DNA of 64,000 bases. It comes from Channa argus (lineage: Eukaryota). The notes under the pieces are model-generated. The model searched no databases. It saw only the letters and a list, made by a program, of their open reading frames with translations, and was not told the DNA's origin. Within the stretch, counting starts at the first letter, position 1. The number at the start of each line of letters is the position of its first letter. Both the position numbers and the translations under genes were made by a program. Shown here piece by piece: positions 1-64,000 of this stretch. The stretch lies in contig NC_090205.1 in NCBI RefSeq assembly GCF_033026475.1, positions 6,037,544-6,101,543 on the forward strand. The letters are read 5' to 3'.

Positions 1-457
1 TTTTAGAAATGTTAAGTTTACTTTCTGGGGTATAGTATTTATTAAAAGCACATCACACTGTTTAATCTCAGTAATTCTTACTCAAAACTGCTTGCGTTTA
101 ACATCATTATTTAACCAGTCTTATTATATAGAACTCACGGTACCATTGACTTTTTTTTTTACATGAAACCATTAGTTTAATAAATGAAATGTGTTGTAGC
201 TGATTACGACTTTAAAGAAACAAAACCAGTACACTTCCCAGCATAGACTCTTTTGGTAGTTTGAAGAAGACATTAATGATGGAAATTGCTGTTTGTTTTT
301 AGTGTATAATGAATTGTTAATTACTAACTTAAATTCAGTGTCTACCCCCCAGTTATGCACATTTGTTTGAAGGTCAAGTAATTTGATTGAGGGATTTATT
401 TTACAATAATGTAAATATTAGAAACCAATTTGTTGTTTGCTATCCACCATAAACATC

Positions 458-490
458 AAGAAGAAGAAGAAGAAGAAACAGAAGAAGATG
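458..490. repeat. (GAA)n microsatellite
   Basis: The sequence is a direct read of aagaagaagaagaagaagaaacagaagaagatgaagaa. Confidence 0.9.
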
Positions 491-654
491 AAGAATCAGC
501 TCTAACTGTACCAGTGGGAGCTACCTCGGCCTTTACACTGACTTTGGTACAAAATGGCTCCAACAGCTACAGTGAAATGAAGAACTAACTCTTCCAACTG
601 AGAAAAGTAAGAGACTGGAAAATCCCGTCCAAATAGAAGAATCCATTATGATAA

Positions 655-688
655 CTAAAGATTTAGTTAGTTAGTTAGTTAGTTTTTG
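655..688. repeat. (TTAG)n microsatellite
   Basis: The sequence is ttagttagttagttagttagtt. Confidence 0.9.
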
Positions 689-1924
689 TTAAGTAAACTT
701 ACTCAGAATTTTACATTTATTTTACTCTTAAACAGTCTGTTCGATTAATCTTCAATTAATTATTAATTTGTGACTCAATTCGCTTGTCAAAGTGAGGCGA
801 ATGGTTTTCTGAATCTTTTCAGGTAAAGTTTTAAAGTGTACATTATTATGGTTTCCTGTTGACTCTGTCAAGTTGTTTTAGATTGGAACATGTAATCACA
901 CTGACTTTCTCCTTCATTGAGAGGTTTATTGGAAAAATAGGAAAACAGCAACCAATAAATAACTACTGAAAATGATCTTTAAAAAAACACTACTCCTACA
1001 ACCTGATTTGAAATATAGTTCACAAAAAAATCTGGATACCCTTTATGTCTAATGTGAAATTGTGCATTTTAATTTTTACTGAAGCTGGATATCTCTCCAA
1101 TACAAAAGATATAAAACTACATACTAATCATTGGCATTTCTTTTTATTTTATACTAGTGTGTCCAGGTAACTGACCTTATTTATGTTTTATTTTTCATAT
1201 TCATAAAGTGTCTGGGTGGTATTAGCTCTTGCTTGGGAACTATTTATTTATTCTTCTTATGAACTTAATGTACAATGTCCCAGTTTTTTATGTCCCCAGC
1301 TCAAGTTTTTATTTAAAAATCTATTTCACCCGTACGCGCAAGCATATAGTGTATATACTAATAGGGTAACTAGCTAAAACTCCACTCCTGTGTAAATAAA
1401 TACACACACGGGTGAAATTACTTTATTTATGAAAGTAAACATTAAATATAAACCATCTACAGGATGGATAGTTTCCACATTACAAACATCATTTATTAAT
1501 GTTACATCCAGTATGTAAATATGAAGACAGACACCACTTTTTAAGCAAAGTGAGGAATTTATAAAAAACAAACTTCAGGCCTCCACAGAAACTCATGCGT
1601 ATCCACATAAGCTGAAGAGATGAGAAAGGCCAACCCCAGTCAGTTGAAATTTGAATGTATCAAACAGATGGGAGCCAACTCGTAGACAATGGGTCAATGT
1701 ACATTTACATATTTAGCAGACGGATCACTGCGCTGAACAGTGTGATGTAAAACCCTAAAGATAGAAGGTTGCGATTTCCATAAAGGCAGTGTGAGTAATG
1801 TTGAATTTGTGGAAGCTGTGAGCAGCTGCTGGAGATTCTGCAGACATCCAACTCAGACCACAGGTAAATTCCTCTTTTTCTCTGTTAAAATGAACATGAG
1901 TAGGTTTTATGTTCTATCTCTGGC

Positions 1925-2345
1925 TACAAGACTGTATATTCAATTCAACTTTATTTCTATAGCACAGAATCATAAAAAAATAATCATAAGGCACTTTACA
2001 GAATAAAGTTGAGACTATAAAGATGTTTGATATGGCACCATAATTCACAGGGTTTGTCATAAAGGAAAGTTTGAGTTCTTAATGAAAGTAAATTTAGACT
2101 GAGAGAAACCCATTTTTGCACACAAATAAAATAAATGTAAGAAAATAATTTCATGTGTAATTCAACTAACTATATAGCATCAGATAATTAACATAAAACC
2201 ATAAGACAGTTTACAAAATAAAGTCAAGACTATAAAGATGTATAGAGGGAACCCAATAATTCCCCCTGGAACAAGTCTTAGGTAACAGTGGAGAGGACAA
2301 ACTCCCTTTAACAGAAGAAACCTCCAGCAGAACCAGGCTCAGGGT
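1925..2345 (-). mobile_element. Two partial copies of the 3' tail of an L2-type LINE / LINE-dependent SINE (reverse orientation)
   Basis: The reverse complement matches the tail that follows the L2 ORF at 26110-26385 (cctgagcctggttctgctggaggtttc...gggagtttttcctctccactgtt...ctttattctgtaaagtgcc...aattggcgctatataaataaagttgaattg). Another copy lies at 11282-11500. Confidence 0.6.
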
Positions 2346-3580
2346 GGACGACCATCTGCATCGACCGGTTGGGGTAAAAGTGAAGAGAGAAAAGAACAGA
2401 ACAACAAAAAGCAACAACAAAACATCGGGCAGGTTGGTAGGATCAGTAGCTGCACGCTGGAAGACACACAGCTTCAAAGCCAGGGACACCTGCAGGAAGG
2501 GACAGAGAGAGGGGGACAGAGAAGGACAAAGACAAACAGAGTTCATGACATACAGTGGTGACATAAATAGGTAGAAACTTTTTACTCCAAGGGGATTTTG
2601 TTTGTGTACTGCAGTTGCTGTTAAACATATAAATATATATACATACACAAAGTAATGATATTAATAAAATAAAATAAAAAAATACTAATAACACACTGTA
2701 CATTGTGCAATTTAATGAGGTGGACAGTCCTAAAAAGTGAGCGAGATGTTCCCGTGTTGTCTATTGAAAGTGCCTTCATGCATGTTGTTTACTGTGCATA
2801 TACAGAGACATTTGGATGTATGTTAGTTAAGAAATTATAATTTGATGAAATGGTGCAGGGGGAGAGGAGAGAAAGGAAGGTGCAATAGGCCTATAGCAGC
2901 ATAACCAAGTTAGTTCAGAGTCACTGAGCAACCTTAACTATTACCATTAAGTGCTTTATATTTAAGAAGCAGGGTTTTAAGTTCTGTTCTACATTTTATG
3001 GGAGAGAACTTAGTGAAGGTGATTTATGATCTCTCTTGCCAATTCCAGGCAAAACTCTTGCTGCAGCATTTTGGATTAATTGTAGTAAGTTCCCAACAAC
3101 TATACACACACTAGAGTAAGTTAGTTCATTTAATTTTACAACCTAATCTGTCAGATGGACAATGGAGGTGGAGTCTAGGAGTAAGTGATACCATGGAGTT
3201 CAGTTACGTTCAGCGGCCTGTCCTGGTATTACTTGCCATCAGATTGCAACTAAAGTCCTATCATGAAAGACAATTTATAAAGTGAATTAGTTCTTGGGCC
3301 CACAACCCTGTCAAAGAATTTCTCATTTTGCTATTCTGTTAACACTGAATTCATGGTACATAATCATTGTGGAAGCACAGCAGGGAATTGTAGCTGAAGT
3401 ATTACGACGTTATTTAGAAGTTAAAATCATCAATAAGTACGAGCTTAAAACTTGTTTAACACCGAAGGTGTTTGTGACAAAGTTTGATTTGGTAGATTAA
3501 AGTGTGGAGTTTCTTATGGAACCTTTGAATGAGAGCCAGTTTGTACTTAACATTGACTGTTTTTCAGGTTCTGGCTCAGA

Positions 3581-6500
3581 ATGACCTGCTGTGTGTTGTA
3601 CCTCTTCTTTTCGGTCCACCTCATATCCCCCGTCACTCCTGTCGACCCTACCGGCATCAAAGTCCGAATCACCAACGCAGCGCTAGATGCTGGTCTCTCA
3701 CACGCTCTCTCACACACAAAGTAGCACATTGAGAGGGATGCAGAGTATAAGTGACTTTTTTAATTTAGCAGCACAAAAATGGATAAGAAATTCAGGGAAC
3801 AAACATCAAAACATATTACATAAACCAAGGAACTAAAAAAAGAAAAAAAGGGACCAGGGCCAGGAGAAACTGAGTCTGGATATCAGTGTGGGCACAAATA
3901 CAAAGACTCAGAAGTGGTGGAGACGAGACTGGTCAACCAAAGAGAAGGGACGTGAGGTCTAAACTGACTTATTAAACAAACACAGGGTATTAAAAAGGAT
4001 AAACTACAAATCACTCCAAAAAGGAGGAAAAACACTGATTTGACCCCAAAGAGTTACAATACAAATTGCAAAGACAACACAAACCAGGGCAGAACTAAAC
4101 ACAAGACGAGGCCAGAATGACTGGTGCAGCTAACTAGTATGTGGACTGAGACAACTAAGGAATTAACTTAAGGAAAAGGAGACAGAATACAAACCGATGT
4201 GAACAGATAAAAAGAAATTTTAAGGTCGGCACAGACTAAGCAGATATTATCCAAATGCCAAATCTAAAGTGTCACAGGAGACTAGAAACTAAATGTGCAC
4301 ACGAACAGGGACAAAATAAAGCAACCAAGCCTCAGACCAGAACAGGTGAGAATAGAACGATGATGATTGGTGAAGCTGGAGGAGTGAACTGGGGAGAGGA
4401 AGTGGGGAAATACAAAATAAAAGTTCATAGGAGGAAGTGAATCTGAAGGGCCAGACAGTGACAGGGACAACTGTTGAAGACACAAATAAGTGATCAAAGC
4501 CAAATTGCTGGTCTCATTTCTGGGGAGTCCTTGGTAAAACCACAGACTGTAAAAACCCCTCTGTAACACTATTCACATTTCTAACACATACATGCTAATG
4601 CTACTGCTAACAATTGCAGTATGCTGATGTCAGCAGTAGAACATAACATCCTGTTCTCCTACTCTGTCTGCACTGCTTCTATAGGAGCGACGCAAAGGCT
4701 TAACATGATTAAATACATTACGGAAATGTGAATGTTAAAATGCCAGACTGTCTTGCACTAACAGTGATTTCGTTCACTGGTTCATTAACATCAGGTGAAC
4801 TGGTACCAGGGTTTTTTCGTGGGGTTTTTGCTCAGTAAATGTCCATAACACATGAAACAACATTAAACTTAGGCATTTGTTTGAATATTTTTTTACCAGG
4901 ACAGAAAAAAAATTTCTTATAGTGTAAACTTAAGGTGGTTTCATTTATTTTGTCCGAATAGAATAATGTAGCAGTTGCAACCAGGCGGATTAGATCTGTA
5001 AAGGATGGATTTTTAGCTCTCCCCAATTGTTAGGGTTAAGCAAGCTGTTATTTGTTTGACTATTTGGAGATAGAAAACTGAATAGGTTATGTATTTAACA
5101 TTTCTGACACTGTGCAAACACACTATTAGCCTCTTACAGTTTATTATTACCAACAAGGATTTAAATTTTGAGTTTAAAACTTTTTAAGTTCTTTCCCAAA
5201 TGTGCCACCCTACTGAGGCACAGGAGGAAGGGTGGTCGTCCACCAATCCCCCAGTTATTGGTTCCACCCCTGGCTCCTCGGGTCACATATACCATTTATC
5301 ATTTATTTTAAGTGTGTGCCCCAGTCTGCCCACCCCATTTAAATAATTTCTAGATCTGCCTTGACCTAAGTAATCAGCTGTTTTTCCTGTTTCACCAATA
5401 CCTCCACCTGAGGGTGGTTTCGAGATAAAGGAGTTAAAGCCAAGCTGTTCACAGAAATGTGCTATGTGCAGTTGGGGCTTCGCTGCAAGCACTAGTTCAG
5501 ACCTGGCCCTGTGTTTTAATTTGACAGAACTCCCTGATTACCCGAGTCAAATAAGTCAGATATCACAAATCTGAATAATATGGACTTTAAGTCCACATTT
5601 TTGTTTGTGCTCTTTGACTTAAAATGGAAAATTTAGCTTTGTAGAAAATACAGAGATACATATTGTGTATCACCATTCAGCCTAAAAAAATCACTCGCAA
5701 AAAAGACTGCAATGGAAAAAAACAACTAGTGTCTCTGAAATAAGCGTCATTGGACTTTAAAGTCTCTATAAAGTATTCACTAATTCACTCATCTGGCTGT
5801 TGGATTTAGATAATCACAGAGCATGTAGTTCATTTGATTATTTTTTACAGACAGACCTCTACACTTATGTGAGTTTCATATTAATGACGGTTAGATGTCA
5901 TAGTACATTCTGAACAAATAGTAGGATGCATAAATCCACGTTTTACTTTTACTGAAGAACCTGAAGTATCTGTGCTGCTTTTGCAGTGAAAAATGTTGCG
6001 CTGACGTATTTGAAGGATCTGGTAAACAAACCTCTTCCAGACTTTGAACTCCCATGTGGGCAACCATGCAGTGTCAAAGGGTAAGGTAAATTAGGATTTT
6101 ATATATATATATATTTATATATATATATATGCTTTTAAATATATTTTCCCCTCCCCTCAGGTTGATAGTAAATAGTCTGGAGTGGAAAACGATTGATCTT
6201 CACTTCGAGGAGAATTCTGGTCTCCTTTTTGAGATCAGGGACCTTCAGTTCACTGGAAAACTTCAAAATAGCCTGAGTCTGTGGTTCATTCAGCACTTTG
6301 TGTATGTATATAGCATCGTTTTCTTTTGATGTGTCAGAAACACTTTTTGGACTCTGCCTCAAACTACAGTTCAGCTGAGTAAATCAACGAATCGGTCATA
6401 AAATTTACTGAAATTAATATTTTATATTAGTTCTGAGTATTGCAGCTTCCTCTATTTTATGTAAATGCAGCAGAGTTTATTTGCAATTTTTATTGAATTT

Positions 6501-9500
6501 AATTACATACAGTACCTGTAGGTGATCAGTGAAGATCAGAGTACCACTGTCATTCCAGCAGGGAAAGTTGTTACTGTAAGAGGACTGATTCAGTTTTCCA
6601 TGCAGCTGTAAGTTTACTTTAGTTGTGAGTTACTCAGCTAGCAAACACTGTGGAAAAGCTTCCAATTGCAGCCTGTGACTTACAGTATTTATTGGCTTCT
6701 TTTTTGTAATTTTTATTTCAAAGACACTGGAGCAACGATTAAAAGTTGTGTATTTGATGTGCTTTCTGTTGCAGTGATGGGGAGGTGAAGTTTGAAGGAA
6801 CAAATGTCAACGCTATTACTGAAGTGAAACTGGCCTCAACCCAACAAGGACGCCTGGAAGTGGATATAGCAAAATGTGAAATTAAAGCAGACCTCAGTGT
6901 AGAGGCTCCTGGTCGCATACTTGGGTAACATAAGACTAAGACAAGGTCCAGTTTTACACCAGTCATTGCTGTGTAATCATTGACTTCTGAGGTCAAAAAC
7001 GGATAGAAAAACTTCCATAACTGCAGGCAGTGATGCAGGTCCTGTGCTGAAGACTGTTCGCCCCTCAGTTCCCCCGTTTATATTTTTCTGAAGTTATATA
7101 GCCACAGAAATAATGAAATATTACATGACGTGGAATTTAATTTTATTTGTGTGATACACTTTTTAATGCTTAGCCCACATTGTAGTACAAACAGAACGAT
7201 TCTCAGTCACTAATCCAAAAAAACTCATAAATAGTAAATATTTTACAATAAAAAAGCACAGTCCTTAGACCATCTGTCCACATACGTCAGGATCAGCTTG
7301 CAGCTTGAAAAACAAAAATAAATCAACCATAAAAAAATCCATGAAATATAAAAGATCCAAGTTATAAATCTTTTAAATAAGCACTTTTTAAAAAAAACAT
7401 ATTTGCAAGTCTGTTCCAAAGTCGAATCATCTCACATTTATTTCTGACATTTGGGGGCTTCCTGTCCCATGTCTCCAGTAACAGCCAATACTGAAGGGAT
7501 TTGTTAACTCACAAAAATGATCAAATTGCTCTTTTATCTGTTCATGAGAGCGACAGATGCACAACCTGAAATCGGAAACACAGACGACAACTGTGAATAT
7601 GTATAGAAACCAAGATCTTTCCATGAGTGGACAATGATCCGATGTGGTGACCCTGATAAGCCGAAAGGACAAAAAAAATAAATAAATAAAAAAAATCTAT
7701 ACATAAGCTAACTTTACTGAGCATCGACCCCAGCGCTCTTCCTGCTGAGTTGGCTACAACACTGATACCACGTTTTAAAGGTCTAAAAAAGGCTCATTTC
7801 AGACTTTTCCGGGTTTACTATAGCCTCCATTTCCAGCAATCAGCCACAACATTAGGTTAATGAGCAAATCAGCTATCCAACCCCCATTTACTTTGAAATC
7901 CTAAATTGTTGAGGATAACACCCTGTTCTAAACTGATTTTTTTGCAAACAGGCAACTGATGCTCGATAGACTTAATGGCATTTTAAAACGTTCAATCACC
8001 TCCTGATATTCTGTATATGTTTTGGTGGTAAAATGCCATCAGAATGTTTACATCCTGAAAAAAAAAATGCAGCAAAATAATTTCCCCCATTTTTCCATTA
8101 CCACATTTAAAACTGAACTATAAATATGCGTTAAATCCAGACATAAATTCAAACTTTCCTCTTTATTTTTATACTTTATATAACTATATGTTGTAATAAA
8201 TACAATGACAATGAATTAACTGAACCCTTGAAGTCCTCTTAGGTCTGGTCTTTGTACATATTTTTTCAAATGTTATTAAAACAGGGTCAGGATAAAATAT
8301 AATTTTCTTCATCACACACACTAATGCTCTCTCTTTAACATTAACATCAAGGACTTTTCTCACAAATGTTTTTAATATATTTACCTACCTCATGTTTGAT
8401 TTTGTCTTAAGTAAATCCTCCATGTTCAAGTGTCAGTAAAGTTCTGCTGCAATATCAGATACTGCTGCTGATGTTTGTATTTCGTTTTTCAGAGTTGTGT
8501 GGGACTCGGTGAGAGAACTTCTTAATGACTTCTTAGAAGATGAGGTTTGTTCTGCTTTCAGTCACTAATAGAAATAAATCAGAGGACTGTTTTTCAAAAC
8601 CCAAGTTACCAGGTAGTTTAAAGTAATGGAAGATGTTACTCTGAAAACTCACATTAAACCTAAAAGCAAGTAGTGACGGACTTTAATTTAATTTAGGTAT
8701 CAGTGCTTATAAAGATAAATACATACATAAAGAAAAGTCCTAGAATGTGAAGATAACAATAACAAAAAAATCTGGCAAATCAGTGCTCATGATCTAAAAG
8801 AGAATCTAGAAATCTATGACAAGGAGAAAACATTAAAGCAAAATGCTATAACAACGAATGTTTCTGGGACAAAATATTTTTAAGTGTATAAGTTGCAGAA
8901 CAGTATTTTAATATTGGGTGTAAGGCTGCTGAGTGGTAGCTCATACTAGCCTTGTGGCCCCTCTCCCATCCTGATGGGCTAGGAGCATGAGGAAAAGAGC
9001 TGGGGGATAGTGTTCTGTGGGACATCCAGGTTTCGGTAAGTGTAAGTAGGCTGGGATGAAGTCAGCCTTGCTCACTGCAGACTGGCAGTTCCACAGAGCA
9101 AGAGAAAAAGAGGTGGGGGTGAAAGTGGGGAGTGTGTTGTCTTCTATGAGAACAACATGCCCTCTGACGTTGACACATAGCGGATCTAAGTACAAAAAAA
9201 GAAAAATAGGTTTTGCCTGGTGGACTCACATAGGTCAGAACACAAAGGTAGACACTTCAGCCAGTCAGGTACCTTAACATCCACCCCCTCATTGAAACCA
9301 AACTAACTTTTTGTATTGATAACAAGAACAAAAAACATCTGGACGACTAAACTTTTGTCTGTTTGCAGCTCTGTTTTGTTCTAAAGGCAACTGCTATGCC
9401 ACTAATCAACATCATGTTAGAAGACCACTCCATGAAGATGCAGCAACTCCTCAACTCCCCCATCCTCAACATTTTCATCGACATTGATTACTCTCTGAGT

Positions 9501-12500
9501 GGAGACATGACTGTGACATCCAACAGCCTCGATGTGCCTTTCAGTGTAAGAAATGAACACCTGTCACAACATCTGATCCTGAACACAAGTGTCTACCTGC
9601 ACAAAATTCACAATTTGAGTGACTGACATATCAAAAGGTAAAGTGGTTAAGTGACTGATGTTTAAATAATAGTACACATAGATCACAATGCTTATTTTTA
9701 AACAGAAAACATCCATTCATATGCATATGACAGACCACTGACAAGTACAATATGAGCCTGCTCTTCAAAAAAGACCAAGAAGAGACAAATATTAGACGAA
9801 ATAAAATCATTGACTGGGCAGCATGGTCGACTCCATCTGCCGGCTGCAGCCTTTCTGTGTGGAGTTTGCATGTTCTCCGCGTGCTTGTGTGGGTTTCCTC
9901 CCACAGTCCAAAGACATTCATGTAGGTAATTGGTGACTCTAAAATTGCCTGCCTGGTGTGAATGTGGGTGTGAATGGTTGTCTGTCTGTATATGTCTCTC
10001 TGTGTTGGCCCTGAGACAGACTGGTGGATTGGTCTCCAGTCCTGTTCAAGGTCACAGGGGGCTGGATTCTATCCCAGCTGTCCGAGGTGGATGCTGCCTC
10101 TCACCCTGTAACAGCTGGGATAGAATCCAGCCCCCTGTGACGTTGAACAGGATAAGTTGTTACAGATAATAGATGGATTGAATATCAGTCATTGAAAATT
10201 TTAGTAGTGGTGTGAGGAGAAGCTACTGCTGGAGTCTGGTTATGAGTGGTGTTAGCTAACATTTACTACAACTCACCTAATGCTGCACTCAAATCACAGA
10301 ATTGTAGCTTGTTTTCACAAACCACTATGTAGTAAAAACAACGTTGGTCTTCTGATACCGGCAGGAGTATTAATACTTGCACTTAGTGAAAACTAAAGCA
10401 CAAAGATCAGCATTATCTCACATTATTGAATATGAATTCACACTGTAGTTCTTGCTCCATATTTTATAACCTGTATTGTAATAAAATAATATTTGTGTGT
10501 GTTTCAGGGCTTCATGTTCCTGCAGGGGGACAATGTGGAAATCAGTTTGATAGAGGGATATTCAAATTCACATATGGATGAAACCGACATGATGGTTTAC
10601 TTTGGCATCTCTGAGTTCTTCTTCAACAGCATCGGCATGTTGCTGTATAGGTCAGGGCCCATTCTACTTGACGTTCCAAGGGTAAGACCAGCTGATGGGA
10701 CTTTAAAACCCCACAAAGTGCTGCAATGACATGACCCACCACAGGTCAGCAGTGGTCACACAACTTCATCATTTTTGTGTCATGTTTTTCATCTCTTTGT
10801 GATCATTTTCTTTTGTTTTTTTACTGAGCTCTTTCAAACAAGAAGTATGAACATGCCAGAAGCTCTGGCCTGTGGGCCAATGATAGAGCATGTTTTAAAA
10901 TTTGACACTACTGCAAATGTAATTGATAATATAAAATGACTGCATTGATAAAGCTTCTCTTCTTCTCATAGCAAACGTAACATCCTGGTCTTTAAATCAA
11001 CATGAATTGCTAGTGATTATGAAAATGTGTCATCTGTTAATCACTGATAGTATCACAGGTAGAGGTGAACATATCAGCAGAACATAAACTCCATACAGCA
11101 GATTAACAAATTTTGCACATTGCGCTTCCTCTCATCACTTTCTGTTCTCCTCAACAGATAGAAACATTTGGTGCAAATTTAATTCTGAAAAGTTTAGGAC
11201 TTCCTCAGGTAAGCAGAAATACTGTGAAAACTGATTCTGTTAGAAAGTGACCATCTTTATATTTGAGTTAGTCCCTCCAGAGTTTTCGTGATGTTGCAAA
11301 CATCCTGGTTCTGCTGGAGGTTTCTTCCGTTAAAGGGAGTTTTTCCTCTCCACTGTTGCCTATGGCTTGCTCCAGGGGGAATTGTTGGGTTCTCTTTATA
11401 TATCTTTATAATCTTGACTTTATTCTGTAAAGTGCCCTGAGATGACTTTGTTGTGAATTGGCGCTATATAAATAAAGTTGAATTGAATTGAGTTGAATTG
11501 AACAAATAATTCAAGCAACCCTCTGTAAATTCTGCTCAACCTTGCAATTTGAAACATCATAGAAACATTGCAACATGCATCACTAATTTAAAAAAAAAAA
11601 AAGCTGTTGCAAAATTAGACATGTTAGGCCACAACATTAAAATGAAAGGTCAGAGAAATACTTGAGGGACTGTTTAGTTTCTGTCGTCATTGTGTTAATC
11701 TCCTAATAATTTCAGCAAATGTAAAGGTTGTTGTTAAGATAATTTGACCCTTTGATTGATGTATCTTAAAAAGTATCATCAGTTCTCATTTACAACATTG
11801 TTATTGCCCATGTTCCTGCTGCTGATGCCTGTTTCTGTTACAACTAAAGGGCCCTGTTACTGTGACGCTTATTAAAGCTCCGCTTGTCACTATCAGCCCG
11901 AATGGACTCTCTGCTAATGCGTTAGCTATCGCTCAGTCTCATCAAGCAGGGACAGCACCTGTTGCTGTGGTAAGAACATATACACCCCCACATCTGATTG
12001 ATGTTTTCTGTCACGATTCTGTTAAAATTAGTGAGCTATGCGTCCACCGATGGAGTAGGTTATAGAGAAGTCCAGGTATGTTTGAAGCTGTGAGAGCTTC
12101 ACATTAACCACTGGACCACCACAGCTCTTCAATCTGTCTGGGAGACAGAGACAGAAAGAGTGGTTGAGTGGAGACTAAGTAAAGAGAGGGAGCAGTGTTA
12201 ATGACAACAAAGCAGTAAATGTGAGAACATTTTCTGAGAGTTTCAGTTTTATTATGTTCTAAAGCAAAAATAAACACACCACCTCTGCTCTGCTTATGTG
12301 TGTGCGTAGCCTGTGGTCAAACAGAGACACAGACCTGAACCTGGACTCATGTAGTTAATGTTCACAATGCAGATCACTGACACACACACTCTGCAGGATC
12401 TTAACACTGCTCCACCTGGGAGGGATGATTGACTGACTGTGTGACGCTAACGTTTTCCACACTTTCTGTTCACATGCAGTTGAGGGAAAAAAAATTTGCT

Positions 12501-13433
12501 CCCCTATTTTCAAAGGGCAGAAAGAGTAAAACAATCTTTTTATCAACATAATATTTAATGCAGATTGAGCTAGTACATGTTTCCTCATCAGGATTCGTAG
12601 TTAAGCTTCAATTAATTTATCAAGGGGGATGCAAACTTAGGCTCTTTTTAGACACTCCTTTTCAAATTTTACTTCTGATGCTAAAAGAACATTTGTACCA
12701 GCTGAGTGTGCATTATTAATATTTTAGGATTAGTTTCAATGTAGGGGGGGTGTAAACTTGTAAACAACGATTTGTTGAAGCTCTGTATAAAGATGGGGGC
12801 CAGCACAAAGTTCGAGACACAGGCCAGACACTCTGTGTTGGTCTGGATCGATATCGATCTTTTGTCTCTGCAAGAGCTGGTGATCCTTTTCATATATCCT
12901 TAATGCCGATGGGGGGGTCACTGAGTAGTAGTTATGATGTGGTGGGTTGTTCTTTTGTGTGACTCATTTATCAACTTCTTTCTCTTTCAGAGCTGTAGCA
13001 TTGTTTTAAAGCTGGATTTGAAAGAAAACAGTTTGCATCTTTTGTCTACAGTTGCCAAGTAAACACAAAAACACACACACACCAACACACACAATATATA
13101 TATAGTGCAGTTTTTATACAGGCTAATAAACAATTTGTATTAAACTCTTGATTTTTCAGCTGTAAAGTTCGACCTCAAAAGTCAATGCTAGTAAGAAAAC
13201 ACTGGAATACTAAATTTTAAACCATCTCCTAATAATTGTAATATCTGTAATAATAACTGTATATGTGTTTTTTCTATGCAGGAAAATGTGTTTTTATTTC
13301 CACTGAGTTCACTAGTTCAACATGAAGCCAGTCAGATGATTATAAATACTTTGGACAGTAAGCACCAACACTGAATTTCACAGTGACACTGCAATTTGTA
13401 TTTTATATGGGATCATGATTTGTCTGTGTTTGT

Positions 13434-13470
<37 letters not shown>

Positions 13471-23832: not shown

Positions 23833-26385
23833 TTGCGTATGATACTAGATACAGTTGCCCCTCTGAAAAAGAAGGCAGTGAATCAGAGGAGGCGACCTCC
23901 ATGGTACAATTCACAAATGCACAGCTTAAAGCAGGCGTCACGAAAATTAGAGAGGAAGTGGCGTTCCACTAATTTAGAAGAATCCCGGTTAGCCTGGAAA
24001 AACAGTTTAAAAGTGTACAAAAAAGCTCTCCGTGATGCCAGAACAGCATATTATTCCGCACTAATAGAGGAAAACAAGAACAACCCCCGGTTTCTGTTCA
24101 GCACTGTAGCCAGGCTGACTAAGAGCCATAGTTCTGTTGAGCCTAGTATACCCTTAACTTTGAGCAGCAATGACTTCATGACTTTCTTTACTGATAAAAT
24201 TGCAGCCATTAGGGAAAAGATTCACCAGATCCTCCCTACAAATATTACAGATAGATCTTCATGTACAACAGCTCTAGAATCCTCAATAAGGCCCCAATCC
24301 ATCTTAGACTGTTTTTCACCCATAGATCTCACTGAGCTAAGTTCAACTATCGCCTCCTCAAAACTAACAACATGTCTTTTAGACCCTGTTCCAACCAAAT
24401 TGCTTAAAGATGTTCTACCTTTAATAGACACATTCATATTAGATTTGATTAACTTATCTTTAGAAACTGGCTATGTACCAAAGGCTTATAAAGTTGCTGT
24501 AATCAAACCATTACTTAAAAAACCCTGTCTTGATCCAGGTGATTTAGCCAACTATAGACCAATATCAAATCTCCCGTTTATTTCTAAAATCCTGGAAAAA
24601 GTAGTTGCAAAACAATTATGTGATCACCTTTACAGGAATAATTTGTATGAAGACTTTCAGTCAGGATTTAGAGTTCATCACAGTACAGAAACAGCACTGG
24701 TAAAAGTCTCCAATGATCTTCTCCTCGCTTCAGATAATGGACTTGTGTCCGTACTCGTCTTACTAGACCTTAGTGCCGCATTTGACACCATTGACCACAA
24801 CATTTTATTACAGAGACTAGAACATAGATTTGGGATTAAAGGAACCACATTACATTGGTTTAAATCTTATCTGTCAGACAGATTCCAACTTGTTCATATT
24901 AATGATGACTCTTCTTTATGCACCAAAGTTAGCTATGGAGTTCCACAGGGCTCTGTGTTAGGACCAATACTTTTTAATCTGTACATGTCACCTTTAGGCA
25001 AAATTATTAGGAAACATTCCATAAACTTCCACTGCTATGCAGATGATACCCAGCTCTATTTATCTGTGAAACCAGAAGATACTAACCAATTAGTCAAACT
25101 TGAAGCATGTCTAAAAGACATAAAGACCTGGATGTCCTACAATTTCCTACTTCTAAATTCAGACAAAACTGAAATCATCCTCTTTGGGCCTAAAAACATG
25201 AGAAATATGCTGTCTAACAATATAGTTACTTTAGATGACATAACTTTGGCCTCCAGTACTGCGGTGAGGAACCTTGGAGTTATTTTTGACCAGGATTTGG
25301 CATTTACGTCACATATAAGACAAATCTCTAGAACAGCCTTCTTCCACCTACGGAACATTGCTAAAATTAGAAGCATCCTGTCTCAAAGTGATGCCGAAAA
25401 ACTGGTCCATGCATTTGTTACTTCTAGGTTGGACTACTGTAATTCCCTACTTCTGGGGTGTCCTAATAACTCTCTAAAAAGCCTTCAATTAATCCAAAAT
25501 GCTGCAGCAAGAGTGCTGACTGGATTAGGAAAGAGAGATCATATTTCACCTTCACTAGCTTCTCTTCATTGGCTTCCCATAAAATCTAGAATAGAGTTCA
25601 AAACCCTCCTCCTTACATACAAAGCTCTTAATGGTCAAGCTCCATCATATTTAAAAGATCTCATAGTTCTGTATCGCCCGATTAGACCACTTCGATCCCA
25701 AAATACAGGCCTACTTGTGGTTCCCAGAGTTTGCAAAAGTAGAATGGGAGGCAGAGCCTTTAGCTATCAAGCTCCTCTCCTGTGGAACCAGCTTCCAATC
25801 CAAATTCGGGGAGCAGACACCCTCTCTACTTTTAAGACTAGGCTTAAAACCTTCCTTTTTGATAAAGCTTATAGTTAAACTGCTCACTCAACCTGAACTA
25901 GCTTTTCTCTATACATTTACTTGTCACTACTGTATACCATTAATTCTATATCCTACAACCTGCACGATGCTTTGTTGTTGCTTTTTTGTTGTTTTGTTGT
26001 TGCTTTTCTTGTTGTTTTGTTGTTGCTTTTTGTTGTTGCTTTTTGTTGTTTTGTTGTTGCTTTTTTGTTGTTTTGTTGTTGCTTTTCGTTGTTGCTTTTC
26101 GTTGCTCTTTTCTTTTCTTTCTCCACTTTCCACTCACCCCAACCGGTCAAGGCAGATGGCCACCCACCCTGAGCCTGGTTCTGCTGGAGGTTTCTCCCAT
26201 TAAAGGGAGTTTTTCCTCTCCACTGTTGCCTAGGGCTTGCTCAAGGGGGATTTGTTGGGTTGCTTCTACATACTTGTGTAGTCTGGACTTTATTCTGTAA
26301 AGTGCCTTGAGATGACTTTGTTGTAAATTGGCGCTATATAAATAAAGTTGAATTGAATTGAATTGAATTGAATTGAACAACAACC
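23833..26385 (+). mobile_element. L2-clade non-LTR retrotransposon, 5'-truncated (RT domain ORF 23833-25878 plus 3' tail with microsatellites)
   Basis: A 681-aa ORF carries the RT motifs FDTIDHNILLQRLE, GVPQGSVLGPILFNLYM and YADDTQLY, and the L2-type C-terminus LQLIQNAAARVLTGLGKRDHISPSLASLHWLPIKSRIEFKTLLLTYKALNG. The tail carries a (TTGTTG/TTTTG)n tract at 25958-26110, and the conserved 3' tail ends in (TTGAA)n at 26345-26385. The paralogous empty site at 56100-56160 defines the boundaries. Confidence 0.85.
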
Positions 26386-26774
26386 TTTATTGTCATTGAG
26401 AACATATATGTATTACACATCCATAAATGTCTTTAAATTTGTACTATGACATGTAAACAGCAACAACTGCTGTAGTAACTTATTTGATAATCTGTTTAGA
26501 CCTGTATATATAGTTGAAGTTTAAACATTTATATACACATTAAAAAGCAATTTTAAAAGTCGGATTTTTAATACAAATAATATAAACTTTTTCTAGTTAA
26601 TGTTTAATTTTTACAATAATATAAAAACTAAATGTTAAACTCTTTAAATTGGTTGATATATTAATATAATAATAATAAAACTGAAATAACAAAACACATA
26701 TTAGGTGTAAACAAAAATATAACACAATTCAAAGAAAGATAATAAAAATTTAACTTGGATAAAAACAGACCTAT

Positions 26775-27050
26775 GGTGGACAAGGAGACCGATGAGTCCA
26801 GTCAACAGGAAAACACTCAGCAGCCCCAGACAGAGACCAACTCTTTAAAACCCCTCTCTGAGCTCCTGGGACCTAAGCAGAGAAAACAATCCACTTAATC
26901 CAGTCCTCTATCAGAAATAACAGATGAAAGAACAGATTTATTCCCACTCAGTCTGTCAGCGTCTGATTGAACATTCTTACCTGTCTGATTTGTTGAAGGT
27001 CTTGAGTTAAGAGCCTTCTCTTATTCAACATTGACATACATTTTGTCCAT
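26775..27050 (-). pseudogene. CLR gene B remnant (cytoplasmic exon with premature stop + TM exon only)
   Basis: Exon 1 reads ATG GAC AAA ATG TAT GTC AAT GTT GAA TAA (MDKMYVNVE*). The TM exon at 26775-26875 carries a 2-nt deletion relative to gene A. No neck or CTLD exons follow on the 3' side, where the L2 insertion lies. Confidence 0.6.
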
Positions 27051-28744
27051 GATCATAAATTTGTCAGGTCAGTAAGTGCAAATGATAAAGACTTGTTGGT
27101 TTCAGATGCTAAGAACACAGGGTTTAAAATGACAGGTTTTTGTTGTTTTAATGTTGGACAATACAAACCATCATCATTAGAAGACACGGCAAACTACACT
27201 AATAGAGGACTGAAGCACATAGTTCAGTCTCTTCACACTTCTGACATTTACTGTAATAAAGTGACATCAGTTCAGGACACGGTTGTGGAAATGAATAGAA
27301 AACACAGTCCCATTTATTCTACCCAACCTGATGCAGCTTTGTAATTTCCTTCTTAGTTCCTGGAAAGAACAGTGGCACAAAGGTTTCACAGTTTAGAATA
27401 AATGTACAGAAGTTGAGGGGCCGGGGTGGGTTGGGCTGTTAAGACAACACAGCTACAAAAATAAACACAGTGCACTGTGACTGTTGACTGTACAACTGTG
27501 TTGTAAATATAAATCCTGCACTTGAGATATTGTGACTTCCTGTCTCTGCTATGTGTCTCTTAAATTAAATTCCTCTTAATCCTTGAACATTTGTCTTCCT
27601 CCACTTTTACAATGGAAGTTTGACCCACTATTGTTACCTGCTAAATATTTTTATGATATATTAGAAGTGTCGCAGTTATATAAGAAAGATTCTCTATAAC
27701 CTTCATCCACCACCAGAAGCCCTGAGAGCGGGCATGTGAGCATCAGAACTGGACCACAGAGCGATGGATAAAGGGGGCCTGGTCTGGTTGTTTGCATGTG
27801 CATCACTTACTCAGGAAAAGATGCTACCAGGATGCACTATGGCAGAAAGGGAAGCTGGCAAAAACAGTGTGATGCTCCTGACAATGTTCTGGAGGGAAAC
27901 CTTACGTTCTGCCATTCTTGCAGATGTTACTTTGACAAGGTACCACCTACATAAATGCTGTTGCTGAGCTGAAGTACACGGAAACCGTATTTCCTAATGT
28001 CTGTGGTCTCTTTTAGTGGTCTCTGCCACACTGCAAAAAAAGGTTCAACAATGGTTTGAAGAAAACACTGAGTTTGAGGTATTGACTTTGCCTCCAAATT
28101 CTATAAATCTCAATGCAGTCATCGGTGTGTGAGTGGGTGAATGAGAAGCAACATTGTAAAGTGTTTTGGAAAAAAGTGTTGTATAAGTTGCCATTTATCA
28201 TTTATCCTCAGGCTCTGATATAGAGATAAAGATATGTCATTACACCACGTTATTACCAAATTAAACAGTTTATGAAATGGTGCAGCTCCCACCATCTCAT
28301 GGTCACAAACCATAGTAAAGTTAGGGTTATACTGGTAATATTTTGTTTTTGTATTTATGATTTGCAGTGTTACGTTTTGTCTTGTTTTACCATGTATAAA
28401 TATCAGCCTCATTCAAATGAGTGAGTGAGAGCAGTGAGGTACAAGACCCACAGTACACAAAGAATCCCAGAAAACACTGCTGCAAACACAGTTTTCCATA
28501 TGAACCTGTCAATGTAGGCAAATGCTTGTGTTTGTACACTAATGGCGTCCAAAGGCCAGAGATGACATAGTCAGATTCTCTGTGCATGGTAACATTAATA
28601 CCACTTAGTGGACAGGAGTCAGCCCTGATAGACGGGTATCGAACCACACGGGTCATCAGAGCTGGCAGCGTATGTGGTTGTACATGCTGAACCCCCGTCC
28701 ATCACAACATTGAGCAGTTGCATCTAATGTTGTGATGTGTTACA

Positions 28745-28990
28745 TAATTGCCAACAGGACAAAAGCCTGGAGAACAACAGCTCCATGAAATCTCCTCTCT
28801 GAGCTCCTGGGACCTGAACAGAGAAAAGACCTGTGAGTACAGTCAATGATACAAAGGTACCAACAGAGGATAACAGTTCACTCAGTGTGAAGAGATTTCT
28901 GATTGGACATTGTTACCTGTCTGATTTATTGATTTGTTGTCTTGAGTGAACAAACTAACCATAGTCAACATTCATATATTTCTTCCATTA
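28745..28990 (-). pseudogene. CLR gene G remnant (frameshifted cytoplasmic exon, truncated TM exon)
   Basis: The cytoplasmic exon reads ATGGAAGAAATATATGAATGTTGA, with a 1-nt loss. The TM exon is only partly retained. Confidence 0.5.
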
Positions 28991-29329
28991 ATCATAAGGT
29001 GTTGAGCTCTTACTAGAAGTTCTGCAGCGCTAACTGCAGTAAATTGTAAATGATGAAAGTTTGTTTCAATCATTGAGGAAACTGAGCTTTAGAGGAAGTG
29101 ACTAGTTTCGATGGTGAGCAATCTTCTACAAACAACATTATTTTAAGACCCACCACAGCTATAAAGAAGTGAAACATGAGAACATGTTACTGTTTATCCG
29201 TCTTTAATGAAGACAGTTATTCATAAATTATTCAGTTTATTCACTAGGAAGATAAATGAAGAACAAAGTAAAATTCATTCTGCCACCACTGATGCACCTT
29301 TAGGAGGATTTGGATAAAGAGTCATAACT

Positions 29330-29546
29330 GGGGGCGACTGTAGCTCAGTTGGTAAAGGCAGTCGTCGATTCGCGGACCTGGCTATATGTTGAAGTGTCCC
29401 TGGGCAAGACACTGAACCCCTAACAGCCCATTCCCCTCCCCAGCTGTGCAGTGCCGGTCCAACCCGGTAGAAATTGCGGACAATGATCCGCTGTGGCAAC
29501 ACTGAACTCACGGAATAAGCCGAAAGGAGAGTAGTAGTAGTAGGAA
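29330..29546 (+). mobile_element. SINE (tRNA-like head GGGGGCGACTGTAGCTCAGTTGG..., RTE-type LINE 3' tail ...CCGCTGTGGCAAC...AGCCGAAAGGAG) with 14-bp target-site duplication
   Basis: The TSD aaagagtcataact is present at 29317-29329 and again at 29547-29560. Paralogous flank copies at 36060-36090 and 47455-47480 lack the insertion. Confidence 0.7.
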
Positions 29547-30399
29547 AAAGAGTCATAACTAACGTGGCCACAAGATGTCACTATCAATCCTTTTCCAGGT
29601 GCTTCCCTCTACATGGTCAGTCAAAATGGGAAAAAGTGTCTTAGAATTTTACTGTTTACTGCATTAACATTACACATGTTCTAATAATTGGATGCCTGAC
29701 ATTCAATTTTATGGGAGCTTTAAATCAATGCACTCTTTTGTACATAGGAAATAAGTCAGGCTGTGTGTGACAGTGTAAAGGACAAGCACTGTTTAAGTAT
29801 AATCCTTTGAACTCATGAGTTGACCAGATGCTATGAAAACCAGAATCCCTAATTATCAGTCTCGTGCAAGGTACAACACAAGTTAGACACAGATAGATAA
29901 ATAATATAAAAGCATGTGACGGAAGAGCTAATAATCTAAACAGGACCAGACAGCCGGACCTGGCATGGTGTCGACCAAAGGATTCAAAAAGCTGAGATGA
30001 GACATGAACACGGAAGAGCAAACTCCTAAACATCTAACATCACAGCAACTTGAGAGAGTGGAGAACTCCTCTGCTGAGAAAAAAAGACAGCAGATCATAC
30101 TGTTTGATCTCAGAGACACTAAAACTAAAACTAATGTTGATACTGATCTGAGCCTAATCACCTCCCAAGATCAGGACAAACTGTGTGGAGAATAATGTCA
30201 GCTTCAACTCCAAAACCCACTCGCCTGCAATTTTGGTTGCATACTAATGGGGTGGACATTGGATCAAGCTCCTCTGAATGGGAATGTGTGAACGGGAATG
30301 TGATGCTGCATTGCCAAATTAATGCGACAAAACATGAGGCAAAGGAGACTGAGGCTGAGGACTAGGATGAGATCTTTTTGAACTCAGCTGAGATGTGGA

Positions 30400-30910
30400 C
30401 TTTATTAGAGCTAATCTGCCAGATACATCAATGTCTGTGTGTTGACCTTGGAGTCCATGGAGATGTTTTTCCCTTAATTAGGTTTTTTCCGTCTGTGTTC
30501 TCTGGGTCTGGATTGTCCCGGAATTTCACCTGAAACAGGGTTTTTTGCAGTGAAGGGAAATTAAATAACTTCATATGAAATGATCTTACTTGAACTGTAA
30601 TTTAAAGAAATTACACATTTGCATTGAAGTTTTTTGACAACTGTAAATAGTTAAAATTGAGGAGATTGTTGTACGGTGAGAGAGTTGCCTTTTGAGACTC
30701 TGAGGTGATTATTTTTCAATCCTTCATCTGTTTTTCCATTTTGTTATAAATGACATTTGTTAACTCTAATTAGCTACTAGTAATTTAGCTTACAAGGCCC
30801 AGACTGTTATTAATCTGACAGGATGATGGTCTGATTCTAATATGAGGCAGGTTTATGGTCTGTAAACTTGTTTCTGTTTTACTTGTTTGCTTTGAAGTGT
30901 TACGTAGTCT
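30400..30910. repeat. ~0.5-kb segment duplicated at 51640-52050 (part of the CLR tandem-duplication unit)
   Basis: The copy at 30420-30700 reads ccttggagtccatggagatgtttttccc...ttgaagttttttgacaactgtaaatag...gttgtacggtgagagagttgccttttgagac. The copy at 51640-51900 is near-identical. Confidence 0.7.
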
Positions 30911-31587
30911 CGTCTACTACAGGAGGAGGGACTGTAGTGGGTAGAGTTTACATATTAGAGTTCATGTATAATATAATATAAACTGTATTACATGTAGGAA
31001 TGAAGGAGTACTTGGAAGTTGTATTATTATATATGGTGTTTCTTCAGTACATGGGAAATGTGTGTGCGTCAGTAACAATGGAAAAGGTCAGGAGAACCTG
31101 GCATTTGTCCCAGAATTAAACATTTCCAGGTGACTCTGTTGAAAACAGTGGGGGAATAGAATTTTTGGCAAGATAGAGGTTGAAAACAGGATATGATGTT
31201 TATCCCTGAACTGTTGCTAAGGAGGAGAAAGATGGGAGAGTATTAGAGTCTTTTTGCCTTTTTGCCTGTCTGACTGATGCTTTATCCACGGCATTAACCA
31301 TCTGCCTTCATACACCTGTACAGCTGGACTGAGGTCAGGTGACCCTGGAGGAGAAGGTCATCCCTGGTGGGCCGTAACAAACTCCCTGGCAGCATTAGCT
31401 GTGTGTATGAACCAGTGTGAATGTGAATTCAATAAAAGCGCCTAAAGCCAGTGCTTTAATGTCCTTTCATGTTAAATATGATAAACCACACAGGCAAAAC
31501 CATTAAAGTGTGTGACTGGACAAGTTGCAGGCTGTACTGTACTATACTGTCTAACCTGTTGCTGGTTGTATCCTGGTTGGTTATCAC

Positions 31588-32426
31588 CAGTTTATAAGGT
31601 GCAGTTGTGCGCAGCCTCAGTAATTCGTCCTCCATGATGACGATGTCAGGGTGAGCAAGTTTCTGCATCAGCTTTCCCATGAAGGAACCGACTACAAACA
31701 GGACACAAATCACTTCCGTTAAACATTTTGGTGCAATCTGCATCCACAAACCAAAGCCTAATACATTTATTAAAAATAAAAACACAAGTCAACAAACCCT
31801 CCAGCTACACACAAGTCTTTTTAGCCTGTAGCCTCGTGATCACATGTCCCTCTTGGACACAATGAATGATACATGTCTGTACATATATGTAAAAAGGCTG
31901 TTTCCCAGGTGGAATAGAGGAGCTACAGTCAGTAAACCAGATTGAAATGCAGAAAGGTTAACATTGGTGTATTTGTATCTGTGCCTATCACATACAAATA
32001 CTATGAAAATATAATGGATATGTATAGTTGTGTATTGCAATACTGTTACTCTGCAGCAATGGCTAGAAAGCTAATTTAATCATATTACATGTATTACGTG
32101 TCCTCTGTCCTCTGAAAGTCTTGTTCAAGCACCAGTCCAGTTCCCACTGAACAGCACTTTTAGTGTAAAGTTAGCTCCCACTGTTTGTTAGCTGTTAGCT
32201 ACACTAGCTGTAGCTGTTGACCTGCCTGCATCGGCTAACGTTATCTGCTGTAGCTAACAGTACAGAAACACTAGAAACACTGTTTGGCTGAGCAGGACAA
32301 AGTCAAGAGCAAAACACCACGTTGACTCAAAGACAGGTAAAGGTGAGACTCACCTGAGGGACTGTGGCGGCGGCTCTGCGCTCCTCCCTTCAGCACTGGC
32401 TTTACTGACCGACCTCGGAGCTTCAT
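31588..32426 (-). CDS. Possible 5' end (exons 1-2) of an unidentified - strand gene
   Basis: Exon 1 runs 32426-32354: ATG...MKLRGRSVKPVLKGGAQSRRHSPS, ending at donor G|GTGAGT. Exon 2 runs 31691-31588: acceptor tgtttgtag, then VGSFMGKLMQKLAHPDIVIMEDELLRLRTTAPYKL, donor GTGATA. The phases are compatible. The upstream region is GC-richer than its surroundings. The protein family was not recognised and further exons were not found. Confidence 0.3.
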
Positions 32427-34657
32427 GTGTTCTTTACTAAGCCTGAGCACGGACTGTAAGGCAAACTGTGAACTGAACCGTACTCTGCCTGTACGGCTGA
32501 GCCTGGGAGTCCGAGCTGAGGGCAAACAAAACCTTCCATTACACACTAATCGGTTTACGCGCACACAAATCTTGCAGACGGAACAGTAGCAAAATTCCAC
32601 CGATAAAATCACAATTGTGAGGCTTTCCAGCACTTTTGCTTATAACCTAAGTGTTTTCTCGGATTACTAGACATTTACAGTTAGTTATTTGAGTGAATAC
32701 ATTTGCACATTATTTTACACAAATATTACAGTTACAGATTTGTTATATATTTGTTATAAACCTGTTATATTTTTATTGTTTACCTCTACACTTGTTCTGA
32801 TTGCAATTTTTACATTTCCCATGAGTAAGATGTCTAATTATACGAGTCACAGAGTGCTATGACTCATCAGATGGCACTCATTGATATAACATCTGCAAAG
32901 AATTTTGTTCCTGTTTCACGACCTGATGTTGACCTGTGCAAAGATTCTAGTGATGAAAATCACTATGTAAATATTCTATATAATACTTTCTAATCTATGC
33001 TTAGCTCTGTACCCCAGTGATGCCTATGTCACACAAAAACAAAAGTGCCTGAGTTTTCTATACAACATAAAGAGGATGTATATTGAATCTTTATGAATTT
33101 GTACATCTGATGACTTCTGTTGTGTCTTGTGATTAAAATGTAATCAAAAGGAGGGAATTGTGATGGAAAATCAAGTATGATTAAATTATTGCATTTTACT
33201 CTTAGCATCTTACCAAGTTATAATGGCAACTTGTACTCACTGTACTTTTGAAATATTGTTCAAATTTTGTCTCATATACATGTTTTGTGTCAAAGTGTTT
33301 GCAGAACTGCTCCAAGGTCATTTACTGTCTAACAGCAGACCATCCCACACTGCAGTGACCCAGAGTCACTTCATGCTCACAGGTGCTTATCAAAGTGCTG
33401 GAAAGGGAAAAGGTTCCATAAAAGGAGAAAAGAGCTGGGAGCCAGAGCCTGAGGGTGGAGAATGTTCTGCCCAGCAACAGAAGGTTCTAAAAAGGTTCTA
33501 ATGTGTGATGTATGAAGTTTAGAACTGCATAGGATGGAGAATTGATACTGTCGATGTACTTTTCTCTTGCAAGATAATAAAACCCTAAAAGACGTCCTGG
33601 ATGTTGAAGCTTCTTTACTGATTACACTTGAGGTGTCTAAGACCAGATATTGTCATTTTTGCCATGGCAGAGAAGAAATAGATGAAATGCAGAAATGGAT
33701 TCTCTGATTAGTCTATTGTGTTTGTATATATGTTAAAGACCTGTGTCATAATGCTACAATAATAACTTGTCTATTTTTTTAGTCCTTTTTATGTGGCAGA
33801 TTAAGCTGAATATGTTCAGGTGAATGAATCCAGGTTTATAAACAAATTTTTTTAAAAAGATCTTATTTCCCAACTATTTGACTTCTAATTTACCAAACGA
33901 CATGTTTGCTGGGTTGTATTATTAGGCATTACCATGTATTCAGAGTATCATCAATGTGGAAGAAATCACAAAACTAGAAGTGTTGTTCTTATGGAGTTTT
34001 TACTTTGCATGAGATGATCTTTCAACACAGAACATGTTTGTATATAAATGAAACAGGTGCACAGGGACAAGATATATTACTGTAAGTCAGACCTCGACCC
34101 AAAAGCAGAATGAGCACACAAACACACACAGGCTGAGGAAAGGAAGTAAATTAAGTTTAATTAGGACAATTGGAGAAAACAAAGGCTGACTGCTCAAACT
34201 AAAAACACCTCACAGAGAGAAATATTAATACAAAATACAACAAAAGGAGGGATGAGGGATAAAGCTGACAAACTCAGGGGTCCAGTACTATATGAAAGTC
34301 AACTAAACAAGGCAGAGCACACCAGAGGGCAAACAGTTCAGGTCTGAGTACTGCAGAGGAAAGAGGATAAACCAGACAGTTCGGACTGTGGGAGCTGACA
34401 GAACACAGACAGAGTCTGCTCTGAGGCAGGTTTAAGAAGGTTCATGCTAATCAGCAGCAAGTGCAGGCAGCTGCGCATCCATCCACAGCATCAGTCCAGG
34501 GTGAGACAATGACAGGGAGGAAGAGCAGCCACCTACAGAGGGAGACAGAGTTACAACAAAAATAAGCAAAGCACAAAAACACACAGGCCTTGACAGAGCA
34601 TATTCATGTTTTATATGAAACATTTCCATATGTATAATGTCAAAACATTTACCAGTG

Positions 34658-35483
34658 TTACACTTTTTTCTCACAGATCCATTGCTGAGATACTTCACAG
34701 GACAGGTCATTCCACTTGTGACCTTTTTGAACATTAATTTCTGCACAGTCTTCTCCATCAGTCGAATATTTAAGAAGATTATCGGGCTGCTTCACATCCC
34801 AGTATCCACATACTATTTAGCCAGATCAGATTCTTTCCTATTTTTCCCCCCAATCTTTACAATGAACTGATGCCCATAATTTAAGTTCCATGTGCTAAAA
34901 AATCAGATATAATAAAACACATTTGCTTACAGGCATAATGCTAATCTAATAGAGACTAAGAGACTAAGTGAAGGTGAAGTTGGTGTTTATCTGGTGCTGA
35001 ACAGCTACATCTACTTTTCCTGCTAAACTTTTTTTCTCAAAACTAACTATTGTAATAATAATTCAATTTTTTCATTTTAAAATGCCATAAAAGTTTTGTA
35101 AATTAAAAAACCTAAGTAAGAAACTTGAGAAGTAAAATTAGTCAAACTAAATGACAATACTTCTGAAACTCATAAAGTGACTCTGGTATTAACTTATAAA
35201 ACACAGACTCACAGTGGACACCGAGGACGATGAGTCCAGCCAACAGGAAAACACTCATCAGCCCCAGACAGAGACCAACAGCTTTATAAAGTCTCCTGTC
35301 TGAGCTCCTGGGACCTGAACAGAAAAAGACCAGTAAACACAGTCTTAGATCAGAAATAACATATGATTAAAACAGATTTAATCTCCACTCAGCAACTAAT
35401 TAAACATTCTTACCTGTGTGATTTGTTGAAGGACTTGAGTAAACAGACTTGTCATGTTCAACATTGACATATATTTCCTCCAT
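34658..35483 (-). pseudogene. CLR gene C: internal-deletion derivative (cytoplasmic exon + TM exon + 3' part of last CTLD exon with QPD motif)
   Basis: Exon 1 (35483-35414) reads MEEIYVNVEHDKSVYSSPSTNHT and is intact. The TM exon (about 35313-35211) is intact. Then the TM-neck intron is fused directly to CTLD3 (...ggctaaatagtatgtgga|tactgggatgtg), which removes the neck, CTLD1, CTLD2 and the CTLD3 acceptor. The remaining CTLD3 reads YWDVKQPDNLLKYSTDGEDCAEINVQKGHKWNDLSCEVSQQWICEKKV*. Confidence 0.6.
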
Positions 35484-35599
35484 TGATCACAGGTTTGTTA
35501 ACTGCCTCAGAGCTCTGGTCAGCTTTGCAGCTCAGTACATGTAAATGATAAAGACACTTTGGTTTCAGATACTAAGAACCCTGAGCTTTAGAAGAAGTT

Positions 35600-36100
35600 T
35601 GTTTGGTTTTGAGGGTAAGCAGCAGAAGACACACTAAAATACATGTGTGATTAAGACAACCCAGCTACAAAAACACAACAGACTTTGACTGTGTGTGTTG
35701 CTGCACGTGAGACATTTCTATTGAGTCTTTCTGTCTCTGCTGAATTTAAAATCTTGGGCAAAGAGAAGAGCACGATTGTTCTCTGTTTGATCCATCTCTC
35801 TGCACTTATGTCCATAAACCTGTTTGTCTTCCAAATCAGAGCAGTGCAGATTTTCTGGATTATCACCTTGAACACTGTTGAACACGATGGTGAACATTCT
35901 TCTACAAAAACATTATTTTAAGAAACACTACAGCTATAAAGAAGTGAACCATGAGAACATGTTGTTACTGTTTATCTGTCTTTAATGAATCCTAATCATC
36001 ATTAGGAAGATGGATGAAAAATGAAAGTAGAATTCAACTGATGTACCTTTAGGAGGATTTGGAGAAAGAGTCATAACTAACATGGCCACAAGATGTCACT
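35600..36100 (-). promoter_or_regulatory. Conserved CLR 5' flanking block (copy upstream of gene C)
   Basis: It is homologous to 22900-23300 and 46990-47490 at about 90% identity, and includes the TATA-like cttctttatagctgtagtg. Confidence 0.35.
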
Positions 36101-36424
36101 CTTAGATTCAAGCAAACACACAATTTGAACAAACACTATTGTTTAACATTTATGATCACAGATGAACAAAAATCTTTTGTCATCTTTTGTGAGAGTTATC
36201 TGTAGATTCTTTGAGATGTGGAACTTTTAGCAATTTACATCTTCTAATTAATTTATTTCTGTATTTTTAGGATTATTATAACATTAAACACATTGTAAAT
36301 TGTGAGATACTCATCAAATGTGAGTGAGGCATAGAAATAGCACTTGTTTATTCAATGTTAGAAAAAAATGAACGATGCTCTCATTTACTAGCCAGTACTT
36401 ACTGTAATATTGTTTTAGATTCCT

Positions 36425-37797
36425 TTAAACAATGTAAATTATGGAAAAGTAAGCTCTCAGACCTGCAAATAAAGTTGATGTATACATGGACAAAGTGCTT
36501 GGTACCCTTCCTGTAAAGAAAAAAAAAAAAACCCAATGGTCCATGAAATAATTTGAATCTGACAAAGTAATAAATAAAAATGTACTGAAAATCAGCTTAT
36601 GAAAATCAGACTTTGCCTTTGAATTGTGCTTTTTTAAGCATTTTAATGAAATAATCAAACTGGCCTGGACAAAAATGATGGAACCCTTAGAAAAGATTCC
36701 AAATAATTTGACCATACGGACACGTTAAGCTGAAGTGTGTCCTGTAATTAGCATCACAGGTGTGTGTAGCACACTGAACGTGGACCACAGAAAGCTAAGG
36801 AGAGAGTTGTCTCAGGAGATTAGAAAGAAAATTACTGACAAACATGTTAAGGGTAAAGTTTATAAGACCATCACCAAGCAGCTTGATGTTCCTGTGACTA
36901 CAGCTGCACATATTATTCAGAAGTTTAAGCTCAGTGGAACTGTAGCCAACATCTGTGGATGTGGCTGCAAGAGGAAAATCGATGACAAATTGAAGAGATG
37001 GATGATATGAATGGTAACTAATGAGCCCAGATGAACTTCTAAAGAGACTGGAGGTGAATTCCAACGTGAAGGTGCATCCGTGTCAGATCGCACCATCCGT
37101 CACTGTTTGAGCCAAAGTGGACTTAATGGAGCACGACCGAGGAGGACTCCACTGTTGAAGGCAAATCATAGAAAAGTGAGACTGGAATTTGCCAAAATGC
37201 ATATTGACAAGCCACAAAGCTTCTAGGTGACTGTCCTTTGGACAGATGAGACAAATCTGGAACTTTTTGACACAGACACAAAAAATGAAGCACACAAAAA
37301 AGGAACACTGCTCATACTGTAAAACATGGAGGAGGCTCGGTTTTGTTTTGAGGCTGCTTTGCTGCTTCTAGTGCAGGGTGTCTTGAATCTGTACAGGCAG
37401 TGAATAATGCTGCCCAGTGTCAGAAAGCTTGGTCTCAGTCACATGTCCTCCAACAGAATAATGACCCACACAGCTCAAAACAAACACTGGACTATTCTGA
37501 AGTGGCCTTTGATGAGCCCTGATCTAAATCCTATTCAAGAGAGAACTGAAACATGCAGTGTGGAGAAGGCTCCCTTCAAACCTGAGACCACTGGAGCAGT
37601 TTGCTCACGAGGAGTGGGCCAAAATACCTGTCGACAGGTGCAGAAGTCACAGAAATCACTTTGTTGAAGTGAACAGCTCAGAAGTTTGTGCAACAAAACA
37701 AAATGTTCCATCATTTTTGTCCAGGCCAATTTCATTAGTTTGTTTTTCAAAATGCTTCTGTTGAACCACAATTCAAAAGCAATGTCTGATTTTCACT
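36425..37797 (+). mobile_element. Tc1-mariner DNA transposon, degenerate (transposase with multiple stops; ~160-bp terminal inverted repeats)
   Basis: ORF 36735-37010 is the HTH N-terminus (...KHVKGKVYKTITKQLDVPVTTAAHIIQKFKLSGTVAN). The region 37080-37330 is transposase with stops. Positions 37558-37764 carry the C-terminal motif LEQFAHEEWAKIPVDRCRSHRNHF. The left IR (36530-36690) is the reverse complement of the right IR (37711-37797). Confidence 0.75.
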
Positions 37798-38089
37798 AGT
37801 TAATTTTTTATTATTATATATTATATATAATTAGCTACTGAACACACACAGTGCTGAGAGTTTTGATTAATGATTGACCCAAACCCAAAAACGTTGAGAT
37901 GATAACAGATCTGACAGTGGGTGAATCCTAGCTTGAGGTTTAAATGGAGTCATTGATGAGCTGATAGAGAGCAGGTGGGCGAGTGCGTGAGAGCCGGACT
38001 CCAGTCGGGACAAATGCGAGTGACTGACAGAATGAAGAAAGAGCATGAGAGGAAAATATTGGGATGTAAACAAAGTGAAGCACTTACTT

Positions 38090-38620
38090 CAAAGTCAGTG
38101 GAGATCCATCCATCCATTTCCAGGTGCCCTCTTTGTCTGTGTCACTCAAACCAATCCATGCATCACTCTGAGCCAATTCAGAGAGGAAAGACTGTTCAGT
38201 ACAAGAAGACCAGAGTTTACATTCCAGTTTTAAGCATCTTATACCTACTTGTTACACAGTCAACAGTATGAAACTTAAAAAGCTGCATAAATAATTGACA
38301 AATTGATATCTACAAAAAGCACACAATCAACTGGATAAATGATTTGACATCTTCATCAGTGTCTTGGGAAAGCTCACAAAAAAAGGAGCTACAGCAGCTT
38401 TACAGCACGTAGCATTTCAACATCACACAGACCAGAAACAGACATTTATCCACAACTTCTCTGTAGGTGAACATTCCTTTATTTCCTCAGTCCTCACTCT
38501 TTGTTCTGTCACACAAACATGGACACACAAACACACTGCACCTGTTCTTCAGCGCTGTCTACGACCACCAGATCTGCTCCTTTACTGCGGGAGTCCTCTC
38601 TGCCTTTTGTCCAAGATTCA
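38090..38620 (-). pseudogene. CLR gene H fragment (CTLD1 3' part with Cys to Ser, CTLD2; CTLD3 and 5' exons missing)
   Basis: CTLD2 (about 38200-38095) reads FLSELAQSDAWIGLSDTDKEGTWKWMDGSPLTLK|GTAAGT. CTLD1 (about 38615-38520) reads SWTKGREDSRSKGADLVVVDSAEEQ, where the canonical EDC Cys is Ser. There is no CPxGW upstream. Confidence 0.55.
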
Positions 38621-39839
38621 TATCTATAATTCACATGTTGAGTTTTTTCTTAAACTGTTTGAGTAAGGTGATGACACAGTATGTTAACTTCAGAAGCTGT
38701 AACATTTTCTACAAAACACATTAAAGTCCAACCTCAGAATCAGTAAAGTTGAGACTGAGCTAACCTGTTTAGCTGGGAGTTTGTTTAGTGTTTAGTTTGT
38801 TTAACACTCAGATCAGGCCAATTCTCCCAATCACTCCCCTCAAGGTTTCTCCATCATTGCCCACCTGCATGTGATGGGCCTACAGGGTGGTGGCTCCACT
38901 CCCAGGTCTGGCTCCAAAAGGGTTCTCAGGTCTACCCATTCCAGGCGAGGTACCACATTACGGAACTGCTGTCTGTGAATTGCACTTGTTCTGTCGAACA
39001 CAGACACGACAAACATGACCTGCACGAATATTTAGATATGGTTTAAAATAAAAGGTTTTTATTGGTTAAAATATAAAATTATAAACAAAAATTATACATT
39101 TGACCTGAGTTTCCTCTCTGTCTTAAAAAAAATGCCAGCATATTAATAGATGATTAGCTTTGCTCTTGGTGCTACTTGAAAATACATTATTATTCTCAAA
39201 TTACATAAACATACATAAAGAGCAAGGACTCTACACTAACAGACACCAGTGAAGCACAGTGTGCTGTTCCCTCTTAACTGAGTCACTGCAAGTCATCGTC
39301 CACAGAAATACTGCAAACACACGGTGATAGATCTTTATTGGAAATCTGCCCAATCTGGTCTGAGTTGTACTTCCCCATTTATCTTTCCCCAGTTCCCCCA
39401 TCAATTCAAATACAAAGATTTTATCTTAAGCTTCATGTTTTTAATCTTTTATTTGAGCAGTTATACGATTGTTTTGATAGCAGAACTGCTTAATCTCATT
39501 GGTCTAGAAAATTATGAAACATATTCCTAAATTGTCAAAAAATAGACACCATCTAAGGGGAGAACATTATCATACTTACATTTCAAATTAAGTTTTAAAC
39601 ATAATACGAAACAAATTCACAGATTATGCTGATTTCTCACATCTGGAGTTTCAACCCCAGAAAGTGAATTTAATCTACCTCTCCCTCACTGTTAACCCTT
39701 CAAACTCGAGTTTCATATCTTTAGAAGACTTTCTATTAGGAAACTCTACTACCAGGGAAAGACAACTTTGTGTTTTTTTGTGAAATTAACTCTTTCGAAA
39801 GTAGGATGGTTCTCTTTTGTCATGTTGTTGTGATGGACA

Positions 39840-40384
39840 TGTAGAAATCTCTTCCACCTGTTATATGAACCTGTTCTTCTGCACTGTCTATAATAACTTG
39901 ATCTGCTTCTTTGCCATGAACCAGACTTACAGGAAATCAAGTCCTCTAACAGGAAAAACTGAACATGCTCCATCCTGCAGGACACATTTTCTGAAACATA
40001 CATAAAAATTAGTCAGTCAGTCTGTGCCAAAGTAAAAACACACTTCATCAGCACAGAATTGGTTTTCTACACAGTCTCTGACTACGAAATTATTTTTCCA
40101 TTTTATCTTCTGACTAAATGACAAATTGTTCATTTGATGTAGGTCATTCACACAGTCTCACATTTTAAACTCGTACAAACTCAACGACTTAGATTTAGCA
40201 GAAGTGTTTCACACACAGTAGCGTTTCCGAACAAATATGTTGATCTGGATGATTGTAAAATATAGATCTGACAGTGTGAGCAGTAACCACAGAGCTGAGT
40301 GACTGTGGTCAAACTCTGAAACCTGTTCAGCTGCTCAGTCATTTCAGTGATGCTGCCATGCAGCTGCTTTCTCTCTTCAGACAC
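39840..40384 (-). pseudogene. CLR gene I fragment (frameshifted CTLD1 exon + neck exon)
   Basis: Positions 39990-39840 read CPAGWSMFSFSC*RT*...EADQVIIDSAEEQ, with stops and a frameshift. ORF 40181-40384 reads ...ERKQLHGSITEMTEQLNRFQS (neck-like). A remnant of the exon-1 upstream flank lies at 40860-41030 without an exon 1. Confidence 0.5.
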
Positions 40385-41227
40385 ATAGAAAAGCTTGTTG
40401 TTGTTCAGTAATGCAGACTATTTTTTAGACTATTGTGCATATTTCTTGGAGCAGGTGTTTGAGGACAGTTTTTTAATGGTGCTGCTCGTTATGAAATGTG
40501 ACTAGTTTAAACATCATCTACAGAACATTTATTTCAGAGTTTTTACATGTGTGTTTGGCAACAAAGTTTTTTATACTGATGACTAAACTTTGTCACCAAC
40601 CTAAAAGATGATATATTTGAAGAAAACAAAAGAAAATCTCATCATGCTGATAATCTGAGACGGTGGACTGAAGGTGGTGAAAGCTGGTGGTGGTACAAAC
40701 AGATGATAAGGGCAAAATATAATAGTAAATAATGAAGTTGGGGTGAACACACCTGAGTGTAGAGGACAAGTAGGGACGTGACAAAGAGATGTATAAGATG
40801 TATTAGGCAAAGTCAACTTATCCGGGCTGACAGTGAACAGAAACTCACTGACACATATTTCCTCAACTGCTCGTAAAGTGACCAACTGTCTCCTGGAAGG
40901 TCACCTCTGCAGCATTGACTGGACTTCCTGTAAGTGATGAAGGGCTTGTTGGTTTTTGGTTTCAGTCTGACACTTCTTTAGCTTTTGAGGAAGTTTCAGC
41001 TGTGGGCAGTTCTTTACTACACAACAAGGCTTCACACAGTTTCTCTCACATTAAACATAGTTTGACATGCTCCTTAAAATGGTTTGTGGCATCATTATAA
41101 AAGACTTTTCTTCTGACACACAAGTCAGAATTCACATGGTCACAAAAGGTCCCTGTTACACACAAACAGTTTTTAGACATTTGAACAAACACTGCTGTTG
41201 TTTCATTTACAATATAAAAGACACAAT

Positions 41228-41400
41228 AAAGACATTTTTGAACACCAATGGCCGGATGGCCTTCCTGCTGCAGGCCTCCCATTTTATCAGGGCTCAGCCC
41301 TTAGTGGCTGGATTCAAACCCGCGGCCTTCTGCATCCTAACCCAATGCTCTACCACAGAACCACCAGGGCCCCACAAAAGTAAAAGTGCAAGTATTGGCC
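41228..41400 (-). mobile_element. tRNA-derived SINE head
   Basis: The reverse complement reads GGGGCCCTGGTGGTTCTGTGGTAGAGCATTGGGTTAGGATGCAGAAGGCCGCGGGTTTGAATCCAGCCACTAAGGGCTGAGCCC, which includes A-box and B-box-like promoter elements. Confidence 0.55.
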
Positions 41401-42057
41401 CAAGAAAGTCTGTACAAGTACCACAGCAAATGTTTTACTCAAGTACTAAGCAGAATATTTATATTTTACTCAAAGTACAAACATATGTCAATGTTAAGTA
41501 TGTCAATACCCGACGGTGGTCTGGTAACCATGTCTACAACTGACTAGAATGAACTAGACACTTTGTGTTGACAGTACAAACATAGCATTACTGTGTGTAT
41601 ATACTGCCATTAAGAAACAAGGCCAAAAAGCATGACCTTTATCCACATATATTATTCAACAGTGATATGAGGTTATAGTGACACAATGAAAAAGAATAAA
41701 CAAGAGAATTTCATTAGTTTAAATGATTTATTCTTATTTGTTGCATTATTATTCATTACATTGCTGGTTTTCTTAGAATTTTCACAAGACAACTTTAATG
41801 CATTATGTCACTGATAAAAATAGGTTGACAAACAGATAAACATCACCAGCCATCAGCCAGTCTGTGCACTGTTCACTTAACCAACCAAGATGTGGACTCA
41901 CCAGGCACAAGGCTACAGAGAAATCTAGAATGAAGCATTGTTCCCTGCAAATCAAACATGCAGAAATGGAGCCTGCTCTCTGATTAGTCCATGGTGTTTG
42001 TATATATGTCAAGAACCTATTTCTAGCAGTTTGTTCAACACAGAAAATGTTTGTATG

Positions 42058-45000
42058 TTACACATTTTTCTCACAGATCCATCGCTGAGATACTTCACAG
42101 TACCGGTCATTCCACTTGTGACCTTTTAGAACTTTAAGTTCTGCACAGTCCTCTCCGGTAAATGAATAACATTTGTTATCACTAGGTTCTCCCTCATCCC
42201 AGTTCCTAAGAGGTGAATGAACAAAACAAAAAAACAATCGGGAAATTGTGAATATCTGACATAAAAAGACTCTTGATGGTCTCTATGTTGATAACTTATT
42301 AAATGTTATGACAGCAGTGGTGCAGTCAGAGCCAACAGTATTGAAACAGACAGGAAGTGTGTCAGCAGTCATTCTAGCAGCTCTGAGAGTCTCCAGTCAG
42401 TGGTGTTCAGAGCCAAATGCTAACTTGAGCTTTTATGTCTTATTTCATCTTTTTTAATCTAATTAATTCTCGTTTGTCTCTTTTCTTTGCAATGGTTTAG
42501 TTCGTTGCTTTTGTTTCTGTGATTTAGGATTTTGGTCTTTTGTTTTGACAAAACACACATTAAATCTAAATACATCTGGAAATAAACAAAGTGAAGTATA
42601 TTACTGTCTTTCTTAAAAGTCAGTGTAGTTCCATCGATCCATCTCCAGGTCCCCTCTTCATCACTGTCACTCAAACCAATCCAAGTTCCCATTGTGGTGA
42701 ATGCAGAGAGAAATGTCTGTTCAATTGAAACAAAAGACAATCGCTGCAATTATATTTTAGTTGTAACCAGCAGGAGTGAGACACAAAGACACAGCACACA
42801 CACATTCATATCCACAAAAAAAGCTGAAACACTTCCATTCATGATACAGTGGATTCAGAAAGCAGTCACATGCTCATATTTCTTCCTCATGTCCATATTA
42901 TCCACATTTATTATAATAGTGGCATAACTGTTAGATTGGCCTGCAACATCAACAATGTATAAAAATATAAAGTACAGATTCATTTAATTATGATTGAAGC
43001 TTATTTTAGATCTGAAATTAGCAGAAGAAACTATTAAAGCATCATCTGAATTGCAGAAAGCATTTTTTTTGCAAAACTATCACTTTACATGTTGTCACTT
43101 TAATAAAAGATATGTAAAAATCCCTGATCATGTTCATCATTCTTTAATGCAACCGCAAGGGGGCACAAGCCAGTGTCTTCTTGTGCCAGTCCCAAGTCTG
43201 GATAAATGCAGATTGTTGTGGCAGGTAGGGCATCCGACGTAAAACACATGCCAAATCAAACATGCGAATCGTGACAAAGACTTCCATACCGGATCGGTCG
43301 GGGCCCGGGTTAACAACGACCGCCACCGGTGCTGTTGACCTACAGGGTACCGGTGGAAATTGGACTACTGTTGGTCGAAGACGAAGAAGAAGAGGAGGAA
43401 GGTGTGTTCGTAGGCAGAGAGAGAATGTAGGACTGACAGTAGGGACTTTGAATGTTGGTACTATGACAGGGAAGGCTAGGGAGTTGATCGACATGATGCA
43501 GAGAAGGAAGGTGGACATACTGTGTGTCCAGGAGACCAGGTGGAAAGGTAGCAAGGCTAGAAGCTTAGGAGCAGGGTTCAAGTTGTTTTACCATGGGTCA
43601 GATAGGAAGAGAAATGGAGTAGGAGTTATATTGAAAGAGGATTTTGTGAGGAATGTTCTAGAGGTGAAAAGAGTATCAGACAGGTTGATGAGTCTGAAGC
43701 TGGAAGTTGAAGGGGTGATGTTCAATGTTGTGAGTGGTTATGCCCCACAGGTAGGATGTGAGTTAGAAGAGAAGGAGAAATTCTGGAGTGAGTTAGATGA
43801 AGTGATGCAGAGCATCCACAGAGGTGAGAGAGTTGTCATTGGTGCAGATTTCAATGGGCATGTAGGTGAAGGGAACAGAGGTGATGAGAATGTGATGGGC
43901 AGGTTTGGTGTTCAGGACAGGACTGCAGAAGGTCAGATGGTGGTTGACTTTGCAAAGAGGATGGAAATGGCTGTAGTAAACACTTTCTTTCAGAAGAGGC
44001 AGGAACATAGGGTGACGTACAAGAGCAGGGTAGAAGCACTCAGGTAGACTACATCTTGTGTAGACGTTGTAATCTGAAAAAGATCAGTGACTGTAAAGCA
44101 TTGGTAGGGGAGAGTGTAGCCAGACAACACAGGATGGTGGTGTGTAAAATGATGCTGGTGGTGAGGAAGATAAGGAGGACTAAGGCAGAGCAGAGGACGA
44201 AGTGGTGGAAGTTGAAAAAGGAAGAATGTCGTTTAGTTTTCAGGGAGGAGCTGAGACAGACTCTGGGTGGTTTGGAGGTGCTTCCAGATGACTGGACTAC
44301 TACAGCTAATTTGATCAGGGAGACAGGTAGGAGGGAACTCGGTGTGTCATCTGGAAAGAGGAAAGCGGACAAGGAGACTTGGTGGTGGAACGAGGAAGTT
44401 CAGGAGTGTATACAGAGAAAGAGGTTAGCTAAGAAGAAGTGGGACACTGAGAGGACTGAAGAGAGTAGACAGGAGCACAGGGAGATGCAGCGTAAGGTGA
44501 AGATAGAGGTGGCAAAGGCCAAACAAAGAGAATATGAGGACTTGTATGCTAGGTTGGACAGTAAAGAGGGAGAGGTGGATTTGTACAGGTTGGCCAGACA
44601 AAGAGACAGAGATGGAAAGGATGTGCAGCAGGTTAGTGTGATTAAAGATAAGGATGGAAATGTATTGACAGGTGCCAGGAGTGTGATGGGAAGATGAAAG
44701 GAGAACTTTGAAGAGTTGATGAACGAGGAAAATGAAAGGGAACGAAGAGTAGAAGAGGTGACTGGTGTGGAGCAGGAAGTAGCAAAGATTAGTAAGAGTG
44801 AAGTGAGGAGGACATTGAAGAGGATGAAGAGCGGAAAGGCAGTTGGTCCTGATGACATACCTGTGGAGGTATGGAAGTGTCTAGGAGAGGTGGCAGTAGA
44901 GTTTTTGACTAGTTTGTTTAACAAGATCTTGGAGAGTGAGAGGATGCCAGAGGACTGGAGGAAAAGTGTACTGGTACCAATTTTTAAGAACAAGGGAGAT

Positions 45001-46639
45001 GTGCAGAGCTGTGGCAACTACAGAGGAATAAAGCTGACGAGTCACACAATGAAGTTGTGAGAAAGAGTAGTGGAAGCTCGGCTAAGGGCAGAGGTGAACA
45101 TTTGTGAGCAGCAATATGGTTTCATGCCTAGAAAGACTACAACAGATGCAGTATTTGCTTTGAGGACGCTGATGGAGAAGTACAGAGAGGGTCATAGGGA
45201 GTTGCATTGTGTCTTCGTAGATTTAGAAAAAGCGTATGACAGGGTGCCGAGAGAGGAGCTGTGGTATTGTATGAGGACGTCTGGAGTGGCAGAGAAGTAT
45301 GTTAGAGTGGTGCAGGACATGTATGAGTGGAGGTGGAGGAAAATCTAGAGAGGTGGAGGTCTGCTCTGGAAAATAGAGGAATGAAGCTTAGCCGCAGTAA
45401 GACAGAATACATGTGTGTGAATGACAAGGACCCAGGTGGAATGGTGAGGTTACAGGGAGCAGAGGTGAAGAAGGTGCAGGACTTTAAGTCAACGGTTCAG
45501 AGCAACGGTGAGTGTGGAAAAGAGGTGAAGAGGCGAGTGCACGCAGGTTGGAACGGGTGGAGAAAAGTGTCAGGTGTGTTGTGTGATAAAAGAGTATCAG
45601 CAAGAATGAAAGGAAAGATGTTCAAGACAGTGGTGAGACCAGAGATGTTGTTCAGCTTAGAGACAGTGGAACTGAAGAAAAGACAGGAGTCAGAGCTGGA
45701 GGTAGCAGAGCTTAAAATGTTGAGGTTCTCTTTGGGAGTGACGAGGATGGACAGGATCAGGAATGAGTACATCAGAGGGACAGCTCATGTTAGATGTGTT
45801 GGAGATAAAGTCAGAGAGGCCAGATTGAGGTGGTTTGGACATGTTCAGAGGAGAAACTGTGAATATATCGGTAGAAGGATGCTGAGGTTGGAGCTGCCAG
45901 GCAGGAGGTCTAGAGGAAGACCAAAGAGGAGATTTATGGATGTAGTGAGGGAGGACATGAAGTTAGTTGGTGTGAGTGAAGAGGATGCAGAGGATAGAGT
46001 TAGATGGAGGCACATGATTCGCTGTGGCGACTCCTGAAAGGGAGCAGCCGAAAGGAAAAGAAGAAGAAGTTCATCATTCTTTGTTTGGACACACTGCACC
46101 TGTTCTTCAGCACTGTTAATGACCACCAGGTCTGCTCCTCTCTTTCTGCAGTCCTCTCTGCCTTTTGTCCATGAACCAGACTCAGTGGACAGGAGATAAC
46201 AGGAGTAGATGAACATCATCCATCCTGCAGGACAAGTTTTCTCTGCAACGTAAAACAATAGATATTAGAAATGTATCAAGACACAACTCCATCTACTGCC
46301 AGAGAAAGATGGTATGAAGTAAAACATGCAAACAGAGGAGTTTTAAGTGTCTTCACATCTTAACATTTTAATGTGCTCACAGAATGTGAACGTGTCCTTA
46401 ATCTTAAACATATAGTGAACAGTTCACAAGTCTAAACCCTTGACAAGATCAAATGTCCTGTCCCTCACTGCCCACACTCACTCACTCTGACACTTGTTCA
46501 GTTCCTCTGCTGTTTTATTGAGTCTGGCTTTCAGCTGGTCTCTCTCTTCAGTCAGTGAAGACACTTTGTTCTTACTGTCCTGGAGAAGCTCAGTCAGGTT
46601 GGTTTTGATGCTGGAGAGTTCTGTTGCTGAGTTATAATC
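42058..46639 (-). pseudogene. CLR gene D: CTLD3 (EPS variant), CTLD2, [RTE LINE in intron], CTLD1, neck; cytoplasmic and TM exons deleted
   Basis: - CTLD3, about 42230-42058: NWDEGEPSDNKCYSFTGEDCAELKVLKGHKWNDRYCEVSQRWICEKNV*.
- CTLD2, about 42738-42620: IEQTFLSAFTTMGTWIGLSDSDEEGTWRWIDGTTLTF.
- CTLD1, about 46230-46080: TCPAGWMMFIYSCYLLSTESGSWTKGREDCRKRGADLVVINSAEEQ.
- Neck, about 46639-46470, with a 12-nt in-frame deletion relative to gene A.
Upstream, the neck-TM intron is joined directly to the 5' flanking block at about 46985, so no TM exon or exon 1 remains. Confidence 0.6.
43146..46068 (+). mobile_element. RTE-type non-LTR retrotransposon (APE endonuclease + RT), near full length, ORF disrupted by several stops/frameshifts, flanked by 14-bp TSD
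   Basis: ORF 43262-44047 is the APE domain (LNVGTMTGKARELIDMMQRRKVDILCVQETRWKG...VVIGADFNGHVGEG). The RT region (44716-46037) carries [32 protein letters not shown] and [14 protein letters not shown], and ends ...HMIRCGDS*. The TSD gttcatcattcttt is present at 43132-43145 and 46069-46082. Confidence 0.85.
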
Positions 46640-46989
46640 TAAAACCACATGAATTCATATAATGTAATACCACATACTATTTAGCCAGGTCTTATTCTTT
46701 GCTATCTTTATAATCTTTAAATATTTATAATGAACTGATGCCCATTTAAGTTCCATGTGCTAAGAAATCAGATATAATTAAGCACATTTGCATACAGGCA
46801 TAATGCTAATCTAATAGAGACTAAGTGAAGGTGAAGTTGCTGTTTGTCTGGTGCAGAACTTTGTCTTTTTAGTCAAAACTACCAATTCTAAAAATAATTC
46901 AATTTTTATTTTACAATGGCATAAAATTTTGAAATTCAAAAGTTAAATTTGTACATTTAAATGACAATTTATAAAGTCTGAAAGTGAAA

Positions 46990-47490
46990 GTGGGCAATTC
47001 TCTTTAGAAGACACACCAGAGTGTCTGATTAAGACAACCCAGCTACAAAAACACAGACTTTGACTGTGTGTGTTGCTGCACTTGAGACATTTCTATTGAG
47101 TCTTTCTGTCTCTGCTGAATTTAAACTCTTGGGCAAAGAGAAGAGCACGATTGTTCTCTGTTTGATCCATCTCTCTGCATTTATGTCCATAAACCTGTCT
47201 GTCTTCCAAATCAGAGCAGTGCAGATTTTCTGGATTATCACCTTGAACCCTGTTGAACACGATGGTGAACAATGTTCTACAAAAACATTTTAAGACACAC
47301 CACAGCTATAAAGAAGTGAAACATGAGAACATGTTGTTACTGTTTATCCGTCTTTAATGAAGACAGTTATTCATAAATTATTCAGTTTATTCACTAGGAA
47401 GATAAATGAAGAAGTAAAATTCAATCTGCCACCACTGATGCACCTTTAGGAGGATTTGGAGAAAGAGTCATAACTAACATGGCCACAAGA
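46990..47490 (-). promoter_or_regulatory. Conserved CLR 5' flanking block (copy on the upstream side of the TM/exon-1 deletion junction of gene D)
   Basis: It is homologous to 22900-23300 and 35600-36100. Confidence 0.3.
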
Positions 47491-47765
47491 TGTCACTGTT
47501 AGATTCAAGCAAACACACAATTTGAACAAACACTCACTGTTTAACATTTATGACAGATGAACAAAAATCTTTAGTCATTTTTTGTTGAAGTTATCTGTAG
47601 ATTCTTTGAGATTTGGAACTTTTAGCATTTTACATTTTAAAATAAATGTATTTCTGTATTTTTAGGATTATTGTAACATTTGAATGCTGCTTTTAAACAC
47701 ATTGTAACTCTGTAATTCTCATCCTAAATGTGCTCTAATGTGAGTGAGGCATAGAAATAGCACTT

Positions 47766-48200
47766 TAATGCTGCCCAGTGTCAGAAAGCTTCGTCTCAGT
47801 CACATGTCCTCCAACAGCATAATGACCCACACAGCTCAAAACACCCAAAAATGGCTAAGAACAAAGACTGGAGTATTCTGAAGTGGCCTTTGATGAGCCC
47901 TGATCTAAATCCTCTTCAAGAAAGAACTGAAACATGCAGTGTGGAGAAGGCTCCCTTCAAACCTGAGACCGCTGGAGCAGTTTGCTCACGAGGAGTGGGC
48001 CAAAATACCTGTCGACAGGTGCAGAAGTCACAGAAATCACTTTGTTGCAGTGAACAGCTCAGAAGTTTGTGCAACAAAACAAAAGCTTCCATCATTTTTG
48101 TCCAGGCCAATTTCATTAGTTTGTTTTTTAAAATGCTTCTGTTGAAGCACAATTCAAAAGTAATGTCTGATTTTCAGAAGCTTATTTTAAGTACAATTAA
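47766..48200 (+). mobile_element. Tc1-mariner fragment (3' half; same ancestral insertion as 36425-37797 with an internal deletion)
   Basis: ORF 47851-48450 starts ...LKWPLMSPDLNPLQERTETCSVEKAPFKPE, and 47939-48145 reads LEQFAHEEWAKIPVDRCRSHRNHF. The flank at 47700-47765 equals 36290-36350, and the junction gcatagaaatagcactt|taatgctgcccagtg shows the internal deletion. Confidence 0.7.
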
Positions 48201-48288
48201 ATTCAGTGACCATTGTGGGTTTTCTTTCTTTAACAAACGGTACCAATTATTTTTTCCACGTGTGTATGATGGCGAAACAATAGTTATG

Positions 48289-50444
48289 CTATTTTTCACA
48301 TATCCATGGCAGCGAGGCTTCACAGGGCAGGTCCTTCCACACTCCTTTCTGAGCTCGGATTTGGACACAGTCCTCATTGCCAAAAATACCACCATTGTTG
48401 GGCTCCTGCTGCTCCCAGTACCTAACAGAACAAACACACAAACATCATGATGTGGTAAATCTGTGACATCAACAGTTTCTCTGTGGAACCTGATGATCTC
48501 CAGGTTGATGACTGGAGTATCAAGTGTTGTCAGCAGACACTCTAGCAGCTCCACAAGTTTCTGCTCCAAGTGATGCTCTGAGCAACATGCCAATTTTGAC
48601 AGTGGTTCAGTTTTTATTCTCTGTCTCTGTATGTATATTTTTATCTCCTTGCATTGCTGTTTGAAGTTTGGTGCACATTACATGATTATTAAATCCTGAC
48701 TGGCTTTTAAAATGTGGGAGACCCCAGATAGGAAGACAGATTTACAGAATGTTAATCTCAAGAATGCACACACTGGAATAATCAGTCAACAACACCACAC
48801 ACTTTATGCTCAGCATCAACTAACATGTCAGCTTGTGCTGTTTTGCTCTCAGAAACAAGATATTATCCTGTAGTGTGGCCCAGCTTTAGCAATTTCTTTT
48901 TAGTCTTTTTCTCCTTGTATAAATACAACAGACTCCAGTCGGGACAAATGTGACTGACAGAATGAAGAAAGAGCATGAGAGGAAAATATTGGGATGTAAA
49001 CAAAGTGAAGCACTTACTTCAAAGTCAGTGGAGATCCATCCATCCATTTCCAGGTGCCCTCTTTGTCTGTGTCACTCAAACCAATCCATGCATCACTCTG
49101 AGCCAATTCAAAGAGGAAAGTCTGTTTAATATAAAAAAGGTTTATATATAATAACATAATTAAAATATAATTCCTGATTGTAATAACATTATAACTTGAA
49201 AATATCTGATAATTAATTTAAATCATTGCACAAAGTTTTTATCAAAACACTTTGTTATAAAAGTGCATTAAATACATAACCAATTACAGCTTTAACACAT
49301 TTTTGTACATGAACACTAATGATTTTATCTCCAAATTCTTGCTTAGCATTAATAATTTAGACAGATAAAAACACTGCACCTGTTCTACAGCCGTGTATAT
49401 AACCATCAGATGTGCTCCTTGATTTTCACAGTCCGCTCCACCTTTTTTCCAAGAGCCAGACTCAGCAGACAGGTAATAACAGGAGCAGCTGGACACCGTC
49501 CATCCTGTGGGACAAGGTTTTTCTGTGACAAAAAAAGTACAGATATTAAAAATCTGTCCAGACACTCAGTCTTCTACTGCAAAAGAAAGGTGTGAGGTAG
49601 AACTGCAGATTAAACAACTTGGTGGGGTTTTTTTTTTTTGGTCACAAAGGCCACAACAGTAAATGTCCATCGTTGTAATAATGTGCACGGAGAATGTGTC
49701 CTGTGGGTCCTTAGTATCTGCAGAACTATAGTGGACTGTGCAAACCTGAACATGCACAGTTTCATATATATAATTATGTTTGCAGCATTTGAACCATGTC
49801 ATGTAATCTGTGTGGACAAACTCTGAAGCTTCTTCCGCTCCTCAATCATTTGAATGATGCTGGCATTCAGCTGGTTTCTCTCTTCAGTCAAGGACGACAC
49901 TTTGTTCTTAGCGTCCTGGAGACGTTCAGTCAACATGTTTTTAATGGTGGAGAGTTCTGCAGCTGCACCGAGCACCGAGTTATAATCTGAAATAATGAAG
50001 TGACGTGTTTGTATCTGATGCTCATAATTTAATCTTCATCCAGTCTACATTTGTAAAATGTCATCTACACTGACAAAGTATCGTAACGGATAAATTAAAA
50101 ATAAACCATAAGTCAATTGACAAAAGACAGCAAAAAAGACAATGTCTAAGACAAAAAAAACCAGGACTTATGAAAACCAGACTCACAGTGGACACTGAGG
50201 ACGATGAGTCCAGCCAACAGGAAAACACTCAGCAGCCCCAGACAGAGAACAACAGCTCCATGACATCTGCTGGGACCTGAACAGAGAAAACACCAGTGAA
50301 GAGAGACGAACAACAGAAATAACGGATTATCCTCCTCTCAGTTTGTACACATTTTCATTCTCACCTGTCTGATCAGTTGAAGGTCTGGAATGAACAGACT
50401 TGTCATATTCAACATTGACATATACTTCCTCCATTAATCAGAGT
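48289..50444 (-). CDS. Type II transmembrane C-type lectin receptor, gene E (second subfamily; all six exons present, neck-exon splice donor unclear)
   Basis: - Exon 1, 50444-50375: MEEVYVNVEYDKSVHSRPSTDQT.
- TM exon, about 50290-50189: ...VVLCLGLLSVFLLAGLIVLSVH.
- Neck, about 49981-49820: YNSVLGAAAELSTIKNMLTERLQDAKNKVSSLTEERNQLNASIIQMIEERKKLQSL.
- CTLD1, about 49555-49405: KPCPTGWTVSSCSCYYLSAESGSWKKGGADCENQGAHLMVIYTAVEQ.
- CTLD2, about 49125-49015: [34 protein letters not shown].
- CTLD3, about 48430-48289: YWEQQEPNNGGIFGNEDCVQIRAQKGVWKDLPCEASLPWICEK*.
The GTGAGT neck donor present in the paralogs is missing here, and the read-through frame reaches TGA. Confidence 0.55.
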
Positions 50445-52139
50445 GAACAACTGTCTCCTGGAAGGTAAACTGCATTTCACGTAAACTAAGGTTTAGTTGG
50501 TTTCAGTCTTAGGAAGTTAAAAGTTTCAGTGGTTTTAATGACGGGCACTTCTTTACCAAACAGCATTATTTTAAGACACAATGTATTTAGTTCTGTGTCT
50601 TTGGGATGTTCACTTTAGACATTATTAACAAATTAAAAATTGTAAACCCTGTGTAGCCCTGCACTAAACTTTTTATTTTTTTAAATATTAAAAAAGTGAC
50701 CCAATTTTAAAATAAAACTTCAAGATGTTCTCAATAGACTCACTTATTATCTGTAAGGTACTAGTTTTAGGGTTGGACATAATAATGTGCTTGACACAAC
50801 TACTCAGTTTAAAATCCCTTTAGTGACTCAGTGCAATAGTCTCTGGATTCCATAGTTCAGACATGGTTCTTGACATTGGTATGAGAATTCTTACAGTGGA
50901 TATTCACTTGGTGAAGTCCTTGATACAGGTAACTTGAACACATGATGGATACTCGTCTGTTACTTGTCTGAGTTCCGCATTAGAGTAGTAGATAATCACA
51001 TAACTTGGTTAAAACGTAACATGACATGATCAAAACGCAGGCATGACCTGGTAAATCTTCTCCTTATAATCACGTGGTGACAAGGGCTTGTGAAAAACTT
51101 GATCCCTCATGGGCAGATAACAGTTCTCATAATTCATTAGGTCAGTAACAGAGACTCAGTAGGTAGCAGTTACTCAATTAACCGAAGTAGCAGCAGAGTC
51201 ACGTCAAAAACGTAGCATGGCCTGAGTGGCCTGAAATAAAAGTCATGAAGGAGGAAGTGAAGTTGATGATCCTGACATTGTCTCCTCATCATTACATCAC
51301 TGCCAGTAAAAAAGTTTGTGATTTGACCTTTACACAGTAAAAATAAATCTCAGTGGCAGGATGATGAGTGAGTGTGTGTTGGCGATGAAGAGCCCGACCT
51401 GAAGCATCAGAGGGAGCTGATGGATGGACAGTGGACTCTGACACTACATGTCAATCAGTCATCAACTTGTTATTTACTCACTTATATCCTGACTACATGC
51501 TTATTTCACATACATTCATGAATACAGATTTTTGGTTTAGGTCTGAGCATCTACATTATTTGCTGAGTTGTTATGATTCTCATGTCTGCTTTTGTTTTGA
51601 AATCAGGATCTCTGCGAGCCACCAGTGGTGATTGTTCACATGGAGTCCATGGAGATGTTTTTCCCCACAACTGACCTCATTGGGGTTTTTTTCCATCTGT
51701 GTTCTCTGGGTCTGGATCGTCCAGGGTTTTTTGCCTGAACTTGCAGTGAAGGGAAATTAAATAAATTCATATGAAATGATCTTACTTGAACTGTAATTTA
51801 AAGAAATGACACATTTGCATTGAAGCTTTTTGACAATTGTGAATACCTAAAATTGAGGAGACTGTTGTACGGGGAGAGAGTTGCCTTTTGAGACTTTTGT
51901 TGACTCTAACTACCTACTAGTAATTTGGTTTACAAGTACATTGTAAAGGTCCAGAATGTCATTAATCTGAAAGCGGATTCTAATATGAAGCAGGTTATGT
52001 TCTGTAAACTTGTTTCTCTTTTGCTTGTTTGCTTTGAAGTGTTACGTATTTCTTTTGACCATTCCTGAGAAGTTTCTACACCTTGACTGGAGTCCACCTG
52101 TGCTAAATTAAATTGATAGGACATGATTTGGAAAGGGAC

Positions 52140-52930
52140 ACACTTCAGGCCTCACAGCTCATAATGCATATGGTATCAGAGCAAAAGCCATGAGGTCAAA
52201 GGTACTGTCTGCAGAGCTTAGAAACAAGATGATTTCAAGGCACAGATCTGGGAAAGGCTACAAAAGTTCTGCACACAGTGGGTTAGTAATTCTCAAATGA
52301 AGAAAGTTTGGCACAACCAGGACTCTTCCAAGAACTGGTCAACTGGCCAAATCGAACAATCGGGGGAGAAGGGCCTTAGTAAGAGAGGTGACGAAGAACC
52401 TGATGGTCAGTGACTGAGCTACAGAATCCTGTGCGGAGATGGTACAAAGTTCCAGAAGGACAACCATCACTGCAGCCCTCTACTGATCAGGGTTTTATAG
52501 CAGAGTGGCTAGACAGAAGCCTCCACTCAGTGCAAATCAAATTAAATTCTGCTTGGAGTTTTCAACAAAGCACCTGAAGGACTCTCAGACTGTGAGGAAC
52601 AAGATTCTCTGGTTTCATCTAATCAAAATTGAACTGTTTGGCCTCAATTGTAATGGTTATGTCTGAAGGAAAACCAGGCAATGTTCATCACCTGCCCAAT
52701 ACCATCTCCAAAGTGAAGCATGGTGGTGGCAGCATCATGTTGTGGGTGTGTTTTTCAGCAGCAGGGACTGGGAGCCTGGTCAGGGTTGAGCAAAAGCTGA
52801 ATGGAGTAATGTACAGAGACATCCTCAATGAGTCAGGGCTCTGACTTGAACGCTGTTGAACATCACTGGAGAGACGTGTAAATGACTGTCCCCATCCAAC
52901 CTGCAAAGTTTGTCGTGTCTTCGTCAAAAA
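52140..52930 (+). mobile_element. Tc1-mariner transposase fragment (degenerate)
   Basis: ORF 52629-52844 reads ...KPGNVHHLPNTISKVKHGGGSIMLWVCFSAAGTGSLVRVEQKLNGVMYRDILNE, which is the DDE-domain region. Upstream frames read ...MISRHRSGKGYK...RTLPRTGQLAKSNNRGRRALVREVTKN, with stops. Confidence 0.75.
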
Positions 52931-53585
52931 AACCTGAAAGTAAAGGGTCCAAATACCGATGTACGTGTGATATTTCAGTTTTTTTACTTTCTATTTAATT
53001 TACAGACATTTCTAAAATTCAGTTTTCACTTTGTCATTATGTGGTACAGAGTGTAGTTTAATTTAAAAAAATTAATTTAAACAATTGTTTTATCAGGCTG
53101 CACCAAAACTACAAAAAAGTGAAGGGAAACTGTCTAAATGCACTGTATATACTGTAAGTGAAATATATGAATAACAGAGGCGGTGGATACACATCACCAG
53201 CTAAAGCGTAATCACAGCAGACATTGTAAAGGCATGTTCATACGTGATGATATTTTTCCACAGATCCATTTCAGAGAAGTTTTACAGGGCAGGTCCTTCC
53301 ACACTCCTTTTTTACCTCGGATTTGTACACAGTTCTCATTGCCATTTATACCCCCGTTGTTGGGCTCCTGGTCCTCGCAGTACCTGACAGAGTACACAAA
53401 GAAACAAACATCATGATGTGGTATTTATATAACATTTCTGTTCCTTAGTGACACTTGATGATCTCCAGGTTGATGTCTGGTGTATCAAGTGTTATCTGCA
53501 GCAAAAATAAAAGCAATGGTACAGTCAGAGCCAACAGGAAGTGTGCCAACAGACACTCTAGCAGTTCTGTGAGTCTTAACTCAAA

Positions 53586-54380
53586 GTGATGAAAGCTACA
53601 GATGCTGTGGACTCTGAGGTCTCGATTACATCTGGGGCACTGCTCTGGAGTGGTCATACTTGGCAGAGAGAACATTTTGCGTACAAATCAGTCCTCTTCT
53701 GCTGCTCTTTTGTATGGGGTTCTGCAGGGCTCAATTCTTGGGCCTCTGCTTTTTTCCCTCTATCTGCTCCCCCTTGGCTCCATTCTTAGAAAGCACAATT
53801 GTCCTTCCTTATGCAGAAGACACCCAGATATATTCGCCACTGATACAGAAGGATGGCTACTCCATACACTCACTGAATAAGTGTCTTAAGGATTTAAGAG
53901 CCTGTATGGCTCGTGACTTCCTCCATTTTAATGAAAAAAAGATCCAAAGACCAGCAGTGGGTCCTCCCTTGTAGACCTGCGCACTGTGACACAATTTGTT
54001 AAACATAATGTCACAAATTTGGGTGTTAAGGTGGACAGTGGTTTTACCTTGGACGGGCAGGTTAGTTCAGTGGTGAAATCCAGCTTCTTTCACTTAAGAC
54101 AACTTGGCTGGATTACTGTAATTCTCTTTATTTTGGTGTCTCTCACTTGTCCCTGTCCTGTCTTCAGCTGGTACAAAATGCAGCTGCACGTTTATTAACG
54201 GGAACAGGGAAGAGACAACACATCACCCCGGTTTTAGCCTCACCGCACTGGCTGCCTGTCCATCCTAGAGTTAATTTTAAAGTTCTTGTGTTTGTGTTTC
54301 AATCCTCAAATGGTCGTGCCCCACCCTATATGTGCACCCCCACTTCCAGGTCACTCAGGTCAGCTGACCCAGTATGAGTA
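53586..54380 (+). mobile_element. L2-clade LINE fragment (RT C-terminal part, internally deleted), followed by AT-rich microsatellite
   Basis: It reads ...[30 protein letters not shown]...AEDTQIY...LQLVQNAAARLLTGTGKRQHITPVLASPHWLPVHPRVNFKVLVFVFQSSNGRAPPYM. It belongs to the same family as the element at 23833-26385. Confidence 0.8.
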
Positions 54381-56299
54381 GTTTATTATACTATTTCATT
54401 GTATTTTGTTCCTTAAATTCTTTTATACTTTTTATTTTTTATTTATATATATAATTTGGTTTTACTATTTTAATTGTTAAGCACTTCAGTCAGACTTTGC
54501 TGCTTTTAAAGTGCTTTATAAATAAAGTTGGCTCGACTGTGAGCAACATGCCAATTTTGACCCTGTTTCACTTTTTATTCTCTCTTTTGTATATACATTA
54601 CTCCTTCCATTGCTGTTTTAGGTTTGGTGATGATTATTAAACTTTAACTAATTTTCTAAACGTGGGACACCCCAGATATAATTGTAATGTTTTAATCTCG
54701 GGAATGCGCACACTAGAATATTCATTTAAGAAAAACAACACAAACTTTGACATTATGCTCAGCATCAACTAACTCAGCTAATGTCAGCTCGTGCTGTTTT
54801 GCTCTGAGAAACAAGATATTATCCTTTAGTGGGGCCCAGCTTTAGATGGTTGCCCCTCGCCTTTTCTCTTTACTCTTTTACTCCCTGTATAAATAAAAGT
54901 ATGTCTCAGTTTTGTTGACACACATAAACCAGGATATTGGGATGTAAACAAAGTGAAGGACTTACTTCAAAGTCGGTGGAGGTTCATCCATTTTCAGGTG
55001 CCCTCTTCATCTGTATCACTCAAACCAATCCATGCATCATCTGCAGTGAATCAAGAGAGTAATGTTTGTTTTGTATATGTATATAACTTTGTTTGTATAT
55101 GTCAAACTGTCTCTGAGCAAGACGCTGAACCCCCAACAGCTCATTCCCCTCCCCAGATGTGCAGTGCCAGTCCAAGCCGGGTAGAGACTGCGGAGGGTTT
55201 CTTCAGGAAGGGCATCTGGCGTAAAAACTGTGACTAATCAACATGTGGACAAAGTTTTCTCTGTAACATATTGTAAGACAGCAGACATAAGTAAAGACAG
55301 AGCTCCATCTCCTGCAGATGTGCTTGAGTGTTGAGAGTTAAAGACCAGTATCTTAAAATGTTAACATCAACATATCAACATGCACACAGAATGTCTCCAA
55401 AGCAGCCAGTCTTTGGAAACATTAGGTTTGCACACACACAAGCTTTTTTCGCCAGGCATCTATGATGCATCTTGTTCCATTTATGCTTCAGCCCACACTC
55501 ACTTTTTTGGGACAAACTCTGAAGCCTGTTCAGTTTTTCAGTTGTTTAAATGAGGCGGATGTTCAGTTGGTCTCTCTCCTCAGTCAGAGAAGACAGTCTG
55601 TCATTCAGCTTGTCCTTCTCCTCAGTCCGTGAAGAAACTTTATTCTTACAGTCTTGCAGAAGGTCAGTCAGGTTTGCTTTGATGGTGGAGAGTTTTTCAG
55701 CTGCACCATGTGCTGCTTTATGGTCTAAAAAAAGAGACATGTCTGTGAAACATAAAATACCACATGAATTCATGTACTGTGATGTTACTAAGAGAAGTCA
55801 AATTGTTTCCTACAATATTTTTTTTCAATGAACTGACCATAATTTAGGTTTAGGAATTAAATATCTTTATCACATTTTATTTTTACACCTACATTCATTC
55901 CTCATGAGGATGTTGATTATTCTTAGTAAAAGTCAGCTCTTCAACACAAGGACACTGAAAGTTCTCATTGGCATCTCTAAATTTTAACATCTAGGTTTCT
56001 GAGGTTCAAAATAGTTCATCTGTAGACATCTGTCACCTCCCTTAAGATAGAAGTGCAACCTGACACAGGATGTTTCTCATGTTCTAATTTGCAACAAATG
56101 ACAGTTTAACATTTTCTTATTCAGATTAGGAAGAAAAAAAAAGAACAACCACCTTTATTGTCATTGAGCACATATATGTATATATATGCACATCCATAAA
56201 TGTTTATGTTTGTACAATGACACGTAAACAGCAACAACTGCTGTAGTGACTTATGTGATAATCTGTGTTTACACCTGTATATATAGTGAAGTTTATACA

Positions 56300-56450
56300 T
56301 TTATATATGGTCCAAGCCCGGTAGAAATTGGGGAGGGTTGCATCAGGAAGGGCATCCGGCATAAAAACTGTGCCAAGTCAACATGCGGACAATGATCCGC
56401 TGTGGTGACCCTGAACTCACGGGATAAGCCGAAAGGACAAAAAACAAACA
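56300..56450 (+). mobile_element. Short RTE-LINE 3'-end fragment (5'-truncated copy / SINE-like) inserted in copy F only
   Basis: It reads ...gggcatccggcataaaaactgtgccaagtcaacatgcggacaatgatccgctgtggtgaccctgaactcacgggataagccgaaaggac, which corresponds to the C-terminal codons ...HMIRCGD plus the tail of the RTE at 43146-46068. It is absent from the paralogous site at about 26540. Confidence 0.65.
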
Positions 56451-56999
56451 AAAAAAACACTTTAATAAGCAATTTTAAAGTTGGATTTTTAATACAAATA
56501 ATATAAACATTTTATAGTTAATGTTTAGTTTTTACAATAATTTAAAAACTAAATGTTAAACTCTTTACATTGGTCCATATATTACTATAATAATAAAACT
56601 GAAATAACAAAACACATTAGGTGCAAACAAAAATAACACACAATTCAAAGAAAGATAATAAAAATTTAACTTGGATAAAAACAGACTCATGGTGGACAAG
56701 GAGACCGATGAGTCCAGTCAACAGGAAAACACTCAGCAGCCCCAGACAGAGACCAACTCTATAAAACCCCTCTCTGAGCTCCTGGGACCTAAGCAGAGAA
56801 AACAATCCACTTAATCCAGTCCTCTATCAGAAATAACAGATGAAAGAGCAGATTTATTCCCACTGAGTCTGTCAGCGTCTGATTGAACATTCTTACCTGT
56901 CTGATTTGTTGAAGGTCTTGAGTGAACAGACTTGTCATGTTCAACATTGACATATATTTTGTCCATGATCATAAATTTGTCAGGTCAGTAAGTGCAAAT

Positions 57000-57960
57000 G
57001 ATAAAGACTTGTTGGTTTCAGATGCTAAGAACACAGGGTTTAAAGTGACAGGTTTTTGTGGTTTTAATGTTGGACAATACAAACCATCATTAGAAGACAC
57101 GGCAAACTACACTAATAGAAGACTGAAGCACATAGTTCAGTCTCTTCACACTTCTGACATTTACTGTAGTAAAATGACATCAGTTCAGGACACGGTTGTG
57201 GAAATGAATAGAAAACACAGTCCCATTTATTCTACCCAACCTGATGCAGCTTTGTAATTTCCTTCTTAGTTCCTGGAAAGAACAGTGGCACAAAGGTTTC
57301 ACAGTTTAGAATAAATGTACAGAAGTTGAGGGGCCGGGGTGGGTTGGGCTGTTAAGACAACACAGCTACAAAAATAAAACAGACTTTGACTGTGTGTATG
57401 TGTTGTAAATATAAATCCTGCACTTGAGGTATTGTGACTTCCTGTCTCTGCTGTGTGTCTCTTAAATTAAATTCCTCTTAATCCTTGAACATTTGTCTTC
57501 CTCCACTTTTACAATGGAAGTTTGACCCACTATTGTTACTTGTTGCTAAATATTTTTCTGATATATTAGAAGTGTCGCTGTTATAAAATTAAGATTCTCT
57601 ATAACCTTCATCCACCGCCAGAAGCCCTGAGAGCGGGCATGTGAGCATCAGAACTGGACCACAGAGTGATGGATAAAGGGGGCCTGGTCTGATCAATCAC
57701 GCTTTCTTTTACATCATGTGGATGGTTGGTTGCATGTGCATCACTTACTCAGGAAAAGATGCTACCAGGATGCACTATGGCAGAAAGGGAAGCTGGCAGA
57801 AGCAGTGTGATGCTCCTGACAATGTTCTGGAGGGAAACCTTACGTTCTGCCATTCTTGGAGATGTTACTTTAACAAGGTACCACCTACAGAAACACTGTT
57901 GCTGAGCTGAAGTACACGGAAACCGTATTTCCTAATGTCTGTGGTCTCTTTTAGTGGTCT
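57000..57960. repeat. Segmental duplicate of 27060-28030 (upstream flank of CLR genes B/F)
   Basis: The two copies are near-identical, including ORF 56922-57257 matching ORF 27093-27344. The blocks are gaagtgtcgc(a/t)gttata...ccttcatccaccaccagaagccctgagagcgggcatgtgagcatcagaactggaccacagag. Confidence 0.8.
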
Positions 57961-58797
57961 CTGCCACACTGCTGTAGCCCGTCTACTCTCCTTTAGGTGT
58001 ATGAGGGGCCCTGAGTTCTTTACTTAGCTCTAAACTCAGTTTTGATTACTTGAATATTTTTTATGGTCTTGAATTTCACCTGTAAAAGCAGATTATTACT
58101 AACTTCAAATACACTAGTTTACTCACCCTTTAAGAAATCTTTTTAGAACTGGGATATCTATCGAAATTATTGAAGCAATAACATCACAAAACAGTTCTAG
58201 TTTAAACTTAAATCCCTATTTAATTGAAAAGTAAAAATAAAAAGATATATGAATATATATAATAACTTAAAATGTTTACATTCCTTATTCCTAAATAATA
58301 TATATTCTTAAATATATGGCACAGTATCAGAACAAAAAATACATTTACCCTTCAGGGCTGTTTAACCTGACTCACAGATGTTTTAACTGTCCTTTTATCA
58401 AAAACTCAATCAATTAATAAAACCAAAAAATAGTTGCAGGCCTGAGTCGGTGCTGGGGGGCGTTGTGACCAAAAACTCAGTGGCCGCTTCTCTCCAACAA
58501 GAGCAACAAACAAACTAAAATGTGATACCTTTTTCACAGGTGAGCGATATGTCCAACCAATCCTGCGACTCCCTCTGTCACTGTCTCCGAGTCAGACGTC
58601 TGTAGAGCTGTAGAGCCTGTCCAAAGGTGTCTCTGTTCCCCGAATCAGCAACAGTTCAACACGACACGTGTAGCTGGGTTAGCTTGGTTAGCTAGCTGCC
58701 TCCCTCGGTTGACGCTGTTACTACTCCTCATCGGATTGATGAGTAGGTCCTCTCCTGATAAACACTTCGTATTTCTCGCTGAAATACTTAGTCCATC

Positions 58798-58830
58798 AGA
58801 AAAAAAAAAAAAAAAAAAAAAAAAAATATC
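58798..58830. repeat. poly(A) tract (~31 A)
   Basis: The tract is a direct read. It is preceded by an unusually GC-rich segment at 58430-58790. Confidence 0.9.
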
Positions 58831-59299
58831 CACTTGCAGATTATCGATCTGACAATCTAAAACTGTTACCACAGGTTACTAGCGTACAGCTTCAAACTTT
58901 TCCCTTTTAATTAACTCGTTAGCTCGTTAACATCCTCTCGCTCTCTCTTGATCACGTTCTCAGCGCATGTTCACATTCACTTCCGTTAACAAAATAAAAT
59001 CCTACGTTATCACCTCAAAAAGATACCACATACAACAAAACATTTTAAACATTAACCCATGAATTCAACATTTAATATCACAAACATTTTAAACAAACAA
59101 CAAACAACAATAAACAACAAATATAACAAAATACACAATTTGACCCAGTATTACCTATTCATCTGTGCATATGTAAACAATTATTTATCTAACAAACCTT
59201 GTTTATTTATCTATTTAAAGTACTTAATATATTTTAAATATTTAAATTTATCACTGGGCTACACCCTCCCCCCCCTCTAAATGTCTGGTGTCCCAAACA

Positions 59300-62200
59300 G
59301 ACTTGACCTCAACAACAGAAAGTATAGACTATCCTTACCCATTTCTCTAACCCTTTCCAATCTTAATTACAACACCTCTATGTATAATGGTAATTGGCTG
59401 ATCTCGGCCCTTTACTGGCTCATCATATGTCAGCCTAACAACCGGTTTCACTGCTCCCTTGGGTCGTGAGTCCAGCCCTCTGGACCTTTGGCCACCTGAA
59501 ATTACGGGGCTTTCTGTCAGATTTGAAGACTGTTTACAAGTAGGGTCTTCATCTTTCTCACAATTTCCTTGGTCGGGATCACTTTCACTTTCTGAAGAAT
59601 CTTGGCTATGCTCATGCTCTTCTTCATCCAGAGGCTCCACCTCAGAACCAGTCTCCTGGTGACTCTCATCTGATTGTGCCTGAACAATTACCTCTTCTTC
59701 TAGGCGAGCTGAGGGATTAGCAGGGCTCCTAGTATTTTGCTCCCTGTTTCCTAAGTATGTACAATAGTGTCTGAGAGGTCTGCAGTACTCAGAGTCAGAG
59801 GACGAGTCTTAATCTAGAACATCTTGCAAAATTGTCTGTACGTCTGGTGAGGTTTGCTTTCGTTTCCTGTGAGTTTCCGCTCTGGTCTTTGGCCTGACAG
59901 GTGAATCCTCATCCTTCTTGGTTTTAGGAAACTGCACAAGTTGCCCTATTGGGAGGATGTGGTCTCTATGGATTGTTTTGATATCTCCTCTTCCATTCTC
60001 AAGCTTGACCTTATAAACAGGAAGGTTGGGCATCTTTCCCACCACAATGTAAGGAATAGAACTCCATCGACTCTGCAGCTTGTTTTTGCCCTTCAGCCCC
60101 AAGTTTTTGAGCAGGACTCGATCACCAACTTCCAGGGACTGAAAAATAACTCTTTTGCCACATGATCTTTTATTTCTTTGGTGAGTCTTGTCTGCTGCTT
60201 GAAAGGCTAATTGGTACACTCTCTGCAAATCCTCCTTCAACCTTGCTACATATCTTGAATGACCATCTCACTTCCCATCTGGAGATATTCCAAAACACAC
60301 ATCTACAGGAAGTCTAGCTTCTCGGCCAAACATCAAGTAATTGGGTGAATACCCTGTAGCATCACACTTAGTACTATTGTATGCATGGACCAAATAAGCC
60401 ACATGCTGGCTCCAATGGCGTTTCTCTTCTTAGGTCAAGGTTCCTAACATAAAGAGTAAAGTTCTGTTGAATCTCTCCGGCAGAGGATCCCCTTGTGGGT
60501 GATATGGAGTAGTCCGTGACTTTCGCACTCCCATCACCTTCAAAAGATCTCTGATCAGGTGACTCTCAAAGTCTCTACCCTGGTCTGAATGAATCCCTGC
60601 AGGCAGACCATAGTGTACAAAGTACTTGTCCACTAAGATCTTTGCCACAGTCTTAGCCTTCTGATTTTTAGTGGGGAAAGCTTGGGCATAACGAGTAAAA
60701 TGGTCTGTGACGACTAACACATTAGTCATTCCTTCGGAATCAGGTTCCATCGAAAGAAAGTCAATACACACAAGGTCCATTGCTTATGATTTGATGTATA
60801 GAGGCTGCTCTTTGACAAGGTGACTTCCGTATAATGCACTGTCCACAGTTTTTCACATACTGCTCAGCATCCTTTGACATTTTAGGCCAGAAAAATCTAC
60901 TCCTCAGCAGGTCAGTTGTTCTTTCAATGCCAAGGTGTCCTAAATCATCATGCAAGGACTTCAACACAGTCCCATGAAATTCTTTTGGTAAGACAAGCTG
61001 AGCGAACTCTTCACCTGATTACCCATCCGATAAAGTATCCCTTCTTTCAGGATCAATTTGTCCGCTTCTCGTTTCAACTGTGACAGTTCTAGATCATATA
61101 GGGTATTCTCAGGCCATTTCTGTAGCACAACTGCTTGAATAGCAGCCCCAATCACTGAGTCAGCTTTCTGTGCATGTAAGAGTTCTGGCTTTGAGGTCAT
61201 TAGAGTTGCTCTAATGACCTCAACTTCACGTGCATTGGGAAGGTGTAGATGTCAGGAACACAATCGGGGGAGGCTCCCAACTGATCCGCATATCTGGTTT
61301 GACTGTCTATAGCTCTAGGGGTGCAGACTCTTTGACAGACAGTCTTCATCCCATCCTGTGGGAGGGTCTCCCATTCCAAGCAGTCATCTTCATCAGGAAA
61401 GTTTCTGGAGAGGAGGTCAGCATCTATGTTGTGCTTACCTGGTCGGTATCGTCCATCAAAATCATAGGTTGATAAGGCAGCGAGCCATCTGTGTCCAACT
61501 GCATTAAGTTTGGCTGATGTGAGTACGTACATCAAAGGGTTGTTGTCAGTACGTACTGTGAACTGAGCCCCATACAGGTAATCATGGAACTTGTCCACAA
61601 CGGCCCACTTGAGAGACAGGAATTCAAGCTGATGTATTGGATAGCGCTTTTCAGACTGGCTCAGCTTCCTGCTAGCAAATGCAACCGGTCTTAGTCCCTC
61701 AGGATACTCCTGGTAGAGAACAGCTCCAATCCCCTTTAAGCTAGCATCCACATGAAGGATGTAGGGTCGATGAGGATCAGCAAACACTAGGAAAGGCGCA
61801 TGGGTCAGACAGTAGATGATCTGATGAAATGCATCAGTACAAGACTGCTCCCATCTTTCACCAAATGGCTCTGATGCTCTCAGATAGCTCTTAGTAGGGT
61901 CATGGTTATGCTTCCTGCTCTTTTGGGTTGGGGCATAACCTTTGGTTAGCTCGGTCAGTGGCTTGACAATGGAGGCATAGTTGGCTATAAACCTCCGATA
62001 ATACCCACAAAATCCCAAAAATGATTTTAGGGTCCTCAGGTCAATAGGCTGTGGCCAGTTAGTAACAGCCTCAATCTTCACTGGATCAGGTGAGACACCA
62101 TCTGCAGACACAACATATCCAAGATATTTCACCTTTGACTGACAAAACTGACATTTATCGAGAGATATTTTCAGTCCAGCCTCCTCAAGTCGGTCAAGAA

Positions 62201-64000
62201 CTTTCAGAAGTCTCTCCTCATGTTCCTCTAAAGTCTTTCCAAAGACAAACAGGTCATCAAGATAAACAAGAACTTGGAGCAAGTTCATGTCACCAACTGT
62301 TTTTTCCATTAATGGTTGGAAAGTAGCAGGGGCTCCAGTAATGCCCTGTGGCATTCGTTCAAACTGAAAGAACCCTAGGGGGCAGATGAATGCTGTCTTC
62401 TCCTTGTCTTCCTCAGCCATGGCTATTTGATAATAGCCACTTCTCAAGTCAAGAACAGAGAACCACTTGCTTCCAGACAAAGAGTCCAGTACATCATCAA
62501 TGCAAGGTGTAGTGTACTGACCAGGCCATTCAGTAGTCGGTAATTAATACACATCCTTATGGTCCCATTTTTCTTTCTGATGATAACTATGGGTGAAGCA
62601 TAGGGGCTGCGAGACTCTTTAATAATACCAGCACATAGGAGCTGCTTTCTCACATCCTCGATGTCTGCAGGAGTCAGGCCGCGAGAACGCTGTCTGAAGG
62701 GTCTGGGGTCAGACAGTCGAATGGTGTGTTCCACCACTTTAGCTAATCCTACATCCCATTCAGTCAGAGAAAAGACATTTGTTCTTTGGGACAGCTTCTG
62801 CTTCAGCCTCTCCTTCCACTCCCCTGAAACTGGTGAGTCTCCAAAATTAATCATGCTGACATCAAAACCTACTGGTGGTGTCTTCTCAAGGGGAACAGCG
62901 GTGACACTCTCAGTGAGATACATATGTGCCATAATTGTTCCTTCTGGTATGGTTGTCTCTTTTAAGGATTGGTTCTGAACCAGTATTCTGAAGTTGTTAA
63001 CATTAATGCCATGACCTGGCACAACCATGGGCTGCAATAGCATACTGGCTGGGAGCTGGTCTGAGGGGGATGAATCAACTATAAGGATTTCTTTACGAAC
63101 TGGCTGATTAAAGTCAACTTTACAGACAATTTGCTTATCTTCACCTGGTGTAAAGTCAGAGGACCAGGGCCTTGCCAGGTCACAACCCCAACATTGTCAT
63201 CTGCATCAGTATCAGCAATTTCACCTACACTGTCTGCTTGTAATCCTAGTATCTGTGTGACGTCGAAGCCATTGTATCTGCATTGTTTCACTAAACTTCT
63301 GACATGACTGGTATTTGTTCCAACAATAACAGGGGTCTGTTCTGTAGTCCATGGACTAGGGCAGATAAGTGCCAGAACAGTTAGTTTTACAGCTGCCAGT
63401 GACTTTGGCTGGATAATCAAGGTCCACCACAACGTAGCCACGGTAAGGGTAGCTGTCTACAGATTCACTCAAACCCCAGAGAGCCAATCCAGCCACAGGA
63501 TGTACTGGAACATCGCACAGGTGCTTTTGATACCTTGACTCAAAGATGATAGTAATCCGAGAGCCACTGTCAAACACAGCGTCACAGAGATGCCCATTAA
63601 CTTTTAACTGCACTATGCTGGGTGGGCCAATCAATCCCTCATGTAGGCTTGCATGTTCTGGTGTTATAACCAGGCCCTTCTTGACACTGCAGTTCCTATC
63701 ACCCCCTGGCATGTTTGTAGATGGCTGACTTCTTTTAGACACTTTAAGGGCCTGAATCAGTCTTTTAATAACTTTGCTTTGATTGTCTTGATTGTGGCAC
63801 CTTGCTGCAAAATGTCCATTTTCTCCACACCGGTAGCAAAACTGCTCCTCAGATGGTCTTGAGGTTCTGGTGGGGAGATTGGCTACTTTGGGGGCAACTT
63901 CTACTGTTGAAGCAATAGCTGGGCTGACTGGACTATCTGCTGTTGTGACCTTCTTACTGAGCTTAAGCTGTAATCTTTTTACTTGTTTTTGTAAAGCTCT
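59300..64000 (-). mobile_element. Ty3/Gypsy LTR retrotransposon, internal region (gag zinc knuckle, protease, RT, RNase H, integrase, chromodomain-like C-terminus); frameshifted; continues beyond the window end
   Basis: - Gag CCHC knuckle, about 63850-63800: CYRCGENGHFAARC.
- Protease, ORF 63356-63742: AVFDSGSRITIIF.
- RT, ORFs 62444-63043 and 61200-62480: YLDDLFVFGKT.
- RNase H: FTVRTDNNPLMYVL.
- Integrase, ORFs 60761-60967, 60430-60780 and 59809-60240: the HHCC finger HDDLGHLGIERT...CGQCIIRK, then DHFTRYAQAFPTKNQKAKTVAKILVDKYFVHYGLPAGIHSDQGRDFES.
The domain order gag-PR-RT-RH-IN is of Ty3/Gypsy type. The domains lie in different frames, which indicates frameshifts. Confidence 0.85.

What the first reader, a model, noticed from the sequence alone, without database searches (positions are those of the whole stretch)
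23833..26385. Filled vs empty paralogous site dates an L2 LINE insertion after the segmental duplication
Flank 23690-23832 plus 26386-26540 is collinear with 56030-56300 in the gene F copy. There the sequence reads straight through (...cagattaggaagaa aaaaaaagaacaacc acctttattgtcattgag...) without the 2.55-kb L2 element. Conversely, the F copy carries a 150-bp RTE-tail fragment (56300-56450) that is absent from the B copy (about 26540). Reciprocal presence and absence gives a relative chronology: unit duplication first, then independent TE insertions. The L2 copy still has a 681-aa uninterrupted RT ORF, so the family may have been active recently.
Basis: seen in the sequence. Interest (0 to 1): 0.5.

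Follow-up and report, generated by a model that had tools for sequence, protein, structure and literature searches.

The report
L2 retrotransposon inserted after local duplication
One of two duplicated pieces of a snakehead-fish lectin gene carries a 2.5-kb truncated L2 retrotransposon that the other piece lacks, so the element jumped in after the duplication; this is a correct but routine observation.

Summary
Window 23723-28034 (copy B) and 56028-57972 (copy F) are paralogous: 1745 aligned sites, 95.5% identity, K2P 0.047. B alone carries a 2547-bp insert at 23831-26377. F alone carries a 150-bp insert at 56307-56456.

The B insert is a 5'-truncated L2-clade LINE. Its 681-codon ORF is intact and holds the RT domain. 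It aligns to residues 304-980 of a 980-aa full-length relative, so the endonuclease domain is missing. It ends in a stem-loop plus a perfect (TTGAA)6. Its last 41 nt match the tail of the zebrafish L2 element ZfL2-1 at 39 positions.

Insertion after the duplication is supported in two ways. The B-only segment ends exactly at the family's canonical 3' terminus. Simulated neutral decay at the B-F rate would leave the ORF intact with probability about 0.002.

The window is Channa argus. A second assembly has the same L2 at the same site, with 3 SNPs and an intact ORF, so the insertion is not brand new.

Corrections: "gene B" is a truncated CD209-like lectin pseudogene fragment, and the "RTE tail" joins an RTE head to an RTE tail.

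This is ordinary TE chronology.

The parts
23723..23830 (.). Left flank of the L2 site in copy B, and left end of the B/F paralogous block. It is intron sequence of the lectin gene fragment.
   Evidence: 93.5% identical over 108 bp to F 56028-56135, E 2e-40. No homology further left.
23831..26377 (+). 5'-truncated L2-clade LINE insert of ZfL2-1 type, present only in B. The last 3 nt ('gaa') could belong to tail or target.
   Evidence: Absent from F. Also present at the same site in a second C. argus assembly.
23833..25878 (+). Intact 681-codon remnant of L2 ORF2, holding the linker/tail-binding region, the RT domain and the C-terminal domain. The endonuclease domain is missing.
   Evidence: ORF listing. 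RVT_1 at residues 238-484, E 1.9e-38. 79% identity to residues 304-980 of the 980-aa Anabas ORF2 P0001, ending at the same C-terminus KAYS.
23899..23961 (+). Conserved tail-binding-region motif PW-x8-K-x3-R-x2-E-x2-W (PWYNSQMHSLKQASRKLERKW).
   Evidence: Same spacing as P324/W325/R334/R338/E341/W344 of ZfL2-2, which the paper calls conserved in the L2 clade (PMC4176376). Sequence read.
25971..26114 (+). T/G-rich minisatellite inside the L2 3'UTR.
   Evidence: TRF: period 56, 2.4 copies, 94% matches.
26290..26345 (+). 3'-tail stem-loop of the L2.
   Evidence: MFE -17.4 kcal/mol for 26290-26377, z -3.6. The architecture matches the folds of the ZfL2-1 tail, the L001 tail and the copy at 11420-11502.
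26348..26377 (+). Perfect (TTGAA)x6 terminal microsatellite of the L2.
   Evidence: TRF: 6.0 copies, 100% matches. Same repeat unit as the ZfL2-1 tail.
26375..28034 (.). Right flank of the L2 site and remainder of the B block. It holds the TM exon (about 26772-26844, minus strand) and the cytoplasmic exon (about 26898-27052, minus strand) of the lectin pseudogene.
   Evidence: Matches F 56143-57972. Exon identification by paralogous ORF clustering.
27021..27023 (-). Premature TAA in B's cytoplasmic exon. B reads MIMDKMYVNVE* where F reads MIMDKIYVNVEHDK.
   Evidence: ORF boundary and the alignment.
56028..56135 (.). F-copy counterpart of the left flank.
56136..56142 (.). Seven A at the empty site in F that have no counterpart in B. 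Either a short target-site truncation at L2 integration or later A-run slippage.
56143..57972 (.). F-copy counterpart of the right flank, interrupted by the F-only insert.
56307..56456 (+). F-only 150-bp insert. It is a non-autonomous RTE-derived retroposon: part of the RTE 5' head joined to the last codons and 3' tail, ending in an A-rich run.
   Evidence: Absent from B at 26534/26535. Insert positions 7-94 align to 43191-43285 and positions 78-143 to 46003-46065 of the RTE-type LINE at 43148-46072. Related copies lie at 55170-55252 and 29475-29528.

Best explanation
A roughly 1.9-kb piece of a type II C-type lectin (CD209-like) gene was duplicated within a tandem lectin array on a Channa argus chromosome. 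The piece holds the 5' exons for the cytoplasmic tail and the transmembrane segment plus the adjoining intron. The duplication gave copies B and F.

After the two copies stopped exchanging sequence, an L2-clade LINE of the ZfL2-1 type integrated into the intron remnant of B by target-primed reverse transcription. The inferred steps are as follows. The bottom strand was nicked next to 5'-...GTTGTTC-3'. The exposed TTC could pair with the GAA of the RNA's (UUGAA)n tail. Reverse transcription stopped or was joined early, which removed about 305 codons of ORF2 (the endonuclease domain) and everything upstream. The 5' end was joined with at most 3 bp of duplication and probably a 7-bp loss of an A-run.

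The copy was therefore dead on arrival. It lies antisense to the lectin fragment. Its ORF is still intact only because it is young.

Independently, a 150-bp non-autonomous RTE derivative inserted in F 165 bp to the right of the homologous position.

Shown: the paralogy, the reciprocal presence and absence, the element's identity and truncation, and its youth relative to B-F divergence. Inferred: the TPRT details and the 7-bp target truncation.
For: Paralogy across both junctions:
- Flank matches have E 2e-40 and 3e-51.
- The block has 1745 aligned sites, 79 mismatches, K2P 0.047 and 11 small indels.

The B-only segment is a bona fide L2:
- RVT_1 domain.
- 79% identity to the C-terminal 677 residues of a 980-aa EN+RT ORF2.
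- About 7900 fish homologues, many with Exo_endo_phos plus RVT_1.
- Full-length relatives L001 and L002 carry an ORF1 with Lipase_GDSL_2 followed by an EN+RT ORF2.
- The terminal 41 nt match the ZfL2-1 tail at 39 positions, with the same (TGAAT)n repeat, and the tail folds into the same stem-loop.

The 3' boundary coincides with the family terminus seen in the independent copy at 11304-11502 and in L001.

Youth:
- Decay was simulated with the substitution and indel spectrum measured on B-F.
- The probability that the ORF stays intact is 0.002 at d = 0.0234 (half of B-F), 0.07 at d = 0.01 and 0.27 at d = 0.005.
- The (TTGAA)6 tail is perfect.

Reality of the filled site: an independent C. argus assembly (GCA_004786185.1) is collinear with window 10784-31762 at 99.87% and includes the L2.

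Junction features match published L2 behaviour (PMC4245944). Most ZfL2-1 inserts are 5'-truncated (31 of 33). L2-clade TSDs peak at 3-5 bp. Short target-site truncations are a recognised class.
Against: - There is no outgroup copy of this intron in the window, so polarity rests on mechanism and on ORF intactness, not on a third sequence.
- The left flank is only 108 bp long.
- The empty site is not an exact excision footprint (7 extra A).
- The F site could not be checked in a second assembly.
- Identity varies along the block, from 93% to 98% in 150-site bins. This could reflect exon constraint or gene conversion. In the second case 'duplication' should read 'last homogenisation'.
- No near-identical L2 copies were available to measure this copy's divergence from its source directly.
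Confidence: 0.93

Rival explanations
1. The L2 was already in the ancestral unit and was later deleted from F. On this reading the presence/absence says nothing about insertion time.
For: The empty site is not perfectly clean: F has 7 A that B lacks. No outgroup is available in the window.
Against: A deletion would have to remove 2547 bp ending exactly at the element's truncated 5' end and at its canonical (TTGAA)n terminus, leaving no L2 base behind. An ancestral L2 would have decayed for the whole B-F divergence time, and the probability of an intact 681-codon ORF is then about 0.002.
Confidence: 0.02
2. The order is right only relative to the last gene conversion between B and F, not to the duplication itself. 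The copies could be older and have been homogenised, with the L2 inserted after the last exchange covering this site.
For: Identity along the block is uneven, at 93% near the L2 site and 98% across 26726-26875 and 27026-27328. The locus is a tandem array of many related lectin units, where conversion is common.
Against: The high-identity stretch overlaps exons and putative promoter-proximal sequence, so constraint in F, or simple stochastic variation over 150-bp bins, explains it equally well. B is a pseudogene with a nonsense codon, and indels are scattered through the block. Either way the L2 postdates the B-F common ancestor of the flanking sequence.
Confidence: 0.12
3. Assembly artefact: either the F site is a collapse that lost an L2, or the L2 in B is a mis-join.
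For: The locus is repeat-rich and the F site was seen in one assembly only.
Against: The filled B site, with its flanks, is reproduced base for base in a second assembly from a different haplotype: 19 substitutions and one 8-bp indel over 21 kb, with 3 SNPs inside the L2. F differs from B at 79 substitutions and 11 small indels, so it is a distinct paralogue and not a misplaced B. A collapse would not excise an element exactly at its termini.
Confidence: 0.02

Closest known systems
ZfL2-1, a retrotransposition-competent L2-clade LINE of zebrafish (AB211149; PMC4176376)
   Same: - The 3' tail has the same architecture: a stem-loop, then GCGCTATA(T/C)AAATAAAG(T/C), then (TGAAT)n. 39 of the last 41 nt are identical.
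- The PW...E..W tail-binding motif lies between EN and RT.
- Full-length relatives have ORF1 plus ORF2 and are about 5 kb long, as ZfL2-1 is.
- This is the stringent type, ending in a short repeat tail and not poly(A).
   Different: - The host is a percomorph.
- The apical loop sequence differs.
- This copy lacks ORF1, the EN domain and the 5'UTR, so it cannot move.
- ORF2 identity to ZfL2-1 itself was not measured because no reference protein was available.
Percomorph L2 ORF2 proteins (e.g. Anabas testudineus P0001; elements L001 and L002)
   Same: 72-80% protein identity over the whole remnant, and the same C-terminus. L001 has the same GGCGCTATATAAATAAA-TTGAA tail.
   Different: These come from other species. 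No hit of 90% or more was found, so the C. argus subfamily itself is not represented in the protein collection.
Filled-site versus empty-site comparison of paralogues for relative dating of TE insertions and duplications (a standard comparative-genomics practice; my own knowledge)
   Same: The logic and the result are exactly of this kind.
   Different: Nothing conceptually different. Here ORF-survival odds add an independent age bound.
RTE-clade LINEs of fish and their short non-autonomous derivatives
   Same: The F insert shares its 3' end, including the ...IRCGDP* codons and the GCCGAAAGGA tail, with the LINE at 43148-46072 in the window. That LINE carries an endonuclease domain and has a 13-bp TSD. 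RTE TSDs peak at 10-12 bp (PMC4245944).
   Different: The insert also contains part of the LINE's 5' head, so it is an internally deleted element. It shows no detectable TSD. RTE clade membership was not tested by phylogeny.

Membership tests
L2 clade of non-LTR retrotransposons (ZfL2-1 type) | Reverse transcriptase domain of the non-LTR type in ORF2 | tested here: met
   RVT_1 at residues 238-484, E 1.9e-38.
L2 clade of non-LTR retrotransposons (ZfL2-1 type) | N-terminal APE-type endonuclease in ORF2 | tested here: inconclusive
   Absent from this copy because of 5' truncation: the alignment starts at residue 304 of 980. Present in full-length relatives as Exo_endo_phos.
L2 clade of non-LTR retrotransposons (ZfL2-1 type) | Stringent-type 3' tail: a conserved stem-loop followed by a short tandem repeat and no poly(A) | tested here: met
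   Perfect (TTGAA)6. Stem-loop with z -3.6. 39 of 41 terminal nt identical to the ZfL2-1 tail printed in the PMC4176376 supplement.
L2 clade of non-LTR retrotransposons (ZfL2-1 type) | Conserved tail-binding region (cTBR) between EN and RT, with the P, W, basic residues, E and W spaced as in ZfL2-2 residues 324-344 | tested here: met
   PWYNSQMHSLKQASRKLERKW has K at +10, R at +14, E at +17 and W at +20 from the P (one search compared). From my own knowledge, similar motifs occur in neighbouring clades, so this is supportive and not diagnostic.
L2 clade of non-LTR retrotransposons (ZfL2-1 type) | RT-domain phylogeny grouping with L2 references and not with CR1, Rex1 or RTE | not tested
   No curated reference RT set was available. 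The only check was that the ORF shares no blastp similarity at E 1e-5 with the RTE-type LINE in the window.
L2 clade of non-LTR retrotransposons (ZfL2-1 type) | Short TSD (peak 3-5 bp) and frequent 5' truncation | tested here: inconclusive
   The 5' truncation is met. The TSD is at most 3 bp ('gaa') and cannot be told apart from the tail. The site shows a 7-bp deficit instead. Reference values come from PMC4245944.
Segmental (intrachromosomal) duplication | Two non-allelic copies of at least 1 kb with at least 90% identity (conventional definition; my own knowledge) | tested here: met
   1745 aligned sites at 95.5% identity, in direct orientation and 32.3 kb apart. The unit is small and lies inside a tandem lectin array.
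RTE-clade LINE derivative (the F-only insert) | Shares its 3' terminus with an autonomous RTE element | tested here: met
   Insert positions 78-143 align to 46003-46065, the 3' end of the LINE at 43148-46072. That LINE has an Exo_endo_phos domain.
RTE-clade LINE derivative (the F-only insert) | The autonomous partner belongs to the RTE clade by RT phylogeny | not tested
   Only indirect evidence: a 13-bp TSD against the published RTE peak of 10-12 bp, and a C-terminal ...IRCGD motif recalled from memory.

The most novel reading that the evidence does not exclude
This L2 subfamily is still retrotransposing in Channa argus. That would make it one of the few currently active vertebrate L2 lineages. 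Separately, the B fragment with its L2-bearing intron may serve as an alternative 5' exon for the neighbouring lectin gene A, as one annotated model (P0121) suggests.
Probability: 0.25. Interest if true: 0.3.

Novelty: already known. Interest (0 to 1): 0.12.

Why it matters
It gives a clean local timeline for a fast-evolving immune lectin (CD209-like) array in the northern snakehead. The shared sequence is oldest, the 1.9-kb duplication came next, and L2 and RTE-derived insertions and pseudogenisation followed. The timeline shows that a ZfL2-1-type L2 subfamily was mobile within roughly the last 1% of neutral divergence in this lineage. That is useful for TE annotation and as a possible presence/absence marker, but it changes no concept.

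Tried and rejected
- A global MAFFT alignment of 23600-27100 against 55900-57050 misplaced the short left flank. It was replaced by BLAST and by an alignment with the L2 excised.
- Rfam found nothing in the 3'UTR or tail; the best match was a chance snoRNA hit at E 0.45.
- A full-text search for the tail string found no paper.
- An exact-protein look-up of the L2 ORF, and of an ORF spanning the empty F site, found no record.
- Attempts to fetch the F locus from the second C. argus assembly failed. P0121 and P0171 are not on record, and P0217 lies about 300 kb away. The third protein search returned no annotated E or F gene from that assembly.
- Channa striata lectins are only about 57-67% identical to the window's genes, so they are too distant for intron-level orthology. 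This outgroup was not pursued.
- No near-identical L2 copy exists in the window or in L004, so family-level divergence could not be measured.
- A Tc1-like appearance of 27700-28130 and 57600-57972 was not confirmed by Pfam.
- No TSD could be defined for the F insert. The apparent repeat ACATTTATAT/ACAC(A/T)TTAA is already present in the empty B site.

Full report
**1. Observation**

A self-BLAST of the window shows that copy B and copy F are paralogous on both sides of the reported element.
- B 23723-23830 matches F 56028-56135 at 93.5% over 108 bp, E 2e-40.
- B 26375-26535 matches F 56143-56307 at 87.5%, E 3e-51.
- B 26535-28034 matches F 56457-57972 at 93.0% over 1536 columns.

With the element excised, the block aligns over 1745 sites. 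There are 79 mismatches (95.5% identity, K2P 0.047), 11 small indels and two TE-sized indels. Homology stops at 23723/56028 on the left and at 28034/57972 on the right.

The B-only segment is 23831-26374, or to 26377 because the final 'gaa' could belong to tail or target. F reads straight through, except that it has seven A (56136-56142) with no counterpart in B. The F-only segment is 56307-56456 (150 bp), and B is empty at 26534/26535. The left flank begins at 23723, not 23690.

**2. What the B insert is**

The ORF 23833-25878 has 681 codons and no stop. It carries RVT_1 at residues 238-484 (E 1.9e-38). It aligns at 79% identity with residues 304-980 of a 980-aa Anabas testudineus protein, and both end in KAYS.

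That protein and most of about 7900 fish homologues also carry an N-terminal Exo_endo_phos endonuclease. The window copy is therefore 5'-truncated by about 305 codons plus everything upstream. Two full-length relatives have an upstream ORF1 with a Lipase_GDSL_2 domain followed by the EN+RT ORF2.

The 3'UTR (25879-26377) contains three features:
- a T/G-rich minisatellite;
- a stem-loop, with MFE -17.4 kcal/mol and z -3.6;
- a perfect (TTGAA)6 tail.

The supplement of PMC4176376 prints the 3' tail of the zebrafish L2-clade element ZfL2-1. The last 41 nt of the window element match it at 39 positions, including the same pentanucleotide repeat. The predicted folds have the same architecture. The motif PWYNSQMHSLKQASRKLERKW has the spacing of the tail-binding region that the same paper reports as conserved in the L2 clade.

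An independent copy at 11304-11502 and the relative L001 end at the same terminus. I therefore accept the L2 assignment, ZfL2-1 type.

**3. Polarity and age**

No third copy of this intron exists in the window, so polarity rests on two arguments.

First, the B-only segment runs from a truncated internal point of ORF2 exactly to the family's canonical 3' end. That is what target-primed reverse transcription produces and what a random deletion would not.

Second, a 5'-truncated copy cannot be under selection for its ORF. I simulated neutral decay of the ORF with the substitution spectrum, indel-to-substitution ratio and indel lengths measured on the B-F alignment. The ORF stays open with these probabilities:

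| Divergence d | P(ORF intact) |
|---|---|
| 0.0234 (B's share of the B-F divergence) | 0.002 |
| 0.01 | 0.07 |
| 0.005 | 0.27 |

The insert is therefore clearly younger than the B-F split. This estimate is conservative, because the B-F block includes exons that lower the measured rate.

**4. Junction anatomy (inferred)**

- The empty site reads AGGAAGAA-AAAAAAA-GAACAAC.
- The filled site reads AGGAAGAA-[L2...(TTGAA)n]-(GAA)CAAC.
- The bottom-strand primer ...GTTGTTC-3' can pair with the GAA of the RNA tail.
- There is at most a 3-bp duplication and a 7-bp deficit in an A-run. This means a short target-site truncation or later slippage.
- Published de novo ZfL2-1 insertions are nearly all 5'-truncated (31 of 33). 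L2-clade TSDs peak at 3-5 bp, and short truncations are a recognised class (PMC4245944).
- Comparison with L001 and L002 places the first recognisable L2 bases at 23831 plus or minus 2.

**5. The F insert**

Its 3' half aligns with the last codons (...IRCGD) and tail of a LINE at 43148-46072 in the same window. That LINE has an endonuclease domain and a 13-bp TSD.

Its 5' half aligns with that LINE's 5'UTR and first codons. Related short copies lie at 55170-55252 and 29475-29528.

It is therefore an internally deleted, non-autonomous RTE-type derivative, further truncated at its 5' end, and not simply a tail. No TSD is detectable.

**6. Context**

The window is a tandem array of type II C-type lectin genes on the minus strand. 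Cytoplasmic, transmembrane, neck and three CTLD exons recur in it.

The best protein hits are Channa argus 'CD209 antigen-like protein C', at 98% identity. Locus L003 from C. argus assembly GCA_004786185.1 (CM015721.1:5947373-5968343) is collinear with window 10784-31762 at 99.87%.

Copy B holds only the cytoplasmic and TM exons. It has a premature TAA (MIMDKMYVNVE*) and ends in the intron 108 bp left of the L2. It is a truncated pseudogene fragment lying between gene A (20.7-23.3 kb) and the next unit. F continues into a neck exon at 55549-55797.

A-type units are 85-91% identical to one another, while A and E differ by about 25%. The B-F duplication is therefore a separate, small and relatively recent event.

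**7. Second assembly**

L003 contains the L2 at the same position. It differs from the window by 19 substitutions and one 8-bp indel over 21 kb. Three of the substitutions lie inside the L2. Two are synonymous and one is I/V, and the ORF is intact in both alleles.

The filled site is therefore real. The insertion also predates the coalescence of two haplotypes that differ by about 0.1%, so it is not a brand-new event. I could not retrieve the F site from that assembly.

**8. Verdict**

The main caveat is that 'after the duplication' strictly means 'after the last B-F sequence exchange'. 'Recently active' is reasonable, bounded below by haplotype coalescence and above by roughly 1% divergence, but it needs genome-wide copies to test.

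This is a textbook use of filled and empty paralogous sites, and the element is a member of a well-characterised LINE lineage. Interest is low.

Noticed in passing
window 26772-26801 (-) and about 22717 (-): The annotated C. argus protein P0121 ('CD209 antigen-like protein C, partial') begins with LDSSVSLSTI. That peptide is encoded by B's TM exon in a shifted frame and is then spliced to gene A's TM exon. The implied intron (about 22718-26771) contains the whole L2, so B may act as an upstream alternative exon for gene A.
   Followed up: partly
window 43148-46072 (+): An RTE-type LINE with an endonuclease Pfam hit and a broken RT region. It is flanked by a 13-bp TSD (ttcatcattcttt) and splits a lectin gene (unit D) between its CTLD exons. 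The A-like sequence resumes at 46076.
   Followed up: partly
window 23343-23642 (+): A 99-aa ORF with an RT-like motif (LLFIDFNSAFDTIRPY) and no Pfam hit. It sits in the 450-bp stretch between the end of the gene A unit (23269) and the start of the B block (23723), so it lies at the rearrangement junction.
   Followed up: no
window 27700-28130 and 57600-57972 (+): Both copies share a stretch that looks like a Tc1-type transposase remnant (…SVMLL..FWRETL…). B has a 33-bp deletion within it and continues in the same vein beyond 28034, whereas F diverges at 57972. If real, this TE predates the duplication. Pfam did not confirm it.
   Followed up: partly
window 53593-54374 (+), 2937-3085 (-), 2159-2422 (-), 11304-11502 (+): Older, decayed L2-related fragments, at 26-58% amino-acid or 79-90% nucleotide identity to the B copy. 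One lies inside the F gene. They indicate several earlier waves of L2 activity.
   Followed up: partly
window 59809-63742 (-) and 14806-16033 (-): ORFs that read like the RT, RNase H and integrase of LTR (Gypsy-like) retrotransposons, identified only from the look of the translated ORFs. The first set is long and mostly open.
   Followed up: no
window 29380-29540 and 55100-55260: Longer copies of the SINE-like RTE derivative extend further 5' (…CTGGGCAAGACACTGAACCCC…) than the F insert. The copy at 29 kb lacks the internal head segment between two short direct repeats (…TTGCGGA/…ATGCGGA), which suggests a family of deletion derivatives.
   Followed up: partly

What the first reader, a model, noticed from the sequence alone, without database searches (positions are those of the whole stretch)
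34658..35483. Gene C: ~1.3-kb internal deletion leaves a possible in-frame mini-receptor (cytoplasmic tail + TM + 47-aa CTLD C-terminus carrying QPD)
The deletion joins the TM-neck intron to the interior of the CTLD3 exon. If the cryptic acceptor atag|TATGTGGATACTGGG is used after the phase-1 TM exon, the reading frame continues into ...CGYWDVKQPDNLLKYSTDGEDCAEINVQKGHKWNDLSCEVSQQWICEKKV*. Such a product could not fold as a CTLD, but it would keep the signalling tail and TM. It is possibly a decoy or dominant-negative form, and more likely an expressed pseudogene. The divergent QPD loop sits in this copy, which raises the question of whether the loop diverged before or after the gene became inactive.
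Basis: inference. Interest (0 to 1): 0.5.

Follow-up and report, generated by a model that had tools for sequence, protein, structure and literature searches.

The report
Truncated fish lectin-receptor pseudogene remnant
This is a broken copy of a snakehead-fish immune sugar-receptor gene that lost its three middle exons. Its "unusual" sugar-binding loop is copied from intact sister genes, so it is an ordinary decaying gene duplicate rather than a new kind of mini-receptor.

Summary
Gene C (minus strand, 35483-34658) keeps the cytoplasmic-tail exon, the TM exon and the last CTLD exon of a CD209/CLEC4-like type II lectin receptor. It lacks about 1,285 bp (neck, CTLD1 and CTLD2 exons) relative to its 91%-identical intact neighbour A (22885-20785). 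An AG at 34814-34813 would join the phase-1 TM exon in frame to give a 108-aa product.

Two corrections. The right breakpoint lies exactly at the last exon's native acceptor, not in its interior. QPD is the majority state in this family, not a divergent one.

The mini-receptor idea is unsupported:
- The in-frame AG is ancestral intron sequence, also present unused in A and D, with the weakest pyrimidine tract of the sites compared.
- A ~540-bp insertion sits 66 bp after the stop, and A's polyA-like hexamers have no counterpart.
- Neither Channa argus annotation has a protein from this copy.
- AlphaFold gives the stub pLDDT 48.5.

The loop question is answered. Gene C's loop half is 23/23 identical to intact annotated QPD genes (XP_067371565, XP_067371567-9), and its other half is 24/25 identical to A. 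It is a gene-conversion mosaic, not post-inactivation drift. Five of the seven family copies in the window are broken. Verdict: ordinary birth-and-death pseudogene.

The parts
35414..35483 (-). Gene C exon 1: cytoplasmic tail MEEIYVNVEHDKSVYSSPSTNHT(G). ATG at 35483, donor gtaaga, phase 1.
   Evidence: 2/70 nt differ from paralog A exon 1.
35213..35314 (-). Gene C exon 2: juxtamembrane plus transmembrane segment (G)PRSSDRRLYKAVGLCLGLMSVFLLAGLIVLGVH. Acceptor tcag, donor gtgagt, phase 1.
   Evidence: 4/102 nt differ from A. The GLMSVFLL variant is shared with intact P0180.
34806..35212 (-). Remnant of the TM-neck intron, homologous to A 22614-22216. It contains several AG dinucleotides with better pyrimidine tracts than the in-frame one (34894, 34955, 34963), all leading to stops within 2-9 codons.
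34804..34814 (-). Deletion junction and cryptic in-frame acceptor: ag at 34814-34813, putative exon start 34812, last intron-homologous base 34806, orphan base A at 34805, first base homologous to the A exon at 34804. 1,284-1,285 bp of A (22215-20931) are missing here.
   Evidence: The same aaatag|TATGTGG sequence is present in the introns of A (22222) and D (46676).
34736..34804 (-). 5' half of the last CTLD exon: ligand-binding loop YWDVKQPDNLLKYSTDGEDCAEI (QPD motif). It is 23/23 identical to intact P0180, P0046 and P0049, and 17/23 to A. Ten of the 13 A-vs-C nucleotide differences in this exon fall in a 39-nt stretch here.
   Evidence: P(>=10 of 39) = 5e-8 to 1e-4 under the local background rates.
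34658..34735 (-). 3' half of the last CTLD exon: NVQKGHKWNDLSCEVSQQWICEKKV plus TAA (WND motif, Cys2/3/4 region). It is 24/25 identical to A and 16-17/25 to the QPD genes.
   Evidence: Pfam Lectin_C matches profile positions 75-107 only.
34054..34591 (-). ~540-bp insertion in the former 3' UTR, starting 66 bp after the stop. A-like 3' flank resumes at 34053-33999 (= A 20697-20643). The insertion is flanked by CACAAA[A/C]ACACACAGGC at 34572-34588 and 34117-34133.
20785..22885 (-). Paralog A, the intact reference copy. It has 6 exons (22885-22816, 22716-22615, neck 22184-~22020, CTLD1 ~21777-21635, CTLD2 21401-21298, CTLD3 20931-20785) and carries EPN..WND. It equals XP_067372126.1 (P0001) and P0121.

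Best explanation
Gene C is a non-functional remnant (pseudogene) of a CD209/CLEC4-like group II C-type lectin receptor gene. It sits in a tandemly duplicated, retroelement-rich cluster of the snakehead Channa argus.

Shown:
- It is a recent duplicate of the neighbouring intact gene A.
- It suffered a ~1.3-kb deletion that removed the last 30 nt or so of intron 2, the neck, CTLD1 and CTLD2 exons, and the acceptor of the last exon.
- It later, or separately, acquired a ~540-bp insertion in its 3' UTR.
- Its last exon is a mosaic: the sugar-specificity loop (QPD) is identical to that of intact QPD-type paralogs elsewhere on the chromosome, and the rest is A-like.

Inferred:
- The mosaic arose by non-allelic gene conversion or recombination between paralogs. 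This happened either before the deletion or as part of the same repair event, since the conversion tract starts at the deletion junction.
- If the promoter (95% identical to A's over 370 bp) still fires, transcripts would splice exon 1 to exon 2. They would then retain the intron (80-aa tail+TM+24 aa) or use one of several cryptic acceptors. The in-frame 108-aa product would be at most a minor species, with no foldable ectodomain and no neck for oligomerisation.
For: - Homology blocks and missing interval.
- Base-level junction.
- Gene models and frame consequences of every AG.
- Family and species assignment (96-100% to C. argus XP_067372126.1; Lectin_C; CD209/DC-SIGN, CLEC4E and MRC structures).
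- Five of the seven family copies in the window are fragmentary or stop-bearing.
- D lacks the tail and TM exons and carries a LINE insertion and a gt->ga donor.
- Heterogeneous A-C divergence, with 10/39 in the loop and 3/108 in the rest of the exon.
- Identical loop in intact P0180, P0046 and P0049.
- 3' UTR insertion and missing polyA hexamers.
- Weak cryptic acceptor.
- No annotated or exact-match product.
- Stub not predicted to fold.
- An independent assembly is 99.87% identical over the adjacent 21 kb, which argues against a sloppy local assembly.
- Tandem expansion of the DC-SIGN subgroup in fish is documented (PMC514892). Homogenisation restricted to ligand-binding exons of C-type lectin-like receptors is documented (PMC3210942).
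Against: - No transcript data could be consulted, so expression is untested either way.
- The three surviving exons carry no stop, frameshift or splice-donor lesion, and the ATG is intact, so the copy is young and the in-frame product is arithmetically possible.
- The second assembly fetched (L001) stops 3 kb short of Gene C, so the deletion itself rests on one assembly.
- The direction and timing of the conversion (into C, or out of an ancestral QPD state in A) could not be resolved, because no DNA of the QPD paralogs was obtainable.
Confidence: 0.85

Rival explanations
1. Expressed mini-receptor. Exon 2 splices to the cryptic acceptor at 34812 to give a 108-aa type II membrane protein. It would consist of a tyrosine-motif tail, a TM segment and a 51-aa Cys-containing stub that retains all Ca2+-site-2 residues (QPD, E, WND), and it would act as a decoy or modulator.
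For: - The junction is in frame, and the ORF is open to the native stop.
- The promoter-proximal 370 bp, exon 1, intron 1 and exon 2 are 95-99% identical to the intact gene A, with intact splice signals.
- The stop would lie in the last exon, so NMD would not apply (inference).
- All five Ca2+-site-2 ligands are encoded in the surviving exon.
Against: - The acceptor has the weakest pyrimidine tract of the sites compared, T at +1, and is unused ancestral intron sequence in A and D.
- Better-looking AGs upstream give stops.
- There is no nearby polyA signal, and the 3' UTR is disrupted.
- No such protein exists in two annotations or in the 15-billion-sequence exact look-up.
- The stub has pLDDT 48.5.
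- The neck coiled coil needed for oligomerisation is deleted.
- The in-frame status depends on one orphan base, with chance about 1/3.
Confidence: 0.04
2. Transcribed pseudogene whose 5' exons are used only in non-coding, truncated or read-through transcripts: a tail+TM-only peptide of 60-80 aa, or chimeras with downstream exons of the cluster.
For: - The 5' part is intact.
- The RefSeq model of gene A (XP_067372126.1, 'partial') begins in a decayed upstream TM pseudo-exon at 26801. So splicing from dead upstream units into live downstream genes is at least modelled in this cluster.
- The Gene C exon 2 donor (phase 1) is frame-compatible with the A neck-exon acceptor (phase 1).
Against: - The two chimeric products tested and the intron-retention product are absent from the protein collection.
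- The A exons lie 12-13 kb downstream, with another pseudo-unit and a retroelement in between.
- No transcript data are available.
Confidence: 0.1
3. Assembly artefact or individual-specific structural variant: the real locus carries a full 6-exon QPD-type gene, and the 1.3 kb were collapsed in this assembly.
For: - The region is a tandem array of 75-93% identical repeats, where collapses occur.
- The deletion could not be checked in the second assembly.
Against: - The junction joins non-homologous positions (intron 2 to the exon 6 boundary) with no shared repeat. A collapse between paralogous repeats would not produce this.
- The adjacent 21 kb agree at 99.87% between two independent assemblies.
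- A second independent lesion lies in the same copy.
- Neighbouring copies show similar independent decay.
Confidence: 0.03

Closest known systems
CD209 (DC-SIGN)/CLEC4-like group II C-type lectin receptors of teleosts (annotated 'CD209 antigen-like protein C/E', 'CLEC4E-like'; the fish-specific DC-SIGN subgroup of Zelensky & Gready 2004, PMC514892)
   Same: The tail and TM exons and the last CTLD exon are 86-100% identical to annotated C. argus family members. The exon phases match (1, 1, then the three-exon CTLD), as does the Ca2+-site-2 signature (QPD ... E ... WND). The gene lies in a tandem cluster, as described for Fugu.
   Different: It lacks the neck and two thirds of the CTLD (exons 3-5) and the native acceptor of exon 6, so it cannot encode a lectin domain.
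Pseudogenes of birth-and-death immune lectin-like receptor clusters (e.g. Ly49/KLRA and other NK-complex C-type lectin-like pseudogenes in mammals; my own knowledge)
   Same: It is a young tandem duplicate disabled by structural lesions. It sits among intact paralogs, other fragments and retroelements, and sequence exchange between paralogs continues.
   Different: It is a teleost group II (Ca2+/sugar-binding type) cluster rather than group V. The surviving exons are still free of point lesions.
Homogenisation restricted to ligand-binding exons ('merohomogenization') in KLRC, KLRI, KLRB and KLRA receptors (Fossum et al. 2011, PMC3210942)
   Same: A ligand-binding segment (the 23-aa QPD loop) is identical among paralogs whose remaining CTLD exons are only 53-55/81 identical. 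The Gene C exon is a mosaic of two donor types.
   Different: Here the tract covers half an exon and ends up in a dead copy. Direction and timing are unresolved, and nucleotide-level tract mapping was not possible.
Alternatively spliced truncated or soluble DC-SIGN isoforms in human (Mummidi et al. 2001, my own knowledge; soluble isoforms discussed in PMC11490914)
   Same: This is a precedent for CD209-family products lacking the TM, neck repeats or part of the CRD. It is the nearest analogue of the proposed mini-receptor.
   Different: Those arise by regulated splicing of an intact gene at genuine splice sites. Gene C would need a weak cryptic acceptor created by nothing more than proximity after a genomic deletion.

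Membership tests
Group II C-type lectin receptor (CD209/CLEC4-like), functional member | Type II topology: N-terminal cytoplasmic tail followed by a single TM segment | tested here: met
   Exons 1-2 encode MEEIYVNV...RRLYK + AVGLCLGLMSVFLLAGLIVLGV. They are 86% identical to annotated C. argus family members.
Group II C-type lectin receptor (CD209/CLEC4-like), functional member | Extracellular coiled-coil neck | tested here: not met
   The neck exon (A 22184-~22020) lies inside the missing 1,285 bp.
Group II C-type lectin receptor (CD209/CLEC4-like), functional member | Complete CTLD (~125 aa: WIGL core, alpha1/alpha2, Cys1-Cys4) | tested here: not met
   Only the last exon survives. Pfam Lectin_C matches profile positions 75-107 of 107, against 3-107 for gene A. 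The partner of Cys4 (Cys1, in the CTLD1 exon) is deleted. AlphaFold gives pLDDT 48.5.
Group II C-type lectin receptor (CD209/CLEC4-like), functional member | Ca2+-site-2 sugar-binding signature (EPN or QPD ... E ... WND) | tested here: met
   QPD, GED and WND are all present in the 34804-34658 ORF. This is the same cassette as in intact P0180, P0046 and P0049.
Pseudogene (unitary remnant of a duplicated gene) | Clear homology to a functional paralog plus lesions that preclude the parental product | tested here: met
   It is 91% identical to intact gene A in two blocks. Three exons and two native acceptors are deleted, and there is a 3' UTR insertion.
Pseudogene (unitary remnant of a duplicated gene) | No protein product annotated or observed | tested here: met
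   There is no hit above 86% to the Gene C-specific exon 1-2 peptide and no Gene C-type mosaic last exon among the retrieved proteins. Exact look-ups of the 108-aa, 80-aa and two chimeric products were negative. Limitation: absence from annotation is not absence of expression.
Pseudogene (unitary remnant of a duplicated gene) | Absence of transcription/translation, or neutral evolution | not testable with these tools
   No RNA-seq was accessible. The non-loop A-C differences (6 nonsynonymous, 3 synonymous by inspection) are too few for a dN/dS test.
Galactose-type (QPD) CTLD | QPD motif in place of EPN at Ca2+ site 2 (Drickamer 1992 specificity switch; my own knowledge) | tested here: met
   VKQPDN in Gene C versus VMEPNN in A. 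It is irrelevant functionally without the rest of the domain.
hemITAM/ITAM-like signalling tail | Acidic residues followed by YxxL/I | tested here: inconclusive
   The tail reads MEEIYVNV: acidic EE plus Y, but V at +3. YVNV fits a YxN (Grb2-SH2-type) motif. The motif is conserved across the family (consensus MEEIYxNVEY).

The most novel reading that the evidence does not exclude
Gene C is transcribed from its A-like promoter and, through the cryptic acceptor at 34812, makes a 108-aa membrane-anchored stub. The stub keeps the conserved tyrosine-motif tail and a disulfide-capable fragment with all Ca2+-site-2 residues, and it has been retained as a signalling decoy or regulator of the intact CD209-like receptors. 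A broader version is that half-exon QPD/EPN cassette exchange is a routine way in which this fish cluster reshuffles sugar specificity, and dead copies serve as sequence reservoirs.
Probability: 0.04. Interest if true: 0.45.

Novelty: new member of a known kind. Interest (0 to 1): 0.15.

Why it matters
On its own it matters little. It is one more decayed duplicate in a rapidly turning-over fish innate-immune lectin cluster, and it should be annotated as a pseudogene rather than as a short receptor.

The modestly useful by-product concerns the sugar-specificity loop (QPD versus EPN). In this cluster it behaves as a movable cassette. An identical 23-residue loop sits in paralogs that are otherwise only about 65-68% identical in the rest of the CTLD, and a half-exon mosaic is preserved in the dead copy. 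This is a concrete, datable example of ligand-binding-segment homogenisation in a teleost group II lectin family. Such homogenisation is well documented for mammalian NK-complex lectin-like receptors but little described for fish CD209-like genes. It also warns that EPN/QPD states in such clusters are poor phylogenetic markers.

Tried and rejected
1. Fetching Gene C from an independent assembly. The look-up of encoding contigs worked only for P0121 (GCA_004786185.1). The resulting locus L001 covers window 10784-31762 and stops 3 kb short. RefSeq XP proteins have no positions on record.
2. Using fragment D as a handle. Its CTLD2 donor is mutated and no protein is annotated there. I spent the last homology search on this without gain, apart from confirming that D is unannotated.
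3. Using long ORFs near Gene C as handles. They are degenerate multi-copy LINE/RT fragments, so I did not pursue them.
I replaced it with the listing of cluster members and with folding of the contiguous 51-aa stub.
5. My first gene model for A used the donor CA|gtgagt and acceptor gagag|AAC (CQSQTC). The annotated protein shows CQKRTC, that is CAGA|gtcagt ... gcag|AGAG, so I corrected it.
6. I considered that the last exon at 34804 might belong to the upstream fragment at 40399-38093, which lacks a last exon. I rejected this. That fragment is of the other (50.4k-type) subfamily, and the exon's acceptor is gone in any case.
7. I considered C and D as reciprocal products of one rearrangement. 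I rejected this because both retain upstream sequence, part of intron 2 and a last exon, so they are separate copies with independent deletions.
8. MaxEnt-type splice scoring was not available offline, so I used pyrimidine content and run length against the family's real acceptors instead.
9. Literature searches found no paper on this C. argus cluster.

Full report
WHAT THE WINDOW IS. The window is eukaryotic, about 38% GC. A six-exon gene on the minus strand at 22885-20785 ("A") encodes a 243-aa type II membrane protein with a Pfam Lectin_C domain (E = 4e-25). Its closest solved relatives are the CTLDs of DEC-205/mannose-receptor-family proteins, DC-SIGN/CD209, DC-SIGNR and Mincle/CLEC4E. Apart from its N-terminal exon, its product is identical to "CD209 antigen-like protein C, partial [Channa argus]" (P0001 = XP_067372126.1), and to P0121 from a second C. 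argus assembly. A 21-kb locus from that second assembly (GCA_004786185.1, CM015721.1) matches window 31762-10784 at 99.87%. The window is therefore northern snakehead, in a cluster of the fish-specific DC-SIGN-like subgroup of group II C-type lectin receptors. That subgroup is known to be tandemly expanded in teleosts (PMC514892).

CHECK OF THE OBSERVATION. On the minus strand, Gene C has three parts:
- Exon 1 at 35483-35414: MEEIYVNVEHDKSVYSSPSTNHT, donor gtaaga, phase 1.
- A TM exon at 35314-35213: acceptor tcag, donor gtgagt, phase 1.
- An open frame, ...CGYWDVKQPDNLLKYSTDGEDCAEINVQKGHKWNDLSCEVSQQWICEKKV, ending in TAA at 34660-34658.

blastn of the locus against the window gives two collinear blocks with gene A: C 35854-34806 = A 23269-22216 (91.0%) and C 34804-34592 = A 20930-20718 (90.6%). 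The interval A 22215-20931 (1,284-1,285 bp) has no counterpart in C. It holds the neck exon, the first two CTLD exons, and the acceptors of the neck exon and of the last CTLD exon. So the ~1.3-kb deletion is real in this assembly. Joining the phase-1 TM exon to aaatag|TATGTGG (exon start 34812) is in frame and gives a 108-aa product.

There are four corrections:
1. The right breakpoint is at the exon boundary, not in the interior. A reads ccggttag|GTACTGGG and C reads TATGTGG-A-TACTGGG. All 48 codons of the last exon survive, but its own AG is gone.
2. The in-frame status depends on the single orphan base at 34805.
3. Homology to A ends 66 bp past the stop at a ~540-bp insertion (34591-34054), after which A-like flank resumes (34053-33999 = A 20697-20643). 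A has polyA-like hexamers at +137, +218 and +373, while C has none before +497, and that one lies inside the insertion.
4. QPD is not a divergent state. It is the majority in the family: 115 QPD..WND against 29 EPN..WND among 186 retrieved proteins.

SURROUNDINGS. tblastn with the six exon peptides of A finds seven copies or fragments, all on the minus strand:
- 56966-53254: stops in CTLD2, and no CTLD1 hit.
- 50434-48292: all exons open.
- D at 46630-42061: no tail or TM exons (a ~514-bp deletion relative to C), a 3.2-kb LINE-type insertion between CTLD1 and CTLD2, and the CTLD2 donor mutated gt->ga.
- 40399-38093: neck, broken CTLD1 and CTLD2 only.
- Gene C.
- 27050-26776: tail exon with a stop, plus a TM exon.
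- A.

Retroelement ORFs lie at 23.8-25.9k, 43.3-46.0k and 61.2-63.0k. Five of the seven copies are visibly dead, so Gene C is one of several independently decaying duplicates. This is the classic picture of birth-and-death evolution.

COULD THE MINI-RECEPTOR BE MADE? The evidence is against it:
- The in-frame AG was not created by the deletion. The same aaatag|TATGTGG lies in the TM-neck intron of A (22222) and D (46676), 33-38 nt upstream of their real neck-exon acceptor.
- Its upstream 16 nt hold 8 pyrimidines with a longest run of 3, and it has T at +1. Gene A's five real acceptors have 10-12 pyrimidines and runs of 5-9.
- Other AGs in the Gene C intron remnant look stronger: 34894 (tttttag), 34955, 34963, 35111 and 35123. 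All of them lead to stops within 2-15 codons.
- Retention of the intron would give an 80-aa tail+TM peptide.
- Terminal-exon definition would also lack a nearby polyA signal.
- A search of 5.8 billion clustered proteins with the 108-aa product returned only gene A (P0121) and two distant fish proteins.
- No retrieved protein exceeds 86% identity to the Gene C exon 1-2 peptide.
- Exact look-ups were all negative for the 108-aa product, the 80-aa intron-retention product, and two read-through chimeras with A exons. The annotated P0001 was found, while my own conceptual full-length A, which uses A's own exon 1, was not. This is evidence of absence from annotation only, not from the transcriptome.
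- The stub matches only the last third of the Lectin_C profile (positions 75-107 of 107). It lacks the Cys1 partner of Cys4, the WIGL core and both helices.
- AlphaFold2 with a 60-sequence family alignment gives mean pLDDT 48.5, pTM 0.19 and no residue above 70.
- The neck is deleted. It mediates oligomerisation in CD209-type receptors (established knowledge), so a dominant-negative mode by hetero-oligomerisation has no structural basis.

THE LOOP. A-versus-C divergence is very uneven:
- 2/70 in exon 1.
- 1/99 in intron 1.
- 4/102 in the TM exon.
- 45/397 in intron 2.
- 13/147 in the last exon. Ten of these fall in a 39-nt stretch encoding the loop, including both changes of EPN->QPD and a GAGGAT->CTTCTT block. 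Only 3/108 fall in the rest.

The probability of 10 or more differences in 39 nt is 5e-8 at the exon/intron-1 background rate, and 1e-4 at the overall rate. The explanation came from the cluster look-up. P0180 (XP_067371565.1, "CD209 antigen-like protein C isoform X2", an intact CTLD) and P0046/P0049 (XP_067371567-9) lie on the same chromosome. They carry exactly YWDVKQPDNLLKYSTDGEDCAEI.

Gene C residues 1-23 of the exon are 23/23 identical to these genes and 17/23 to A. Residues 24-48 are 24/25 identical to A and 16-17/25 to the QPD genes. P0046 and P0180 share 44/48 residues in this exon but only 53/81 in the two preceding CTLD exons. So the last exon, or its loop half, is exchanged among otherwise divergent paralogs.

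Gene C's last exon is therefore a mosaic produced by non-allelic conversion or recombination (inference). Its QPD loop is a copy of a loop in use in intact genes. Two points remain open, because DNA of the QPD paralogs was not retrievable. One is whether the conversion preceded the deletion. The other is whether both came from a single repair event, which the coincidence of tract start and deletion junction would allow. Homogenisation confined to ligand-binding parts is well documented for mammalian C-type lectin-like NK receptors (PMC3210942).

MECHANISM, WITH STATUS OF EACH STEP.
- Shown: duplication of an A-type gene; a 1.3-kb deletion removing exons 3-5 and two acceptors; a 3' UTR insertion; a mosaic last exon; no annotated product.
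- Inferred: gene conversion as the source of the mosaic; loss of function; if transcribed, mostly intron-retaining or prematurely terminated products, with the 108-aa product at best a minor and unfolded species.

COMPARISON AND NOVELTY. By sequence and exon structure, Gene C is a member of the CD209/CLEC4-like group II family, but it fails two defining features of a functional member: the neck and a complete CTLD. It meets the structural definition of a pseudogene. Truncated DC-SIGN isoforms in humans are the nearest analogue of the proposed mini-receptor, but they come from genuine splice sites of an intact gene. Nothing here lies outside known kinds. It is a new, unannotated member of a known kind, and the cassette-like sharing of the QPD loop is a modestly interesting side result.

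VERDICT.
- Observation: partly confirmed (real deletion, correct frame arithmetic, imprecise breakpoint, missed 3' lesion).
- Interpretation: partly supported (pseudogene yes; mini-receptor unsupported, about 4%).
- Interest: 0.15.

Noticed in passing
window 46630-42061 (minus strand), with 47765-46670 upstream: Fragment D is roughly the reciprocal of Gene C. It has the neck, CTLD1, CTLD2 and CTLD3 (EPS..WND) exons but has lost the tail and TM exons (~514 bp missing relative to Gene C). It carries a 3.2-kb LINE-type insertion (42904-46076; endonuclease and RT ORF fragments on the + strand), and its CTLD2 donor is mutated gt->ga. No protein is annotated for it.
   Followed up: yes
window 26801 (minus strand), inside the decayed TM pseudo-exon at 26841-26776: The RefSeq model of gene A (XP_067372126.1, flagged partial) starts with LDSSVSLSTI. 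This peptide is encoded out of the TM frame in the dead upstream tail/TM fragment (27050-26776), not in A's own intact exon 1 at 22885-22816. Either transcripts really splice from the dead unit into A, or the model is wrong. My conceptual full-length A using its own exon 1 is not in the protein collection.
   Followed up: partly
window 50434-48292 (minus strand): This is the second apparently complete gene of the window, of a different subfamily (~52-68% identity to A per exon). Its loop has EPN, but the WND motif reads WKD (VWKDLPC), so a Ca2+-ligating Asn is replaced by Lys. The stop-bearing copy at 53382-53254 shares this WKD.
   Followed up: no
window 56966-53254, 40399-38093, 27050-26776 (minus strand): There are three further decayed copies of the 50.4k-type subfamily. 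Each lies upstream of an A-type copy, and 26535-28034 is 93% identical to 56457-57972. The cluster looks like repeated duplication of a two-gene unit (E-type + A-type) followed by differential decay.
   Followed up: partly
window 34054-34591: A ~540-bp insertion in Gene C's former 3' UTR is bounded by near-identical 17-nt motifs (CACAAACACACACAGGC at 34117-34133; CACAAAAACACACAGGC at 34572-34588). It has no other copy in the window, and its nature (SINE-like or other element) was not determined.
   Followed up: partly
window 23833-25878 (+) and 61200-63043 (-): Long retroelement ORFs are present: an RVT_1 reverse transcriptase (681-aa ORF) between gene A and the 27k fragment, and an RT plus RNase H (LTR-retrotransposon type) near the window end, where GC rises to 45%.
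   Followed up: partly
proteins P0180, P0046, P0049 (C. argus, not in the window): An identical 23-residue QPD loop cassette occurs in genes whose other CTLD exons are only 53-55/81 identical. P0180 also has a duplicated neck (one D-like and one A-like repeat). This indicates pervasive exon-level mosaicism across the chromosome-wide cluster.
   Followed up: partly
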